Source of the DNA: a bacterium
Lineage (GTDB): Bacteria; Auribacterota; UBA3054
Direction: 5' to 3'
DNA length: 64,000 bases
NCBI GenBank assembly: GCA_017557885.1
Contig: JAFYXV010000009.1
Span: 27,049 to 91,048 of the forward strand
Every line of letters begins with the position of its first letter. Position 1 is the stretch's first letter. Below are positions 1-64,000 of this stretch, one piece after another. The position numbers and the translations under genes were made by a program. The notes beneath the pieces were generated by a model. It was not told the DNA's origin, did no database searches, and worked only from the letters and a program-made list of their open reading frames with translations.

Positions 1-14
1 ATGTTAAATTATAG

Positions 15-1745
15 TCATTTCGTTACCGCTTTCTTAAACTTGCCAGATCGGCGGCAGATCATCGTGCGAACATGTGCTATCTCCACGTCGAAGATGGTAG
101 CGTCGGACTTCTTGTCCCAGTACTGCACAAGTTTGACAGGATAATCCGACGCGAACTCAGGCAAATTGGTGATGCGAAAATTGCCGGCTAGGTGCGCAGC
201 TTCAAGCTTGGCGTCCGCTGCGTCATCCAAAAAAGCGGCGGTGCGCGCAGCCGGATCGATGGTCAGGGTGAGCGCTGTTCCGTTTTCAAGTTCCGGCGCG
301 ATCACGAGGCGGAACGTCTGGCCCGGCGGCGCCGTGAACTCTTCGGGCTTTACCGGCGGCGCGATCTCCGGCACCCACTTCGTGCCGAGCGTGCCGTCGG
401 GATTCTGGATCAGTTCGCGGAAAACGAGCCAACCGCCCCAGCCGTAAATGTGGTTGAGCCAGCCGGCCATGATGCGGCGGTTTTCGCCGAAGGTTGCGAC
501 CATCGGCACGGAAAGTCCTTCGTAGGGCGCGAAGCCCGTGTCAGTCCAGTTTACGAACGTGCCCGGTTCTCCCGTGGGGCTGTAGGCAAACTGCGTGAAG
601 CCCTGGAACAGGTAATAGCGGCCGTTCCACTCGAAAAGGCAGGGGCAGTCCCCGCCTATTGGTATCCTGTCGTCCTGCAGCATCCAGTCTCCCAGATGGT
701 CGCTTTTCCAGATCGTTCCGGACATGCCGTAGCCCGTCACCAGCCCAAGAAGACCGTCCGTGCGGTTGTAGATGGCGGGGTTCTGGGTGGCGTGGACGAT
801 TCGGTGCGACTTCCTGAAGTGGATGCCGTCCTCGGACACCGCGTAAGTGGCGCCGATCGGATAGGCGGGATCTTGGGTGAGGCGGCTCGTGTGCAGCCCG
901 TACGCTAGGTGGAGCTTGCCCTCGTAAACAAACGGTGTGCCGGTGCCCTGGGTGGTCCACCATTCGTCAAGCGGCACGGCGGCCGGATGTTCTTCCCAGT
1001 TGACGAGGTCGGATGAGGAGAGGTGCGCAAAGTAGTGCCGTCCCACGCCGCCTCCCGATCCGTGATGGCGCCGGTCGAAGAGGTAGAACACGTGGAAGCG
1101 TTCCTTGAAGGTTCCAAGGACCACGTCGCCCACCCAGGCGTTGGGATCCTCGGGCGTCCAATATTGGATTGACCGCGCTACGCGCTGTGAATCAGGCATC
1201 TCAGGAAGAGCGTCCTCGAGCGCCGGGGACGAAAACGAAGCCTTCTTAACTCGCGGCGAGAGTATTCGCCCCATAGCGTCGACGGGCCAGGCGACGGAGC
1301 CCGGATTGGGCGGCATGTCGTCGTCCTGCACGCCGTCCACGATGATCGTCCAGCGCGACTTGGCAAAGTTGAGAGTCACATCGTGGATGGCGTCCGCGTG
1401 GGGAAGCACGCCGAGCGGGATGCCTATTCTCCCGCCGGTCTCGCATATCGTCGCCTCGATAACAGGGCTTGATCCGTCAGGCATCGGGAAATTGAGGTAG
1501 TTGCCGTGCCTTCTGTCGTAGGACTCAAGATCTTTGTTTTTTCCCGCGATGCGAAGCGCGAGCTTTGCGCAGCCGACCTCGTAGAGCTCTTCGCCGGCCA
1601 AAACACCGGAGAGGTCGATTTGGAGTTTCACGGTGAAACAAGGCGCGGCGGCCTGCGCTGCAAGGGTAGTGCAGAGAACAAACGCGGCGGCAAGCGGACG
1701 ATGTTTCACGATCGTGGCCTTTTCATCGGGGTTAAACATTAACAT
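15..1745 (-). CDS. secreted glycoside hydrolase, GH32/GH43-like five-bladed beta-propeller with an N-terminal beta-sandwich region
   Basis: ORF 15..1997 is trimmed to the ATG at 1745 (MLMFNPDEK), which sits directly before a signal peptide (LAAAFVLCTTLAAQAAA). The blocks AWVGDV / FHVFYLFD / HLSSSDLVNWEEHP / GDCPCLFEW occur in the same order as the GH32 blocks WMNDPNG / HLFYQ / S.DL..W / ECP. The family call is from motif memory only. Confidence 0.5.
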   Translation of the reverse strand: MLMFNPDEKATIVKHRPLAAAFVLCTTLAAQAAAPCFTVKLQIDLSGVLAGEELYEVGCAKLALRIAGKNKDLESYDRRHGNYLNFPMPDGSSPVIEATICETGGRIGIPLGVLPHADAIHDVTLNFAKSRWTIIVDGVQDDDMPPNPGSVAWPVDAMGRILSPRVKKASFSSPALEDALPEMPDSQRVARSIQYWTPEDPNAWVGDVVLGTFKERFHVFYLFDRRHHGSGGGVGRHYFAHLSSSDLVNWEEHPAAVPLDEWWTTQGTGTPFVYEGKLHLAYGLHTSRLTQDPAYPIGATYAVSEDGIHFRKSHRIVHATQNPAIYNRTDGLLGLVTGYGMSGTIWKSDHLGDWMLQDDRIPIGGDCPCLFEWNGRYYLFQGFTQFAYSPTGEPGTFVNWTDTGFAPYEGLSVPMVATFGENRRIMAGWLNHIYGWGGWLVFRELIQNPDGTLGTKWVPEIAPPVKPEEFTAPPGQTFRLVIAPELENGTALTLTIDPAARTAAFLDDAADAKLEAAHLAGNFRITNLPEFASDYPVKLVQYWDKKSDATIFDVEIAHVRTMICRRSGKFKKAVTK

Positions 1746-1764
1746 AATTATCAGATAATAATTA

Positions 1765-1773
1765 ATTATACCA
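1765..1773 (-). promoter_or_regulatory. extended -10 promoter element TGGTATAAT for the GH32-like gene
   Basis: The minus strand reads ATATGGTATAAT, with the -10 ending 19 nt upstream of the ATG at 1745. Confidence 0.45.
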
Positions 1774-1816
1774 TATATAAACGCGCGGCAAATCACACAA
1801 AAACGCTCCCAATTAA

Positions 1817-1825
1817 TGCTATAAT
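1817..1825 (+). promoter_or_regulatory. extended -10 promoter element TGCTATAAT for the PHP-LolA-like operon (predicts a leaderless or near-leaderless mRNA)
   Basis: The sequence is TAATGCTATAAT. Eight nt separate the -10 from the ATG at 1834. Confidence 0.5.
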
Positions 1826-1833
1826 TTAGATGT

Positions 1834-2586
1834 ATGAGCACTATACCTACTCCTAAAACTGACCTCCACACCCACACCATCGCCAGCGACCATGCTGACG
1901 GCTCCTGGGAGGAGATGGCGCAGGCCGCCTGTGAAAAGGGTCTGCAGGCTTTCGCCGTGACCGAGCACGGGCCTTCTATCGCCCGCTGCCCGCACATCGG
2001 CTATTTCGCGAATCTTCCCAAAATAGCCCCCAAAGATCTTCCCGTCATGATGCTCTACGGGGTGGAGGACGATCTTATAGATACCGACGGCAGGACGGCT
2101 TTGCCTGACGAAGTGAAAGCGCAGCTGGACATCGTGCTGGTGGGAACGCATACCTTCGGCTGGGTGAGGAACGTTTTGCTCAGCGACATAAAAAAAGGCT
2201 TGTACAAGGCTATGGAGAACCCTCACGTTGACGTGATAAGCCATCCCGTCAACCCCTGGTATCCAATGGATTACGTCGAAATAGCCAAAGTCGCCCTGGA
2301 CACCAACACTGTTTTGGAATTCAATCTAAGCAAGATCGATTTCCAGGAAAAGGAATGGCGGAAATTCCTGGGCGTGGCCGCGGAATACAAACTTCCCATC
2401 ATCATCAGCTCCGACTCCCATTCCACCGACAGAATAGGCTTCGACAATCTTCCCTACGAATGGCTGGAAGGGATAGAACCCTCCCAGATCATGAACAGAG
2501 ATCTCCCGACGGTGGTGAAACGCTTCAAGATAAAAAGGCCGGAAGTCATAGCCTACGCCGAGAAAATAAGGAAGGAGGCAAAATGA
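1834..2586 (+). CDS. PHP-domain metal-dependent phosphoesterase (YcdX-like)
   Basis: It has DLHTHTIASDHADG at the N-terminus, then TEHGP and SSDSHS His/Asp clusters typical of the PHP fold. Length is 250 aa. Confidence 0.8.
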   Translation: MSTIPTPKTDLHTHTIASDHADGSWEEMAQAACEKGLQAFAVTEHGPSIARCPHIGYFANLPKIAPKDLPVMMLYGVEDDLIDTDGRTALPDEVKAQLDIVLVGTHTFGWVRNVLLSDIKKGLYKAMENPHVDVISHPVNPWYPMDYVEIAKVALDTNTVLEFNLSKIDFQEKEWRKFLGVAAEYKLPIIISSDSHSTDRIGFDNLPYEWLEGIEPSQIMNRDLPTVVKRFKIKRPEVIAYAEKIRKEAK

Positions 2587-3320
2587 AAAGATTTTTTATC
2601 CTGACGCTTTTCGTCCTGACAGCCTTTGGCGCCGAAAGCGAAGTGAAAATCGAAGAGGCCAAAACTCCCCCTGCGGAGATCAAACTAAAGCCGGCGGCGC
2701 CCGAGGCTAAAGGCGAAACGGCGGAAGCGAATTCTAAGATCGACAAAGCGTTGGAGGAGCTCGGGGCAAAGATAAAGGATCTTAAGACCTTCACCGCGGA
2801 CTTCACCCAGCTGGATATCGATCCTTTGTTCATGGACGAAAGCACCCACAAGGGAAAACTGAGTTTCCTGAGGGCCGTAATGGACGGAAAGACGAACTGT
2901 TTCCTGCGCTTCGACTATGAGGAGCCGGAAAAATCCGTGACCATACTGACGCCCTTGGGCATCGTCATCTACACCGACGACATGACGGAGCCCCAGATCT
3001 CCCCTGCCCGGGACGGCAACAGCGCCGACATCATTTTCTCCACCTTCGTCTCCCCCGCCGCCCTGAAGCGCCATTACGAAGTTCATCCCGGAAAATCCCA
3101 GAAGACCTATTCCTTCAAGCTAATTCCGAAAAGCTCTTTTGCCAAGAGTTTCTTCTCGGAGGCGGAAGTTGACTTTTCCGAAAAGACGGGCTTGCCGGAA
3201 AGATTGAGGCAAATCAAGATCAACGGCCAGGACATCACCCTTTCTTTTTCCAACGCCCATTTGAACGCTCAGCTGCCGGTGGATAATTTCGATGCCGCTT
3301 CGCTTAAAAAGAAACCTTAA
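2583..3320 (+). CDS. secreted LolA-like (lipoprotein-carrier fold) protein
   Basis: The ATG at 2583 overlaps the PHP stop (ATGA). The signal peptide is MKRFFILTLFVLTAFGA. The size (245 aa) and the LKTFTADFTQ..D block resemble the LolA/LolA-like family. The upstream part of ORF 2355..3320 is out-of-frame overlap with the PHP gene. Confidence 0.45.
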   Translation: MKRFFILTLFVLTAFGAESEVKIEEAKTPPAEIKLKPAAPEAKGETAEANSKIDKALEELGAKIKDLKTFTADFTQLDIDPLFMDESTHKGKLSFLRAVMDGKTNCFLRFDYEEPEKSVTILTPLGIVIYTDDMTEPQISPARDGNSADIIFSTFVSPAALKRHYEVHPGKSQKTYSFKLIPKSSFAKSFFSEAEVDFSEKTGLPERLRQIKINGQDITLSFSNAHLNAQLPVDNFDAASLKKKP

Positions 3321-4263
3321 TTTTATTCTGGCGTTCTGCTTTGCCCTGGGCTTGCTGGCAGCGGAGGAATCTTTCGTGGAAAGCGAAGACGAATCTCCCG
3401 TCGCTGTCACCAACGCTGCCGTCAAAATAGAGGACAAGCATTTAAAGGAGATAATTGCCGGCATCGAAAACTCCGCCAAACACACCCGCACGTACTGCGC
3501 CTACTTTCACCAGTGCGAATACAACAAATACGACGTTCCCGGCACGGAAACCACCGGCCGCTTCTTCCTGGAACGCCAGCGCTATTTAAAGGAGGACGAC
3601 GAAAAACCCCGGCTGTATTTCAGGATGCGCTTCGAGTATTTCTCCCCTAAAGCCGCCGTCACCATCCTTGACGGCGCCAGCCTCTATTCCCTCAAGCAGG
3701 ACAGAAAGGAAGCCCAAACGCTGCTGGTCGACAACCGCAAGATAGAAGTGGCTTTCGCCGGATTCCTGTCCATCAAGGAACTGCTGGAACATTTCAGCAT
3801 AAACATAGCCAGTGAAAACGCGCGGGAAGTCGCTCTGGATCTCACCCCTTGCAGCGAAACCGCCCGCAAACATTTCACTTCGGTCAGGCTATCCTTCGAC
3901 AAAATCAGTTTTCTCCCGACTTCGGTGACCCAAAACCGTCACGACGGAGCGCGCAACTTATTCATTTTGGCCAAGCCTCAAAGGAACGTGATCTTCGAAT
4001 CCCGCACCTTCGAGCCGGCCTTCATGAAAGATTTCATAAAGCAGCATTACGTCAAGCCTCCCCAAACGGTCTGCGTCACCAACATCACTCAGTGCGTTAT
4101 AACCAACAACGTTTTCTACACGGTCACCAACACGCTTCTGACCGCCCAGGGGGAAAAAGAGGACATCTGCCAGGCGGTCAGGACGGAAATCAAAGACGCC
4201 GTCGTTACAAACATAATAAAAACGCCGCCCAAAAAGCAGGACGGGCGGTTCCTGCCGCTCTAA
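3292..4263 (+). CDS. secreted hypothetical protein (possibly a second LolA-like fold)
   Basis: The N-terminal signal peptide is NFILAFCFALGLLAAEE. It overlaps the previous gene by 29 nt, which suggests co-transcription. The function is not recognisable. Confidence 0.4.
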   Translation: MPLRLKRNLNFILAFCFALGLLAAEESFVESEDESPVAVTNAAVKIEDKHLKEIIAGIENSAKHTRTYCAYFHQCEYNKYDVPGTETTGRFFLERQRYLKEDDEKPRLYFRMRFEYFSPKAAVTILDGASLYSLKQDRKEAQTLLVDNRKIEVAFAGFLSIKELLEHFSINIASENAREVALDLTPCSETARKHFTSVRLSFDKISFLPTSVTQNRHDGARNLFILAKPQRNVIFESRTFEPAFMKDFIKQHYVKPPQTVCVTNITQCVITNNVFYTVTNTLLTAQGEKEDICQAVRTEIKDAVVTNIIKTPPKKQDGRFLPL

Positions 4264-4269
4264 AAAACA

Positions 4270-4689
4270 CTACTTGTGGCAGGGCGGCTTGGTGTCCGCG
4301 AACTGCGTTTGGCTTGACAGTATCCCCTTTATGCTGGTCAGTTTTTCCGCCGCCGGGATAACTTCCTCCGCCTTGCCGTAAAAAATAGTCAGGTCCAGGA
4401 AATATTCGTTTTCCTCATGGACGATCTGCGATCCCCTGATAAGGTCGTTCAGCTTTCTCTTTGTTTTCGCCAATTCGCCCAGTATCTCCGGAGACGACCT
4501 GACGATCATGCTCACGACGGCGAAGATCTTGTCCTCCGGGGCCGCTGAACTGTTGGCGTTCAGAAATTTCCTGACCAGATCCCTGAGCGCCGCCGAGCGG
4601 TTCCTGTAGCCCGCGTCGGCGATCTTTTTGTCAAAATTTAAGAGAAGCCCCTCCTCGAGGGATACTCCGAACCTGGTCATCTTAGCCAT
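4270..4689 (-). CDS. NikR-family ribbon-helix-helix regulator with a non-canonical C-terminal domain
   Basis: The start is set at MAKMTRFGVSLEEGLL..GYRNRSAALRDLVRKFL, which matches the NikR/CopG RHH signature (..GY.NRSE.IRDL.R). The C-terminal ACT-like domain is present but lacks most Ni ligands (see findings). Confidence 0.65.
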   Translation of the reverse strand: MAKMTRFGVSLEEGLLLNFDKKIADAGYRNRSAALRDLVRKFLNANSSAAPEDKIFAVVSMIVRSSPEILGELAKTKRKLNDLIRGSQIVHEENEYFLDLTIFYGKAEEVIPAAEKLTSIKGILSSQTQFADTKPPCHK

Positions 4690-4690
4690 A

Positions 4691-5137
4691 TCACCACTCG
4701 CTAAAGGATTCCTCTTCCGGTTCCTTTTCGCTTTCCTCAAAGCGTTTGTACTCTTTGTAACGAACGTTGGCTTCCTCTTCCCGCTTTTCCGTGTTGTTCT
4801 CGTCCCTGAGGACCGCCATGCAGCCCTTGGTCATGGGATACAGCTCGCTGGGAGCCAAAGCGCCGAAAGGCCAGAGAATGTAGCCGGGCAGATAATACAC
4901 CCAGGCGGTGTAGGCCGCCATGTCGCCGTAGGTGGTGTTCCTGGTCTCCTCGTAAACTTTCATCTGATGCTCGTCGCCCAATTCGATAAGCTTATCCGAA
5001 CACCATTCGAAGCCGTTCAGAGGCGCGACAAGCGTGTCGCCTATGGCGGCGAAAGGCAGGGCGCAGCCGGCCCCGACCTTGCAGCCGCTGATCAATAAGG
5101 AAACAAGAACGGCCGATAGAAGCAATATTTTTTTCAT
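4691..5137 (-). CDS. YceK/YidQ-like (DUF1375-like) lipoprotein with an acidic C-terminal tail
   Basis: The ATG at 5137 gives MKKILLLSAVLVSLLISGC (lipobox ISGC). LPFAAIGDTLVAPL resembles the YceK motif LPFSLVFDTLLLP. The gene starts 6 nt after the metG stop. Confidence 0.5.
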   Translation of the reverse strand: MKKILLLSAVLVSLLISGCKVGAGCALPFAAIGDTLVAPLNGFEWCSDKLIELGDEHQMKVYEETRNTTYGDMAAYTAWVYYLPGYILWPFGALAPSELYPMTKGCMAVLRDENNTEKREEEANVRYKEYKRFEESEKEPEEESFSEW

Positions 5138-5142
5138 AGCGA

Positions 5143-7257
5143 TCACTGTATTGGTGTTCCGGGAGCAACTTCGGGGCTGTCGGTGGTTAAGAGCGTTACT
5201 TTGTCTTCCGTGCAGGCGCAAAGCAGCATGCCCTGGGATTCCAAGCCTCTCAGCTTGCGGTAAGGCAGGTTGCAGACAGCCACCACGTTCTTGCCGATGA
5301 CTTCCTCGGGCTTGTAATAAAGCGCAATGCCCGCCAGGATCTGGCGTTCCTCTGTTCCGAAGGAGACCTGCAGCTTCAGAAGCTTGTCGGCTTTGGGAAC
5401 GGCTTCGGCGCTCAATATCCTGCCGACTCTCAGGTCGATCTTCTCAAGATCCTCTATGGAGATCTTTTCAAGGGATATCGTTCCCTCCGGCGCTTGCTCG
5501 GCTTTTTTCTCTTCAGCCGACTTGGCGTATTCGTCCGCGGCTTTCTTCTCCTCAGCCTCTTCCTTTTCCATACGCTCAACGGCTTTGGCAAGGCGCTGCA
5601 GTTCCGGCTCGATGTCCTTGTCCTCCAGCTTGGAGAAAAGGATCTTCGGCTCGCTGATCTTCAGACCAGCCACTTCGATGTTCCAGGCATCGTTCCAAGG
5701 CGTATCCTCCAGTTTTCCCGTGAATCCCATCATGGAGAAAAGCTCTTCCATGGAGAAAGGAATAAAGGGGAAGAAGACCGTGTTCAAAGCTCTGATGATC
5801 CTGACGCAGGTGTACATGACGGCGGCGCAGCGTTCCATGTCTTCTTTTCTGAGTTTCCAGGGCTCCGAGGCGTCGTAATAGCGGTTGGCGGCCCTGGCCA
5901 TATCCATGGCCCTTCCTACGGCCTGACGGTTCTTATAGTGGTCGATAAGATCGCCGGTCTCCTGAAGGCCCAGTCTCATCTCGTCCAAAATGGCCTCGTC
6001 GGCCGCGGAAAGTTTCACCTTCTCCGGGACCTTGCCGTCGAAATACTTCTGCAGGAAAGTCGCCGTGCGGTTGATGAAGTTGCCGAGAATGTTGGCCAGC
6101 TCGTCGTTGTTGCAGCGCTGCAGCATCTTCCAGGAGAAGTCCGCGTCCTTGTTTTCCGGCAGGTTGGCCGCCAGGGTGTAGCGCAGGATGTCGGGAGCGA
6201 AACTCTTCAGATAATCCGGCACCCAGACGGCGTAGTCGCGGCTGGTAGAAAGTTTCCTGCCCTCCAGGTTCAAAAACTCGTTGGCGGGGATCTGGCTTGG
6301 CAGATTGTAGCCTTCCTGGGCCATCAAAACCGCCGGGAAGAAGATGGCGTGGAAAACGATGTTGTCTTTTCCTATAAAGTGTATGACTTCGCACTCCGGA
6401 TTCTTCCAGTAGTCTTTCCAGCGCTCGGGCTCCCCTATCTTTTCCGCCCATTCCTTGGTGGCGGAGATGTAGCCGATGGGAGCGTCGAACCAGACGTACA
6501 GAACTTTGCCTTCGCTGTCCGGCAGCGGAACGGGAATGCCCCATTCCAGGTCTCTGGTGATGGCGCGGTCCTCAAGCCCTTCCTTGAACCAGCCGCCGCA
6601 GTAGTTCATGACATTGTCCTTCCAGTCTTTCTTGGTGGCCAGCCAGTCCTCCAGTTCTTTCTGGAAGCGCGCCATGGGAAGATACCAGTGGGTAGTTGAT
6701 TTTACTACCGGCACGGTTCCGGAAATGGTGCTTCTGGGATTGATGAGGCTCATGGGATCCAGCCAGCTTCCGCATTTCTCGCACTGGTCGCCCCTGGCGT
6801 TGGTGTTGCCGCAATGCGGGCAGGTGCCCTGGACGTAGCGGTCCGCCAGGAACATCTTGTGCTCTTCATCGAAGAACTGCTTGCTCTCCTTGGAGACCAG
6901 CTTTCCGTCGCGGTGCATCTTCAGAAAAAACTCCTGGCTCGTGGCATGGTGGATCAAAAGCGAGGTCCTTGAAAAATTGTCAAATTTGATCCCCAATCCG
7001 GCGAAGCTGTCCCTGTTAAGCACATAGTATTCGTCCACCAGCTGCTGGGGCGTTATGCCGCGTTTTCTGGCCGCGATGGTGATGGGCACGCCGTGCTCGT
7101 CGGCGCCGCAGATGAAGACCACGTCGTCGCCTTTCAGGCGATGGTAACGGACGAAAATGTCAGCCGGCAGGTAGGCGCCCGCGATATGGCCGATGTGGAT
7201 GGGGCCGTTTGAATACGGCAGTGCGCTGGTAACAAGTAGCTTACGTTTCTTAGTCAT
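5143..7257 (-). CDS. metG: methionine--tRNA ligase with a C-terminal tRNA-binding (Trbp111/EMAP-like) domain
   Basis: It carries SALPYSNGPIHIGHIAG (HIGH-type motif), the Zn knuckle CPHCGNTNARGDQCEKCG, GRKLSTSR (KMSKS-type motif) and the C-terminal DLRVGRILSAEAVPKADKLLKLQV. Length is 704 aa. Confidence 0.97.
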   Translation of the reverse strand: MTKKRKLLVTSALPYSNGPIHIGHIAGAYLPADIFVRYHRLKGDDVVFICGADEHGVPITIAARKRGITPQQLVDEYYVLNRDSFAGLGIKFDNFSRTSLLIHHATSQEFFLKMHRDGKLVSKESKQFFDEEHKMFLADRYVQGTCPHCGNTNARGDQCEKCGSWLDPMSLINPRSTISGTVPVVKSTTHWYLPMARFQKELEDWLATKKDWKDNVMNYCGGWFKEGLEDRAITRDLEWGIPVPLPDSEGKVLYVWFDAPIGYISATKEWAEKIGEPERWKDYWKNPECEVIHFIGKDNIVFHAIFFPAVLMAQEGYNLPSQIPANEFLNLEGRKLSTSRDYAVWVPDYLKSFAPDILRYTLAANLPENKDADFSWKMLQRCNNDELANILGNFINRTATFLQKYFDGKVPEKVKLSAADEAILDEMRLGLQETGDLIDHYKNRQAVGRAMDMARAANRYYDASEPWKLRKEDMERCAAVMYTCVRIIRALNTVFFPFIPFSMEELFSMMGFTGKLEDTPWNDAWNIEVAGLKISEPKILFSKLEDKDIEPELQRLAKAVERMEKEEAEEKKAADEYAKSAEEKKAEQAPEGTISLEKISIEDLEKIDLRVGRILSAEAVPKADKLLKLQVSFGTEERQILAGIALYYKPEEVIGKNVVAVCNLPYRKLRGLESQGMLLCACTEDKVTLLTTDSPEVAPGTPIQ

Positions 7258-7309
7258 GAGCTTTTTCCCGTTCTTAAGATTTAGCTAAATTTTGCTTATT
7301 AATTTATTA

Positions 7310-7318
7310 ATTATAGCA
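7310..7318 (-). promoter_or_regulatory. extended -10 promoter element TGCTATAAT for the metG operon
   Basis: The minus strand reads ATTTGCTATAAT, with the -10 ending 52 nt upstream of the ATG at 7257. Confidence 0.5.
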
Positions 7319-7383
7319 AATCTGTCTTGATAAACGATTAAAGAAAGATGCCGCGCATAAACTACAACAAGATCTCATTCATA

Positions 7384-9549
7384 TCACTCGAATTTTAGCC
7401 GCAGCGCAACGTCTTTTTTCAGCGCTTTGACCTCTATCTCAAGCAATCCGTCAGAGGTAATCACCGAGGCCTTCGCCTCTCCTCCCTCGCACTCGATTTT
7501 CCCAAGGTCCAGCGACACTGGAACATGGAAGGAATAAGTCTCACTGGTGTTCTCCACACAGTCCAGGCTAAGCGTGAGCTCCTTGTCTTTCCACTCGCTA
7601 TTCTTAACGCTCACGGCGTCCATGCTGACATGACGAGTAGAAGCAATGAACTGCGGCTCTTTGCTCTTTTCCCTCAAACTTACCACCTGGCAGCTTCCGT
7701 ATTTCAGCTCCCTCATCGGCAGTCCTTCCTTGACTTCTCCCAAAAACTTCTTTTCCCAGAAGTCGTATGCCAGATACGTCTTCTTGGGATCCAACCCCAG
7801 CTTCTCAAGCTCCACTACGCTCTCCCCAAGCGACCAAAGCGCGTTTCTTGTCACCACGCACCAGTTCCCCCATTCTTTCGCAAAATGCACCGCCCACAGC
7901 GTCGAGAAAGGACTGTCCACTCCCGGCTCCGTTCTGCCGCCAACAAGCCTCATTTCTTCTCCTTCGTCTACGTCGCCTTTTTCAGAAACATAATTAGTAA
8001 TATGGTCCAGATGCATTTGCCCGCTCTCGGCAGGATAAGTTTCCAAGGACGGCAATCCTCTCTGCAAAATGTAGATCCTTTTCTGATCAAGGTCTTCGGG
8101 CTTGTCGCTGAACATATAAGAACCGCCGCCCAAAGAAACCGTGGAAACCTTGGCTCTCCCCCATTCCTCGTCCGTTCTCAGCAGCATATGGTCAGGATCA
8201 TTCACAAACAGTATTCTGTTGCAGGGAAACATCTCGGCGAAATAATACAGCTGCCTGTGATGATCAGGCCAGGTTTCCCCACAATCGCTGGCCACGCGAC
8301 AGGCATCGAACGAGTCGGACATTTCGGGCATTATGCCCCAGCAGCCTAAAATGTAAAAATCATCTCCCAAAGCCAATCTAGTCGCCAAGCAGAAGTTTCT
8401 CAGTCGCCTAACCGCTTCGTTATAACCGTAGGCCAAAAGCAACCCTTCGTAGAAAACATGCCTTAAGCCGTCGATCTTGACATATTCGAATCCGGCGTCT
8501 TTGAACGCTTTAAAAGTCGGAACGAAACAATTGGTGATCGTATAATCCGACATATCCAGGATCGTATTTATCCAATAAGAATATGCTTTGCGGCCGTTTG
8601 GCAAAATGCAGCGAAGATCCCTGGAAGAATTGTTCGGAGCGTATTTTTCGATCCCTGGAGACATCCATACGCCGGCGCGCAGCCCGTAGGAAGAGATCTT
8701 TTTGGCGATGGAAGCCGGACCTTCCGGGAAGTTTGAACTTGGCCGCATCCAGCTTTCAGCCAGGGAAACGTCGCCTTCTATGGACGGCGCTATCCTTTGG
8801 AAGCCGTTGTCTATCTGCATAAGGTCCATCCCGTAAGGATAAAAATTATTTTTTATAAAAGAGGCCATCTCTTCGATATTCTCCATCTTGATCTTATTCC
8901 CGTAGGCTTTCCACGAGCACCAGCCGTTGACGCTTTTTAAATTGGGCCTCCTCAGCCATGGTTTGTAATTCTTATAGCTCAGTATCGACCTGTAATAATT
9001 CGGCCGGAAGATAATGTTAAAGTAATAGTTGGAAATGGTAATGTTAAAACTGGCCGTAAGATCGCCGTTCTCACCCCTCGTCATGCTGTTGCCGCACCAT
9101 TCCCATTCTCCCCCGCTCCATTCCAAAAGGAAGTCCCTCCTGATATCGTAGACACCCTCGACGCCGTGTATCAACGGCTCTCCAACGCGCCCCAAAATGG
9201 CTTCTCCGCCGCCAGCCCTCCTCGAACGCATCACCCCTGCTTCCTGGCTAAAATACAAATTAACCTTTAACTTATGGATCTCCTTGTCGTTGAAAGCAAT
9301 CGTGCGCAGCTGCGTCATTGGCGAAGACTGCAAAATATCGCTGGTATTGTAAAAGGAACGGATCTCCTCGTCAGTATCGCAGATCACCTCGAAAATCACA
9401 TTGCCGTCATACGTCCCGGATACCACGTTGCCTTTCTGACTGGTAAAAAACGGTTCGCAGGGCGCTTCCTTTTCGTGTACGAAAGTCGCGAAGCAAGCAA
9501 ACGAGCCTAACACCAAAACAGCGCATGTAAAGTTTAGCATGTTTTTCAT
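7384..9549 (-). CDS. secreted clan GH-D glycosidase (alpha-galactosidase/melibiase-like, GH27/GH36-type)
   Basis: The ATG at 9549 (MKNMLNFTCAVLVLGSFACFA signal peptide) is preceded by AAAGGTGA. VNGWCSWKAYG...MQIDNGFQ, YVKIDGLRHV and VNDPDHMLL resemble the GWNSW / KxD / DPD blocks of GH27/36. The gene starts 4 nt after the stop of the upstream island gene. Confidence 0.6.
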   Translation of the reverse strand: MKNMLNFTCAVLVLGSFACFATFVHEKEAPCEPFFTSQKGNVVSGTYDGNVIFEVICDTDEEIRSFYNTSDILQSSPMTQLRTIAFNDKEIHKLKVNLYFSQEAGVMRSRRAGGGEAILGRVGEPLIHGVEGVYDIRRDFLLEWSGGEWEWCGNSMTRGENGDLTASFNITISNYYFNIIFRPNYYRSILSYKNYKPWLRRPNLKSVNGWCSWKAYGNKIKMENIEEMASFIKNNFYPYGMDLMQIDNGFQRIAPSIEGDVSLAESWMRPSSNFPEGPASIAKKISSYGLRAGVWMSPGIEKYAPNNSSRDLRCILPNGRKAYSYWINTILDMSDYTITNCFVPTFKAFKDAGFEYVKIDGLRHVFYEGLLLAYGYNEAVRRLRNFCLATRLALGDDFYILGCWGIMPEMSDSFDACRVASDCGETWPDHHRQLYYFAEMFPCNRILFVNDPDHMLLRTDEEWGRAKVSTVSLGGGSYMFSDKPEDLDQKRIYILQRGLPSLETYPAESGQMHLDHITNYVSEKGDVDEGEEMRLVGGRTEPGVDSPFSTLWAVHFAKEWGNWCVVTRNALWSLGESVVELEKLGLDPKKTYLAYDFWEKKFLGEVKEGLPMRELKYGSCQVVSLREKSKEPQFIASTRHVSMDAVSVKNSEWKDKELTLSLDCVENTSETYSFHVPVSLDLGKIECEGGEAKASVITSDGLLEIEVKALKKDVALRLKFE

Positions 9550-9553
9550 ATAT

Positions 9554-11980
9554 TCACCTTTGTTGTAATAAGCCTTTTCCAAGTCTTAAGATCAGTCCGT
9601 CTCTTTTCGGCAAAACAGTCATATTAAGAATTTTGCCGAAAACGTCCTTTCCGTCGAAAACGGAAACTTTGAATTGATACTCTCCCGCGGCTGTTGGTGT
9701 ACCACGCAATTCTCCGTTGGGGTTCAAATGAATGCCTGGCGGCAGAGCGCTGTTATCAGACGCTTGCCAAATGTAATTTTTCTTTTTTCCGCCGTCAGCT
9801 TTTAAACGTAAGAAATAATAGCGACCAACGTTAGCGTTTTCCAAAACATTCGTTGAAACTATCACTAGCGGGAAATCGTTGGTGTCAAACGGATCGTATC
9901 CTCTTTTTATTTCATAATTGTCATCCACGCCGTCGCCGTCTTCGTCTCCGGGTATGAAGATGAAGAAATTTCCGCTGTCGCTTGCCCTGCTGTTTTCGTG
10001 AGTATCTGTCGCGACAATCTGCCAATAGTGATAGCCTCGCTCGAAGTGTACGTTTTCCGTAGATATGTATTTGTTAGTTCCGTCGACGACATCATCATAA
10101 ATCAAGTCAAAACTGCTGTCGTATAAATAAAAATGCTGGAAAACGGTCTCGTTTTCAGGATCAACGGAAGGAAGCCACACGAAATTGACTTGCTCGTATT
10201 CCTGATTGACATCCGTTATATTACGAAATTGCAAAACCACATCGTCCCCGTTTATAGGTTCCAGCAAAATTGGTTTGCTAGGTGCCTCGTTTATAATATC
10301 GCCGATTTCGGCATCCCATATCAAATTCAATGTTTCGTCAAAACTTCCATAGCAATCTACCACCTTGATTGCCTGCTCTCGCACCGCAAAATTCATATCG
10401 CTGTAATTTAACAAGAAGGTAAACTTGAATCTCCTATAATATTTTGCTGAAAACGTAATCATTTTTACGTTGTTCTGATCCAAAGGACAATCTTCCCAAA
10501 AAACACTCAACCCTTCCATATCCAGCAACGGTTTCCAGTCGATGCTGCATACATAAACCGCCCCCGTCATCGGATCGGAGGAAAAAACGTTCAAATAAAA
10601 TGTATTGGTATAGAATTCACCCTCTCCTAAAGAGAAGTGGATCTCCGTCGGTTCAAATATGATTTTTCTAAATCCGTTGGTAAATATGGGATTAGTCTTA
10701 TTCTTCATTTCGGTAAGGTTGTCTATGCCGTCGCCGCCGCTGTCCGCCAAAGGATCGCTAAGGTTCAGAAATGACATTCCTGCCCTTTGAGCTATATCTG
10801 CCCAATAGTTCATCCAATCATTGTCTATCGAAGTAGCGTTCGAGCTATTGCAGGGATCCAACGGATGAGGGTCAACGTCATCCGTTAGTCCGTCTTCATC
10901 GGTGTCAGGGGAAGTTGGGTCTGTCACAAAATAATTCGTTTCTGAATTAAAAACATAATGATATCTCCCCAAAACCTCGTCACCGTCAGATATACCGTCG
11001 TCATCCGTATCATGCCAGTTGGCGATCGTGGTTACCACGTTTGTTTTGTCGCCTTCGGTCAAAAGAAGAACAATGGTTTGTTCAACAACTTCCACTCCGT
11101 CTTCCAGGCCGTCGTCATCAGTGTCTTTATTCGCCGGATCAGTGCCATACTTAAATATTTCATCCTCGTTGGACAAACCGTCTTCGTCATCGTCGCCGCT
11201 CATGTCCGCTTCTATGTGAAAAACGTTGTTCTCATCAGGCATTGTTAAATTTTCTCCGGATCTCAGCGTAACCTCAGTGGCATATTCATCCCAGTTTGTC
11301 ATAACAATAGAATTGTTAGAACGCGTGCTGACTCCTTTCAAAAACTCACAATATTCTTTATAATGAGGATTGTTTGGCGGTATTACCTTTACGACCACAT
11401 CAGTCGGGGCATCGTTTACAAAACTGCAATTAGGATATTTCTTGCCAAAACTAGACAACGTCGCTTTTGAATTAAGTTCATTAGATCTTTCCATGGAAAA
11501 ATCATATACCACATCCCAAAAAGTCATAGTGTCTTCTTGCAATCCGGTAATAGTTGTAATTTCTTTTTTCCCCGCAGCGTTTTTATTAAAATGCAAACCA
11601 TTAAAATCTAACTTAAGCGACAAATATACAAAACAGAAATTTACTTGTGATGGCAGCGAACCGTCTGCATAAACATTCGTATAATCATATTTTCTGAATT
11701 GTCGTCCGAAAACAGAAACAGGCCAAGATTTATCACCATACTCAACGCAGGAATAATAAAAAGGGACGGATAACAATATGCTTGTTGGTATAGGTATTTT
11801 TATTTTTCCAAACGGTAAAGGAATCACCTGCGTAGTCCAGCTGATCGTTGTGGGTTGATTAAAAATAAGTCCAGATAGATTTTTAAAAGTCTGCCGTATC
11901 TCTATTCCGGCAACTTTGTTTTCCGCGGGTAAATTATATACAGCAAGAAGCAGAAGCAAACACAAATAGATTTTTTTCAT
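9554..11980 (-). CDS. secreted protein with thrombospondin-type-3-like Ca-binding repeats and a C-terminal putative Ig (He_PIG-like) domain
   Basis: The signal peptide is MKKIYLCLLLLLAVYNLPA. Repeats include DDDEDGLSNEDE, DTDDDGLEDGVE, DTDDDGISDGDE, DTDEDGLTDDVD and SGGDGIDNLTE. The C-terminal LPPGIHLNPNGELRGTPTAAGEYQFKVSVFDG matches the He_PIG pattern. The gene is low in GC and overlaps the upstream gene by ATGA. Confidence 0.7.
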   Translation of the reverse strand: MKKIYLCLLLLLAVYNLPAENKVAGIEIRQTFKNLSGLIFNQPTTISWTTQVIPLPFGKIKIPIPTSILLSVPFYYSCVEYGDKSWPVSVFGRQFRKYDYTNVYADGSLPSQVNFCFVYLSLKLDFNGLHFNKNAAGKKEITTITGLQEDTMTFWDVVYDFSMERSNELNSKATLSSFGKKYPNCSFVNDAPTDVVVKVIPPNNPHYKEYCEFLKGVSTRSNNSIVMTNWDEYATEVTLRSGENLTMPDENNVFHIEADMSGDDDEDGLSNEDEIFKYGTDPANKDTDDDGLEDGVEVVEQTIVLLLTEGDKTNVVTTIANWHDTDDDGISDGDEVLGRYHYVFNSETNYFVTDPTSPDTDEDGLTDDVDPHPLDPCNSSNATSIDNDWMNYWADIAQRAGMSFLNLSDPLADSGGDGIDNLTEMKNKTNPIFTNGFRKIIFEPTEIHFSLGEGEFYTNTFYLNVFSSDPMTGAVYVCSIDWKPLLDMEGLSVFWEDCPLDQNNVKMITFSAKYYRRFKFTFLLNYSDMNFAVREQAIKVVDCYGSFDETLNLIWDAEIGDIINEAPSKPILLEPINGDDVVLQFRNITDVNQEYEQVNFVWLPSVDPENETVFQHFYLYDSSFDLIYDDVVDGTNKYISTENVHFERGYHYWQIVATDTHENSRASDSGNFFIFIPGDEDGDGVDDNYEIKRGYDPFDTNDFPLVIVSTNVLENANVGRYYFLRLKADGGKKKNYIWQASDNSALPPGIHLNPNGELRGTPTAAGEYQFKVSVFDGKDVFGKILNMTVLPKRDGLILRLGKGLLQQR

Positions 11981-13872
11981 CGTTCTCCTTTCTCCTCGGC
12001 AAGCATCTTCTGGTAATATTCTTTCCCATACTTGGCCTGCAGACGAATATTGCGCATTGTGTCTGGCTTGAAAACGAAGCTACAATCCTCCGTTAATCTG
12101 CATGTTCTGAAAGTCGGTACATATTCGCCTTGTAAATATATCTTTCGTTCATGTGCCAAAGATACTCCGAAACAAATAGCCAAAAATTCGTCAGAGAATG
12201 TATTCTCTTTATAAACTATAATATCTTCTCCTTTTGTTATTGGGCTATATCCATCATTATCCAGATAACTATCCTTATATTTAAAAAATTTATCAAGAAA
12301 AACTTTATTCCTTTGCATAATAGCAACTTGTATAAATCTATGCCAAGGATATTTGATATTCGCATGTGAAAATTCGATAATATTTGAACTGCCACTAAAG
12401 GAATAAGTATCAGGAAAAGGTTTTTTTATTTTTGGAATTTCAGGATATTTTTCCGGCAAGTGAGATTTCCCAAAACCTATCATAAATCTTAATGATTTAT
12501 ATTCAATTTTTTTATACTCAACTTTGTGATCAACATTATAACAAGATATAGCAATCGACTCAGGCTCGAACCAGCCTTCTTTTTTATAAGTAACTTTATA
12601 CTTGTGTATAGCCATAGGCTGCACTACGGCAAATTTATAATGCGGCTTGCTGTCGCGCACAACCTCGTTGTATAAAAATTTACTCTTGAATATTTTATCG
12701 TGCAATGGCTCGCTTGCAAGATACTTTATTCTCAGATAGTTTTTGCTGCTGTCATTCCAAAGTCCGGAGGCAAGTCTGACCTCCGTCATTACATTCGTAT
12801 TTATAAGGATATTAAACTCGCTCTCGTATTCGTCGTCCTTAATATTTCTCAAAACTAAATGTTTTGGGAAATATATAATTTTTTCCCTATTAGGAACTGT
12901 AGGATCCGTTTCAAGCAATTTTTCATCAGCATTGGTAAAACCGTCATTGTCACAGTCGCCGTTAGCGTCAATTAGCTTGTTTCGCAAAGTTTTGTCACCT
13001 TTGCTCCAATATTCTGCCCATTCATAAGGCATGGTTTTAGGATCCTTAGACTTGCAAGACACAAGCGGATTCTTGTCATCTTTGTCAGGTATTCCGTCGC
13101 CGTCAGTGTCCGGATCGGTAGGATCTGTCACAAATCCGTTTTTCCCATAAACTTCATCGCCGTCTATTAAACCATCTTTATCTGTATCTTTATTACCAGG
13201 TTTAGTAAATGCAAGTTTTTCTTTGATATCATTATTAACTTTTAATTTTATCATTATGCCTTTTATTTCATCCCAGTCTTCAATGCCATCTCCATCAAAA
13301 TCCTTATAATCCATGCATTTTAAACCGCCATACAGCTTTGCTTCCTCGCAATATTCATGTGCCTGAACATATCTTGCGAAACGAAGGCCGTTTTTGCCTT
13401 CATGCGTTTCCACATACTTGTCGCCGGGATGAAGCACGCAGCAAAGACAGTATTTTTCCTTAATGACATTCATGTCTGTTACCCCGTCCCTTTCAGCGCC
13501 TTCATAATCCAGAAACGTTATCACCACCACGTTGGAGGATGTGTTTACGAAGTCACGGGTGATAGGCTTTTCTTTCAAAAACACCCATTTTTGCCAGGGA
13601 TTTTGCTTGATCTCGTTTTGCCATTCTTCCTCTGTCATTTCATCTTCTGGCAAGGTCATTGACGAATCAGCTTTTCTCTTTTGAACGCTGGTTTTAGCGC
13701 TTGTCTCTGCTTGTTTCTTCTTTTCATCCGCTTCTTTTCTCGGTTTGGCTTCAGCATCGTTGATTTGGTAATATTCCCCAGTTTCAAAATCCAAAACCAT
13801 TTCGCAATAAGAACTGATCGCGGAAGCGCAGAACATAATGATTATTAGTTTAAATATTGTCTTCATAATCAT
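11977..13872 (-). CDS. secreted protein with thrombospondin-type-3-like Ca-binding repeats (distant paralog of 9554..11980)
   Basis: It has a signal peptide. Repeats include DFDGDGIEDWDE, DTDKDGLIDGDE, DTDGDGIPDKDD and DCDNDGFTNADE. An AGGAGA Shine-Dalgarno sits 7 nt upstream. It has ATGA overlaps with both neighbours and is low in GC. Confidence 0.7.
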   Translation of the reverse strand: MIMKTIFKLIIIMFCASAISSYCEMVLDFETGEYYQINDAEAKPRKEADEKKKQAETSAKTSVQKRKADSSMTLPEDEMTEEEWQNEIKQNPWQKWVFLKEKPITRDFVNTSSNVVVITFLDYEGAERDGVTDMNVIKEKYCLCCVLHPGDKYVETHEGKNGLRFARYVQAHEYCEEAKLYGGLKCMDYKDFDGDGIEDWDEIKGIMIKLKVNNDIKEKLAFTKPGNKDTDKDGLIDGDEVYGKNGFVTDPTDPDTDGDGIPDKDDKNPLVSCKSKDPKTMPYEWAEYWSKGDKTLRNKLIDANGDCDNDGFTNADEKLLETDPTVPNREKIIYFPKHLVLRNIKDDEYESEFNILINTNVMTEVRLASGLWNDSSKNYLRIKYLASEPLHDKIFKSKFLYNEVVRDSKPHYKFAVVQPMAIHKYKVTYKKEGWFEPESIAISCYNVDHKVEYKKIEYKSLRFMIGFGKSHLPEKYPEIPKIKKPFPDTYSFSGSSNIIEFSHANIKYPWHRFIQVAIMQRNKVFLDKFFKYKDSYLDNDGYSPITKGEDIIVYKENTFSDEFLAICFGVSLAHERKIYLQGEYVPTFRTCRLTEDCSFVFKPDTMRNIRLQAKYGKEYYQKMLAEEKGER

Positions 13873-15992
13873 TCTCCTGTAGGTTCGATTATGGCCAAAC
13901 GATCTCTTACAACTTCTAAGAAGTCTTTGTTATTTGAAGAAAAACGCTGTATTTGACTGTGAATTTGATCCGTAAATTTTGAATTGATACCGCTAAAGTA
14001 TGGATTATTATTTAGATAAGCAGCATAAGTGCCAACAGCGCTATCTGAGCGATTTAATCTGTACAGCTCATTATCATGCAAAAGAAACAGATTGCACTTT
14101 GATAAAATTCCAGTAATATACTCAGATATGCCCTCTATACTGTCTGCGATAACATCCCACCAAATATCTACGCTCAAAGAAGCATTATTGTACAAATCTT
14201 CCAAAATAGAATGGAAATTTGGAAATATGGTATATCTTCTATATTTACCCAACGAATCAACCATTGAAGTGCCAACTTCTTTAATATAAATATACTTTCT
14301 TAATCCAATAATTACAGAAATCATTTGATGATTAAATAAAAAATACGTGTGTCCTCTTTCCCAATTTTCCTCAGTCCCTCTTGATATTAAGTTCATATTT
14401 CCAGGACTTGTTCGTTTTATCAAAGTAGCCCCAAGAGCTAATATCATATTATTGTCAGCCAAAGATGATCCTAGTAAGGGCGGGGCAGCAAAAACAATAT
14501 TATCCACATTCTCACGAAACGAAGCGTTGTGCTCTTGACATTCATAATATGTCATTACGCATCCCGCTGAATGAGCAACAATCGTAGCCTTAAGGTCGTT
14601 AACACCGCGTTTTGATTTAATAAAATTCCGTAATTTGTTTTTGCTTACATAAGTATTCTTTATACTTCGCAATGAACTCCATGGGAAATCATGACATTCA
14701 TAAGGACGCATATTAATGAATGGATTGCTATCCAATAAACTTCCAAAAAAAGTATCGTCATCTGGTGTTCGAGGGCAAGCATCTATTCCATGAATCAAAA
14801 TTACCGGTTTTATTCGGCTAAGTTTAGTTTTACATGCATAGTAAGGTATTTGATCAAATTTTATTTTTGCAATGGTGTTTTCGCCTAAGCTTAAATTTAT
14901 AATTCTATGACGTATAATATTTTCATGATTATATTCATCATTAATTTCTTCAATTTTATTGCTGTTTATTTTTTCAAAATTTTCATCGTAATAATCAATC
15001 ATAAATGCTTGTTTGCAAGCAGTTTCAAAACACATCGTGCTATTCAAATTTTTAAAGGAAATATAGACAGGCCTGGGAGCTTGCGGAAGAGTAATTTGTG
15101 AGCCACCTGACGACCAGTTTATTGTTTCGGAAATTTCCTGCAAGTTTAATATCGCAAGCTTATAATCAATGTTACTTTGACTTGAATTATGATTAAAGCT
15201 TACTTCTATGTAAGCCGGTTTATTAATATCTAAATTGTTAAAAGTTAAAAGAGGTTTGAAACTAAAGTTAGTGGCGTGATTAATGCTTGAAGCCACAGTT
15301 ACGTGTTCGTTGTTGGCGTCAAGCTGAATTAAATGAATTTTTATCTGGCATTGAGCCATCGGGGTTGGAAAAGCGGCATAAATTTTGCCAGAGGTTTCCG
15401 TCGGAGTAAACCGATAATAATCCGAGTCTACTATAGAAACGGCGCCATTGTCTGTTTCTCCATAGAGGATATATTGTTTAACGCTATCATCAGGTAGTCC
15501 TATGTTTAAACTTGGAATGGTATCAACATTCACGGTACCGCCAGGAGCAGCGTCCCACTGAACTATCCAATTTACCGTGCGGTCGCCGGGGATATTTGTA
15601 AACTGAGTGTTTAAATGCGGATCAAAATTTCCATATTCTCCGTTTTCATTTAATATACCGGTTTCAGTCGTGGTAAAAACAAAACGGGCATCTGGTTCAT
15701 TAAAAAACGAGTTTTTGACTGATACAACATACGATTCAAAAATTTCCCCAGCGCTTTCAACTCCGTTGCTTATAACCAACCAGTCACAATTACTGGCCTG
15801 TATCTGACAATCGACCTCATAACTTGGATAATATTTCTTTCTCAACAAAATTTCAAAATTAGGATCTCCCTGAGTCAAACGAATGCAGATGTTAGTTGTA
15901 TACGGAGGATCCTTGGGAGGATTAACGTATTCCTCCGCGAAGCACATCATCGGTAAAATGAAAACAAATAATATGAATTTAAACTGTTTCAT
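13869..15992 (-). CDS. secreted alpha/beta-hydrolase (class-2 lipase/esterase-like) with a ~390-aa N-terminal non-catalytic region
   Basis: The signal peptide is MKQFKFILFVFILPMMCFA. KPVILIHGI, KATIVAHSAGCVMTYY (GxSxG-type AHSAG; Ser codon at 14568-14570) and NIVFAAPPLLGS parallel Bacillus LipA (PVVMVHGI / VDIVAHSMGG / VVTLGG). Later RSDSAV and QIHSQ are candidate Asp and His residues. Confidence 0.65.
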   Translation of the reverse strand: MKQFKFILFVFILPMMCFAEEYVNPPKDPPYTTNICIRLTQGDPNFEILLRKKYYPSYEVDCQIQASNCDWLVISNGVESAGEIFESYVVSVKNSFFNEPDARFVFTTTETGILNENGEYGNFDPHLNTQFTNIPGDRTVNWIVQWDAAPGGTVNVDTIPSLNIGLPDDSVKQYILYGETDNGAVSIVDSDYYRFTPTETSGKIYAAFPTPMAQCQIKIHLIQLDANNEHVTVASSINHATNFSFKPLLTFNNLDINKPAYIEVSFNHNSSQSNIDYKLAILNLQEISETINWSSGGSQITLPQAPRPVYISFKNLNSTMCFETACKQAFMIDYYDENFEKINSNKIEEINDEYNHENIIRHRIINLSLGENTIAKIKFDQIPYYACKTKLSRIKPVILIHGIDACPRTPDDDTFFGSLLDSNPFINMRPYECHDFPWSSLRSIKNTYVSKNKLRNFIKSKRGVNDLKATIVAHSAGCVMTYYECQEHNASFRENVDNIVFAAPPLLGSSLADNNMILALGATLIKRTSPGNMNLISRGTEENWERGHTYFLFNHQMISVIIGLRKYIYIKEVGTSMVDSLGKYRRYTIFPNFHSILEDLYNNASLSVDIWWDVIADSIEGISEYITGILSKCNLFLLHDNELYRLNRSDSAVGTYAAYLNNNPYFSGINSKFTDQIHSQIQRFSSNNKDFLEVVRDRLAIIEPTGE

Positions 15993-17779
15993 TTTCTTAT
16001 AATCAAATAATTGAAAAAAAGCGGTTCGATGTTTTCACCATCAGATTGACGCCTTACGCAAAAAGATTCGTTACTGGCATTTACCACAACCCAATACGGA
16101 GTCGTGGTTTCCTGACGCGGAGTCAAAAGGATAATGGCATTGCTTGTTAATCCTGAGCATGAAACAGGCGATGATGCGTCAGAATTTATCGGTATCTCTA
16201 CAACTCCGCACTGTGTCGAGTTTTGAAATTGCAAGAATGACTGAGCCTGAATATTGCCGCCTTCAGTCGCCAAAAGCGTCAAATCGCCGTTTGGGGCGAT
16301 TATTTTTCCTGTCGAATTAGCTATTACCACATTACAGGAATTAGTTGTGCTTCCTACTACCCAATCTCCGCTTCCGTTTATCTTTAAATCGGATACTTTT
16401 AAAGACCCTATAACTGTTCCTCCGTTAGTTGTTATAAGCATGTCTTTAAGATCATCGCAAAACATTTCCCAAGAAATTTTCGAATTAAACAAATTAGGAT
16501 GTTCTGCAAGTAAGGAAACAAACATATCACCAAGGCTGGAACTTGTGACAACTGCCGAGCCGCCTACGGTAATATTTCCGCTTTCTACAGCAAATCCGTT
16601 CTCGTTGAACGTGAAGCTTTCATCGTCGCTGAATTTGAATATAGACCAAATGTCTTGCATAGTATATGTTAATGACCAATAAAAACTTAAATATTCATAA
16701 AAGAACTGCTGGGGGGTCATTCCACTGCGGGGTTCATCTCCTCCTCCCCTGGGCTCGTTAGAAGCGCCGTATGGTTTATAGAAATCTCCGTACCTTATAC
16801 TTGAACAAGTATATACGTAAAGCGGAGTGTTGCCAGTTCTTTTCACACAAAGCAAATAATCTCGATCTGCAAAAATTTGCACAGGGGATGAAAACGAATA
16901 GGTGATTCTGGGAAAATTCGACGTATTTATTAAGGCGGCAGGGTACTCAACTATTTGAGCGACACCAGAGTTAATTACGCAAGCAGATATGTAAACATTT
17001 TGTGGCGATAAGATCCTGGCAACATTATCGCAGTATAAAGTCACGCTTTCAAGCTGGGTATCGCGTGAGACACGGAAAGTGTTGCCTGCTCTATCCCAAT
17101 TGCAATCAACCGCAGGCAGCCAATAGCTTGCTCCAGTGGTAGGATCTATTCTGCCGACAATGGGAGAAGATCTGGCAATCACTACGCTTCCGTCATCATT
17201 AATTGTAATGGCGTTAGTTATGTCCTCGCATATCTCATCAAGTCTATTGTAAGCGATGGAAAGATTCTGCAAAGCTCCCTGGGAATTTGATAAAGAATTC
17301 GCAATTGAGTTAACGGCATTTGAGAGACTGGCCAAGTTGGAACTTAAAGCCGTGAAGGAAGTTTTTAAATCTACGACTTGATTTGAAACCGCTATAAGTT
17401 CTTCTAGAGTTGCGAAAGAAGAGCCGGAATTGAAAACTTCTTCGGAATAAAGAAAAAATCTTTCAAAATCATTAATTTCATAAACGCCGCTATTAAGACG
17501 AGCGTCATTGTTAATGCTAAACCTCGAATTGGAAAATTGGAACAAATTGGAGAGACATTGAAACTTTTCCGGGAGGTCATATTCCAGTTTTGCCAATCTG
17601 GAGGTAACGGAAACATACTGCTCTTTAATATATTTTGATTGGACCTCTAAATTGGAAACAGCTTGTGACAAGTAAGCTCTAAGCTCGGGATCTTGATAAC
17701 AAGAAGAGCTATTATCAATTGCAGACGCGACAACGGTTGCCGGAATTAAGAGAAAAAAAAGGAGTGAAAAGTTTTTCAT
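15989..17779 (-). CDS. secreted hypothetical protein, fibre-like (Asn/Ser-rich coiled-coil segment followed by beta-rich domains)
   Basis: The signal peptide is MKNFSLLFFLLIPATVVASA. A heptad-like stretch reads TSFTALSSNLASLSNAVNSIANSLSNSQGALQNLSIAYNRL. This is the first gene of the low-GC operon and follows a consensus promoter. No family was recognised. Confidence 0.5.
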   Translation of the reverse strand: MKNFSLLFFLLIPATVVASAIDNSSSCYQDPELRAYLSQAVSNLEVQSKYIKEQYVSVTSRLAKLEYDLPEKFQCLSNLFQFSNSRFSINNDARLNSGVYEINDFERFFLYSEEVFNSGSSFATLEELIAVSNQVVDLKTSFTALSSNLASLSNAVNSIANSLSNSQGALQNLSIAYNRLDEICEDITNAITINDDGSVVIARSSPIVGRIDPTTGASYWLPAVDCNWDRAGNTFRVSRDTQLESVTLYCDNVARILSPQNVYISACVINSGVAQIVEYPAALINTSNFPRITYSFSSPVQIFADRDYLLCVKRTGNTPLYVYTCSSIRYGDFYKPYGASNEPRGGGDEPRSGMTPQQFFYEYLSFYWSLTYTMQDIWSIFKFSDDESFTFNENGFAVESGNITVGGSAVVTSSSLGDMFVSLLAEHPNLFNSKISWEMFCDDLKDMLITTNGGTVIGSLKVSDLKINGSGDWVVGSTTNSCNVVIANSTGKIIAPNGDLTLLATEGGNIQAQSFLQFQNSTQCGVVEIPINSDASSPVSCSGLTSNAIILLTPRQETTTPYWVVVNASNESFCVRRQSDGENIEPLFFNYLIIRK

Positions 17780-17814
17780 AAAGACAAATGAAGGTTTATG
17801 TTAACATTTGTTTT

Positions 17815-17843
17815 ATTATATGAAATAAACCATTGGTTGTCAA
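17815..17843 (-). promoter_or_regulatory. sigma70-type promoter, perfect consensus TTGACA-N17-TATAAT
   Basis: The minus strand reads TTGACA accaatggtttatttca TATAAT. The -10 ends 35 nt upstream of the ATG at 17779. Confidence 0.7.
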
Positions 17844-17943
17844 AGCTGTATAAACAAAAAAGCATCCAGTTTTTTAAGGAAATCTCGCTTGCAAGAGTTT
17901 TGGCTGTGAGGCATTTAAATATATATTCTTTAAGTCGGGAGAC

Positions 17944-17972
17944 AAAAAAAATACCCGCGCTTTCGCGCGGGT
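17944..17972 (-). terminator. rho-independent terminator (bidirectional shape) after the Cys-rich gene
   Basis: The stem is ACCCGCGC (17953-17960) / GCGCGGGT (17965-17972) with loop TTTC. It is flanked by A7 on one side and T5 on the other, and lies 25 nt downstream of the stop at 17997. Confidence 0.8.
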
Positions 17973-17996
17973 ATTTTTACCATTAAAGTAATTTAA

Positions 17997-18593
17997 TTAC
18001 TTCTGGGGGCATTCGCACTTTTCGCTGTCTTCCCAAATGCAGGGGAGCTTCGGCCAGCAGTCTTCTTCCCAAACCGGGGTCAGGCTGACGGCATCATAGA
18101 AGCTGTTTTCAGCAAAGCCGAAGAGCAGGCAATCGGAGAGACCGCAAAGGAAGCGGGCAGTGCCGATGAAAACGCCTTCAGCGGCGCCAAGAACGAAACC
18201 GAAGATCGGAACAGCAGCGCTGCCCATGAAAGCTTCTTCAGTCACTTCAGCGGGGCTGGCGACCATGTTGTCGATGCCGCGGGCCCAAGCTTTGTTGATC
18301 TTGAACCAAATGTTCTCGGTGGTCTTGGGTTCGGGCTTGCAGGGCTGGCAGGGCTGGCAGCAGTTCACGAAAGTGAAACCGCAGCAGGGGCTGCAGGGCT
18401 GGCAAACGGGCTTGGCGCAAGTCCCGCAAGAAACGACGTTCAGATTGCAGGGCTGGCAGGGGGTTTTCTCGACGCACTTGTAGTTCACGGCGACCTGCTG
18501 ACCGCAGGAGCCATCGTTGCACTGCATTTCGACTTCAGCGAAAGCGGTGCCAACAAAAGCGACCAGAACCAAGAGGGTCATGAGTTTCTTCAT
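17997..18593 (-). CDS. secreted Cys-rich (CQPC-repeat) protein with a C-terminal TIGR04073-like (exosortase-associated) domain
   Basis: The ATG at 18593 gives the signal peptide MKKLMTLLVLVAFVGTAFA. There are 15 Cys in 61 aa (CQPC, CSPCC, NCCQPCQPC). The C-terminal RGIDNMVASPAEV...GFVLGAAEGVFIGTARFLCGLSDCLLFGF resembles my recollection of the TIGR04073 pattern (RG..N......E.P ... G..kG......R...G..e..tFPF). Confidence 0.55.
   Translation of the reverse strand: MKKLMTLLVLVAFVGTAFAEVEMQCNDGSCGQQVAVNYKCVEKTPCQPCNLNVVSCGTCAKPVCQPCSPCCGFTFVNCCQPCQPCKPEPKTTENIWFKINKAWARGIDNMVASPAEVTEEAFMGSAAVPIFGFVLGAAEGVFIGTARFLCGLSDCLLFGFAENSFYDAVSLTPVWEEDCWPKLPCIWEDSEKCECPQK
18338..18458 (-). repeat. in-frame short DNA repeat encoding CQPC
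   Basis: The 13-mer TGCAGGGCTGGCA occurs at 18338-18350, 18392-18404 and 18446-18458, with a partial copy GGGCTGGCA at 18351-18359. On the coding strand this reads TGCCAGCCCTGCA. Confidence 0.85.
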
Positions 18594-18682
18594 AGTTTTC
18601 CTTCCTACTTGTTTTGTTGTTGATGTGTTTTCCACCGACTCTAGGAAAAGTCGGAGGCGTTAATTAAAAATTATTTTGCTTT

Positions 18683-18711
18683 ATTCTATCAGATGTGCCC
18701 CCGCAAGTCAA
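18683..18711 (-). promoter_or_regulatory. sigma70-type promoter TTGACT-N17-TAGAAT for the Cys-rich gene
   Basis: The minus strand reads TTGACT tgcgggggcacatctga TAGAAT, directly after the stop of the upstream gene (18715). It predicts a leader of about 80 nt that contains a 9-bp hairpin (18632-18640 / 18649-18657, one mismatch). Confidence 0.55.
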
Positions 18712-18714
18712 TAC

Positions 18715-20088
18715 TCACTCCTCCACCAGGTCAAGCAGGACCCTGAGGTGGAGGGTCTGGCTCTTGGTCATCTTGAGTTTCTCCCCATACTGGGTGACCA
18801 TGACACCGCTTTTGGAATTGTAAAGGGAGAGCCTCAGGCCGTCGTAGGGGTAGTAGCCGTTCTCTGGGGTTTGCGTTTCGGACTGGAAATAGCCTTTCCC
18901 CCTCACCAGCAGAAAATCCCCGGACTTTCTTTGGAGAAGCTTTTGGGGCCCCCTCAGGGGATACCAGGACTCCAGCTGGTTAATTAAGACCACCCCTTCC
19001 TTGGCCACGATGCCCTCGTCGGACCCTTTGACCAGGGAGTAGCCCGGACGTTCCTTTTCCGCCTTGATGGCCACCGGGGCGCCTGCGGGGAATTTTGTGA
19101 CCAGGCTCAGGCAGGACATGACGTCGTGGGAAGTGATGTTTTTGGACATGACGTCGATGGTCAATTCCCCGCTGCGGGGGTTCAGGCGGTAAACGATCAT
19201 GCGCCGGACGCCGTTCAATAGGTCCGGGGCCGCCAGCACTCTTACGGCGCCGTCCTCCTCTATCCGCCATTTCCATTTCTTGGGATCCGCCACTTTGGCC
19301 TTGTAATTGCGGGTGGGGACGATCTCCTCCTCGGGCTGCAGGAAAGACTGCATGGTCCCGCCGAAATTCTCCCGGCTGTCGGGGCCGTAGTGCACCAGCA
19401 TGCCGTGGTGCTCCGGAGCGATCATAACGCAGGCGTAAGCGTTGCTAACGCCGACGAGGGGGCCGTATTCGCTGCCTGTCGGCCTGCAGAAGACCGTCAC
19501 GCCCTGCCTTGTTTCCGTGGGGAAAGCCCGGAAGCTTTCGCTTTTGCACTGGGAAACGTAGTTGGTCCTACCGAAGATCATGGCCTCCCTGAGCCTCACG
19601 CCGCCCTCCAGTTCCGGATCCAAAAGATCAACCACGGCCTCGCTGTCCCCTTCCACGGTTATAGTAAGGTCTTCCGTGCCCTTGAAAGTCTGGTTGACTT
19701 CCTCAAAGGAGCCTTTTTTGATATCCGCTTCCCAGATGGTCTTTTTGTTGCCGCTTATCCTGACTTTGGCCTTGGCTTCCTTCGGCGAGGTCTCGTCCAT
19801 GCAGACGCACATCTTCAGAGTCGTCTTGTCTTGCGGCAAAGAATAGACCAAAATTGCGCTGCCCTTGACGCTCAAGCCCTTCTCAAAGACCGTCCCTCCG
19901 TTCTTAAGACTCTTCCCCTCGAAGGTCTCGTTGCGTGTCACTTTAGGCGCGCCGCCCTTTTGAGCGTAGCACTCCACTCCCACAGGCTCGCTGAGGCTGA
20001 CGTGGGAACGGTCATAGACTCTCTGGTCCACGCTGGCGCAGCCCAAAATTAGCAAAGCCGCGCCGCTAAAGAAAAGAACGTTTTTCAT
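18715..20088 (-). CDS. lipoprotein with an N-terminal NPCBM-like carbohydrate-binding module and a C-terminal beta-sandwich of unknown function
   Basis: The ATG at 20088 (MKNVLFFSGAALLILGC, lipobox) overlaps the upstream stop (ATGA). GKSLKNGGTVFEKGLSVKGSAILVYSL...LKMCVCMDE...AKVRISGNKKTIWE follows the NPCBM pattern (..G..y.kGlg.ha.s...y.l......f...vG.dd......v.f.v..dg). Confidence 0.45.
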   Translation of the reverse strand: MKNVLFFSGAALLILGCASVDQRVYDRSHVSLSEPVGVECYAQKGGAPKVTRNETFEGKSLKNGGTVFEKGLSVKGSAILVYSLPQDKTTLKMCVCMDETSPKEAKAKVRISGNKKTIWEADIKKGSFEEVNQTFKGTEDLTITVEGDSEAVVDLLDPELEGGVRLREAMIFGRTNYVSQCKSESFRAFPTETRQGVTVFCRPTGSEYGPLVGVSNAYACVMIAPEHHGMLVHYGPDSRENFGGTMQSFLQPEEEIVPTRNYKAKVADPKKWKWRIEEDGAVRVLAAPDLLNGVRRMIVYRLNPRSGELTIDVMSKNITSHDVMSCLSLVTKFPAGAPVAIKAEKERPGYSLVKGSDEGIVAKEGVVLINQLESWYPLRGPQKLLQRKSGDFLLVRGKGYFQSETQTPENGYYPYDGLRLSLYNSKSGVMVTQYGEKLKMTKSQTLHLRVLLDLVEE

Positions 20089-22058
20089 TTTTGGATATAC
20101 ATGCCGCTGCACATCTTGAAGAAAGCGCCCTTCTCGCCGACGTCCTTGAGCCAGAAACGCTCGCACATCCCGTTGCCGCCTATTAGGAAATTGCTAAGGA
20201 TGTAAGCTTTGCCGTTCACTATGACTCTTGTCAGCATCTGCTTCTGCAGATTGATGACGAAGATCCAGTCCTGCCAGGACTCGTCAATCCTGGCTTTGGT
20301 CGTGGTTGTCTTCTCTTCGCTGCAGAGCTCCATCTTGCCTTCTTCGGTAACATGAACGTAGAAAAGCGAATCTCCGCTGATATCCTTGACGTCGAAATAA
20401 GTGCTGCCGAGACTGGGTTTCAGTCTGACCCTGAATTCCAGAGTCTTGGCGCTATTATCCTCGGGCTTCAGGGCCATGGGCGCCATAACGCCGCTGCCGC
20501 CGTGATGGGACCACAAGACTTTCCCCTCCTCGGGATCTTCCACTATTTCGCCCTGAGTGTCGCTGTCAAGCGGCATAAAGCCAAACTGTTTGTCGACCTT
20601 GCCCAGTTCGAAATCGCTGAAATCATATTTCCTGCTGGAGGCGGAAGGAATGGGCGCCGTCAGAGTGACGGTGCTGTAATTTCCGTAGGAGTCGATGGCG
20701 TCGATCTGCACCATGCCCTTGTCATAGAGTTTCAGGGCTTCAAAAATGTTGATCTTCGCGACCTTTTCCGTGTAGGGGGCGGGATAGTAATGCGTCTGTT
20801 CGAGAGAGCAGACGAAGAACGGGTCGGTTATGGTGTACCATACGAGACCGTTTTCAGCCTCGATCTTAACGGTCTCCCTGTCCTCTTCCAAGGTAATAGA
20901 AGGGCCCTTCTCGCTGACAAGCCCTTTCACCTCATTGAAGAAAGGCGAAACGTTCAACCAGGCCGTTTCGGGCTTGTTCCAGCAATACTCCTCTTCCTCG
21001 CTGAAATAATAGTTCGTGGGGCAGCGCGCGGTCGGCGTCTCATAGAAAGTAAAGATCCTGTTGATGTGGTCGCCCGCCCTGGCCATGATGCCCGGGCCCT
21101 CGATGTGAGGCAGCCCGAAGCTGTGCCCCAGTTCATGCTGGTAAGCGCCCAGAGTCGTGGCCACATGGCCCCACTGGACGTCCCTCCACACGGAGTCGTT
21201 GTTCGGTGAAGTGATCGGCGTGTTGTTAGTGAAAGCCTGGACCACGTCGGCAAGCGAAGAGGGCCAGCCGTAGAGGCCGTTGGCGCCGAACTGGCCGAGG
21301 AGCTGGCCGCCCAGGGCCGTGTTACCCGATAGTTTTCCGTTCCTTAGCATCTGGGTGTTGCAAAGCCCCGTGATGTGGCGGTTGCCTTTCCCTTCGTTGC
21401 CTTTTCCCACCGTGCGCAAAAATTCCTCGTAAAGCTTGTCTTCGTTGAAGTCGTCGTTCAAACGGCGCCATTCGTTGATCTCCGCTCTGGAATATTTGCT
21501 CGTGATGATCTGCACGTCTATTTCGCCGTCCTTATCGAGATAGAAGCTGAAGGTCTTCCTCGGATACCCGTTTCTGACCAAGCTGTCGGCGCTGTAGGAC
21601 TGCAGAAGTTCCAGGGACGTGCGGTACTTCTTCAGCCAGAGGTCCGGATCCTCTTCCTGGGGATCGTTGTCAAGATTCGAGAGATATTTCCTGTCGCCGG
21701 TGTTGTCCACCAGATAATAAGCCTGGTAGAGGTAATCCGTCTTCGGGCGTTCGTAATTCAGGGTAATATTGCAGACTGTTTCCCCGCTCTTGATCTCGAT
21801 GTCGTTCTTGCCGAATTTAAGCTTGGTCCAGCCTTTAAAGCGTCCCTTGTAAGCCGGGCACTGCAGCGACTCTCCCGTCGTCTTGTTCAGGACCGTTACT
21901 TCAACGATGTCAGAGGGGCAGTGTCCGCGGAACAGCGGCACGGGATAAGTTATCCTTTCGCCGTCTTTGAAATTGTCCACGACGATAGGCGAATTATCCT
22001 TTTTCCCGCAGGCGGAAAAAAGCGCGCAGAGCGCCAAAAGCAGAAGTACTTTTTTCAT
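20085..22058 (-). CDS. lipoprotein zinc metalloprotease (HExxHxxGxxH, metzincin-type) with a C-terminal lectin-like module
   Basis: The ATG at 22058 gives MKKVLLLLALCALFSACGKKDNS (probable lipobox). HELGHSFGLPH is at 21105-21137, followed by GIMARA. The N-terminal 330 aa are collinear with the upstream paralog. Confidence 0.7.
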   Translation of the reverse strand: MKKVLLLLALCALFSACGKKDNSPIVVDNFKDGERITYPVPLFRGHCPSDIVEVTVLNKTTGESLQCPAYKGRFKGWTKLKFGKNDIEIKSGETVCNITLNYERPKTDYLYQAYYLVDNTGDRKYLSNLDNDPQEEDPDLWLKKYRTSLELLQSYSADSLVRNGYPRKTFSFYLDKDGEIDVQIITSKYSRAEINEWRRLNDDFNEDKLYEEFLRTVGKGNEGKGNRHITGLCNTQMLRNGKLSGNTALGGQLLGQFGANGLYGWPSSLADVVQAFTNNTPITSPNNDSVWRDVQWGHVATTLGAYQHELGHSFGLPHIEGPGIMARAGDHINRIFTFYETPTARCPTNYYFSEEEEYCWNKPETAWLNVSPFFNEVKGLVSEKGPSITLEEDRETVKIEAENGLVWYTITDPFFVCSLEQTHYYPAPYTEKVAKINIFEALKLYDKGMVQIDAIDSYGNYSTVTLTAPIPSASSRKYDFSDFELGKVDKQFGFMPLDSDTQGEIVEDPEEGKVLWSHHGGSGVMAPMALKPEDNSAKTLEFRVRLKPSLGSTYFDVKDISGDSLFYVHVTEEGKMELCSEEKTTTTKARIDESWQDWIFVINLQKQMLTRVIVNGKAYILSNFLIGGNGMCERFWLKDVGEKGAFFKMCSGMYIQK

Positions 22059-22086
22059 ATGTTTCCTTAATGATATTAATTGCAAA

Positions 22087-25000
22087 TCATGCTCTCTTTC
22101 TCAGGAACGCAAGCGACAAGAGCGCCAGCAGAGCGATGAGGCCAGGCTCGGGGATCTGAGGTCCGAGTTCGATCCTCAGTTTCGAGATCTCGACTCTGTC
22201 GTTGTCCTTGGAGCCGTAGATCCTGAATTTATTTATCGTATCGACCGGCGAGAGAGCCTCTCCGGTCATCTCTTCATTTATGAAAGAGGTCTTCCCGGCG
22301 AACGTCACTTCCCTCAGGTATTTTTTATCCGCTCCGATGCTGGAGATGACGTTGAGGTCGATAAATTCCCCGCACTCACCCTTCCAGGTTATGAGGCCCG
22401 GCCTTGAAGCGAAATCGGACATTGAAAGCCTCACTTGCCCGTTATCCACTCTCAGAGCGCTCTGGCACTGACGGCTCTCGGCGTCCTGGGTAAGATAGAA
22501 GAGCCCTTTCTGCGTCGAGGAGAGTTTCAATTCGGCGGTCATATAGAGATCAAGAGAATCGCTCACTCCGGAGGGAGACTGCAGGCTGCAGAACGCTCCG
22601 ATATCGTCCTGGGCAACGCCTTCTCCGGAGCCGCTGGTGAAGACAAGGCGCTTCGCGTTCGTGTAAGGCAGATCAAGCGTCGCCTCGTCCTCCACGGTCG
22701 CCACGAGGTCAACGCAGACGTCGTCCAGGCAAAGCGCGCCGCTTCCCCACTGGAAGAACCTTACGGCCGTAAAGACGTCACCGGGCTGTTCCTGGCTGCA
22801 AAGGGCGCGGCAGTTTTCTGTTTGCCCGTTGATGCTCACCTGCCTGAGGACGTGCCTGTACTTGCCGTCGCTGTCCGTTATGTGGGCGGCGTCGTAGATA
22901 AGCTCAAGGTCGGCCCAGGCGCCGGGAGCGATGGACCCGCTGGAATGGAATTCAGTGTGAGTCTCGTCGGAGGCCTGACTGTTCACATGATATGCCCCGT
23001 TTTCGTAGGTAAGCTGGTTTTCCACGATGGAGGGATCCCAGAGACCGATGTTTTTCGAAATATCGCCTTCGGGGCAGACGCGGCAGCGGATCCTGATGTA
23101 GCGGCCGGCGTAGCTTCTGCACCAGCCCTCGTCAAATTCCGGCAAGCCCAGATGCACGCCCCACAAGCCGTCGGTGTTGCCCAGCCTCAGGTAGCGGCTG
23201 CCTTCGCTGTCTTCCTTGATGACGGCGTTGCCGTTGACTTTGTTTTCGCCGTAGGCAGCATACCAGCCGCCTTTGCCGATCATGTCAGTTCCGTTGTTAT
23301 AAGTTTCAAAGTTTTCGTTGACCAAACGTTTGAAGACGAACTTGTCGCCCTCGTTCTCCGCCACTTCCAGCTTGTTGCCGGAGGAGAGACTCCAGTTGAC
23401 GTCGCAGATCGGTCCGGTCGGCTCGTCGCTGCCGAATTCGTAAAGCACCCACCCTTCCTTCTTGCTGCCGCAGGGGCAGCCGAAGCGCAGGTATTTTTCC
23501 TCGCCGTTCAGCCTGACCCAGAGAACGCCGGTGGCGTATTTTTTCTCGTTGATGTCGCCGTTGTATGTCACGGTGACCTTCGCCGTATCGTTCAGGACGC
23601 CCTTGTTGCTGGAAAGGCTGAAGTCGCCTTCCGCGATCCCGACGCTGAAGGGAAGCCCCTCGCAGCCGAATTCGTTTTTAAGATTGAGATTGCTGCTGTA
23701 TTTTCCTTTCTTGAAGGGCGCCATCGAGGCCGTCCATCTCGGGATGTCGTAATTTACGCTGACTCTGATGTCGTCGAAGTCCGAGCCGCCGCTGGTAGAG
23801 TCTCTGAGCACAAGGCTCTGCACCAGAGGATAAGAGGATCTGATCGGCACGCCCAGATCCTTTATATCTCCGTTGACGGACATCCAGACCAGAACTTTAT
23901 GCTTCACGTCGATGCGCCAGGCCCAGGTCTGCCAGCCGCTTTCGACTTTTCCCCAGGAATAGTATCCGCCGGAATAACTGATGCTGACGGTGCCGTCCCT
24001 GTCCGTGTGGATGTAGAACATGTTCTCGTCGAAACTGGAGTTGGTCAGATAGAGCCCGCCGAAACCGGGGCGGATGCGCACAGAGACGTCGATGTAATGT
24101 TCGTTGGTGTCTTCGTCGCCGACCCAGACCGGGAAAAACATTCCGTTCCAGTAGCCGTCGTAAGCGTGCATGTAATAGTTCCCGTTCTCCTCTTTAATTT
24201 CGCCGTCGCCGCCCATGGAATACATTCCCATCTGTCCGTCGGCGTCGCCGAGATGGTAGCCTTCCTCGGCTTCGAAGCCGCAGTATTTCTCCTTGACGAG
24301 GTCCTGCACCGGGCGAACGGTAATGCTTCTCTCGTTGCCGTAAATGTCGAAGACATCCACGCTGGCATATGAGGTCTTGCTCTTGCCGCAGATATTCATG
24401 ATATCGTCCACGTTCAGGATGATCTCTTTGACGCTGCCGTCAAGATTCTGCGGGAAGCACCAGTCCGTCAGGATCCAGTCCTGCCAGTTGGGCCAGAAAC
24501 CGTACCAGGCGATGCCGTTCTCCGAGGAGATCTTAAGCTGCTTGGTGTTGATCATCTTCAGCTTGATATCATTGGGAGGCAACTCCCCTTTCTGCTCCCT
24601 GAAGAAGGGCGAAGTCAAAAGGCGGTGCATCTCGTTGATGCTCCAGGAGGACTCCTCATTGGCGTTGAAATAATACGGCGTGGAGCGGTTGGCGTTGGGA
24701 GGCTCCACCACCGTGTAGTTGCGGTTCATGACAGCGTAGGCGCGGGCCATGACGCCGTAGTACATGTTGCCTTCGATGTGCGGAAGCCCGAAGCCGTGGC
24801 CCGCCTCGTGCAGCCAGGCGCCCAAAGTCGTGGCGGCCTGGCCAAAGCTGACTTTTCTGCCTTCCGAGTCGTCCATGGAAGGCTTGGTGGGATAAGTGTC
24901 GCTGAAGGCCGCGACCACGTTCTGCAGACTGTCGGGCCAGCAATAAAGACCGGTCGATCCGAACATGCCGAGAAGGCCGCCGCCCAGAGCCGCGCTGCCG

Positions 25001-25728
25001 ATTACTTTTCCGTTCACCATCATGTCGGTGTTGGCAATGCCGATGATCTTGCGTTTGCCGCCGCCCCTGTCAGAGCCCAGCAGATCAACGAAGTGGTCGT
25101 AGATCAATCCGCCGTCGAACTCTCCGTCCACCGTGCAGCGCTCTATAAGTTCCGCCCTGGTGTACTGGCTGGTGACGACCTGGATATGCACGTTGTTGCC
25201 CTCCATGGCGAGGTTGAAGGTCCTGTGTCCGTAGCCCAGCCTGTAGGCGCTATCGGCGGTATAGCTCTGGTTGATAAGAACGGAGGTGTTCAGTTTCTTC
25301 TTCCAGAGGTCGGGATCCGAAAACTGCGGGTCCTCGGATTCCGGAAGGTTGGAGACGTAATGCGTGTCGGCGTTCTTGTCCACCATGATATAGACGTAAG
25401 TAAGATACTCCGTATCCGCGGGCCGATAAGTCAGCTTTATTCTCTTGCTCTCGGAGCCGACCGTAACCAAGATAGTGTTCTCGCCTTCCACCAAGTGCGT
25501 CAGGACTTTGTAGCGTCCTGACCTGGCCGCTCCCGGCACTTCCTCCCCTGTCGTCTCGTTCAGCGACTTGCACTCCAGTTCACCGGCGGCGCATTGTCCG
25601 CGCAACAGTGGCACGCAGTAGCTGAGGACTTCCCCTTCCTCAAAGTTGTTGACAGTGACAGCGGCGGCGCAACTTAGCGCACCGCCCAAACAAGCAAACG
25701 CAAAAAGCAAGGCAAGATGTTTTTTCAT
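22087..25728 (-). CDS. large secreted zinc metalloprotease (HExxHxxGxxH) with three lectin/LamG-like modules and a PEP-CTERM sorting tail
   Basis: It has a signal peptide, and HEAGHGFGLPH at 24778-24810. Module endings recur (..VNGD.., ..INGQ.., DDIRVSV / DDVCVDL / SKLRIEL). The C-terminus is PQIPEPGLIALLALLSLAFLRKRA. Length is 1213 aa. Confidence 0.75.
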   Translation of the reverse strand: MKKHLALLFAFACLGGALSCAAAVTVNNFEEGEVLSYCVPLLRGQCAAGELECKSLNETTGEEVPGAARSGRYKVLTHLVEGENTILVTVGSESKRIKLTYRPADTEYLTYVYIMVDKNADTHYVSNLPESEDPQFSDPDLWKKKLNTSVLINQSYTADSAYRLGYGHRTFNLAMEGNNVHIQVVTSQYTRAELIERCTVDGEFDGGLIYDHFVDLLGSDRGGGKRKIIGIANTDMMVNGKVIGSAALGGGLLGMFGSTGLYCWPDSLQNVVAAFSDTYPTKPSMDDSEGRKVSFGQAATTLGAWLHEAGHGFGLPHIEGNMYYGVMARAYAVMNRNYTVVEPPNANRSTPYYFNANEESSWSINEMHRLLTSPFFREQKGELPPNDIKLKMINTKQLKISSENGIAWYGFWPNWQDWILTDWCFPQNLDGSVKEIILNVDDIMNICGKSKTSYASVDVFDIYGNERSITVRPVQDLVKEKYCGFEAEEGYHLGDADGQMGMYSMGGDGEIKEENGNYYMHAYDGYWNGMFFPVWVGDEDTNEHYIDVSVRIRPGFGGLYLTNSSFDENMFYIHTDRDGTVSISYSGGYYSWGKVESGWQTWAWRIDVKHKVLVWMSVNGDIKDLGVPIRSSYPLVQSLVLRDSTSGGSDFDDIRVSVNYDIPRWTASMAPFKKGKYSSNLNLKNEFGCEGLPFSVGIAEGDFSLSSNKGVLNDTAKVTVTYNGDINEKKYATGVLWVRLNGEEKYLRFGCPCGSKKEGWVLYEFGSDEPTGPICDVNWSLSSGNKLEVAENEGDKFVFKRLVNENFETYNNGTDMIGKGGWYAAYGENKVNGNAVIKEDSEGSRYLRLGNTDGLWGVHLGLPEFDEGWCRSYAGRYIRIRCRVCPEGDISKNIGLWDPSIVENQLTYENGAYHVNSQASDETHTEFHSSGSIAPGAWADLELIYDAAHITDSDGKYRHVLRQVSINGQTENCRALCSQEQPGDVFTAVRFFQWGSGALCLDDVCVDLVATVEDEATLDLPYTNAKRLVFTSGSGEGVAQDDIGAFCSLQSPSGVSDSLDLYMTAELKLSSTQKGLFYLTQDAESRQCQSALRVDNGQVRLSMSDFASRPGLITWKGECGEFIDLNVISSIGADKKYLREVTFAGKTSFINEEMTGEALSPVDTINKFRIYGSKDNDRVEISKLRIELGPQIPEPGLIALLALLSLAFLRKRA
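22090..22161 (-). other. PEP-CTERM sorting signal (exosortase substrate tail)
   Basis: It has a PEP motif, a 15-residue hydrophobic helix and a basic RKR cluster, and it ends the ORF (IPEPGLIALLALLSLAFLRKRA*). Confidence 0.8.
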
Positions 25729-25770
25729 GGCATTTAGTGATGTTTTTTAGCGATTAATAGACTTTTTTTT

Positions 25771-25779
25771 ATTTTAGCA
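25771..25779 (-). promoter_or_regulatory. extended -10 promoter element TGCTAAAAT (T-rich upstream) for the metalloprotease operon
   Basis: The minus strand reads TTTTTGCTAAAAT, with the -10 ending 42 nt upstream of the ATG at 25728. Confidence 0.5.
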
Positions 25780-25852
25780 AAAAAAGGGGCGAAAAATATA
25801 ACATCGAAACTCTTCAGACTAGTCTTCAGATCAAACTCATCTGGGGCCATTA

Positions 25853-25861
25853 TGGTATAAT
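25853..25861 (+). promoter_or_regulatory. extended -10 promoter element TGGTATAAT for the yggS operon (predicts a leaderless mRNA)
   Basis: The sequence is TTATGGTATAAT. Only 7 nt (ttcaaat) separate the -10 from the ATG at 25869, and no Shine-Dalgarno is possible. Confidence 0.55.
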
Positions 25862-25868
25862 TTCAAAT

Positions 25869-26525
25869 ATGAGTAATATCTCGGTTAATTACAAAAATTT
25901 GATCGATGAGATCGGGAATCGCGCCTCCCTTGTCGCCGTAACGAAACTGCATGAGGTTCCGGAGATCGAGGAACTTTTAAATTGCGGAGCGCGCTTGGTT
26001 GGCGAGAACCGCGTGGAGGAAGTGGAGAGAAAATACGGAGACGGCGCGCTAAGGAAGCGCTATCCCGGGCTTGAACTCCACTTGATCGGACATTTGCAGA
26101 GCAGGAAAGCGAAAAGGGCCGTCGAATTGTGCGACTGCATCGACTCCGTGGATTCTCTGGAGCTGGCGGAAAAACTTTCCCGCTGCGCCATCGAAGTTGG
26201 CAAGACAATGAGGATCATGCTGGAAGTGAATGTCAGCGGCGAAGAGCAGAAATACGGCCTTGATCCGGAAGACGTTTTGTCGGTCGCCAAAGCCGTCGCC
26301 AAGTTGCCGAATCTCGAATTGTACGGTTTGATGTGCATGGCGCCTTTCGTTGAGGACGACGATCTCATCCGGGGCGTTTTTGCCGGACTGAGAAAATTGC
26401 GGGACGAAGTTAAAGCAAGCGTCCCAGCCTGCGCCAAACTGAGCATGGGCATGAGCCACGACTACAAGTTGGCGCTGATGGAAGGCACTGATTTTTTAAG
26501 AATAGGCAGCAGCCTTTTCGCCTGA
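25869..26525 (+). CDS. yggS: YggS-family pyridoxal-phosphate homeostasis protein
   Basis: VAVTKLHEV..., RLVGENRVEE and HLIGHLQSRKAK match the YggS/PROSC signature. Length is 218 aa. Confidence 0.9.
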   Translation: MSNISVNYKNLIDEIGNRASLVAVTKLHEVPEIEELLNCGARLVGENRVEEVERKYGDGALRKRYPGLELHLIGHLQSRKAKRAVELCDCIDSVDSLELAEKLSRCAIEVGKTMRIMLEVNVSGEEQKYGLDPEDVLSVAKAVAKLPNLELYGLMCMAPFVEDDDLIRGVFAGLRKLRDEVKASVPACAKLSMGMSHDYKLALMEGTDFLRIGSSLFA

Positions 26526-26540
26526 AATAAAGGAAAATTT

Positions 26541-27842
26541 ATGGCAAACGGATCATTCATCGTACACGGCTCCAAGCCGCTCTCCGGCACCATCACGGCC
26601 AACGGCAACAAGAACGAGGCGCTGCCTGTTCTGGCGGCCTGCCTTCTGACCAGTGAGACCGTAACCTTGCACAACGTGCCTTTAATAGGCGACATCAAAG
26701 TGATGTCCGAACTTTTGGAAGCGCTGGGAGCGAAAATAGAGAAAGATGAAGCCGACCCCCACACCTGGCGGATAACTTCGGAAAGCATCCTTTCCAGCGA
26801 CATTCCGGAAAACTACTTCACCAAGATAAGAGCCTCCATCTGTCTGGCCGCTCCCCTTCTCCATCGCTGCGGAAAGCTTCGCCTGCCGCTGCCCGGCGGC
26901 GACCAGATCGGCGCCAGAAGCATCACCACCCATTTGCTGGGCTTGCAAACTTTGGGCGTCACGATCTATGATGACGAGAAAGGATTGCTGCTAATAAACA
27001 GAAGCGGCATGCAGGGACAGGACATGCTATTGGATGAAGCTTCGGTGACCGGCACGGAAAACCTCATCATGGCGGCGGTATTGGCTTCCGGAGAGACCGT
27101 CATCTACAACGCCGCCTGCGAGCCGCATGTCCAGCAGCTTTGCCTTATGCTAAACAAGATGGGCGCCAAGATCAGCGGGATCGGCAGCAACCGACTTATC
27201 ATCCAGGGCGTTACGGAACTAAAGGGCTGCGAGCACACCATTGACACCGACTACATCGAAGTGGCCAGTTTTGTCGCCCTGGCAGCCGCCACCAAGAACG
27301 CCATAACCATAAAGCGAGGCAACTGCGCCGCCATTCCTGTTCTGGCCAAGGCCTTCGCAAAACTCGGAGTTTTTTTTGAAATTAAAGGCGAAGACATCTT
27401 TGTTCCCTCCAAGCAGGATATGGAGATACGTCCCGGCTTCCGCGACATGATAACGAAACTTGAGAGCGCCATCTGGCCGGGAGTTCCCGCGGACATATTG
27501 AGTTTGCTGCTGACTGTGGCCACCCAGTGCAAAGGCACGGTGTTGATCCATGAAAAAATGTTTGAATCGAGGTTGTTCTTCATCGACCGCCTTATCAGCA
27601 TGGGCGCCAGGATAGTTCTGTGCGACCCCCACAGGGCGGTGGTGATAGGGCCCGCCAAGCTTCGCGGGGAGAAGATCACAAGCCCCGATATCCGCGCCGG
27701 CGTCTCATTGCTTATCGCCGCTCTCTGCGCCAAAGGCGAGAGTCGCATCGACAACATCTACATGATCGACCGCGGCTATGAAAGGATCGACGAACGACTG
27801 AGGTCGCTGGGCGCCGACATCGTTAGAATAGAAGAAGCTTAA
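26541..27842 (+). CDS. murA: UDP-N-acetylglucosamine 1-carboxyvinyltransferase (Asp-type active-site loop)
   Basis: It carries GSKPLSGTITANGNKNEALPVLAACLL, the LPLPGGDQIGARS loop and DRGYERIDERLRSLGADI. Length is 433 aa. Confidence 0.95.
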   Translation: MANGSFIVHGSKPLSGTITANGNKNEALPVLAACLLTSETVTLHNVPLIGDIKVMSELLEALGAKIEKDEADPHTWRITSESILSSDIPENYFTKIRASICLAAPLLHRCGKLRLPLPGGDQIGARSITTHLLGLQTLGVTIYDDEKGLLLINRSGMQGQDMLLDEASVTGTENLIMAAVLASGETVIYNAACEPHVQQLCLMLNKMGAKISGIGSNRLIIQGVTELKGCEHTIDTDYIEVASFVALAAATKNAITIKRGNCAAIPVLAKAFAKLGVFFEIKGEDIFVPSKQDMEIRPGFRDMITKLESAIWPGVPADILSLLLTVATQCKGTVLIHEKMFESRLFFIDRLISMGARIVLCDPHRAVVIGPAKLRGEKITSPDIRAGVSLLIAALCAKGESRIDNIYMIDRGYERIDERLRSLGADIVRIEEA

Positions 27843-27851
27843 GGGGTAAAT

Positions 27852-29261
27852 ATGCTTATTCAGTTTTTAGGCGGCGCCATGGAAGTCACCGGCACCACTC
27901 ATGTTCTCAGTACCAGAAAGAGCCGCGTCCTGAGGGACGCGGGGCTTTTCCAGGGACGCAGGGCGCAAGCCAGGGAAAAGAACGAAATGACCTTCGTCAA
28001 CATGGAGCCAGTGGACTGCATGGTGCTTTCCCACGCCCATATCGACCACTGCGGCAACATTCCCCTGCTCGTCAAGAACGGATTCTCCGGTCCAATCTAT
28101 ACTCACGCCGCCACGAAAGACCTCTGCGAACTGATGCTAATGGATTCCGCCCACATTCAGGAACTGGACGCGGAATATTTGAGCCGCAAGCTCGATCCCA
28201 ACGATCCCCTGATCGCTCCTCTCTACAGCGAGGAGGAAGCCGAGGCGTCCTTGAAATACCTTGTCCCCCACCAGTATCACGAACGCATCCAGCTGACGGA
28301 GGACATCGGAGTGACCGCCTATGAAGCCGGACACATTCTTGGCTCGGCATCCCATATCTTCGACATCAAGGAAGGCAGAAGAAAACTGAAGATCGGCTAC
28401 GCCCTGGACTTGGGCAGGAAAGGCCTTCCCATCATCAGGGATCCTGAACAGCTGACGGATATCGACGCCCTGGTCATGGAAGCGACCTACGGCAACCGAC
28501 GCCACAGGGACATCAATCAGTCCGAGGATCTCCTGGCCGGCGTCATAAACAGGACCTACCGCAAAGGCGGCAAGATCATAATCCCGGCTTTCGCCTTGGA
28601 AAGAGCCCAGGAGATCGTTTACACCCTGATGAAGCTGTACGGTCAGACAGACGAAAATGGCAACCATCTTGTTCCGAGTCTTCCCATCTACATCGACAGC
28701 CCCTTAGCCTGCGAAGTCTCAAAAGTCTTCGGCAAACACCCGGAGACCTACGGCGAGGAAACTCTTAAGCTGGCCCAGAGCCGCTCAAAAATGTACATGA
28801 GCGAATGCGTCCATCTCATCGGCACCGTAGAGGAATCCAAAGCCCTGAACGACGACCCCAGGTCCATGATCATAATTTCCGCTTCCGGAATGTGCGAAAG
28901 CGGAAGAATACTGCATCACTTGAAGAACAACGTCGAGGACCCCAGGAACGCCGTCGTAATCGTAGGCTACCAGGCCGAGAACACCCTGGGCCGCCGCATC
29001 GTTGACCGTGCGGAGGAGATCAAGATCTTCGGAAAGATGTACAAGATGAACGCGGAAAGAGTCGTCCTAAACACCTACAGCGGACACGCGGATCAAAAAG
29101 ATCTTCTGGAATTCGCCTGCAACGTCGGCGACAGATGCAAGACCTTCGTATTGGTCCACGGCGAAGAAGAATCCATTATGGATCTGGCGGCAAACATTCA
29201 GTCCATGCGCCCTGACGCCCGAGTTCTTACGCCCAACAGATTCGACATCATCTCAATCTAA
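27852..29261 (+). CDS. MBL-fold beta-CASP family ribonuclease/hydrolase
   Basis: It has HAHIDHCGNIP (HxHxDH), EATYGNRRH, a beta-CASP-like middle region and the C-terminal GHADQKDL..VHGE. Confidence 0.85.
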   Translation: MLIQFLGGAMEVTGTTHVLSTRKSRVLRDAGLFQGRRAQAREKNEMTFVNMEPVDCMVLSHAHIDHCGNIPLLVKNGFSGPIYTHAATKDLCELMLMDSAHIQELDAEYLSRKLDPNDPLIAPLYSEEEAEASLKYLVPHQYHERIQLTEDIGVTAYEAGHILGSASHIFDIKEGRRKLKIGYALDLGRKGLPIIRDPEQLTDIDALVMEATYGNRRHRDINQSEDLLAGVINRTYRKGGKIIIPAFALERAQEIVYTLMKLYGQTDENGNHLVPSLPIYIDSPLACEVSKVFGKHPETYGEETLKLAQSRSKMYMSECVHLIGTVEESKALNDDPRSMIIISASGMCESGRILHHLKNNVEDPRNAVVIVGYQAENTLGRRIVDRAEEIKIFGKMYKMNAERVVLNTYSGHADQKDLLEFACNVGDRCKTFVLVHGEEESIMDLAANIQSMRPDARVLTPNRFDIISI

Positions 29262-29278
29262 GATATTAAGGAAATATA

Positions 29279-30100
29279 ATGAGCGAAAACTGCACCCACG
29301 ACTGCTCAAGCTGCCAAGAAAACTGCTCTGAGCGCAAGACTGATCCCAACGATTTCAAAGCCCCCGCCAATCCTGGTTCAAACGTTAAGAAAGTCATAGC
29401 CGTCATGAGCGGCAAAGGCGGCGTGGGAAAATCTCTCGTAACTAGTCTTCTCGCGGTAATGGCTCAGAGGCGCGGCGACAAAGCCGCCATCCTTGACGCC
29501 GACATAACCGGCCCCTCCATTCCCAGAATGTTCGGCCTGAAAGAAAAGGCCGAAGCCATAGAGGGCGGCATGCTTCCCGTCGCCTCCAAACTCGGCACCC
29601 AGATCATGTCTCTGAACCTCCTGATGGAAAGGGAGACCGATCCTGTCGTCTGGCGCGGACCCGTCGTGGCCGGCGTTGTAAAACAGTTCTGGTCCGACGT
29701 CGTCTGGGGCGACATAGACTGCATGTTCGTGGACATGCCCCCGGGAACCGGCGACGTTCCTCTGACCGTCTTCCAATCTCTTCCCATTGACGGCATCATC
29801 ATCGTCACCTCCCCGCAGGAACTCGTCTCCATGATCGTCAGCAAAGCCGTCAATATGGCCAAACTGATGAAGATCCCCGTCCTCGGAGTCGTGGAGAACA
29901 TGAGCTACGCCGTCTGCCCGGACTGCGGCAAGGAATTCCCTATTTTCGGCGAAAGCAAACTCCCGGAAGTCGCCAAAGAGTGGCAGCTGCCGATCCTCGG
30001 CAAGATCCCAATGAACATCAAGCTGGCCGCAGCCTGCGACAAAGGCATGATCGAGCTCTTCGAAGGCGACTGGCTGGATGCAGCCATGGAAAAGATCTGA
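29279..30100 (+). CDS. mrp: Mrp/NBP35 (ApbC) family Fe-S cluster carrier ATPase
   Basis: It has VIAVMSGKGGVGKS (deviant Walker A), DMPPGTGD, a CPDCG Cys pair and the N-terminal Cys-rich CTHDCSSCQENC. Confidence 0.9.
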   Translation: MSENCTHDCSSCQENCSERKTDPNDFKAPANPGSNVKKVIAVMSGKGGVGKSLVTSLLAVMAQRRGDKAAILDADITGPSIPRMFGLKEKAEAIEGGMLPVASKLGTQIMSLNLLMERETDPVVWRGPVVAGVVKQFWSDVVWGDIDCMFVDMPPGTGDVPLTVFQSLPIDGIIIVTSPQELVSMIVSKAVNMAKLMKIPVLGVVENMSYAVCPDCGKEFPIFGESKLPEVAKEWQLPILGKIPMNIKLAAACDKGMIELFEGDWLDAAMEKI

Positions 30101-31485
30101 TGAAAAAATTTCTTCTGGCCCTGCTTTTTTGCGCGCCCCTTCTGGCTTCAGAAAAAGCTCCCGACTACGCAAAGGACCTGCGCCCCGCTCCCGAGAAGCG
30201 CTGCTTTAGAAGCGAGGCCGTGGAGAAACAGATCGTTGACCTCAAAGACAAACTTACCGCAATCGATCCGAAACTATATTGGATGTTCGAGAACTGTTTT
30301 CCCAACACGCTGGATACAACTGTCCGCTACAGAAGCGTTGAGGGAGACGACGACACCTTCGTAATTACCGGCGACATCAACGCCATGTGGCTCAGAGACA
30401 GCGCCGCCCAGGTCTGGCCGTATCTTCGTTACGTTGATAAGGACGAGCCTTTGCGCCATCTCATCCGCGGCGTGATCCGCCGCCAGTTCAATTGCATTCT
30501 CACAGATCCTTACGCCAACGCCTTCAATCCCGGACCCATCGGCGGCGAATGGCAAAGCGACGAGACGGAGATGAAAAAGGAACTGCACGAGCGCAAGTAC
30601 GAGATCGACTCCCTCTGCTACCCCGTCCGTTTGGCCCACGAATACTGGAAGCGCACTGGTGACAAAAGCGTCTTCGACGAAAAATGGCTCAAAGTCGTCC
30701 GCTCGATCTTGGACGTTTTCCGCGACCAGCAGAACAAAAACGGCTTCAGGAGCAATTATCATTTCAGGCGCAACACCTCGGCTTATCACGACACCAGAAG
30801 CAACGGAGGCTACGGACATCCAGGAAAGGATTGCGGACTCATAGCCAGCGCTTTCCGTCCTTCGGACGACAGCACCATCTTCCCCTATCTCATCCCCAGC
30901 AATTTCTTCGCGATCAGCATCCTCAGGAAAGCCGCGGAAATACTGCGCACTGTAAACGAAAACGAAGAGCTGGCTAAAGAATGCGAAGATCTTGCAAATG
31001 AAGTGGAGACCGCCATAAAGAAATACGCGGTAGTTGAGCATCCCAAATACGGCAAGATCTACGCCTTCGAAGTGGACGGCTTCGGAAGCCAGCTTCTGAT
31101 GGACGACTCCAACGCGCCTTCGCTTTTGAGCCTCCCCTATCTCACCGACGTTAAATTAGACGATCCCGTTTACCAGAACACCAGGAAATTCGTCTGGAGC
31201 GAGGCCAACCCCTACTTCTTCCAAGGCTCCGCTGGTGAGGGCATCGGCGGCCCGCACTGCGGGTTGTATAGGCCCTGGCCCATGAGCATAATAATGAAAG
31301 CCCTGACCACCAACGACCGCACAGAAAAGGAGTGGTGCGTAAAGGAGATCTTGAAGACCGACGGCGGCACAGGCTTCATCCACGAGTCATTCTACAAAGA
31401 CGACGCCAAAAACTACAGCCGCTCCTGGTTCGCCTGGGCCAACACATTGTTCGGCGAACTGATCGTCGAAATGTACGCGGAATAA
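30100..31485 (+). CDS. secreted GH125 family exo-alpha-1,6-mannosidase (DUF1237)
   Basis: The ATG at 30100 overlaps the mrp stop (TGATG). The signal peptide is MKKFLLALLFCAPLLASE. FPNTLDTTV, FVITGDINAMWLRDSAAQVWPYL and DPYANAF are typical of GH125. Confidence 0.8.
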   Translation: MKKFLLALLFCAPLLASEKAPDYAKDLRPAPEKRCFRSEAVEKQIVDLKDKLTAIDPKLYWMFENCFPNTLDTTVRYRSVEGDDDTFVITGDINAMWLRDSAAQVWPYLRYVDKDEPLRHLIRGVIRRQFNCILTDPYANAFNPGPIGGEWQSDETEMKKELHERKYEIDSLCYPVRLAHEYWKRTGDKSVFDEKWLKVVRSILDVFRDQQNKNGFRSNYHFRRNTSAYHDTRSNGGYGHPGKDCGLIASAFRPSDDSTIFPYLIPSNFFAISILRKAAEILRTVNENEELAKECEDLANEVETAIKKYAVVEHPKYGKIYAFEVDGFGSQLLMDDSNAPSLLSLPYLTDVKLDDPVYQNTRKFVWSEANPYFFQGSAGEGIGGPHCGLYRPWPMSIIMKALTTNDRTEKEWCVKEILKTDGGTGFIHESFYKDDAKNYSRSWFAWANTLFGELIVEMYAE

Positions 31486-31553
31486 AAGAAATATTTGATT
31501 TAACAAAGATAGAAACTTTATATCAGTAAATTGTCACTAGTTGTTTCCGCGCA

Positions 31554-31580
31554 AATTGTGTCACCACCGGTGACACAATT
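31554..31580 (+). terminator. 12-bp perfect hairpin (candidate terminator for the murA-GH125 operon, or an operator)
   Basis: AATTGTGTCACC acc GGTGACACAATT is followed by TATTTTA. A third half-site-like copy, AAATTGTCAC, lies at 31528-31537. Confidence 0.45.
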
Positions 31581-31906
31581 TATTTTAGCAGATGATTGGT
31601 CCAAGTCAATTTAGTTAGCAATGGCGCCACTTTCTTGTTGTTCATATAAAGCTCATAAAATTGCTTCATACGATAAAACCCTCGCCGATTAAAGCCTTTG
31701 ATTCCCGGAAATTTTTCTTGAATAAAATTTGATAACGAATCAATATAATTATCACCATAATCTGAATCCCTGGATTTTTCAAAGAGTATTTTCCCTACTC
31801 TCTGATACATCAATATCAGTTCTTCATTAATCTTACGATAAGCATTATTGCGAGCATTTTCAATTATTTTGGCAACCTCAGCAAAGTTTTTACTTATTTC
31901 ATTCAT
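31580..31906 (-). pseudogene. truncated DUF1016 (YhcG-like PDDEXK nuclease) N-terminal fragment
   Basis: The 108 aa (NARNNAYRKINEELILMYQRVGKIL..., ..APLLTKLTWTNHLL) match only the DUF1016_N part. Full-length members are about 340-380 aa. It is AT-rich and isolated in a 613-nt gap. Confidence 0.6.
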
Positions 31907-32034
31907 ATGGTATTACGCCCATTGTTGATTTATTGGAATAGAATTTTGCCATATGTTACATTAATGTCTAAATCAATTCAAGAATTTGCGCTTTTTCTAT
32001 TATTTGTGATAGCGATTGAAAATATTGAGCAAAT

Positions 32035-32058
32035 AAAAAAGCCGCTCTTTGGAGCGGC
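32035..32058 (-). terminator. rho-independent terminator after the SSS transporter
   Basis: The minus strand reads GCCGCTC caaa GAGCGGC followed by TTTTTTATTT, about 40 nt downstream of the stop at 32099. Confidence 0.8.
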
Positions 32059-32098
32059 TTTCTTGCTTGAGGACTGCTTGCTTTTGCAAACTGATCGC

Positions 32099-33922
32099 TT
32101 AGTCGTTGTTGAGGTAAAGTTTCGGCCAGAGCTTGTACATTCCGAAGCCGCAGGCTGCGACCAGAACGAGAAGGCAAGTGGCAGGAACGGGCTTGCCGTA
32201 GATATACATGCCGGTCGAGAAGAGCAGGCTGTAAACCACGATGGTGCCCAGTATCATGCAGAGGATGCCCTGGGGCAGCGTATTCGGCACGGCGTACTTG
32301 TCGATCTGATCGCCTTCCTCGTTGGCTTCCTTGATGACTTTGTTCCAGCCGGGGCCGCCGGGGCAGATGTGACGGTAGAAGGATCTCAGGGTCTTGGTGT
32401 CGGTCGCAGGAGCAACGTAAGCCAGGATCACCCAGACGGTGGTGGAAATAGCCACGTTGATAAGGTACGGCAGGAAAGTGTATTCCTTGAAGAGCTCGGG
32501 TTCCCAGAAGACGAAAGTCGTGGAGATAATAAAGGAGAGCGTCATGGCCGCGATCTCGCACCAGGCGTTGATGCGCCACCAGAACCATCTTAAGATGAAG
32601 ACCAAGCCCGTGCCGGCGCCGAAGCCCACCAGGATCTTGAAGGCGAAGGTCGCGCTCTTTAAAAAGAGGGCCAAAACGCAGGCAAAGACCATCAGGATAA
32701 CGGTGGCGATGCGGCCCACCAGAACCATTTCCTTCTCGCTGGCCTGGGGCCTCAGGAAGCGTTTCCAGAAGTCGTAGGTGATGTACGAGGAACCCCAGTT
32801 CAGGTGGGTGGAGATCGTGGAAATGTAAGCGGACATCAGAGACGCGACCACGATGCCCTTCAAGCCGTGGGGCAGCATGGTCAGCATGGCGGAATAGGCC
32901 AGGTCATGTCCGGGCATGGTGTGCGGGAAGGCCGATTTCAAAGAGTCCAGCGTCGGGAAGAGCACCAGCGAAGCCAGGGCAACCAAAAGCCAGGGCCAGG
33001 GGCGGAGAGCGTAGTGCGCGATGTCGAAGAAAAGCGTGGAGCCCGTGGCGTGCGCTTCATTCTTGGCCGCCAGGACGCGCTGGGTAAGGTACCCGCCGCC
33101 GCCGGGCTCTGCGCCGGGATACCAGGCGCTCCACCACTGGACGAGAACGGGCATCAGAAGCAGCGTGATGAGAAGGTTCAGGCTCTCCTTGTCAAAGCCT
33201 ACGCCGGGAGTGTAGATGTTGAAGGAGGGCAGGATGTCCATCTTCTGCTGGACAAGAGGATTATTCAGGACAACGTCCAGGCCGCCGGCGCGGTTGACGG
33301 AAACGACAGCCGCCGCCACAGACCCGACCATGGCCACGACGAAGAGCAGGCAGTCGGTGATCAGCACGCTCTTAAGGCCGCCCAAGACCGAGAAGATCGT
33401 GGTGATGGCCGCGGCGTAGAGCACGGTCTCCCAGGGTTTCAATCCCAGCATGACGCCGCCGATCTTGATGGCGGCCATGGAGACGGTGGCCATGACGATG
33501 ATGTTGAAAAGGAAGCCGAGATAGACGGCCCTGAAGCCTCTTAGGAAAGCCGCGGATTCGCCGCTGTAGCGGAGCTCATAGAATCCCAGGTCTGTCACTA
33601 CGCCGGAACGGCGCCAGAGCTTGGAATAGATGAAGGTCGTCAGCATGCCTGTCATAAGGAAGGCCCACCAGCTCCAGTTCTGGGCTACGCCGCCCTGCCT
33701 GACCATGTCTGTGACAAGGTTCGGGGTGTCGGTAGAGAAAGTCGTGGCCACCATGGAGAAGCCCAGGAGCCACCAGGGCATGGAACGGCCGGAGAGGAAG
33801 AAGTCCTCAGATGATTCGCCGGCCTTTTTGGAAACGATGATGCCCACGATAAGCGTGAAGACCAGGAATCCGATGATGATCCCCCAGTCCAGGGCGTTCA
33901 CAGGAATAAATTCGTATCCCAT
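32099..33922 (-). CDS. sodium:solute symporter (SSS) family transporter
   Basis: It has about 13-14 hydrophobic segments. The N-terminal ...DFFLSGRSMPWWLLGFSMVATTFSTDTP is typical of the SSF family. Length is 607 aa. Confidence 0.85.
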   Translation of the reverse strand: MGYEFIPVNALDWGIIIGFLVFTLIVGIIVSKKAGESSEDFFLSGRSMPWWLLGFSMVATTFSTDTPNLVTDMVRQGGVAQNWSWWAFLMTGMLTTFIYSKLWRRSGVVTDLGFYELRYSGESAAFLRGFRAVYLGFLFNIIVMATVSMAAIKIGGVMLGLKPWETVLYAAAITTIFSVLGGLKSVLITDCLLFVVAMVGSVAAAVVSVNRAGGLDVVLNNPLVQQKMDILPSFNIYTPGVGFDKESLNLLITLLLMPVLVQWWSAWYPGAEPGGGGYLTQRVLAAKNEAHATGSTLFFDIAHYALRPWPWLLVALASLVLFPTLDSLKSAFPHTMPGHDLAYSAMLTMLPHGLKGIVVASLMSAYISTISTHLNWGSSYITYDFWKRFLRPQASEKEMVLVGRIATVILMVFACVLALFLKSATFAFKILVGFGAGTGLVFILRWFWWRINAWCEIAAMTLSFIISTTFVFWEPELFKEYTFLPYLINVAISTTVWVILAYVAPATDTKTLRSFYRHICPGGPGWNKVIKEANEEGDQIDKYAVPNTLPQGILCMILGTIVVYSLLFSTGMYIYGKPVPATCLLVLVAACGFGMYKLWPKLYLNND

Positions 33923-33973
33923 ATTTTCCTTAAAGGTAAAAGTGAAGCGGTTGATAACGATAAACTTTAATAA

Positions 33974-33982
33974 ATTCTAGCA
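33974..33982 (-). promoter_or_regulatory. extended -10 promoter element TGCTAGAAT for the SSS transporter
   Basis: The minus strand reads TTTTGCTAGAAT, with the -10 ending 51 nt upstream of the ATG at 33922. Confidence 0.45.
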
Positions 33983-34053
33983 AAAGCGACTTTGTCCGTC
34001 AAATCAACAGCTGATCAAAAACGCCGAAAAAGAAAAGGAAAAGCGGGAAACAA

Positions 34054-34545
34054 TTATCGGGCGAGAATGGGGAAAAAATACAAAAGCAAGCCGAGAATGA
34101 TCCTGCTGAAAACGCCCGCCAAAGTATCGTCCAGCATGATGCCCCACGCTCCCGGGAGGTTTTGGAGCTTATTTATGGGCCAGGGCTTCAGGATGTCGAA
34201 AAAACGGTTGAGGAAAAGTCCTGTGAGAGCCGTCCAGATGCTGAAATTAACGCCCAGGAAGGTCAGGAAGGCCGCTGCCGTCTCGTCGATGATAACTGAG
34301 CCGGGGTCGTGCTTGCAGAGGTCAGATTCGGCCTTCCCGCAAAAAATGAGGCCGAGGAGGAAAAAAGCCGCCGCAAGGATAGCCTGAATAAGGAGAGGCT
34401 GCTTGGTAAAAGTCGTGGCGTACCAGATTAAAAGGCCCCAGATCGTGCCGACAGTTCCGGGCATGATGGGGAAAAAGCCCGTGAAACACATGGTGGATAC
34501 GAAGACCGCCGGCGTGAATTTGCGGCTTTTAATTTCCTCAGGCAT
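34054..34545 (-). CDS. pgpA: phosphatidylglycerophosphatase A
   Basis: FFPIMPGTVGTIWGLL, DPGSVIIDETAA and FFDILKPWPI match the PgpA family. It overlaps pgsA by 8 nt. Confidence 0.85.
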   Translation of the reverse strand: MPEEIKSRKFTPAVFVSTMCFTGFFPIMPGTVGTIWGLLIWYATTFTKQPLLIQAILAAAFFLLGLIFCGKAESDLCKHDPGSVIIDETAAAFLTFLGVNFSIWTALTGLFLNRFFDILKPWPINKLQNLPGAWGIMLDDTLAGVFSRIILGLLLYFFPILAR

Positions 34546-35119
34546 TATCCAGGTAGAAATTTTTGTATTTTACTAGGTAGTAAAAACCGGAGAAAATGGT
34601 CAGGAGGCTCACGAACCAGAAGAGAATATGCGTGGCGATCCTGAAATATTCCAGGTAACTGCCGCTAAGATTGAGATCGTTGGAGAAGACCAGATAAAAC
34701 AGCATGGTCACGATGGCGATCATCTGCCAGGCCGTCTTGTGCTTGCCGATGGCGTGGGCGCCCAAGACCGCTCCCCTGCTCAGGCCGGCCATCCTGAGCC
34801 CCGTGACCACCAGGTCGCGGCCGACAATGGCCACCACCATCCAGGGAGCCACTATGCCGTTCTTCCAATACATGGCGGTGAAGCAGATAAGGACGGAGCA
34901 GACCAGGATCTTGTCGGCCAAAGGATCCATCAGTTTTCCGAAATCGGTGACAAGGTTATGTTTTCTGGCGATATGGCCGTCCAAAAAGTCGGTTATGGAA
35001 GCCAAGGCGAAAAAGGCCAGGGCCAGCGTTTTGGAATACGGAAAATCCTTCAGGAGGCAGGGCATCACCACCAGCGGCATAGCCAGGCGGCAGACCGTCA
35101 GTTTGTTCGGGAGATTCAA
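34538..35119 (-). CDS. pgsA: CDP-diacylglycerol--glycerol-3-phosphate 3-phosphatidyltransferase
   Basis: It has the CDP-alcohol phosphatidyltransferase motif DFLDGHIARKHNLVTDFGKLMDPLADK. Length is 193 aa. Confidence 0.9.
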   Translation of the reverse strand: MNLPNKLTVCRLAMPLVVMPCLLKDFPYSKTLALAFFALASITDFLDGHIARKHNLVTDFGKLMDPLADKILVCSVLICFTAMYWKNGIVAPWMVVAIVGRDLVVTGLRMAGLSRGAVLGAHAIGKHKTAWQMIAIVTMLFYLVFSNDLNLSGSYLEYFRIATHILFWFVSLLTIFSGFYYLVKYKNFYLDNA

Positions 35120-36399
35120 AGCAAGCCCTCCAACACGGCCGTGCCGGTCACGTCGTAGCTGGCGGCGCCGGTTATTTTAACGGGAATGATGGAGCCCAGA
35201 GGGATCTTCTTGGCGTTTCTTATAATAACTTCGTTGTCCACGTCCGGAGCGTCCGCCATCCTTCTGCCGAATCCCCTGTCCTTTTCCTTGCGGTCCAGTA
35301 TGACCGGGATGGTCTTGCCGATGTAAGCGCGGTTTTTCTTCAGGGAGATCTCTTTCTGGACTCTCATAAGATGGTCGGCTCTTTCCTCCTTCAGCAGCTG
35401 GTCGATGGGGTCGCCCAGGGGGAAGGCCGGAGTCTGTTCCTCCAGAGAATAGGCGAAAACGCCCAGATGATGGAAAAGGCCTTCTTTGACGAAAGCTTCC
35501 AATTCCCGGTAAGCCTCCTCCGTCTCTCCCGGGAAGCCGGTGATGAAGGTCGTTCTCAGCGTCACGTCCGGGATCTTGTTAACGATCTTCTCAAGCAGCT
35601 TTTTCGTGAAGGCGTGGGTGGGCCTGCGCATGGCTTTCAAAACGTCCTCGTTGACGTGCTGCAAGGGCAGGTCGATGTATTTGCAGATCTTCTCCTCGCC
35701 TGCTATGACGTCGATGAGCTCGTCGCTCATGGTGGCGGGATAGAGGTACTGCAGCCTGATCCAGTAGAGGTCGTCGATGGCGCAGAGTTTTTTCAGAAGT
35801 TTGGGAAGCTCGGGATAAGCCGAGGTGTCCTGGGCGATGACGTTCAGTTCTACCACGCCTTCTTCGGCCATCTCTTTCGCTTCAGCGACAAGTTTGTCCA
35901 TTGGCTCGCTGACCATGCCGCCCCTCAGTCTGGGGATGGAGCAGAAAGCGCATTTGTGCTCGCAGCCGTCCGCCACCCTCAGGAATCCGTAATGCGGCGG
36001 CGTTATGCGCACTCTGGGGCCGTAGGGAATATCGGCGGCGGGCGCTTTGGGGCCGAAAAGCTTTTTGACAGCCTTCAAAATGTTTTCTTCGCTGGCCACG
36101 GGAAGCCAGCAGTCAACTTCATACTGCCGTTCCTTGAGAACGTTTTCGCCGTAATAATTGACGAAGCAGCCTGTGACGATCAGTTTCTGATCCGGCCTTT
36201 TCTGGGACACCAGCTCTATTATGACCGCGGAAGCTTCGTCCCTGGCCTCAGTGATGAAAGCGCAGGTGTTGACCAGCATCAGATCAGCTTCTTCCGGAGT
36301 GGCGCAGATCTCGCAGCCTTCCTGCAGAAGGCTGCCAAGCATTTTCTCCGTGTCCACCTGGTTTTTGGCGCAGCCCAAACTCACGACGTAGATCTTCAT
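35116..36399 (-). CDS. rimO: ribosomal protein S12 methylthiotransferase (radical SAM, MTTase family)
   Basis: It has MKIYVVSLGCAKNQVDTE, VNTCAF, the radical-SAM CEHKCAFC and a C-terminal TRAM domain. Length is 427 aa. Confidence 0.85.
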   Translation of the reverse strand: MKIYVVSLGCAKNQVDTEKMLGSLLQEGCEICATPEEADLMLVNTCAFITEARDEASAVIIELVSQKRPDQKLIVTGCFVNYYGENVLKERQYEVDCWLPVASEENILKAVKKLFGPKAPAADIPYGPRVRITPPHYGFLRVADGCEHKCAFCSIPRLRGGMVSEPMDKLVAEAKEMAEEGVVELNVIAQDTSAYPELPKLLKKLCAIDDLYWIRLQYLYPATMSDELIDVIAGEEKICKYIDLPLQHVNEDVLKAMRRPTHAFTKKLLEKIVNKIPDVTLRTTFITGFPGETEEAYRELEAFVKEGLFHHLGVFAYSLEEQTPAFPLGDPIDQLLKEERADHLMRVQKEISLKKNRAYIGKTIPVILDRKEKDRGFGRRMADAPDVDNEVIIRNAKKIPLGSIIPVKITGAASYDVTGTAVLEGLL

Positions 36400-36400
36400 T

Positions 36401-37003
36401 TCACTCTATCTCGGGAAGCTTTTCATTGAAGTTGAATTCCTGCTTGGCGGAGCGGATGATCTGAAGTTCCTGGGGAACGCCAAGCTCTTTTTCGGAAAGC
36501 TTGCGCTCGTTTTTCACGGGATCCTTGGTTATGTTCTTGTTGGAGCGGGTCCGGCCTGTGATCTTGACCAGGGCGATGATGACGCCCAGCACCACCAAGG
36601 CGAACACGAACCAGTGCCGGGGCATGATGTCCCCTTCCTCTTTCTGGCGGGAGCCCTCCTTGTTTTTGCGCAAGACTTTTTCCGAGACCGGAACGGAGCT
36701 GGAGGGAAAGGCGGAATACTGCGAGGTCATGGCCTGGAAGCGCTCGGCCAGCTGTTTGCCGTCCAATCCGAGATAGTTCCCGTATTTCAAAATGTAGTTT
36801 TTCGTATAGATGGGCACGGGCATATGCTCGTAATCGTCACGCTCCAAAGCTTCCAGATAGGAGACCTTGATGCGTATGACTTCCGATATGTCCATGAGGG
36901 ACAGGTTCCGCGCTTCCCTGGCAGCTTTCAGCTGTTCTCCGATGCCGGGAGGCATGACCGTCTGCATGTCGTCTTTTTGATTGTTATTGTGATCACTCAT
37001 CAT
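36401..37003 (-). CDS. RodZ-like HTH membrane protein
   Basis: It has an XRE-type HTH (IGEQLKAAREARNLSLMDISEVIRIKVSYLEALE.DDY) followed by one TM helix (WFVFALVVLGVIIALV). Confidence 0.65.
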   Translation of the reverse strand: MMSDHNNNQKDDMQTVMPPGIGEQLKAAREARNLSLMDISEVIRIKVSYLEALERDDYEHMPVPIYTKNYILKYGNYLGLDGKQLAERFQAMTSQYSAFPSSSVPVSEKVLRKNKEGSRQKEEGDIMPRHWFVFALVVLGVIIALVKITGRTRSNKNITKDPVKNERKLSEKELGVPQELQIIRSAKQEFNFNEKLPEIE

Positions 37004-39329
37004 CTTCTTCGTTCAATTCTTCGTTTTCGCTTTCAAACATCTCTTCCTGGTAGCCGTCGGCGGAACCGCCCTCCAGCGGATTGCCGTCCTCCGGGGGCCA
37101 GCTCTCGACCAGGATGTCCCTGGGCTTGGAGCCGTTCCTGGGCCCGACGACCTTCAGTTTTTCCATGGTGTCGATCATGCGGGCGGCGCGGGCGTAGCCC
37201 ACCGACAGCACGCGCTGCAAATAAGAGGCGCTGGCGTTGCCGGAGCTCAGCACGTACTGGATCGCTTCGTCGAGCTTGGGATCGTAATCGATGTCGCCTT
37301 CCACGAGATCGTCTTCCCGCCCTTCCATGAAGTCAACATAATTGGGCTCCCTCTGCTCGCGGACAAAATCAGTCACGCGCTTAACTTCGTCTTCGGAGAC
37401 GAAGGCGCCCTGGATGCGCAGGGTGCGGTTGTAAGTTTGGGACTTGATCAGCATGTCGCCCATGCCGAGAAGCTTGTCGCTGCCCATCTCGTCCAGGATC
37501 ACGCGGGAATCTATGCCGGAAGTGGTCTTGAAGGCGATGCGGGCGGGAATGTTGGCCTTTATCGTGCCTGTGATGACGTTGGTGGAGGGACGCTGCGTGG
37601 CCAGCACCATGTGTATGCCGGCGGCGCGGGCCAGCTGGGCCAGGCGCTGGATCTTCTTTTCAATGTTGTCGCCCTGAGTCAGCATAAGGTCGGCCAGCTC
37701 GTCCACCACCAGCACGATATAGGGCAGGAAATTCGGCACGTCGTATTCCTGGCTGCCGTACTGGATCTTCAAATCTTTGGGATTCTGGGCTCGCTGCGCA
37801 TTAAAGGAGGTTATGTCCCTGACTCCGGCCCGGGAGAAGAATTTATAACGGCGGTCCATTTCCACAAGGAGCCAATCCAAAGCGTCAGGCACTTTTTCCA
37901 GGTCCGTAAGCACGGGAACGAGCAAATGCGGGATATCGTGGTAGAGAGTCATCTCCACCTGCTTGGGATCCACCAGGATCATTTTCAGTTCATCCGGACG
38001 GAAGCGGAAAAGCAGGCTCAGAAGGATGGTGTTTATGCAAACTGATTTGCCGGAACCGGTGGCGCCCGCCACCAGAAGGTGCGGCATCTTGGCCAGATCG
38101 TCCACGAAAGTCCCGCCGTCCAGCATCTGGCCGAGGGCCATCATCAGCTTCATCTTTTTGCTCTTTTCCTTATATTCCGGAGTCGTGCAAAGCTGAGAGA
38201 AGAAAACGTTCCTCCTGGTGCCGTTGGGGATCTCCACGCCGACCGCGTCGCGGCCCGGGATGGGCGCAACGATACGGATGGAGGTGGCTTCCATGGCCAT
38301 GGCGATCTCGTCCTCCAGCTGCGTGATGCGGTTCACTCTCACGCCCGGGCGGGGATGCACCTCGTAACAGGTGATGGTGGGGCCGCAGATAACGTTTCCA
38401 ATGTCGGCTTCCACCCCGTATTGCTCGAAAACTTCCTTCAGGATCTTGGCCCTGCCCCTGGCCTCGCCTTCCAGCTCCTTCAGGTCGGAAACATCCGGCA
38501 TGTCAAGCAGTTCGTAATCCGGCAATTCGTAGGGAGGCAGATCGCTCTCGTCGGTGGTCATGATCGTTGGCACGGGCCTGTCCTCGGGAGGTTCCGGACG
38601 CGGCTCGGGACGTTTCGGCTGTGGCTTGGGTTTAGGCGTGATCTTCGGTTCGGGAATGATGACTTCAACGTCCCGCGGCTCCTTGCCAGAGGGCTTGTCC
38701 TGTTCGTTGTCAAGCTGGTCCTTCAGCTTTCTGGCGGCGATCCACTTGACGAAGGAGGCGATCCAGCCGGCAAAGATGCACAGTCCGTTCCAGACGCCTT
38801 TCGCCATGGAGACCAGGTTGGTGTTGAAAAGCAAAGTCAGCGCCACCAAAAGGACCGCCGTAAGGACAATGGAAGTTCCCACCACGCCCAAAGGCGGCGT
38901 CAGGATGGAGCAGATCCCCTTTCCCACAAGGCCTCCCCCGGAGGGGATCTGCAGGACCTTCACGGGATCCGGATGAAGCATGTGCAAAAGAGAGGAAGCC
39001 GTGCAGACGCTCACCACGAACATAAAGGAACGCATCAGGAGGATCTTGCCCGGCAGCCATTCCTTGGCGCGGAACACGATGACGGCCAGGGCTACGCAGC
39101 AAAGGATCAAAAGATAAAAACCGTAGCCGAAGGCGTGATAAAAAGCGAAAGAAACATGCGCCCCCACGTAGCCTACGGCGTTGCCGCCGTCGCTGGAGGC
39201 GGTAGCTCCATGGTAAGTGCCTATGGAGACGGTCAAAAGGATCGCAATTACGAAAAGTGAAAAAGCGCAGAGCTCCCTCACCCTGTCGGAAACGAAATTG
39301 CCTATCTTTTCTTTTGTTTCTGTTCTCAT
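36993..39329 (-). CDS. ftsK: DNA translocase FtsK
   Basis: It has N-terminal TM helices, a Pro/Lys-rich linker, Walker A VAGATGSGKSV, the motor domain and the C-terminal gamma domain (YLQRVLSVGYARAARMID). The start is set at 39329 because the -10 element at 39337-39342 lies downstream of the track start at 39356. Confidence 0.93.
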   Translation of the reverse strand: MRTETKEKIGNFVSDRVRELCAFSLFVIAILLTVSIGTYHGATASSDGGNAVGYVGAHVSFAFYHAFGYGFYLLILCCVALAVIVFRAKEWLPGKILLMRSFMFVVSVCTASSLLHMLHPDPVKVLQIPSGGGLVGKGICSILTPPLGVVGTSIVLTAVLLVALTLLFNTNLVSMAKGVWNGLCIFAGWIASFVKWIAARKLKDQLDNEQDKPSGKEPRDVEVIIPEPKITPKPKPQPKRPEPRPEPPEDRPVPTIMTTDESDLPPYELPDYELLDMPDVSDLKELEGEARGRAKILKEVFEQYGVEADIGNVICGPTITCYEVHPRPGVRVNRITQLEDEIAMAMEATSIRIVAPIPGRDAVGVEIPNGTRRNVFFSQLCTTPEYKEKSKKMKLMMALGQMLDGGTFVDDLAKMPHLLVAGATGSGKSVCINTILLSLLFRFRPDELKMILVDPKQVEMTLYHDIPHLLVPVLTDLEKVPDALDWLLVEMDRRYKFFSRAGVRDITSFNAQRAQNPKDLKIQYGSQEYDVPNFLPYIVLVVDELADLMLTQGDNIEKKIQRLAQLARAAGIHMVLATQRPSTNVITGTIKANIPARIAFKTTSGIDSRVILDEMGSDKLLGMGDMLIKSQTYNRTLRIQGAFVSEDEVKRVTDFVREQREPNYVDFMEGREDDLVEGDIDYDPKLDEAIQYVLSSGNASASYLQRVLSVGYARAARMIDTMEKLKVVGPRNGSKPRDILVESWPPEDGNPLEGGSADGYQEEMFESENEELNEEDDE

Positions 39330-39336
39330 ATTAATT

Positions 39337-39345
39337 ATTATAGCA
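39337..39345 (-). promoter_or_regulatory. extended -10 promoter element TGCTATAAT for the ftsK operon (predicts a leaderless mRNA)
   Basis: The minus strand reads TTTTTGCTATAAT. Seven nt (aattaat) separate the -10 from the ATG at 39329. Confidence 0.55.
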
Positions 39346-39435
39346 AAAACACGCACCGCTTCCAGCCTGTGCGCAAAAAACTTTCCGCCCGTCTTTTCGG
39401 CAGAATTCCAAAAACCTTCCGGGCTTCGCCGGAAA

Positions 39436-39467
39436 AATGAAAAACGAGCGGCATTTTAGCCGCTCGT
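39436..39467 (-). terminator. rho-independent terminator after the small lipoprotein gene
   Basis: The stem is ACGAGCGGC (39444-39452) / GCCGCTCGT (39459-39467) with loop ATTTTA. The minus strand continues TTTTCATTTTT. It starts 5 nt after the stop at 39472. Confidence 0.8.
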
Positions 39468-39471
39468 TTTT

Positions 39472-39636
39472 TCACCAGTTGAAGGTCGGATTCAGATCCA
39501 GTTCCTTCTCTTCCGGCCTGGGTTGGTTCCAGGGGATCGCGCTGTCCTCCTCCGCGTTGCGGTAATCAAGCGCTTCGCAGCCTGAAAGGACAAGAGACAA
39601 AGCCGCCGCGAGAAGGAGCAGGGAGATCCTGAACAT
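39472..39636 (-). CDS. small lipoprotein (54 aa), absent from the ORF track
   Basis: The translation is MFRISLLLLAAALSLVLSGCEALDYRNAEEDSAIPWNQPRPEEKELDLNPTFNW. It has the lipobox LSGC, its ATG overlaps the upstream stop (TAATG), and it is followed at once by a terminator. Confidence 0.65.
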   Translation of the reverse strand: MFRISLLLLAAALSLVLSGCEALDYRNAEEDSAIPWNQPRPEEKELDLNPTFNW

Positions 39637-40457
39637 TAGTTGTTCTTGAGGCCGATCTCGTTGTTGACTTTGTCGCCCACCTGGGGGATCTGGCCTTCGA
39701 TGAGGTCTTTGCTCTCGGCGCCGCAGAGATTGTCCTGATCGTCATAGATGCGCACGACTTTCAAAGTGCCGATGACGGTGGTGCCGCGGGTCACTTTCAG
39801 TTCCTGACCGACGGGCAGTCCGGCGCCTTTGCCAACGCTCAGAATGTAGGAGGCGGGATAATCGGCTCCGGCCGGATTGACGGCCAGGATCTCGCCGGCG
39901 AACACCGGGGCTTCTTCCAGGGAGAGGCCGTGCTCAAGCAGATTCATCTTGAAGCTGTTGGCCTGCTTTTCGGCAGCCTGCTGGGCTTCTTTTGCGGAGG
40001 CAACTTCGCCTTTCAGACTTTCGATGGCTTTTTCCTTGGCTTCGATATCGGCCTTGAGGCTTTCCGCAGCGTCCTGGGCTTCCTTCAGCTCAGTCTCCTT
40101 CTGCTCGACCTGGGATTTCAGATCGCTGATGGTGGTCTGAAGAGCGTTGAGGGCGTCTTCGCCGCCTTCTTCGGAACCGATGTTAGCGGTCAGTTCTTCA
40201 TATTTGGCCTTCAAAGCGGCAAGCTCTTCCTCCAAACCTTTCTTGGCGGTCTCCAAAGCCGTAAGTTTGGCCTGGATGTCAGCGGTCTGCTGTTCCGCGG
40301 CTTCTTTGGCAGCCTTGGCTTCAGTAACTTCCTGCTGGCATTTCGTCAGTTTGGCCTGGGTGTTTTTCAGTTCGCCGTTGGTCTGGTACCACTTATAGCC
40401 TAAGCCGGCCGCGGCCAGAATAGCGATGATCGCCACTAAAGTTGCTACAACTTTCAT
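39636..40457 (-). CDS. membrane-anchored coiled-coil protein of unknown function
   Basis: It has an N-terminal TM helix (VVATLVAIIAILAAAGLG), about 150 aa of Ala/Glu/Lys-rich heptad sequence, and a C-terminal beta-rich domain (GQELKVTRGTTVIGTLKVVRIYD). Confidence 0.5.
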   Translation of the reverse strand: MKVVATLVAIIAILAAAGLGYKWYQTNGELKNTQAKLTKCQQEVTEAKAAKEAAEQQTADIQAKLTALETAKKGLEEELAALKAKYEELTANIGSEEGGEDALNALQTTISDLKSQVEQKETELKEAQDAAESLKADIEAKEKAIESLKGEVASAKEAQQAAEKQANSFKMNLLEHGLSLEEAPVFAGEILAVNPAGADYPASYILSVGKGAGLPVGQELKVTRGTTVIGTLKVVRIYDDQDNLCGAESKDLIEGQIPQVGDKVNNEIGLKNN

Positions 40458-40520
40458 TTCTTGCTCCGATTGTTTATGGGATATGATTAGTTTTATTATC
40501 GATTTGAAATTATCGTGTAA

Positions 40521-40549
40521 ATTATACTAGACAGTCCTTTACAAGTCAA
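40521..40549 (-). promoter_or_regulatory. sigma70-type promoter TTGACT-N17-TATAAT for the coiled-coil gene
   Basis: The minus strand reads TTGACT tgtaaaggactgtctag TATAAT. It predicts a leader of about 57 nt with GGAG before the ATG at 40457. Confidence 0.65.
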
Positions 40550-40557
40550 GGCAGGAG

Positions 40558-42852
40558 CTATTCCGAAGTCTTGGCGGCGTTTGCGTACGCATCGCGCCAG
40601 GCTTTCCCGAGCTCCTTGACCTCTCCTTTTATAAGGGTCTCGCCGTTCACCATAATTGTCAGTTCGCCGCCGCCCACGGTTCCCAGAAGGTCGCACTGCA
40701 CGCCGGCTTTCCCGGCCATTTCCTCCAGGGCCGTCAGATTTTCCGGCGCCAGGGAAACTATGACGCGGGACTGCTGTTCGCCGAACAAAAGGGCGTCGTG
40801 GCGCGGGGTGCGCCTGGCCACCGGCGAGAAGTCCAGTTTGGCTCCCAAAACGACCGCTTCGCTCTCCAGTTCCATGGGAGCGGTGAAACAGCATTCCGCG
40901 GCGCAGACCGCCAGGCCGCCTTCCGAAACGTCGTGGGCGGATCTGATGATACCCGATCTGATGGCCTCAAGCAGCACGTCCTGCAGCGCTTTTTCTTTTT
41001 CAAGCTCCATAACGGGAGGACAGCCTGTCTTCAGGTCGTGGATCCTTCTCAGGTATTCGCTGCCGCCGATGCCGGCCAGCTGATCGTCCTGCAAGCCGTC
41101 CAGAAGGCAGACGACGTCTCCTTCTTTCTTGAACCACTGGGTGGTGATGTGTTCCTTTTTGTCGATCTGCCCGACCATGACCACCAGAGGAGTGGGATCG
41201 ATGGCGCCTTCCGGATTTTCGTTGTAGAAGCTGACGTTGCCGCCGGTCACCGGAGTGTTGAAGGCCTCGCAGCCCTCCTTCAGACCTTCCACGCAGGCTT
41301 TGAACTGCCAGTAGATCTCGGGCTTGGTGGGGTTGCCGAAGTTGAGGCAGTCAGTAAGGGCCAGGGGTCGTCCGCCGGAGCAGACGATGTTCCTGGCGCT
41401 CTCCGCCACGGCAATCCTGGAACCCATGACGGGATCGAGATAGCAATAGCGGCCGTTGCAGTCCGCGGAAAGGGAGAGATACTTGTCCGCTTCCCTCATC
41501 CAGAAGACCGCGGCGTCGGAGCCGGGCAGGACCACCGTGCCGGTCCTGACCATGTGGTCGTAGCGGCGGTAGATGTCTTTTTTGCTGCCGATGGTTGGCT
41601 CGGACAAAAGCTTTGTGAGAATGCCCGTCATGTCGCTGCCGGGCTGGGGCAATTCGCTGAGTTTCCAGGCGGAAACGGCTTTAAGATAGCGGGGCTTCGT
41701 GGCCGGCGGATCGTAAAGGGGCGCGTCGTCCGCGATCTCTCTGGCGGGTATTTCCGCCACGACCTTGCCGTTGTATTTCACGCGCATCAAGCCGTCGTCG
41801 GTCACATGTCCGATCTCCACGGCGTGAAGGTCCCATTTCTCGAAGATCTTGTGCACCGCCTCTTCCCTGCCCTTCTTGACGATGACCAGCATGCGCTCCT
41901 GGCTTTCGGAGAGCAGGATCTCGTAGGGAGTCATGTTGGCTTCGCGCTGCGGGACCAAGGCCACGTCGATCTCCACGCCGCTGCCGCCGCGGCTGGCGGT
42001 CTCGCAGGTGGAGCAGGTCAGGCCCGCCGCGCCCATGTCCTGGATGCCCACGATGTGGTCGGTCTGGAAAAGCTCCAGGCAGGCTTCCAGCAAAAGTTTT
42101 TCCATGAAGGGGTCGCCCACCTGCACGGAGGAGCGCTTGGCTTCCGATTCCTCCGTCAGCTCGGTAGAGGCGAAGGTCGCGCCGTGGATGCCGTCCTTGC
42201 CGGTGGCGGCGCCCACGTAGAAGACCGGGTTGCCAACGCCGGTGGCCTCGCCGCGCTGGATCTCGTTTATCTTCATGACGCCCAGGCTGAAGGCGTTCAC
42301 CAGGCAGTTTGTCTCGTAGGTCTCGTCGTAATAGACGTCGCCGCCGATGGTGGGAATTCCCATGCAGTTGCCGTAATGGGCGATGCCGCCCACCACGCCG
42401 TCAACGAGCTGCTGGACCTGTCCGGAATTCGGGCGGCCGAACCTCAGGGAGTTCATGTTGATGACCGGGCGGGCGCCCATGGTGAAGATGTCTCTCAATA
42501 TGCCGCCCACGCCGGTGGCCGCGCCCTGGAAGGGCTCCACCGCGGAGGGGTGGTTGTGGGATTCGACTTTGAAAGCCACGGCCCAGCCGTCGCCCACGTC
42601 GATGACGCCGGCGTTCTCTTCGCCGGCCTTGATGAGGACCTGGGGGCCTTCCGTGGGGAAATTTTTCAACTGTTTGCGGCTGTTCTTATAGGAGCAGTGC
42701 TCCGACCACATCACGGAAAATATTCCCAGTTCCGTATAAGTCGGCTCCCTTTTCAAAATGCCTTTCAAACGTTCGTATTCTTCCGGAGTCAGACCGTGAT
42801 CAGCAATGAGTTCCGGGGTGATCAGAGGATCTTTGGGCAGACTTTCTACCAT
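40558..42852 (-). CDS. purL: phosphoribosylformylglycinamidine synthase subunit PurL
   Basis: Length is 764 aa. It carries [44 protein letters not shown] and AIR-synthase-like repeats. Confidence 0.97.
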
Positions 42853-42882
42853 AAGTTTATTCCTTTAAAATTTCCTAAATAA

Positions 42883-43590
42883 TTACTTCGCCAAACTCTT
42901 CAGAAGCGACACGATGATCTTGCGGCCGTCGTCGCTGCCGAGGCCGATCTCCGCGGCGCGCTCCGGGTGCGGCATCATGCCAAGGATCGTGCGTTCCTTG
43001 TTGAAAATGCCGGCGATGTTGTTCCTGGAGCCGTTGGGGTTGACTTCGGGCTTCACCAATCCGTCCTTCGTGCAGTAGCGGAAAGCCACCAGGTTCTCCC
43101 CTTCCAGCCTTTCCAGGGTCTCGTCGTCGGCGTAGTAGTTTCCTTCGCCGTGGGCGATGGGGATGTTGAGGACTTCGCCCTTGCGGCATTCGCTGGTGAA
43201 GATCGTGTCGTTGCGCTCGGTGCGCAGAAAGACATGTTCGCAAATAAAGTTCAGGTCCCTGTTCATGTAAAGGGCGCCGGGAAGGAGCCCCGCTTCGCAC
43301 AGGATCTGGAAGCCGTTGCAGATCCCGATGACCGGGCGGCCGGCTTCGGCATGGGCCTTCACTTCCTCCATGATGGGAGAGAAGCGGGCGATGGCGCCGC
43401 AGCGCAGATAATCGCCGTAGGAGAATCCGCCGGGCAGAACGTAGGCGTCGAAGGTTTCGGGAGCGCTCTCCTTGTGCCAGACGTATTTGGTCTCCGCCCT
43501 CAGCCCCTCTTCCCCGGCCAGGCGGCTGAAAGAAGTCAGGCAGTCATAGTCGCAGTTCGAGCCCGGAAAAACCACTATTCCGATTTTCAT
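42883..43590 (-). CDS. purQ: phosphoribosylformylglycinamidine synthase glutaminase subunit PurQ
   Basis: It carries [32 protein letters not shown] (nucleophile Cys) and MMPHPER. Confidence 0.95.
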
Positions 43591-43608
43591 CTTGCAAACT
43601 CCAAAAGT

Positions 43609-43851
43609 TTATTTTTCCAGCTCGTAGCGGAATTGTTCAATATTGGGATTCACGAATAATTTGCGGCTCATTTCCTCTATTTGTTCAGCCGCCTTTTTCT
43701 CGTCGTCGCAATTGAGCTCCACTTCCAGGAAGCGGCCGATCCTCACGGACCCGACGTTTTTGTAATTCATCTGCTCCAGCGCTCTCTGCACCGTCTTTCC
43801 CTGAGGGTCCAAAACACTCTGCTTGAGCGTCACGTAGATTTTAGCTTTCAT
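43609..43851 (-). CDS. purS: phosphoribosylformylglycinamidine synthase subunit PurS
   Basis: Length is 80 aa. It has VTLKQSVLDPQGKTVQRAL and lies upstream of purQ and purL. Confidence 0.9.
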   Translation of the reverse strand: MKAKIYVTLKQSVLDPQGKTVQRALEQMNYKNVGSVRIGRFLEVELNCDDEKKAAEQIEEMSRKLFVNPNIEQFRYELEK

Positions 43852-43888
43852 GATCTTTCCGTTATTTTTTAGATGGTTAATTTTTCAA

Positions 43889-43897
43889 ATGATAGCA
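43889..43897 (-). promoter_or_regulatory. extended -10 promoter element TGCTATCAT for purSQL
   Basis: The minus strand reads TTTTGCTATCAT, with the -10 ending 37 nt upstream of the ATG at 43851. GGAAAG lies before the start. Confidence 0.45.
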
Positions 43898-43922
43898 AAA
43901 TGAAAAAGGGAAAGCAAAACGG

Positions 43923-45491
43923 CTACTGCCCGCAGGCTCTAAGTCCTTCCGCGGCTTTCCCGTATTCCGGATCGGAGCGCAGCGCCGCCTCAAAATAGGC
44001 CTTCGCCTCGGCGGTCTTCCCTTCCCTTAGGGTCATGTGCCCGAGGACCGTCAGGGCCGAAGGATCGGCGGGAGAAACGCTCAGTTCCTTGAAAGCCTGA
44101 GCCTTGGCCTCCTTGAACTGACCGGCCGTGTAAAGCATGACCGCCTTGGCGGAACAAACGCCTTTTTGGTTCGGGTTGAAAGCCCCCCACTTGTCGAAGG
44201 CTTTCAGGGCGTCCCGCAAAAGTTCCTTGTCCTCCGGCTTCTGCATGAACATGGCGTACCTGACCTTGGCGAAGCCCTCGGCGATCGTCTGGTCCCATTC
44301 GTCGTTGGCGCTGAGTTTTTCCAGATTCTCCAGGGCCGCTTCCAGAAGCCCGTAGCGCATGGCCAGGTCGGAGGCGAAAAGCCTGGCTTCCCGGTACTCC
44401 CGGGAGGAGTTGGGGCTGCGGCTCAGGCGCGCCAGTTTGGCGGAATCCTGCGCCGCGGCGTAAGCCTCGCCGTATTCTCCCAGCTGGGTGTAGCGCCTGG
44501 CCAGCATCAGGGCGATGCGGCTGGCCGTTATGCCGGAAGTCATCTCCAGGCAATCCCTGAGGTATTCGCAGGCTTCCTCCGCCCCTTCCTTGCTTTGCGG
44601 GCTGTAGAAGGCCAGCAGGTAGCGCAGGTCGAAGTCGTTTTTAAAGCGCGACAGAGCTTTTTTCCAGACCCGGAGGGCGCCGTTGGTGTCGCCGGTCCGC
44701 AGCCTCAGGTCTCCCCAGGCCTGCCAATAGGTGTAGTTGAGCGGCAGCTTGAAAGTGAGAAGCTCGTAGCAAAGGTCGAATTCCCTGGGAGTGACGATCT
44801 CTCCGCCCTCCAGGACCGCCTTGGCCAATTCAAGCTGGGAAAGAAGGTTCGTGTCGGAAGAAAGGCGGCCCATGATCTTGATCTGGTTCTCGCTGAACCC
44901 TGAAGCCTCCGCTTCCTGTTCCATAAGCGCGCCAAGCTTCCGGGAGACCTGCCTGTAGTAGGGATCCAAGTCCTCGGGAGGCGTATACTCCAGTCTGACG
45001 TTCCTGGCCTGCTTTCTGGTCCTTTCGTAGGCCGCCAGGCAGTTGAAGAAATTTGTCTGGATGATTATGGGCGAAGAGAATTTCAGGGCCTCCTTCAGAT
45101 AAATGAGGCGCATCTTGTAATCGCTTTTCAAAGTCTCGTAGGCCTCCAGCTGGGCGGGGGCCTCCAGATCGTCCAGTTTGTGCCGCCAGAGAGTTATGAG
45201 CTTGTTGAGTTTTCCAAGCTGCTCCCGGTCGGCGACGGTCTTCTCTTTTTTCTTGGCAAGCTCCGCAGCCAGGGGCGTCAGATGGGCCAGGGCGCCCGTG
45301 TAGCCCCTTATCGCCTCCACGTAGAGCTTGGAATCCTCGTTTTCCATAGCGTATTTGAGGCATTCGCAGACGTTGGAATAAACGTTCGCCGAAAGTTCTT
45401 CCGGAAGTTTGCTCCCGGCGGAGACGAAAGACGCGCCGACCAGCAAAAAGAGCAGGGCGCAAATGAATAGTCTGTTTAAGTTATAGCGCAT
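43923..45491 (-). CDS. secreted TPR-repeat protein
   Basis: The signal peptide is LFICALLFLLVGASFVSAG. Several TPR-like Ala/Tyr/Leu helical pairs run through to the C-terminus (AKAYFEAALRSDPEYGKA). Confidence 0.7.
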   Translation of the reverse strand: MRYNLNRLFICALLFLLVGASFVSAGSKLPEELSANVYSNVCECLKYAMENEDSKLYVEAIRGYTGALAHLTPLAAELAKKKEKTVADREQLGKLNKLITLWRHKLDDLEAPAQLEAYETLKSDYKMRLIYLKEALKFSSPIIIQTNFFNCLAAYERTRKQARNVRLEYTPPEDLDPYYRQVSRKLGALMEQEAEASGFSENQIKIMGRLSSDTNLLSQLELAKAVLEGGEIVTPREFDLCYELLTFKLPLNYTYWQAWGDLRLRTGDTNGALRVWKKALSRFKNDFDLRYLLAFYSPQSKEGAEEACEYLRDCLEMTSGITASRIALMLARRYTQLGEYGEAYAAAQDSAKLARLSRSPNSSREYREARLFASDLAMRYGLLEAALENLEKLSANDEWDQTIAEGFAKVRYAMFMQKPEDKELLRDALKAFDKWGAFNPNQKGVCSAKAVMLYTAGQFKEAKAQAFKELSVSPADPSALTVLGHMTLREGKTAEAKAYFEAALRSDPEYGKAAEGLRACGQ

Positions 45492-45497
45492 ACAATT

Positions 45498-45506
45498 ATT
45501 TTAGCA
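45498..45506 (-). promoter_or_regulatory. extended -10 promoter element TGCTAAAAT for the TPR gene (predicts a leaderless mRNA)
   Basis: The minus strand reads TTTTTGCTAAAAT. Six nt separate the -10 from the ATG at 45491. Confidence 0.5.
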
Positions 45507-45574
45507 AAAACGACCCCGAAAGCGCTTGCTCCCGCGCTCCCGGAGGTCCTCCTCCCCCGCCGGGAAAAGAAGCG

Positions 45575-45603
45575 TTGACAAAAAAGACCTGATTTAGTAC
45601 GCT
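45575..45603 (+). promoter_or_regulatory. sigma70-type promoter TTGACA-N17-TACGCT for the HU/IHF-argC-gltX... run
   Basis: It has a perfect -35, a 17-nt spacer and a TAnnnT -10. AAGGAG lies 6 nt before the ATG at 45664. Confidence 0.45.
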
Positions 45604-45663
45604 TTATATCCAATTAAAACCATTATCACTTAACATCTTATCCATTAAATCTAAGGAGATCAA

Positions 45664-45960
45664 ATGAAGAACACCATCACTAAAGAAGACCTTATTACCA
45701 AAGTTGCGGAAAAATCCAGCCAGCCCAAAGACGTCGTGAGAGTCGTCATCCAGGAAACCTTTGACTCCATCTGCGACTATCTGGTGGAAGGCAACCGTCT
45801 TGAACTCCGTCGCTTCGGCGTTTTCTCTGTCAAGACCAGACGCCCCAGGATCGGCCGCAATCCCAACGCTCCTGAGAAAAACATCCAGATCCCCTCTTCT
45901 AAAGTGGCTGTCTTCAAATCCAGCATCATTTTGAAAAAGATGGTCCAGAAAACCAAATAA
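45664..45960 (+). CDS. HU/IHF-family DNA-binding protein
   Basis: RFGVFSVKTRRPRIGRNPNAPEKNIQIPSSKVAVFKSS matches the HU/IHF beta-arm signature. Length is 98 aa. Confidence 0.9.
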   Translation: MKNTITKEDLITKVAEKSSQPKDVVRVVIQETFDSICDYLVEGNRLELRRFGVFSVKTRRPRIGRNPNAPEKNIQIPSSKVAVFKSSIILKKMVQKTK

Positions 45961-45971
45961 ATCCGACTGAA

Positions 45972-47003
45972 ATGACTGAGAATAAAAAGGTGAAGGTCGC
46001 CGTCTGCGGCGCTTCAGGCTACACCGGCAGAGAACTGCTCCTGAGACTTCTGCGCCATCCCGGCGTGGAAGTCGCAGGGCTGGCCCACGGGCCCAGCTCC
46101 GAAGACTGCTCCATGCCGGATCTCTTCCCGGAGTTCAGCAATCTTTGCGAACTGCCCGTCCTGGGCGTGGACGCCCTTATGGAAAAGAAACCCGACGCCG
46201 TGTTCCTGGCGCTCCCCCACGGAGCCGCCGCCCCCATAGCCAAGGAGCTTCTCGCGAAAGGCCTCAAAGTCATCGACTTCTCCGCCGATTACCGCCTGAA
46301 GGACCCCGCGGTCTATGAGCAATGGTACAAGGTCGAGCACTGCGACAGGGAAAACCTGAAGAAAGCCGTTTACGGACTCTGCGAATGGTACCGGGAGGAC
46401 ATTAAGAATGCCTCGCTGGTGGCCGTTCCCGGCTGTTACGTCACCAGCGCCCTCATCCCGCTTATTCCCCTGCTCAGGGACAAAGTCATTTCCCCGGAAA
46501 ACATCATAATCGACTCCAAAAGCGGGATCAGCGGCGCCGGCAAAAAGCTGACGCCGCAGGTCCACTACTGCGAATCCGCTGAATCTTTCAAAGCCTACGG
46601 CATGTTCAGGCACCGCCATACTCCCGAAATAGACCAGGAGCTCACTTTCGCCGCCGGGGAAGATGTCAGCGTGACCTTCACCCCGCATCTTCTGCCGATC
46701 ATAAGGGGCATCCTTTCCACGATCTATGTCAGGCTTTTGCCCGGCAAAAGCAAAGAGGATCTCAAGGCCTCCTGGGAGAAGGCTTACAAGAACGAATTTT
46801 TCATGCGCTTGAGAGCGGAAGGCACTTCCGTTGAGATAAGGCACATTGTCAACACCAATTTCTGCGACATGTCTTTCGCCGCCAGCGGCGACAGGGTCAT
46901 CATAACCTCCGCCCTGGACAATTTGGTGAAAGGCGCTTCCGGCGCCGCGCTGCAGAATTTTAACATCATGTTCGGTTTCCCCGAACGCTTCGGCCTGGTT
47001 TAA
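45972..47003 (+). CDS. argC: N-acetyl-gamma-glutamyl-phosphate reductase
   Basis: It has VAVCGASGYTGRELLRLL and VPGCYVTSALIPLIPL (active-site Cys). Length is 343 aa. Confidence 0.93.
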   Translation: MTENKKVKVAVCGASGYTGRELLLRLLRHPGVEVAGLAHGPSSEDCSMPDLFPEFSNLCELPVLGVDALMEKKPDAVFLALPHGAAAPIAKELLAKGLKVIDFSADYRLKDPAVYEQWYKVEHCDRENLKKAVYGLCEWYREDIKNASLVAVPGCYVTSALIPLIPLLRDKVISPENIIIDSKSGISGAGKKLTPQVHYCESAESFKAYGMFRHRHTPEIDQELTFAAGEDVSVTFTPHLLPIIRGILSTIYVRLLPGKSKEDLKASWEKAYKNEFFMRLRAEGTSVEIRHIVNTNFCDMSFAASGDRVIITSALDNLVKGASGAALQNFNIMFGFPERFGLV

Positions 47004-47004
47004 A

Positions 47005-48468
47005 ATGAAATACCGCGTGCGTTTCGCTCCCAGCCCGACGGGCATGCTCCACCTCGGAGGCGCCCGCACGGCTCTTTTCAACTATCTCTTCGCCCGTCAC
47101 TGCGGCGGAGATTTTCTTTTGAGAATAGAAGACACCGACAGAGCCCGCTTCCAGGAAGCGGCCCTGGAAGACATAACGAAAAGCTTGCATTGGCTCGGCC
47201 TGGAATGGGATGAAGGCGTCATGAAGGGCGGAGACTGCGGCCCTTACTTCCAGTCCGAAAGATTAGACATCTACAAGAAATACGTCGATCAGCTCCTTGA
47301 GACCGGCCACGCCTACAAGTGCTACTGCAGCGAGGAAGAGCTCGCGGCCCAGAGAGAGGAGGCCAAGGAGAAAGGCCTCTCCGTCCAGGGTTACGACGGC
47401 CGCTGCTCCAGGCTGACGCCGGAAGAAATTAAAAAGTTTGAAGACGAAGGGCGGATACCCACCGTGCGCTTCAAGATGCCGAAGACCGGGACTACCTCCT
47501 TCACCGACGCGATCCGCGGCGAAGTGACCTACCAGAACGACCAGCAGACCGACTTCATCATCCTTAAAGCGGACGGATATCCGACCTACCATCTGGCCAA
47601 CATCGTGGACGACCACCTGATGGGCATCACCCACGTCATGCGCGGCGACGAATGGATCTCTTCGACGCCGAAACACATCTGCCTCTACGAGGCTTTCGGC
47701 TGGACTCCCCCGACCTTCGCGCATCTGCCGGTCATCCTTAAGCCGGGCGGAGGCGGAAAGCTCTCCAAAAGGGACGGCGACGTCTCGGTCTTCCAGTACA
47801 AGGAAAAAGGCTATCTGCCCGAGGCCCTCGTGAACTTCCTGGCGCTCCTGGGCTGGGCTTATTCCGAGGATCAGGAGATCGTCACCGTGGACGAAATGAT
47901 AAAGGCCTTCAGCCTCGAGCACATCAACAAAGCCGGCGCCCAGTTCCACGTTGAGAAACTGAACTGGATGAACGGCGAATACATCAGGAAACTCACGGTG
48001 GAGGATCTTACCGGGCGCTGCTGGCCGTACCTTGTCAGCGCAGGCCTTGTCAAGGAAGATCAGGACAAGAGTTCCCTTCACTACATCATGAGCCTGCTGC
48101 AGCCCAGACTGGTTTTGCTTACGGATTGCGTCGACATGATCTCCTATTTCCTGAAAGACGAGATCGATTACAACGAAGCAGACGTCAGGAAGATCCTGAA
48201 AAAGGAAGGCGTAAAGGAAAATCTTGCCGCATTGCGCCCCGTGCTGGCGGAAAACGATTTCTCGCCGGAAAGCCTGGACAAGGCCATCCATGAATTCATG
48301 CAGGCAAAAGAGCTCTCCCCCAAGAAAGTGCTGCAGCCCCTCAGGGTGGCGGTCACCGGCCGCTCCTGCAGCCCGGGCATGTTCGAGACTCTCTTCGCCC
48401 TGGGCAAAGAAAAAACGCTGAAACGCCTGGACTACGCCGTTGCCGAATTAACCGATACGGAAGCCTGA
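47005..48468 (+). CDS. gltX: glutamate--tRNA ligase
   Basis: It has RVRFAPSPTGMLHLGGARTALFNY (HIGH-type motif) and KLSKRDG (KMSKS-type motif). Length is 487 aa. Confidence 0.95.
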   Translation: MKYRVRFAPSPTGMLHLGGARTALFNYLFARHCGGDFLLRIEDTDRARFQEAALEDITKSLHWLGLEWDEGVMKGGDCGPYFQSERLDIYKKYVDQLLETGHAYKCYCSEEELAAQREEAKEKGLSVQGYDGRCSRLTPEEIKKFEDEGRIPTVRFKMPKTGTTSFTDAIRGEVTYQNDQQTDFIILKADGYPTYHLANIVDDHLMGITHVMRGDEWISSTPKHICLYEAFGWTPPTFAHLPVILKPGGGGKLSKRDGDVSVFQYKEKGYLPEALVNFLALLGWAYSEDQEIVTVDEMIKAFSLEHINKAGAQFHVEKLNWMNGEYIRKLTVEDLTGRCWPYLVSAGLVKEDQDKSSLHYIMSLLQPRLVLLTDCVDMISYFLKDEIDYNEADVRKILKKEGVKENLAALRPVLAENDFSPESLDKAIHEFMQAKELSPKKVLQPLRVAVTGRSCSPGMFETLFALGKEKTLKRLDYAVAELTDTEA

Positions 48469-48473
48469 TAAAA

Positions 48474-49847
48474 ATGCTGACCGTCGCTCTCGCTGGACGC
48501 CCCAACGTGGGGAAATCCATTCTCTTCAACAGGCTTTCGGGCAAAAGGCTCGCCATCGTTGAGGAGACCAGCGGCGTAACCCGCGACAGGCTTTACGCCA
48601 CGGTGACCCACGACGACGTTTCCTTCCGGCTCATCGACACCGGCGGCCTGGTGACTGACCCGGACGCTTTGGAAAAACAGATAACCACCCAGACGGAAGC
48701 CGCCGTTAAGGAAGCCGACCTCATACTCTTCGTAGTCAGCGCCCAGGACGGCCGCACGCCCATGGACGACGTGGTGGCCTCCCGGCTCCGGCGCACCGGC
48801 AAGGAAGTCTGGCTCGTCATCAACAAAGCGGACAACGAAAAATTTAAAAACGCCTGGGCCGATTTCTGCTCCTATGAATTCTCCCCCAGCGTCACCATTT
48901 CCGCCATGCACGCCATCGGCACCGACGACCTCCTGGACCGTCTGCTGAAGAAAGCCTCGCATTTTTCGGAAACAGGCGAAACGCCTGAGGAGGAAGCGCC
49001 GGAAAAGCCCAAGGACGTTGCTTTCTCCATCGCCTTCGTGGGCAAACCCAACGCCGGAAAATCCTCCCTGCTGAACGCCCTGGCTGGCTATGAGCGCGCC
49101 ATAGTAAGCGACATCCCCGGAACCACCAGGGACAACGTGGACACCGTGATCGACTGGCAGTACAAAAACAGATCCGGCGAAACGAAAAGCAAGAAGATCC
49201 TTCTGGTGGACACCGCCGGCATAAGGCGCAAAAGATCCATCGACACCAAACTGGAGGTCTTCTCCGTCTCCCGCTCCGAAGCCGCCATCAAAAGGGCCAA
49301 CGTCTGCGTGCTTTTGATAGACGCCACCGCCGGGATCTCCGTGACGGATAAAAAGATCGCCGCCACCATAGCCGCCGCCGGACGCCCCTGCGTCATCGGC
49401 GTGAACAAGTGGGACCTCATGAAAGGCAAGACCGACCGGGCGGCCTACCTGGGCTGGCTCAGAAACGAACTGCCTTTCCTCGCCTACGCCCCCATGATCC
49501 TCATCTCCGCCAAGGAAAAGCAAAACATCCCGGCCCTGATGAGCGAGACCATGAAGATCTACGCGGCCGTTTCGAAGAAGATCAGCACCGGCCTTTTGAA
49601 CAGAGCCATAAGGGAGGCCATGGAAAAGCAAAGCCCGGCCGCCTTGCAGGGCAAGAGGCTGAAATTCTACTACGCCACCCAGACCGACAGGGAGCCGCCG
49701 ACTTTTCTGCTCTTCGTCAACGACCCCGGCCTGGTGATGGGCTCTTACGAAACGTATCTGAAGAAAGCCCTGCGCGCTTCCCTGAAATTGGAAGGCGCGC
49801 CGCTCAGTCTCGAGTGGAAAGCCAGGGAATCCCAATACCATGATTGA
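48474..49847 (+). CDS. der: ribosome-biogenesis GTPase Der (EngA)
   Basis: It has two G domains (GRPNVGKS, GKPNAGKSS; DTGG, DTAG; NKAD, NKWD) and a KH-like C-terminus. Confidence 0.95.
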   Translation: MLTVALAGRPNVGKSILFNRLSGKRLAIVEETSGVTRDRLYATVTHDDVSFRLIDTGGLVTDPDALEKQITTQTEAAVKEADLILFVVSAQDGRTPMDDVVASRLRRTGKEVWLVINKADNEKFKNAWADFCSYEFSPSVTISAMHAIGTDDLLDRLLKKASHFSETGETPEEEAPEKPKDVAFSIAFVGKPNAGKSSLLNALAGYERAIVSDIPGTTRDNVDTVIDWQYKNRSGETKSKKILLVDTAGIRRKRSIDTKLEVFSVSRSEAAIKRANVCVLLIDATAGISVTDKKIAATIAAAGRPCVIGVNKWDLMKGKTDRAAYLGWLRNELPFLAYAPMILISAKEKQNIPALMSETMKIYAAVSKKISTGLLNRAIREAMEKQSPAALQGKRLKFYYATQTDREPPTFLLFVNDPGLVMGSYETYLKKALRASLKLEGAPLSLEWKARESQYHD

Positions 49848-49850
49848 ATT

Positions 49851-50390
49851 ATGCTTCTGGCAGTCATCGCGTATCTAATAGGATCCATGCCCCTGGGCTT
49901 TCTTCTGCGCCGCGCCAACGTCCTTCACGTCCCCGCCGCCGCGCTCTCCATAAGCGCCGACCTTTTTACGGGCGTTCTGGTCGCCGCGGTCCTGCCGAAG
50001 CTGCCTTATTTGACGGCCCGCTTCGGGCTGGGGCTTCTGGCATATCCCCTGGCGAACGAAGCCCAGCTGGGCGCCTGCGCCCTCATCTGCGCCGCCCTGG
50101 GGCATTATTTTTCCGTTTACATCTGCGGCTGGGGGGGCCTCGGCACCGCCCTCATAATGGGAGGCTTTCTGATCCTCACGCCCTACGCCGCGCTCTGGGC
50201 CTTCGCCGTCACCGGCTTTGTGCTGCTTGTGACCCGCAGGATGAAATACGCTTCGCTGGCGGGCGGACTGGCTCTGCCTTTTTTGGTGCGCTGTTTCTAC
50301 CCCCTGGATTTCATATATCTTGGCGCGGCCCTGATCTGCGCCCTTCTGCTTGTCTTCACCCACACCAGCTTCCTGAGGGACCGGGCATGA
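49851..50390 (+). CDS. PlsY-like membrane protein, divergent (motif 1 absent)
   Basis: IAYLIGSMPLGFLL, LGHYFSVYICGWGGLGTALIMGG and the C-terminal THTSFLRDR parallel PlsY (YLLGSIPFG, GH.FP.FL.F.GGKGVAT, H..NI.RL). There is no GSGN.GATN block and Lys is replaced in GGKG. Confidence 0.45.
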   Translation: MLLAVIAYLIGSMPLGFLLRRANVLHVPAAALSISADLFTGVLVAAVLPKLPYLTARFGLGLLAYPLANEAQLGACALICAALGHYFSVYICGWGGLGTALIMGGFLILTPYAALWAFAVTGFVLLVTRRMKYASLAGGLALPFLVRCFYPLDFIYLGAALICALLLVFTHTSFLRDRA

Positions 50391-50860
50391 AAAATCATCC
50401 GCGCTATCTCGTCAACGTGATCAACCGCCAGCGGCTCGTCAAGATCTCGGAGCTGAAGATCAGGGAGCTTGTTTGCCACGTCCTGGGCGAAGAAAAAGCG
50501 CCCAGCGTCATGGGCATGAACGTCATGCTGGTCAGGGATCCCGTGATCAGACGCTATCACAAAGAATTCATGAACATAGACACTGCCACGGACTGCATAA
50601 GCTTCCCTCCCGAAGGCCTGGAGGAGGCCAACGTTCTGGAGCCCGCCTGCGGAGACTGCATCATCAGCGTGGACCACGCCCTTTCCTACGCCCTTGAAAA
50701 CGACATTCTTTTCGCGGAGGAGATCGCGCGCTACGCCGTGCACTGCACCCTGCACTGCCTGGGCTACGACGATCTCAGGCCCGCCAACCGCCGCCGCATG
50801 TTTGCCGCCCAGGAGAAATACGTCCTGTACTGGAAAACTAATCTCTACACCACAAAATAA
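50387..50860 (+). CDS. ybeY: rRNA maturation endoribonuclease YbeY (variant metal motif)
   Basis: The ATG at 50387 overlaps the upstream stop (ATGA). It has DCISFP and VHCTLHCLGYDD (canonical H..LH.LGYDH). Length is 157 aa, and it has classic ybeY-corC synteny. Confidence 0.8.
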   Translation: MKNHPRYLVNVINRQRLVKISELKIRELVCHVLGEEKAPSVMGMNVMLVRDPVIRRYHKEFMNIDTATDCISFPPEGLEEANVLEPACGDCIISVDHALSYALENDILFAEEIARYAVHCTLHCLGYDDLRPANRRRMFAAQEKYVLYWKTNLYTTK

Positions 50861-52260
50861 TGGATCCTTCCTTACAAAACTTTCTAGATCATCTGCACTC
50901 GCTGAATCTCCATGACCTGGCGGACGCTATCGCCACGAACAATCTGGAATATGTTAATCTGGTGCTCTCGGACGTCCCGAAACCGTTTGAGAAGATCTTG
51001 AACTCGCCGGAGCCTTTTATCCTGCTTGGCCTTTGGGTCGTCATGTTCCTTGGCTGCATCTACGCCACCGCCGCCAGCACCGCCGCCAACCACCTGACGA
51101 TAAAGGATCTCATAGAGGACGAGCACATCGGGACCGATTTCATCAATTCCTGGCTGAAATACGCCGACAGGATCAGGGTCTCGCTTTACATTCTCCAGGC
51201 CGTCGCTCTTATCTACATGACCAGCTGCGTCAACTGGTTCTTCGACGCCTTCGTCGTCATGCCCTGGCTGCAGGAACTCGGGCTCGGGGTGCTCCTCCTT
51301 CTGTTCGTGCTTGTCTTCGCTTCCTGCGTCCCGTGGTTCGTCGGCGTTCATTTTAAGAAAGACATTCCCATAAAGCATTTCGGCTTCCTGAAATTCATCT
51401 CCAACGTCATGCGCCCCGTCAACGGCTTCTGCCTCTTCCTGACGAGGAAAGTCGTCAAGGGCGCCGGCTATGACATAACCGAGGAGGAGGTCCTCGCCAA
51501 ATCCAACGACGTCGAGGAGCTCCTGAAGGACGAAAGCGAGAAGAAGATCGACGAGAACGAGCACGAGATGCTCCAGTCAGTCTTCGCTTTCGGCGACACG
51601 ATAGCCAGGGAAGTCATGACTCCCCGCCCGGTGGTGTGCGCCGTTGAGGAAAACGTTCCCGGCAAGGAAGCCGTAAAGGCAGCCATAAAAGACGGACATA
51701 TGCGCATACCTGTTTACAGCGGGACGATCGACAACATCATAGGCATTTTGCACATCAAGGACGTCATGGACAAATGGAGCGAGGGTGAACCCCTTCCCTC
51801 GCTTTCAGCCGTCGTAAGGAAGCCCTACTTTATCCCCGAGACAAAACGCGTCGCTGAGCTTTTGATCGAGATGCGCAAGACCAACACGCAGATCGCCGTC
51901 GTCGTCGACGAATACGGCGGCATGGCCGGCATCATCACCGCCACCGACATCATCAGCGAGATCGTCGGCGAAATGCCGGAGGAAAACATCGACCCCGAGG
52001 CGCCCGAAGTCTTGAAGATCGACGAAACGACTTACGAGATGGCCGGCACCGTCCTCGTGGACGACCTCAACGACATGCTGGAACTGAACCTGCCGGATGA
52101 CGAGAGTTTCGACTCGATCGGCGGATACGCCCTTTACAAACTCGGCCACCTTCCCGTGGAAGGCGAGGAAGTGAAGATCCCGGCGGGAAGTTTGAAGATC
52201 CTGAAGATCATAAACAACCGAATTGAAAAACTTCAACTCAAACTGAAGAAAAATGAGTGA
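50860..52260 (+). CDS. HlyC/CorC-family transporter-associated protein (DUF21-CBS pair-CorC_HlyC)
   Basis: It has N-terminal TM helices, a CBS pair (TPRPVVCAVEEN..., IAVVVDEYGGMAGIIT) and a C-terminal CorC_HlyC domain (DSIGGYALYKLGHLPVEGEEV). Confidence 0.85.
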   Translation: MDPSLQNFLDHLHSLNLHDLADAIATNNLEYVNLVLSDVPKPFEKILNSPEPFILLGLWVVMFLGCIYATAASTAANHLTIKDLIEDEHIGTDFINSWLKYADRIRVSLYILQAVALIYMTSCVNWFFDAFVVMPWLQELGLGVLLLLFVLVFASCVPWFVGVHFKKDIPIKHFGFLKFISNVMRPVNGFCLFLTRKVVKGAGYDITEEEVLAKSNDVEELLKDESEKKIDENEHEMLQSVFAFGDTIAREVMTPRPVVCAVEENVPGKEAVKAAIKDGHMRIPVYSGTIDNIIGILHIKDVMDKWSEGEPLPSLSAVVRKPYFIPETKRVAELLIEMRKTNTQIAVVVDEYGGMAGIITATDIISEIVGEMPEENIDPEAPEVLKIDETTYEMAGTVLVDDLNDMLELNLPDDESFDSIGGYALYKLGHLPVEGEEVKIPAGSLKILKIINNRIEKLQLKLKKNE

Positions 52261-53095
52261 AAGACCGATAGTCGCCCTGATCTACGATTTTGACAAGACT
52301 CTTTGCACAAAAGACATGCAGGAGTACGCCTTTATTCCCAGTTTGGGAATGGATTCCATCACCTTCTGGAAAGAGGTCAACGACTTCGCCAGTAAAAACC
52401 AGATGGATCCGATCCTGGCCTACATGTTCATGATGACAAAGATGGCCAGGGGCAAAGTTCTCCTTACCAAAAACGTCCTGAGAGAACAGGGAAAGACCGT
52501 GGAGCTTTTGCCCGGCATTCCCGAGTGGTTCTCCAAGATCCGGGAATTCGGCGAAACCGAAGGCGTACGAATCGAGCACTACATCGTCTCCTCGGGCTTG
52601 ACTCAGATCATCTTAGGCACCGGGCTCGCTGATGAATTTTCCGGCATCTACGCCAGCGAATTCCTCTACGACGAGAACGGTGTGCCCATCTGGCCCGGCC
52701 TCGCTTTGAACTACACCTCTAAAACGCAGTTCATCTTCAGGATCAACAAAGGCATCCGCGACATTACGGAAGCGAAAGCCCTGAACAGTTTCACACCGCA
52801 AAGCGAACGCCGCATCCCCTACCGCAACATGATCTACATTGGCGACGGGCTCACCGACGTTCCCTGCATGAAGCTTGTGAAACTGAACGGCGGCCGCTCC
52901 ATCGGCGTCTATCAGGGCGACGACGACTCCCAGGTCTGCGACCTCATCCGCCATGACAGAGTGAATTACATTACCAGGGCCGACTACCGTTTTGACCAGG
53001 AACTGGCCAGCATTGTCAAAAAACTCATCGTCAGCATCAAAAAAGAAGAGGAACTGGAGGACATAACCAAGCTCCATCAAAGCAAAGCCCTTTGA
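52253..53095 (+). CDS. HAD-superfamily hydrolase
   Basis: It has motif I LIYDFDKTL (DxDxT) and motif IV IYIGDGLTDVPCM. Length is 280 aa. Confidence 0.75.
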   Translation: MSERPIVALIYDFDKTLCTKDMQEYAFIPSLGMDSITFWKEVNDFASKNQMDPILAYMFMMTKMARGKVLLTKNVLREQGKTVELLPGIPEWFSKIREFGETEGVRIEHYIVSSGLTQIILGTGLADEFSGIYASEFLYDENGVPIWPGLALNYTSKTQFIFRINKGIRDITEAKALNSFTPQSERRIPYRNMIYIGDGLTDVPCMKLVKLNGGRSIGVYQGDDDSQVCDLIRHDRVNYITRADYRFDQELASIVKKLIVSIKKEEELEDITKLHQSKAL

Positions 53096-53099
53096 GATT

Positions 53100-53108
53100 T
53101 GCTATAAT
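53100..53108 (+). promoter_or_regulatory. extended -10 promoter element TGCTATAAT for nrdR
   Basis: The sequence is ATTTGCTATAAT. It starts 5 nt after the HAD stop, and the -10 ends 30 nt upstream of the ATG at 53139. Confidence 0.5.
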
Positions 53109-53138
53109 CATTAAGATAAAACCACCAAATATTGTATT

Positions 53139-53591
53139 ATGCTCTGCCCCAAATGCCATCATCCTGAAAGCAAAGTCATCGACTCCCGCACGGCCCACAA
53201 CGACAGCGCCATCAGGCGCCGCCGGGAATGCCTCTCCTGCGGCCACCGTTTCACCACCTATGAGACGGTGGAAGCGCCTTTGATGGTCATCAAGAAAGAC
53301 GGTTCCAGGGAGGATTTCGACAAAGAGAAGATCCTGGGCGGACTCCGTCAGGCCTGCCGCAAGCGGCCCGTTTCCGTCGGCCAGTTCGACGACATAGTGC
53401 AGGCCGTCATCAACAAAGCGGAGCATGAACATTTGAGGGAGATACCCACGGAGGAAGTCGGCCGCATAGTCATGGAAAAACTGAAAGCCATCGACCAGGT
53501 CTCCTACGTGCGCTTCGCCTCCGTTTACCTCCAGTTCCAGGCCGTTGGCGATTTCGAGGACGCGGTCAACCATGTCAGGGAAAACAAGTAA
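53139..53591 (+). CDS. nrdR: transcriptional repressor NrdR (Zn ribbon plus ATP-cone)
   Basis: It has MLCPKCHHPESKVIDSR....RRRRECLSCGHRFTTYE followed by an ATP-cone. Length is 150 aa. Confidence 0.95.
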   Translation: MLCPKCHHPESKVIDSRTAHNDSAIRRRRECLSCGHRFTTYETVEAPLMVIKKDGSREDFDKEKILGGLRQACRKRPVSVGQFDDIVQAVINKAEHEHLREIPTEEVGRIVMEKLKAIDQVSYVRFASVYLQFQAVGDFEDAVNHVRENK

Positions 53592-53594
53592 GAA

Positions 53595-55430
53595 ATGCTG
53601 CCTACCCATGTGAGAAAACGCGACGGCCGTCTGGTGACCTTCGACATTGGCAAGCTGAAGCGCAGCATAGAAGCTGCTCTTCTGGCGGCCGAGGTGCCCG
53701 GATCAGAATACGCCGAGGACGCGGCCTACGCCATCGCCATGCACCTTGGGAAAACTTTTCCCCAGCAGCCTCCCCAGACCAGCGACGTGGCGGTGACGGT
53801 AGCCAGGGCCCTGGAAAAAAGCTACGGCCCCAGGGCCAGCGCCGTTTACCTTGACTACCGGGTGGCCAGGGACGAGCAGCGGGCCAAATGCACCGTCATA
53901 AAGCCCAGGCAGATCTCGCTTTTCGACGCCGACACCACCGTAAGCGTCATGACCGGCGGCGAGCAGAACGCCCGCCCCTGGAACCGCGCTTTCATAGTTA
54001 GAGCGCTGGAACAGGAAGCGCATCTCAAGCACAGCGCCGCCGAGACCATCGCCCAGGAAGTCGAGGAACGGATCTTGTCCTCCGGCCTTTCCGTAGTCAC
54101 CACCACTCTCATCAGAGCCGTGGTGGATTCCGAGCTTTTAGCCAAGGGCTACGCCAATTCCTTGCGCCAGCGCTCCTCCGTGACGGTTCCCTACGAGGCG
54201 CTTCAGCGCGGCCTGAACGAGCCTGAGGAGCTCAACCAGCAGCTCGGACGCCGCGTCTCCGCCCCCTACTCCCTTTCCCACATCTATTCGGAAGACGTGG
54301 CCATGGCCCACCGCCAGGGGCTCATCGGAATCGGCGGACTCGACCATCCCTACAGCCGCTTTTTCGAGCGGTTGGAAATGGATCCCAACATAAGCGCTTC
54401 CCAATTCCGCCGCCAATTCCTGACGGAACTTAAAAAGTTGGACGCCAAACTCTGCAGCACCCTGGTCTGCGTTTTCAGAGAAGATTTCCTCAAGCGTCTG
54501 CCAAGGGAAAGAATAACCGAGATCAGAGACGCCGCGGCAGCCTTCGGCGGCAGGGTGTGCCTGAGCTTCCCCGTCGGCGCCCTTGAGGATCTGTTCGATC
54601 TCCTGAAAGATTCCGAAAGTTCGCCGAATTTGACCTGGCAGTTCCTGGGAGACGCCGGAGATATCGAAAAACTTTCCCGGCTGTTCCTGGATTTTTCCAT
54701 CAGGGGCCACAACGTTCTCTGGAACAAAGTCGAGCAGACCCCCGTCTCGCAGCTGGTGGCCGTCAACCTTCCCAGGATAGTCTATAAGAACAAAAATTCT
54801 TCTCTGGAGGAGCTCCTCATGGGCCTCAGGCCCTCCCTGGAAGCAGCCGTGCACGCCTGCCGCCAGTACCGGCTCTTCGCCCAGGCCAACGGACAGTTGA
54901 GAATGTCCGACACCCCAGGCTGCGAGATCCTCGGCGTCAGGGAAGCAGTTTCCACCTTCTGCGGCCATGACGATCCCGAAGAGCAATACCGGACCGCCGA
55001 GACGATCCTCGGGGCCTCCCGGGAAATACTGCACAAGCTTTCCGAAGCTTACTACTTCGACATTCAGCTGGTGAACGGCTGCGGGCGCGATTTCGGCTCC
55101 CGCTTCGCAATGATCGACGAAAGGCTCTTCCCGGAGATCTTCGGCTTCCTGCCCTTCCGGGATTCCGACGCCGACGCCCTCCGCCACAGCATTCCGCCCT
55201 ACCGCATGCTGGAAAGCTTCACTGGAGACCGCCAGGACGAGATCCTCCGCTGGGCCCAGATACTGAACGCCAACTGCGACAGCGGCTGCTTCCCCATATC
55301 CACCGCGGACCAGGATCTTCTTTCCAGCCTTTTCAACCAGGGCTTCGGTGTCCTTCTCACAGGCCAGCGCCCCCAGGATCAGTTCGGCGAAAGATATCTG
55401 GAAAGCCGCGGGCAAACTTCCCTCTTTTAA
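53595..55430 (+). CDS. ATP-cone protein related to the class III ribonucleotide reductase (NrdD) N-terminal region; probably non-catalytic
   Basis: It has two ATP-cone-like segments (VRKRDGRLVTFDIGKLKRSIEAAL; ARPWNRAFIVRALEQEAHL...). LSHIYSEDVAMAHRQGLIGIGGLDHP parallels NrdD ..AH..G.IHIHDLD. There is no R-V-x-G-Y glycyl-radical motif and no C-terminal Cys cluster. Confidence 0.4.
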   Translation: MLPTHVRKRDGRLVTFDIGKLKRSIEAALLAAEVPGSEYAEDAAYAIAMHLGKTFPQQPPQTSDVAVTVARALEKSYGPRASAVYLDYRVARDEQRAKCTVIKPRQISLFDADTTVSVMTGGEQNARPWNRAFIVRALEQEAHLKHSAAETIAQEVEERILSSGLSVVTTTLIRAVVDSELLAKGYANSLRQRSSVTVPYEALQRGLNEPEELNQQLGRRVSAPYSLSHIYSEDVAMAHRQGLIGIGGLDHPYSRFFERLEMDPNISASQFRRQFLTELKKLDAKLCSTLVCVFREDFLKRLPRERITEIRDAAAAFGGRVCLSFPVGALEDLFDLLKDSESSPNLTWQFLGDAGDIEKLSRLFLDFSIRGHNVLWNKVEQTPVSQLVAVNLPRIVYKNKNSSLEELLMGLRPSLEAAVHACRQYRLFAQANGQLRMSDTPGCEILGVREAVSTFCGHDDPEEQYRTAETILGASREILHKLSEAYYFDIQLVNGCGRDFGSRFAMIDERLFPEIFGFLPFRDSDADALRHSIPPYRMLESFTGDRQDEILRWAQILNANCDSGCFPISTADQDLLSSLFNQGFGVLLTGQRPQDQFGERYLESRGQTSLF

Positions 55431-56107
55431 TGGATCTTCCCCTCATCGCCATTATCCCCTCCGCAGGTATTGCCTCCCGCATGGGCTTCTGTAAGCTCAC
55501 GACTCCCCTTTGCGGCAAAAGCGTAATATTCAGAACGCTGGAAACCTTCCAAGCCCTCGGCTTTGAAAAGATCGTCGTCCCCGTAAGTCCGGGCAGAGCG
55601 GAAGAATTCAAAAAAATGCTCGATCCAAAAATCACGGTCATAGAAGGCGGAGACTGCCGCGCCAGATCCGTCCGCAACGCGGTAAAAACCTTAAAAGACA
55701 TCGAGAACGCCATAGTCGTTATCCATGACTGCGACCGCCCCTTCGTAAAGGCCAAGATCATTCTTGAAACCATAGAAGAAGCCAAAAAAACAGGCGCCGC
55801 CATTGCGGCCGTCCCCTGCTCCTCGACCGTAAAGGAGATCAAAGAAGACGGATCCATTTCCTCCACCGTTCCGAGGGAAAAACTTTATTTCGCCTCCACG
55901 CCCCAGACTTTCCAGTTAAAAACGCTAAGGGAAGCTTACGCTAAGCTCGGCAATGAAGCCGATTGGGAAAGCCTGACCGACGAGGCCATGATCCTGGAAA
56001 TGGCGGGATCGGAAGTAAAGATCTGCCGCGATTCGGAAGAGAATTTCAAACTGACGACCAGGAAAGACTGGGACTTCGCCTCCTACCTGCTTACAAAAAA
56101 TGCTTGA
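55430..56107 (+). CDS. ispD: 2-C-methyl-D-erythritol 4-phosphate cytidylyltransferase
   Basis: It has IAIIPSAGIASRMG..K..., VVIHDCDRPFV and PQTFQ. Length is 225 aa. Its ATG overlaps the upstream stop (TAATG). Confidence 0.85.
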   Translation: MDLPLIAIIPSAGIASRMGFCKLTTPLCGKSVIFRTLETFQALGFEKIVVPVSPGRAEEFKKMLDPKITVIEGGDCRARSVRNAVKTLKDIENAIVVIHDCDRPFVKAKIILETIEEAKKTGAAIAAVPCSSTVKEIKEDGSISSTVPREKLYFASTPQTFQLKTLREAYAKLGNEADWESLTDEAMILEMAGSEVKICRDSEENFKLTTRKDWDFASYLLTKNA

Positions 56108-57140
56108 CTGCCAAAGCGAAGACATAAAAGTGGAAACCGCCGTGCTGGTCCTGAACTGGCAGGGCGAAAAACTGATCAGGGACTGCCTTGACGCCCTGCG
56201 GGATCAGAGTTATCAGGATTTCCTCACGGTGGTCGCCGACAACGCTTCCACCGACGCTTCCGTTGAGATCATCAAATCCGATTACCCGGACGTCCTCTTA
56301 TACGATTTCAAGGAAAACTACGGCTTCGCCCGCGGCAACAACGAAGCCATGGAGCTTCTCTTCCGGCGCTATCCCGATTTAAAGTACATCGTCCTTCTGA
56401 ACAACGACACCAAAGTCGAGAAGCAGTGGCTGAACGAGCTTGTCTCGCTGGCGGAAAGCGATCCCAAGGCCGGATCCGTGGCCTCCCAGCTGCTCTGCTG
56501 GGACGGCGAGCACGAACCAGAAGTCATCGACTCCGCCGGCGACATGTTCTTTAAACACGGCGTGGCCGGAAAACGCGGCTACGGAAAACCCCGGGACACC
56601 TACACTGACGAGGCGGGCGTTTTCGGAGCCTGCGCCGGCGCCGCCCTCTACCGCGTGCAAGCCCTGAAAGAGACAGGACTATTCGACCCCGACTTCTTCG
56701 CCTACAACGAGGACGTTGACCTCGCCTTCCGCCTAAGGTTGAGAGGCTGGGGCTGCCGCTTCGCCCACAAGGCGGCGGTCTGGCACAGAGTGGGCTTCTC
56801 CACCACCAAATACTCTGACCGCGCTCTCTACTGGGCCAAGCGCAACAGCCTCTGGGTAGTCTGGAAGGATTTCCCCACTCCCCTTTTGTGGCGCTACGGC
56901 ATCGGCATTTTCCTCTACTCCTTCCTTAGCGACTTGCTCTGGACCTTCCGGGGGCGCCTTAAACCCATCTGGCAGGGCCGCAGGGACGCTTTCAAAGCCA
57001 AGGCAAGGTTAGACGCCCAGAGAAAGGAGATACAGGCTAAAAACGTCCTGAGCAGCGCCGAACTTCAAAAATTGATGATCCTGAAGACCCCCTGGATGGA
57101 ATCCATACTGCGCAATCTGAAAGACCCCAGGGCCAAATGA
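56100..57140 (+). CDS. family 2 glycosyltransferase
   Basis: It has VLVLNWQGEKLIRDCLDAL..Q.Y.D..VVADNASTD, LNNDT and a DxD-like NEDVDL. Length is 346 aa. Confidence 0.85.
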   Translation: MLDCQSEDIKVETAVLVLNWQGEKLIRDCLDALRDQSYQDFLTVVADNASTDASVEIIKSDYPDVLLYDFKENYGFARGNNEAMELLFRRYPDLKYIVLLNNDTKVEKQWLNELVSLAESDPKAGSVASQLLCWDGEHEPEVIDSAGDMFFKHGVAGKRGYGKPRDTYTDEAGVFGACAGAALYRVQALKETGLFDPDFFAYNEDVDLAFRLRLRGWGCRFAHKAAVWHRVGFSTTKYSDRALYWAKRNSLWVVWKDFPTPLLWRYGIGIFLYSFLSDLLWTFRGRLKPIWQGRRDAFKAKARLDAQRKEIQAKNVLSSAELQKLMILKTPWMESILRNLKDPRAK

Positions 57141-57143
57141 GCC

Positions 57144-57172
57144 TTGACTTCCAAAAGCCCTTTTTATATAAT
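57144..57172 (+). promoter_or_regulatory. sigma70-type promoter TTGACT-N17-TATAAT for the tRNA pair
   Basis: TTGACT is at 57144-57149, followed by a 17-nt spacer and TATAAT at 57167-57172. tRNA-Lys begins 42 nt downstream. Confidence 0.7.
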
Positions 57173-57213
57173 TTCTTTCACCATTCTGAAAATGGTAAAT
57201 AAGAAAAAGGCAC

Positions 57214-57287
57214 GGGCCGTTAGCTCAGTTTGGTAGAGCATCTGACTTTTAATTAGAGGGTCGCAGGTTCGAGTCCCGCACGGCTCA
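57214..57287 (+). tRNA. tRNA-Lys (anticodon TTT)
   Basis: I folded the cloverleaf by hand. The acceptor stem is GGGCCGT/ACGGCTC, the D stem GCTC/GAGC, the anticodon arm TCTGA-CTTTTAA-TTAGA and the T arm GCAGG-TTCGAGT-CCCGC. The discriminator is A, and CCA is not encoded. Confidence 0.9.
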
Positions 57288-57314
57288 CTTTTTTCTTTGA
57301 ACATAAAACATTTT

Positions 57315-57392
57315 GTCTCCATCGTCTAGTCCGGCCTAGGACACCGGGTTTTCATCCCGACAACAGGAGTTCGAATCTCCTTGGAGACGCCA
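57315..57392 (+). tRNA. tRNA-Glu (anticodon TTC), CCA encoded
   Basis: The acceptor stem is GTCTCCA/TGGAGAC, the anticodon loop TTTTCAT and the T arm AGGAG-TTCGAAT-CTCCT. The 3' end is GCCA. The sequence is collinear with E. coli tRNA-Glu. Confidence 0.9.
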
Positions 57393-57400
57393 AAACTTAA

Positions 57401-57428
57401 AGCGCGCCATGCGGCGCGCTTTTTTTTA
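57401..57428. terminator. bidirectional rho-independent terminator (tRNA operon / rluD-side operon)
   Basis: The stem is AGCGCGCC (57401-57408) / GGCGCGCT (57413-57420), followed by T8 on the plus strand. It sits between the tRNA-Glu end and the convergent stop at 57426. Confidence 0.8.
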
Positions 57429-58418
57429 TTTCAAAGGCGGAAAGAGCGCCGAAACGGCGTTCTGGAAGGCTTCCGGCAGCGGGGCGGTGAATTCTATCTC
57501 CTGCTCTGTGACAGGGTGGCGGCAGATGAAGGACATGGCGTGGAGCAATTGCGTTCTGATAGAAACGCCGCAGACATTCGCTTCCGGCTCCCGGCCGTAA
57601 AGTTTGTCGGCTATGACCGGATGCCCTATGGCGGACATATGCACCCTGATCTGGTGGGTGCGACCGGTCTTGATGGCCACGTCCACCAGGGAAAGGCCGT
57701 TGAGAAAGCCCTGGACGTTTGGCGCGCTGGCTTTGACAGTGTAATGGGAAAGCGAAGGCAGGCCGTCGGAGCGCACCATCTGTTTCAGCCTGATGTGAGA
57801 ATACTTGTTGTCGCCTATGGGAAGCGTTATGTCCCCTTCTCTTTCGGAAAACACGCCGTGGGTTAGAGTGCGGTAAACTTTTTTTACTTCGCGCTTCTCT
57901 ATCTGGCAGGCCAGATGCGTTCTATACTTTTCGCTCTTGGCGAGGATCAGAACGCCGCTGGTGTCCTTGTCAAGTCGGTGAATGAGCGTGGGCCTGTAAG
58001 CGAGATCCTTGTATTTCGCGTGCACGGCGTTCAATAGCGTGTCGTAAAGATGCACTCCTGTGGGATGCACGATCGTGCCGGGCTTTTTGTTGAGGACCAG
58101 GAGCGCTTCGTCCTCATAGATTACGTCAAGGTCTATTTTCGCTTCAGAGTGCTCCTGCTGATAAGGGGAAATGTCGATGTGGATCTTTTCGCCCAAAAGC
58201 AGGTAGCGCCCGGCCCTGGTGGGCTGCCCGTTCAGAGTTACGAGCCCGTCGTCGATCATCCTCTGGAAAAAGGCGCGGGAACGCCAGGGAAGCTTCCTTT
58301 TGATGAAGGCGTCCACGCGGCAGGGCAGGTCTTCCTCCTCCACCGTGAAATCGAAAGCTTCTATGGCCTTCGCCAGATCCTTGGGCGGAGCTTTTTGTCT
58401 CAGTCTTTGGGGGTACAC
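57426..58418 (-). CDS. rluD: RluA-family 23S rRNA pseudouridine synthase (RluD-like, S4 domain)
   Basis: It has an S4-like N-terminus (RVDAFIKRKLPWRSRAFFQRMIDDGLVTLNG), the catalytic HRLDKDTSGVLILAKS and GRTHQIRVHM. Confidence 0.85.
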   Translation of the reverse strand: MYPQRLRQKAPPKDLAKAIEAFDFTVEEEDLPCRVDAFIKRKLPWRSRAFFQRMIDDGLVTLNGQPTRAGRYLLLGEKIHIDISPYQQEHSEAKIDLDVIYEDEALLVLNKKPGTIVHPTGVHLYDTLLNAVHAKYKDLAYRPTLIHRLDKDTSGVLILAKSEKYRTHLACQIEKREVKKVYRTLTHGVFSEREGDITLPIGDNKYSHIRLKQMVRSDGLPSLSHYTVKASAPNVQGFLNGLSLVDVAIKTGRTHQIRVHMSAIGHPVIADKLYGREPEANVCGVSIRTQLLHAMSFICRHPVTEQEIEFTAPLPEAFQNAVSALFPPLK

Positions 58419-59389
58419 TTTCTGAAAAGGCCGTCGGTGATGAAAAACAAAGCGCCGGGAAGCGTCATGACGACGGAGGCGGCCCTGGCGATAATAAGGC
58501 AGGCTAAGAGCGTGGAAACTTCAATGGGCAGGAAAAGGCAGAAAACGAATTCCCGCGTACCAATCGTCTCGATGCTTATCGGAATAACCCCCAGAAGAGA
58601 GGTGGTCTGGACCAGGGCGAAAACAAGCGTGAAAGAAAACTTCTGATCCAGAACGGCCCAGAAGCAAAGGTAAAAAGCCAAGGCGAAGGAAAACTGCAGG
58701 AGCGTTGAGACAAGTATCAGCTTTGCGATAGTCTTGGCTCCGCGAATGTTCTGGTTCAGCTTTTCCAAAAATTCGACCAAAAATTGGGAAACGGCTTTGT
58801 AAGGGATCTTGGAAAACAAAGCGCTGAATTTCAGCACGGCCTTTTTGCTTGCGATGAGAACGAAAATGAAAAGCATCGCTATGAGAAGAGCAAAAAGCGC
58901 CGCAGCGATGAGAAGCAAAGCTCCCCTTGCCGTCTTGTCCCCTTCCGACCATGCCCGGAAAACATCATTTGAAACAAAGGGCAGCGACAAAATGATCAAT
59001 GATCCGATGACAAGGAAGCCGATGAGTCTTTCCAGAAAGAGCAGGCCTGTTCCCTCCGCGGCTGAGATGCCGTGCGGAAGCATGTTGATCACCCTCGTGA
59101 TGTCGCCGCCGAAGCCGGTGGGCAGAAAATTGTTGCAGAAGCTGGCGGTGAAGCTGTACCTGAGAAGTTTTACAAAGGGAATGTGTTTTTCAGCGCCCTG
59201 GAGGACAACCTGCCAGCGCCAGGCCGTGATCACGTAGGAAAGAAGGAAGACCGCAAGCGCGGCGGCGATAAGCCTGAGATCCGTGTTTTTCAAATTCGCC
59301 ATGACCGCCTTTGGGTCGCACATGAAATACAAAGCGGCGACCAATGCGGCGGCGATAACAAGGCGTATGATGAAAAAAACTTTTTTCAT
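58400..59389 (-). CDS. flippase-like / lysyl-PG-synthase-TM-type (UPF0104) membrane protein
   Basis: It has about 8 TM segments. The N-terminal ...LRLIAAALAVFLLSYVITAWRWQVVL resembles the TIGR00374/LPG_synthase_TM family. Confidence 0.55.
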   Translation of the reverse strand: MKKVFFIIRLVIAAALVAALYFMCDPKAVMANLKNTDLRLIAAALAVFLLSYVITAWRWQVVLQGAEKHIPFVKLLRYSFTASFCNNFLPTGFGGDITRVINMLPHGISAAEGTGLLFLERLIGFLVIGSLIILSLPFVSNDVFRAWSEGDKTARGALLLIAAALFALLIAMLFIFVLIASKKAVLKFSALFSKIPYKAVSQFLVEFLEKLNQNIRGAKTIAKLILVSTLLQFSFALAFYLCFWAVLDQKFSFTLVFALVQTTSLLGVIPISIETIGTREFVFCLFLPIEVSTLLACLIIARAASVVMTLPGALFFITDGLFRKCTPKD

Positions 59390-60321
59390 TGCTTCCTAAG
59401 GAAAGGTTCCTCCGGATCTTCCAGACACTTGATCAGGTAATCCCCCACCCCGAAGCGGTAGTGGGAGGTCTCGACGTAGTCGTTTCTGTTGGTGGTCTGC
59501 GGAATGGTGCTGAAATCGTAAAAAGGCACGACCTTGGCAAGCTCGTTTAAGAAATCTCCGTAACCCTCCTCCAGGCACTTCTTGTAAGTGTCGACATAGA
59601 GAGGGTTGGCGAAGACCTTCAGTTTAATGCCGTTTTCTTTGCAAAGGTCGGCTATCGCTTTAATTTCTTCGATGGATTCCTCAAAACGCGGAGCGAAACG
59701 CTTGTCCCAGGCGGGACGGTTGGCTTTCTCGTCAAGGTTGGTTTCCTGGCTGAGCCAGGAGTTGCCGGTAGCGTAGAAATCTTTTTCCTTTTCCCCGTCG
59801 CTCTTCTTGGCGCCCAGAATGGTGTCCAGCGAATGGAAGGCCATGGAGCAGTTGACATACGGGAAATAGAATTTTACGAGGTTGCCGTCCAAAGGATAGG
59901 ATCTGCGCATCAGAGATTTTTTGTGGCGCTCGGGATCGGAGTAGCAGCTGATATTGTCGATGCCCAGCCAGACGTTGCTTATCCTGACGCCTTTCGCGAC
60001 GAAGAGTTTTAAATTGTCCAGATGCTCCTTAGGAAGTCCTTCGGAATAATTCATGTTGTAGAAATGTCCTTCCCTGATCTTCGAAACGTCGATCATGCCG
60101 ACTCGGGAAGAGCCGAAGAGAAAAGAGTCGAAGCGATCCGGGTTGTCGAGAACATAGCGCGTCTTGATAAAATTCTGGTTGGGTTCAACTCCGTTGAAAC
60201 GGATGTTGTCGTAATGGAAAACGTTGTAAGGGTCGAGCCAGATCGGAAAAGCGACCGTTACGAGAAGGATCAGTATCAAGGCCAGGGCGGCCTGCCAGAT
60301 AATGTGAATGCTGAATTTCAT
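59386..60321 (-). CDS. membrane-anchored DltD-like / SGNH-like accessory protein of the MBOAT system
   Basis: It has an N-terminal TM anchor. FDSFLFGSSRVGMID resembles the DltD LLGSSEL block. It lies directly downstream of an MBOAT gene. The assignment is weak. Confidence 0.35.
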   Translation of the reverse strand: MKFSIHIIWQAALALILILLVTVAFPIWLDPYNVFHYDNIRFNGVEPNQNFIKTRYVLDNPDRFDSFLFGSSRVGMIDVSKIREGHFYNMNYSEGLPKEHLDNLKLFVAKGVRISNVWLGIDNISCYSDPERHKKSLMRRSYPLDGNLVKFYFPYVNCSMAFHSLDTILGAKKSDGEKEKDFYATGNSWLSQETNLDEKANRPAWDKRFAPRFEESIEEIKAIADLCKENGIKLKVFANPLYVDTYKKCLEEGYGDFLNELAKVVPFYDFSTIPQTTNRNDYVETSHYRFGVGDYLIKCLEDPEEPFLRKQ

Positions 60322-60324
60322 ATT

Positions 60325-61734
60325 TTAAAATTGTCCGTAGATCAGTTCCTGCTGTTCCCCCGCCTTGCAAAGAAAGATCAATATAAGCGCCGCAACGTAG
60401 AAAAGCAGGTTGGTCTTCCTGCCAGATTCCCCGGAAGCGGACCAGAAATCTTTGTTTCGCGCAAAAAACTCCGCAACTAAAACGACAAGCGCCGGAACGG
60501 CTATCCTCAAAACGTTGACTATGCCGGATTCTTCGCCCATTATGGAAACGAAGCCGGCCTTAAAGTAAACCAAAGGAGCGCCGGCGCCAGCAAAAGCGTT
60601 GGATAAAATATAAGCCGCCTGCCCAAGAGACTCGGAGCGGAAAAAGAGCCAGCCGAAAAGCACCAGCAAGGCGGTGCACAGCGCCCAGACAAACCTGGCG
60701 GCTTTTGACTTTGGTCCTTCCTTGGCCGGGAAAAGCAGTTTTTCCGCGACAAGTCCCAGGCCGTGAAGAGCTCCCCAAACTATGAAAGTCCAGTTGGCGC
60801 CGTGCCAGAGGCCGGAGAGAAGGAACGTGACCATGATGTTGAAGGATCTTCTCAATTTCCCGCAGCGGCCGCCGCCCATGGGGAAATAAACGTAATCCCT
60901 GAACCAGGTGGAAAGGGAGATGTGCCAGCGGCTCCAGAATTCCTTTATGGTAGAGGAGACGTAAGGAACGCGGAAGTTCTCCTTAAGGTCTATCCCGAAA
61001 AGCCTCGCCACGCCTATCGCCATATCGGAATATCCGGAAAAGTCGCAGTAGATCTGCAGGCTGTAAAGAAAGACGGCCAGAATAAAAACAAAACCGCTCT
61101 TAGATTCATAGCCGGAAAAGACATTGTTGACGAGGACGGCCAGGTTGTCCGCCACCGCCGCTTTTTTTATTAAACCCCAAAGGATCTGCCTGATCCCTCT
61201 GTCGAAACGGTCAGGAGTGAGCCCGGCGGGCTCTCTGAGGGCCGGAAGGAAGTCCTTGGCCCTCTGGATAGGGCCGCAGATGACAAGCGGGAAAAAAGCC
61301 GCGTAGGTGAAGAAATAGAAGAAGTCGCCTTCCGCTTGCAGCTCTCCCCTTCTGACGTCCGTAAGGTAGGAGACAAGGCGGAAGGTGTAAAAGGAAATGC
61401 CTAAAGGAACGAGCCACTTCAAGCTCCAGCTGGAAATGCCGGAAAGTCCGGCAACGGAGTTGTAAAGAAAAGGAGTGTATTTGAAAAAGACGAGCGAAAA
61501 GAGCGCGAGCAAAACGCCGGCAAGGCAGGAAGCCTTCGTGTTCTTCAAGGCGCAGAAATAAGCGACGGCGGTCGTGATGAGGAGGAAAACCACGCACCAT
61601 CCGGAAAGGAAGACGTAAAAGAGCAGGCTGGCCGCGAACAAGAGCCATTTTCTCGCTCCCCTCGTCGGCTTCAGATGGAAAAGCAGAAGCGTCAGGATAA
61701 GGAAAGCCAAAAATTTAAAAGAGAAAAAATCCAT
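60325..61734 (-). CDS. MBOAT-family O-acyltransferase (AlgI/DltB-like)
   Basis: It is a multi-TM protein with FWSRWHISLSTWFRDYVYFPMGG and LSGLWHGANW (conserved His). Length is 469 aa. Confidence 0.9.
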   Translation of the reverse strand: MDFFSFKFLAFLILTLLLFHLKPTRGARKWLLFAASLLFYVFLSGWCVVFLLITTAVAYFCALKNTKASCLAGVLLALFSLVFFKYTPFLYNSVAGLSGISSWSLKWLVPLGISFYTFRLVSYLTDVRRGELQAEGDFFYFFTYAAFFPLVICGPIQRAKDFLPALREPAGLTPDRFDRGIRQILWGLIKKAAVADNLAVLVNNVFSGYESKSGFVFILAVFLYSLQIYCDFSGYSDMAIGVARLFGIDLKENFRVPYVSSTIKEFWSRWHISLSTWFRDYVYFPMGGGRCGKLRRSFNIMVTFLLSGLWHGANWTFIVWGALHGLGLVAEKLLFPAKEGPKSKAARFVWALCTALLVLFGWLFFRSESLGQAAYILSNAFAGAGAPLVYFKAGFVSIMGEESGIVNVLRIAVPALVVLVAEFFARNKDFWSASGESGRKTNLLFYVAALILIFLCKAGEQQELIYGQF

Positions 61735-61735
61735 C

Positions 61736-62263
61736 TTAGCCTTTCAGTTTTCCTTTGGGTATCTTGAGCTCCTTCATAAGGCCTTCCATAAATTTTTCCG
61801 TTTCCCGATCCGGCAGAGCCGCCAGGCATTGTCCCCTCTCCGTTTTCATAATAAGCACCGAAGAGCAAAAGTCGCCTTCCCTGAGCTCTTCCACCACATA
61901 GGCCTTGAGTTCGCTCAAGGGCTGGTTGGAATAGTCGCCGGTGCGGCTCAAATAATATGCGCCGTCCTTTTTCTTCAAAGAGACGATCGGCCTCCTGCGC
62001 CTTTCCAGCGAGCGCCAGATGAACGAAATGCCGAAGGAAGCGGCAAGCGCCGAAATGATCTTGACCGGTTCGAAGACTTTGCTTATGTCGCTGCGATAAT
62101 ACAAGGCGAAGAAGATCATGATGAGCGAAAATATGAGAGCCGTGTTTATGACAAGCGGCCTCGCATTGCGCCAAAGGCTGCGCCGCTTCAGACGGCGCAG
62201 CCTCAGGAGTTCCTGGAAGGACTGAGGCTCCTCCCAAACGATGTCTTCGCCTGATCTGATCAT
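61736..62263 (-). CDS. two-TM membrane protein with a possible bacterial PH (YdbS-like) domain
   Basis: It has two TM helices (LVINTALIFSLIMIFFALYY, IISALAASFGISFIW) followed by about 90 soluble residues. The topology is like bPH proteins. The call is tentative. Confidence 0.35.
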   Translation of the reverse strand: MIRSGEDIVWEEPQSFQELLRLRRLKRRSLWRNARPLVINTALIFSLIMIFFALYYRSDISKVFEPVKIISALAASFGISFIWRSLERRRRPIVSLKKKDGAYYLSRTGDYSNQPLSELKAYVVEELREGDFCSSVLIMKTERGQCLAALPDRETEKFMEGLMKELKIPKGKLKG

Positions 62264-62865
62264 TTGATGTTGACAGGAACAAAATCGCCGGCCACCAGGT
62301 CGGCGGGAATGTCGCCGATCTTCACGGTGTAGAAGCCGGTGCCGACCGCGAAGCGCGGCAGCCTGAGGACGGAAACGATGTCGGCGTGACGGTCGGTGGC
62401 CGTGCAGTAGTTCTCGTCAGGGTACGAAGGTCGGCGGGTTATGGGGCCAAGTTCGGAAAGAGGCGCGTCCTTGAAGGCCTTGGCCATTTTCTCAGGATTG
62501 GCGCCCGTGGGGGGCGTGTTCTCCTCCAGCTTCGGATCGAGATAACCGGGCTGGGAGTTGTAGGCGTCGATCAGTTCGCCGGCTTTGTAAAGCCAGGTCA
62601 GAAGCGTTTCGTCGTTGTAATTGATGACGGCGAAGGCCACGCAGTGCAAAGCTTTCGAGAGACGCTGGGCCAGGGCTGAAACGACCTTGGCGTCCAGCTG
62701 GTCAAGTTCCTCGTCGTAGATGACCGCGTCCCTTTCCATCATTTCGGAAGTTCCGTCCGAGACCACGTAGGCGTGGCGTCCCAAGTCGGCCAAAAGTTTC
62801 AGGACCTGCTTCTGCTCAACTTTCAGAAGCGTGATGTTCGCGTAGTTTTTAGTGATGATCTTCAT
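62260..62865 (-). CDS. cytoplasmic hypothetical protein (201 aa)
   Basis: The reading frame is clean, it overlaps the downstream gene by ATGA, and it has no signal peptide. No family was recognised. Confidence 0.4.
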   Translation of the reverse strand: MKIITKNYANITLLKVEQKQVLKLLADLGRHAYVVSDGTSEMMERDAVIYDEELDQLDAKVVSALAQRLSKALHCVAFAVINYNDETLLTWLYKAGELIDAYNSQPGYLDPKLEENTPPTGANPEKMAKAFKDAPLSELGPITRRPSYPDENYCTATDRHADIVSVLRLPRFAVGTGFYTVKIGDIPADLVAGDFVPVNIK

Positions 62866-62884
62866 ATTTTTTATTTTGTGTTGA

Positions 62885-64000
62885 TTATTTGCCGATGACT
62901 GTGAAATGGCCCATGAAAAGAATGCTTCCGGTGGTCTTTTCCTGGATAAGATAAACGAAGGGCTTGTTGAAGCGCACTTCCTTGGGGCGCTTCATATTGA
63001 TGCCGGTGCACTTGACCATGATGGCGGTGGCCGCCGCCGCTTCGGTGCCCGTCTCGTAAACTTTTATTTTGGCTTTGTGGATGATGTCGCTGACGCAAAG
63101 GCCTTCTTTGTCCGATATTTTGCTGAAATCAGCGCTGTCGGTGAAAGGCAGCTTGAGCCCCAGCTTTTGAAATTCCGGAACAAGTTGGAAAGAAGATTCC
63201 GTCTCAAACTTCGGGAAGTACAGGACGATGTTCTCCCTCTTGAGCTCGGAGCATATGCTTTTGACAAGATCCTGGTTCAGCGTCTTCTCCCAGGCGGCGA
63301 ATTTGGTGTTGTCGGAAGGCATCAGGGCCACGAGGGAAAATTTGTCGCCCAGATAAGGAAGCTCCACCGCCACTACGCCGTCTTTTTCCGCCGTGATGAC
63401 GTTGGCTTCCAGCCTCATCATTTCGGCCTTGCCGGTCCGGCCCAGATGATCCTGGCAGGTCTGTTTCCTGGTGCCGTCCTCCTCGAATTCCGTCTCCCAT
63501 TTTCCCAGGAAGCTCACGGCGTTAACAAGTACCAGCCTTGTCATGGCGTTCAAAGCGTCCGGGCTGATAAGGTCGGTTATCATTCCCCTGGTGTTGTCGG
63601 AGACCCATTTGTTGATGGTGGAAGCCGCCTCCTTGCCGCGGGAGAAATCCAGCACGCTGGCCTCGCCGGAGAAGCAGCGCTTCAGCGTGTTCCTATAATT
63701 TTCAAGAAGCTCGAAATTTTTGTTCAGCCAAAGGGAATTGGCCGAGGTCATTTTGAAGAATTCGTTTTGGGAGGCGATCCTGGAGGAAAGCCCCTGGAAC
63801 TCCAAGCCCAAAAGCCCGCCCTTGTCGGGATAGCACATGGTCTCTTTCAGCTCGCTTAAAGTGCCGCCGTCGGCTCCCAAGGTCAGCATGCCCATGGCGG
63901 TGGAGATGCTGAAGGGCGAGAAGAAGACCGGCTTCCCCGGATCGCAGATCCGGGCGAACATTTCCCAGGCGAAAGCGTTGTTGCCCTTGGCGAGAGCCAG
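62885..64000 (-). CDS. serpin (serine protease inhibitor), 5' end outside the window
   Basis: It has FSPFSISTAMGMLTLGA, NAVSFLGKWETEF, the hinge/RCL YETGTEAAAATAIMVKCTG and FNKPFVYLI. The frame stays open upstream of the track ATG to 64000 (LALAKGNNAFAWEMFARI). Confidence 0.9.
   Translation of the reverse strand: MALAKGNNAFAWEMFARICDPGKPVFFSPFSISTAMGMLTLGADGGTLSELKETMCYPDKGGLLGLEFQGLSSRIASQNEFFKMTSANSLWLNKNFELLENYRNTLKRCFSGEASVLDFSRGKEAASTINKWVSDNTRGMITDLISPDALNAMTRLVLVNAVSFLGKWETEFEEDGTRKQTCQDHLGRTGKAEMMRLEANVITAEKDGVVAVELPYLGDKFSLVALMPSDNTKFAAWEKTLNQDLVKSICSELKRENIVLYFPKFETESSFQLVPEFQKLGLKLPFTDSADFSKISDKEGLCVSDIIHKAKIKVYETGTEAAAATAIMVKCTGINMKRPKEVRFNKPFVYLIQEKTTGSILFMGHFTVIGK

Follow-up and report, generated by a model that had tools for sequence, protein, structure and literature searches.

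The five genes for exported proteins beside metG in this uncultured rumen bacterium very probably belong to a lineage-restricted family of AT-rich, self-promoted cassettes that is exchanged by homologous recombination. Towards the combined explanation, in which this evolutionary description is joined by a functional model of the products, we lean slightly. The stretch of DNA analysed here (64,000 nucleotides) is referred to as the window. Its host lineage is probably the candidate phylum UBP3, which is forestomach-specific and rich in CAZymes (PMC8831627, PMC9765126).

Location, composition and organization of the cassette

Alignment with the empty sites of seven related species (L014–L019, L044) delimited the inserted segment to positions 7321–17942 (minus strand; 10,622 bp), comprising the whole cassette and its promoter. 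In these species, the exo_198 terminator was followed directly by the metG promoter, as seen from tblastn synteny and the junction sequences, and the junction was clean and intact in the closest of them (96% MetG). On the left, the insertion abuts the T-run of the exo_198 terminator; on the right, it ends before the extended −10 of metG, TTTGCTATAAT. The insertion beside metG proposed in the original prediction was thus borne out by the empty sites, whereas its extent had to be corrected: the GH-D-like gene is a member of the cassette and not native to the site.

GC content was 0.32–0.44 in each 500-nt window from 9501 to 18000, compared with 0.49–0.62 in the flanks. It was 0.408 for the cassette (7384–17779), 0.386 for the four upstream genes and 0.494 for GHD, against 0.551 in the remaining window. 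The GC3 values followed the same pattern, with 0.30–0.43 in the four upstream genes, 0.62 in GHD and 0.69–0.77 in five flanking host genes. Both computed profiles therefore showed the discontinuity of the AT-rich island that had been proposed from hand counts, as well as the intermediate composition of the GH-D gene.

The five minus-strand ORFs are ordered fib, lip, TSP_631, TSP_808 and GHD (5' to 3'). As had been described, ATGA was present on the coding strand at all three junctions between the first four genes (11977–80, 13869–72, 15989–92), and the ATG of GHD (9549) lies 4 nt past the TGA of the fourth gene, with the Shine-Dalgarno sequence AAGGTGA ahead of it. The perfect consensus promoter was also found (TTGACA-17-TATAAT, 12/12; Table 1). 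Other cassette copies had promoters of the TTGACT-17-TAnAAT type in the same relative position. An imperfect inverted repeat around the −10 box is a possible operator. There was no terminator-like site between GHD and metG, and no further copy of the cassette turned up when the window was searched.

The reported absence of mobility genes was upheld. Integrase and transposase domains were missing from the five proteins and their immediate neighbours (Pfam, NCBIfam), no Rfam family was present at the island ends, no direct or inverted repeats of ≥9 nt were common to both ends, and the nearest tRNA was 57 kb away.

Table 1. Features of the cassette and its surroundings, with positions in the window.
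Feature	Positions	Strand	Description
metG extended −10 (TTTGCTATAAT)	7310–7320	−	Native right boundary; kept in all empty-site relatives and L035
GHD_721	7384–9549	−	Signal peptide and GH36-like (clan GH-D) alpha-galactosidase-type domain
TSP_808	9554–11980	−	Signal peptide, N-terminal domain, TSP3 arrays, Ig/FN3-like domains, He_PIG Ig, conserved C-terminal K-R-x-G-L...G-K-G motif
TSP_631	11977–13872	−	Signal peptide, beta-domain, TSP3 calcium-repeat array, lineage-specific C-terminal domain
lip_707	13869–15992	−	Signal peptide; tandem beta-sandwiches ~30–400; alpha/beta-hydrolase with HG(I)D, S475 in AHSAGC, D650, H678
fib_596	15989–17779	−	Signal peptide; coiled-coil helices 31–68 and 125–189; beta-sandwich ~220–340; conserved C-terminal beta-domain ~440–596
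Imperfect 17-nt inverted repeat, putative operator	17783–17841 (arms 17783–17799, 17825–17841)	−	Around −10 box; 76% complementary, 25 nt between arms
Cassette promoter TTGACA-17-TATAAT	17815–17843	−	Sole 12/12 sigma-70 match within 5000–18700
exo_198 intrinsic terminator	17943–17978	−	Native left boundary; 14-bp perfect stem and T-run; kept in empty-site relatives
Near-identical tract common to second strain type	6755–18774		SNP maps vs L003, L004, L008, L009; one difference (10737 C/T)

Predicted products

All five N-termini had a K/R-containing n-region and a hydrophobic core, with a maximum 12-aa Kyte-Doolittle hydropathy of 2.4–2.8 (MetG: 1.5). By this heuristic, all five products look Sec-exported, a term that fits better than the stronger 'secreted' used at first. 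Sorting signals beyond the periplasm (T9SS CTD, autotransporter, LPXTG, PEP-CTERM) were not found. The C-termini were unlike one another, and none had a T9SS C-terminal domain (Por_Secre_tail) or a YadA-type anchor in Pfam and NCBIfam.

In the PDB, the fib profile matched nothing but coiled coils, trimeric ones and others. The AlphaFold2 model of fib_596 had a pLDDT of 60 overall and of 80–89 in the 220–340 region, and its Foldseek matches, to proteins of phage baseplates and tail fibres (the phage phi812 baseplate and viral tail-fibre-type models), were weak. The 52 homologue clusters of fib_596 did not include any with a name. Only the C-terminal 155–210 aa were in common with the long fib variants.

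For lip_707, the claim of a lipase-like hydrolase stood as far as an alpha/beta-hydrolase with a Ser-Asp-His triad, and nothing beyond that class was supported. In an alignment of 19 sequences (A1), S475 (AHSAGC), H678 and HG(I)D (401–404) were invariant and D650 was ≥90% conserved. The AlphaFold2 model had a pLDDT of 77 that fell below 50 at residues 635–660, so the triad is based on sequence. Foldseek matched the protein to HA70/HA3 (E 2e-9), to carbohydrate-binding modules (CBMs), to cadherins and to the lipase 5h6g (E 2.5e-4); with a TM(target) of 0.43 over 181 columns, the last of these places the core in the alpha/beta-hydrolase fold. No relative was found in the PDB by sequence, and no curated family reached its cut-off (DUF7379: 17.6 bits, cut-off 33; NCBIfam: no match). 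Relatives of the hydrolase core gave weak matches to LCAT, PGAP1, DUF676 and Lipase_3. With these and the class-2-3 lipases, lip shares the HG oxyanion motif, the G-H-S-x-G elbow, the triad and the 5h6g core fold, but it differs by a unique triple beta-sandwich N-terminus of ~370 aa and a long helical insertion. The N-terminal beta-sandwiches resemble CBMs, a likeness to CBM-appended esterases, and a role as a carbohydrate esterase is as possible as one as a lipase. The best Foldseek match of this N-terminal half, to the tandem glycan-binding-type jelly-roll beta-sandwiches of botulinum HA70/HA3 (PDB 4lo4, 9ea9; probability 1.0), is a fold-level domain resemblance only (TM 0.12–0.19, 11% identity) with no toxin-complex context. 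A domain shared between the lip N-terminus and TSP_808 was also considered, but profile comparison showed no relationship.

TSP_631 and TSP_808 are paralogous (hhalign 99.7%, E 1e-26). The TSP3_bac family (PF18884; cut-off 25) scored 25.0 bits in TSP_631, 20.5 bits in TSP_808 of the window and 44–49 bits in TSP_808 homologues. TSP_808 additionally matched Pfam He_PIG (E 1.2e-7; alignment A4) and had no relative in the PDB by sequence, while the TSP_631 profile matched the OmpA-family TSP3 protein 5wtl (E 8e-6) and its alignment (A3) contained about 80 invariant positions. The differing lengths of TSP_808 (657 aa) and TSP_631 (619 aa) in L002 and L003 were due to gene calling, and a truncation was rejected, as the DNA of L002 is identical to the window and that of L003 differs only at 10737.

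GHD_721 was the most conserved and least AT-rich gene of the cassette, and its motifs and alignments suggest that it is a GH36-like glycosidase. Residues 206–434 aligned with PDB 1zy9, the alpha-galactosidase TmGalA of Thermotoga maritima (E 7.6e-10). In this alignment KIDGL is paired with KIDFL, and the sequence also contains an NDPDHM motif, which falls outside the aligned stretch. Following general knowledge of GH27/GH36, the Asp residues of KIDGL and NDPDHM would be the nucleophile and the acid-base, respectively. The aligned region thus includes the putative K-I-D nucleophile motif of the GH36 alpha-galactosidases, and full-length relatives, at about 720 aa, are annotated as alpha-galactosidases. 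The identity to these is only about 25–37%, and GHD_721, with its signal peptide, is encoded in a cassette, whereas the relatives are found in sugar-uptake operons. Its Pfam Melibiase score was 19.7 bits, below the gathering cut-off of 27 (the family was listed unmarked, at E ≤ 1e-5, for the cassette homologue in L052, and is among the precomputed Pfam domains of homologues). Relatives with 33–37% identity are named alpha-galactosidase in Paenibacillus and Verrucomicrobia, and these distant relatives sit outside cassettes.

Across Pfam, NCBIfam, PHROGs and PADLOC, the five proteins and their divergent homologues matched only TSP3, He_PIG, weak Melibiase and weak alpha/beta-hydrolase profiles; all five had zero matches in PHROGs and none to the PADLOC defence families. 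As had been suspected, this set of five genes matches no described system.

Distribution of the cassette family

In the ruminant lineage, the five-gene cassette was found at at least five chromosomal sites: next to metG, dnaE, ftsK and GH127, and at a fifth site. Gene order was conserved across copies at 30–84% identity. A permuted cassette (type B) was present at the same metG site in L035 and L064, and the exo_198|metG site thus has three states: type A, type B and empty. The genome RGIG10100 contained two copies (L035, L050), i.e. at least two cassettes in one MAG, and eight cassette loci were found in JGI metagenomes. The island of the window is carried in ~20 metagenomes. The block is therefore not conserved clade-wide at this locus with an assigned function.

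Every copy had a GC content of 0.36–0.41 and a GC3 of 0.24–0.46 (host GC3: 0.69–0.79), and the flanks were ~0.55 GC in every context examined. The persistent AT-richness is a family trait across copies. A GC3 gap of 0.3–0.45 in copies that are only 30% identical goes beyond recombination within a lineage of 0.55 GC, and there may be an AT-rich reservoir.

Homologues formed 19 (lip) and 52 (fib) clusters among 5.8e9 sequences, and the lip family had seven full-length representatives among 1.84e9 sequences. For fib, lip, TSP_631 and TSP_808, no relatives were found outside the lineage among 5.8 to 15 billion proteins. By these searches, the cassette family is endemic to the lineage, and four of its five protein families are without relatives elsewhere.

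Probable exchange by homologous recombination

The tract that the window has in common with the second strain type contained one difference in 12.0 kb. The flanks had 111 differences over 6.75 kb and about 30 over 1.3 kb; they differ by 1.6–2.3% between strains, mostly at synonymous sites. The tract consists of the island and about 1.4 kb of flanking sequence. A near-identical tract inside diverged flanks is a sign that the island was transferred recently, through homologous recombination within the genes on either side, and the SNP maps showed that, within the species, the recombination tract holding the island is far younger than its flanks. An AT-rich block neighbouring in strain L008 was compared as a potential relative of the cassette and was unrelated.

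Sequence comparison also showed that the cassette copies are mosaic. L063 and L064 were 99.7% identical from fib codon ~190 on, with unrelated sequence upstream and different contexts. Between the window and L064, homology spans the promoter and the 5' end of fib, and between the window and L035 it resumes at the 3' end of GHD. At one site, the cassette proteins were 40–73% identical where the flanks were 93–95% identical.

The acquisition route, which the original prediction had left unexplained, is thus explained at the strain level by the 12 kb tract and the mosaic cassettes. Homologous recombination through flanking core genes accounts for both; it covers occupied or homologous sites, not the first arrival at a new site. 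Cassettes would be gained, replaced and lost by recombination that takes place in the core genes on either side and also between paralogous copies; crossovers are seen in the 5' end of fib and the 3' end of GHD. With such exchange, integrase, tRNA and repeats are not needed. The cassette is a compositional outlier missing from sister genomes, like genomic islands of the integrase/tRNA type, but its site has no integrase, att repeats or tRNA, and homologous recombination explains its transfer.

Variable surface loci that are exchanged by flanking homologous recombination include the capsule and O-antigen loci of Streptococcus, E. coli and Klebsiella. The cassette resembles them in its fixed site between core genes, divergent alleles and an empty state, low GC, the lack of mobility genes and import tracts ending in the flanks. 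It differs in encoding an exported fibre, TSP3 proteins and hydrolases, with no glycosyltransferase, flippase or polymerase domains in the cassette (Pfam, NCBIfam), and in occupying several sites in one genome.

Alternative explanations

The multiple paralogous copies, the mosaic recombination and the wholesale swapping of the fib N-terminal part might also be those of a hypervariable coat or decoy on the cell surface, kept mainly to vary antigens or receptors in the face of phages or rumen protozoa, in which the enzymes are secondary. Cassette divergence several-fold above that of the flanks and presence/absence polymorphism at several sites are in line with this. We nevertheless consider it unlikely, as the lip catalytic residues and the GH36 motifs were strictly conserved, with the lip triad intact in the alignment, and GHD and TSP_808 were well conserved; furthermore, invertase, DGR reverse transcriptase and silent-copy arrays were absent from the loci examined.

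A one-off, recent import from an unrelated low-GC organism, with DNA yet to drift toward host composition, is improbable. The cassette is present at at least five sites and always AT-rich in a ~0.55-GC background, which argues against a single foreign import, and in another species (L035, L064) the metG site is taken by a divergent cassette. None of the homologues of the four upstream genes found in the protein searches was in another background, and there were none in viral contigs or in phage or plasmid records: IMG/VR and INPHARED contained no cassette relatives and PLSDB no relative of lip_707. Such an import would have explained the GC3 contrast with the host genes, the empty site in the closest relatives and the almost complete lack of within-island diversity among strains. 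Of the originally predicted horizontally acquired module, the compositional island and its absence from the site in seven species hold, while a singular import from an unrelated low-GC donor does not.

There is similarly little probability that the cassettes are paralogous operons of ancient origin, inherited vertically without recent lateral transfer and lost differentially, their AT-richness being under selection (silencer or regulator binding, codon-limited expression). Endemicity, gene order kept down to 30% identity, equal AT-richness of all copies and the dozens of invariant residues per family, indicative of long-term constraint, agree with vertical inheritance. Against it stand the single difference in 12 kb between strains with mostly synonymous divergence in their flanks, the near-identity of two cassettes in different contexts, the low identity of cassettes relative to flanks at one site, and the clean empty sites of seven species, the closest among them, in which terminator and promoter still meet at an intact junction.

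A phage-derived module (tail fibre and depolymerases), tailocin or prophage remnant is largely refuted: although fibre, glycosidase and esterase resemble a tail-spike enzyme set and the phi812 baseplate and viral tail-fibre models were the sole significant Foldseek matches of fib, these had TM-scores below 0.2 on the pLDDT-60 model, in a viral-only library that favours tail fibres for any fibrous protein, and neither PHROG matches nor viral relatives were found, all five proteins carry predicted signal peptides, and none of >15 loci had a capsid, terminase, sheath, tube or integrase gene.

Putative function and comparison with surface complexes

Beyond exchange by homologous recombination, we tentatively propose that the five Sec-exported products work together as one module for adhesion and hydrolysis, located at the surface or envelope of the cell; their co-function is suggested by conserved linkage and translational coupling. 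In this model, fib would be a coiled-coil fibre whose N-terminal part can be swapped and whose conserved C-terminal domain serves for docking, and the paralogous TSP_631 and TSP_808 would form a calcium-binding TSP3 scaffold or adhesin. The lip hydrolase and the GH36-like alpha-galactosidase may attack an acylated, alpha-galactosylated substrate, speculatively DGDG or another galactolipid of plants, or else glycans that are esterified and galactosylated.

Cellulosome-type scaffolding is calcium-dependent. In Fibrobacter succinogenes, a model with cell-surface multiprotein complexes for adhesion and degradation has been described (PMC6851124). The cassette shares with such rumen fibrolytic surface complexes the habitat, exported enzymes encoded with non-catalytic binders or scaffolds, and calcium repeats resembling dockerin/TSP3 loops. 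In contrast to them, it has no cellulase and, in Pfam and NCBIfam searches, no cohesin, dockerin, fibro-slime, TPR or OmpA domains. A SusC/SusD-type transporter pair with a regulator was likewise absent from the cassette, its neighbours, the window and >15 loci (Pfam and locus survey).

A further-reaching and rather doubtful possibility is that the fib-headed AT-rich cassettes (five-gene, permuted and mini-cassette) encode a new, phylum-restricted and exchangeable extracellular organelle. This would be a fibre-anchored, calcium-stabilised enzyme complex with modules shuffled between sites, and its extreme AT-richness (GC3 0.25–0.45 in a genome at GC3 ~0.75) would stem from an AT-rich vehicle or reservoir or from selection for AT-rich DNA as a regulatory or silencing signal.

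Implications

The locus is a clean natural case of an island spreading without mobility genes, and its composition is a puzzle: the gene family stays about 35–45 GC3 points lower than its genome even between deeply diverged copies. The bacteria behind galactolipid hydrolysis in the rumen are only partly known (PMC9626764), and the proposed substrate, if true, adds candidates to the galactolipid- and ester-cleaving enzymes of this habitat. With four protein families that have no relatives elsewhere, the cassette family seems to make up a major share of the accessory genome, under active exchange, in a lineage known by little beyond CAZyme counts, and if its products do form a surface apparatus, it would bear on the attachment to and degradation of feed particles.

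Composition and gene layout of the island

The five-gene cassette between exo_198 and metG is a genuine feature, not described before, whose distribution is restricted to a single lineage. All 500-nt windows from 9501 to 18000 had a GC content of 0.32–0.44, against 0.49–0.62 on either side, and the mean was 0.408 for the cassette (0.386 without its last gene) and 0.551 for the remainder of the 64 kb window. The computed profile thus bore out the AT-rich break of the original prediction. The shift sat at synonymous sites: GC3 was 0.375 in fib_596 (fibre-like), 0.302 in lip_707 (lipase-like), 0.369 and 0.430 in the TSP3 calcium-repeat genes TSP_631 and TSP_808, and 0.615 in GHD_721 (GH-D-like glycosidase), whose intermediate composition had been predicted. 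In the flanking metG, exo_198, NPCBM, Metallopep and a 323-aa neighbour, GC3 was 0.69–0.77. GHD was the least AT-rich (GC3 0.40–0.62) and most conserved gene of every cassette copy. A short AT-rich intergenic stretch also lay between two plus-strand ORFs elsewhere in the window.

The five minus-strand ORFs were found where predicted, the three proposed overlaps all read ATGA, and the fifth gene started 4 nt past the preceding stop (ATG at 9549) with its own AAGGTGA upstream. The predicted consensus promoter was the sole 12/12 match within 13.7 kb. An imperfect 17-nt inverted repeat, which could be an operator, bracketed its −10 box; an invertible promoter segment was ruled out because the repeat is too short. 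No terminator-like site was found between GHD and metG, and the strong cassette promoter probably reads through into metG, which also retains its own promoter. As predicted for Sec signal peptides, a heuristic (not a dedicated predictor) showed basic residues in the n-region and a highly hydrophobic core at all five N-termini, which set them apart from MetG.

Coordinates of the island, related cassettes and neighbouring features (window positions unless a contig is named)
Feature	Contig	Position	Detail
Inserted segment		7321–17942	10,622 bp
GHD_721		7384–9549
GHD–metG interval		7258–7383
Cassette promoter		17843–17815	TTGACA-17-TATAAT
Inverted repeat arms		17783–17799, 17825–17841	76% complementary
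Segment shared by strain types		6755–18774	one difference (10737, C/T)
Diverged flank		1–6754	111 differences (1.6%)
Diverged flank		18775–20100	~30 differences (2.3%)
Segment near-identical to L008		20100–22065	2 differences in ~2 kb
Metallopep gene		22087–25728	1213 aa
AT-rich intergenic stretch		31486–31906	GC 0.30–0.34
Spacer at empty site	L014	~9900–9930	equivalent in L016
AT-rich block, second strain type	L008/L009/L010	1–5700	GC 0.32–0.37, GC3 0.25–0.29
Cassette, HhH-GPD gene / acyltransferase-dnaE			lip identity 56% and 42%
Cassette, upstream of ftsK			lip identity 39%
Cassette, NUDIX/tRNA-Leu / GH127 gene			lip identity 30%
Cassette, fifth site			same five genes
Two extra genes, GH127-site variant	L059/L061	3867–7207	upstream of fib
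Mini-cassette	L069 (also L070)	4818–10632	fib 595 aa, lipase-domain 463 aa, TSP3+He_PIG 375 aa, uncharacterised 483 aa

Insertion site

Scanning the GTDB species representatives with MetG gave seven close relatives (89–96%), each an uncultured MAG from the forestomach of a buffalo, yak, goat or sheep, and a fragment named bacterium UBP3_UBA3054. UBP3 has been described as a candidate phylum that is uncultured, specific to the forestomach and rich in CAZymes (PMC8831627, PMC9765126). Six of the seven relatives, like the fragment, had the site empty, with metG following exo_198 after 120–135 bp. Metallopep-NPCBM-exo_198 and metG are native, syntenic genes, in agreement with the native exoprotein locus proposed beside the island. 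Base-level comparison placed one island edge at the exo_198 terminator, next to its T-run, and the other at metG's extended −10 box (TTTGCTATAAT); the inserted segment so delimited takes in the GH-D-like gene.

At the two closest empty sites, a GC-rich, partly palindromic spacer of ~30 bp separated the terminator from the −10 box of metG; this spacer was absent from more distant relatives. Since the window retained just the outer few bases of this spacer on either side of the island, the insertion falls inside it. Profile searches of the cassette found no integrase or transposase domains, as predicted. No tRNA or Rfam family lay closer than 57 kb, and no repeat of ≥9 nt was common to both island ends.

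Related cassettes and restriction to the lineage

Homologues of lip_707 formed 19 clusters among 5.8 billion sequences, all ~700 aa and unnamed, and their contexts revealed the five-gene set, its order unchanged, elsewhere on the chromosome. Each copy opened right past the terminator of the upstream gene with its own TTGAC(A/T)-17-TAnAAT promoter. All copies had a GC of 0.36–0.41 and a GC3 of 0.24–0.46, with flanks of ~0.55 and 0.69–0.79. A permuted type (fib-808-lip-631-GHD) occupied the metG site in the seventh relative, RGIG10100 (L035), and in a metagenome contig (L064). RGIG10100 also carried a dnaE-site copy (L050), hence at least two cassettes in one genome. The proposed horizontally acquired module was therefore supported as an insertion but not as a single import, since the search for the same gene order found it at several sites.

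One cassette (L055/L056) had a tRNA-like sequence (tRNA-Leu by eye) and a terminator ~140–225 nt upstream of fib, and was the only copy seen adjoining a tRNA. The two extra genes of one GH127-site variant were AT-rich and encoded a 732-aa protein with no assigned family and a 381-aa TSP3+He_PIG protein, 30% identical to the 375-aa protein of the mini-cassette. The related mini-cassette, also AT-rich, was placed after lexA-like, umuC and yolD-like genes at a site that was empty in a relative (L071); more fib-like fragments occurred nearby. In a second strain type, the position of the window's Metallopep gene was taken by a different AT-rich block encoding five or more signal-peptide proteins (643+, 474, 320, 413 and 286 aa), which gave no Pfam match. 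This block was rejected as a cassette relative, being unrelated to the family.

An exhaustive lip-profile search of 1.84 billion representatives gave 61 matches (7 full length, ~35 with the hydrolase core only, of the mini-cassette type). The fib family comprised 52 clusters, all unnamed, and JGI metagenome contigs held eight cassette loci. No relatives turned up in IMG/VR, INPHARED or PLSDB (the last searched with lip_707), and no PHROG or PADLOC profile matched the five proteins. Relatives outside the lineage were found for GHD only (~720 aa, 33–37% identity; Paenibacillus and a Verrucomicrobia MAG). Annotated as alpha-galactosidases, they sat in sugar ABC-transporter operons or beside an NPCBM gene; none was part of a cassette.

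Recombination

The cassettes are mosaic. Contigs L063 and L064 were 99.7% identical from fib codon ~190 on, with unrelated sequence upstream; the promoter and fib 5′ end of L064 resembled those of the window (74%). Homology between the window and L035 picked up again towards the 3′ end of GHD, over its final ~545 bp. This 3′ part belonged to a flank-like homology block common to the window and the permuted locus, which puts a recombination breakpoint inside GHD.

Between the window and the second strain type, the only difference within the island was non-synonymous, in TSP_808. The flanks differed at far more positions, and nearly all of those differences were synonymous. This contrast indicates that the island, ~0.6 kb of metG and a further ~0.8 kb beyond its exo_198 edge make up one import tract of recent date, whose crossovers fell in flanking core genes. 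Near-identity resumed past the diverged NPCBM segment, showing that the chromosome around the island is generally mosaic and recombining. At the dnaE site of two species, flanking proteins were 93–95% identical and cassette proteins 40–73%. Together with the mosaics and the import tract, this argues that homologous recombination suffices for cassettes to be gained, replaced and lost with no help from mobility genes. The acquisition route, left unexplained in the original prediction, is thereby covered by exchange between strains and between paralogous copies, with the exception of a cassette's initial arrival at a new site; such exchange also fails to account for all copies staying 30–45 GC3 points below the genome.

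Proteins and proposed function

In the AF2 model of lip_707 (pLDDT 77), residues ~30–400 formed tandem beta-sandwich domains, for which the best fold matches were botulinum HA70/HA3 (E 2e-9, with a low TM), cadherin arrays and the CBMs of sialidases. The alpha/beta-hydrolase core behind these domains matched a lipase from Streptomyces. HG(I)D 401–404, S475 in AHSAGC and H678 were invariant across homologues and D650 nearly so; core-only relatives gave weak LCAT, PGAP1, DUF676 and Lipase_3 matches. The fib_596 model (pLDDT 60) showed a pair of long helices, a beta-sandwich modelled with confidence and, at the C-terminus, a beta-domain. Its profile matches were to coiled coils only, and weak fold matches to phage baseplate and tail-fibre proteins indicate fibre architecture, no more. 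It shared just the C-terminal 155–210 aa with longer fib variants. TSP_631 and TSP_808 were paralogous over a ~280-column core of beta-domain and TSP3 array (hhalign 99.7%), each with many invariant residues and with differing termini. GHD_721 aligned with TmGalA, a GH36 alpha-galactosidase, and the alignment took in the KID nucleophile motif.

Pfam and NCBIfam searches of the five proteins detected no sorting domain, whether of the T9SS, autotransporter or another type, so "secreted" held for their export signals but not for a final location. Rumen Fibrobacter has been proposed to form multiprotein complexes for adhesion and degradation at its surface (PMC6851124), but the cassette contained no domain of these complexes. 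It behaves like recombination-exchanged variable surface loci, although its content is entirely different; the claim that the combination is not a described system stands with this likeness added. Overall, the original observation was confirmed and its interpretation supported in part.

We infer that the five products work together as a Sec-exported module for adhesion and hydrolysis. In this module, the fibre would dock by its conserved C-terminal domain and display a swappable distal part, the TSP3 paralogues may serve as a calcium-stabilised scaffold or adhesins, and both enzymes would attack an acylated, alpha-galactosylated substrate. Plant galactolipid, an attractive candidate, is one of the main lipids of forage, and what hydrolyses it in the rumen is known only in part (PMC9626764); esterified galactosylated glycans are equally possible.
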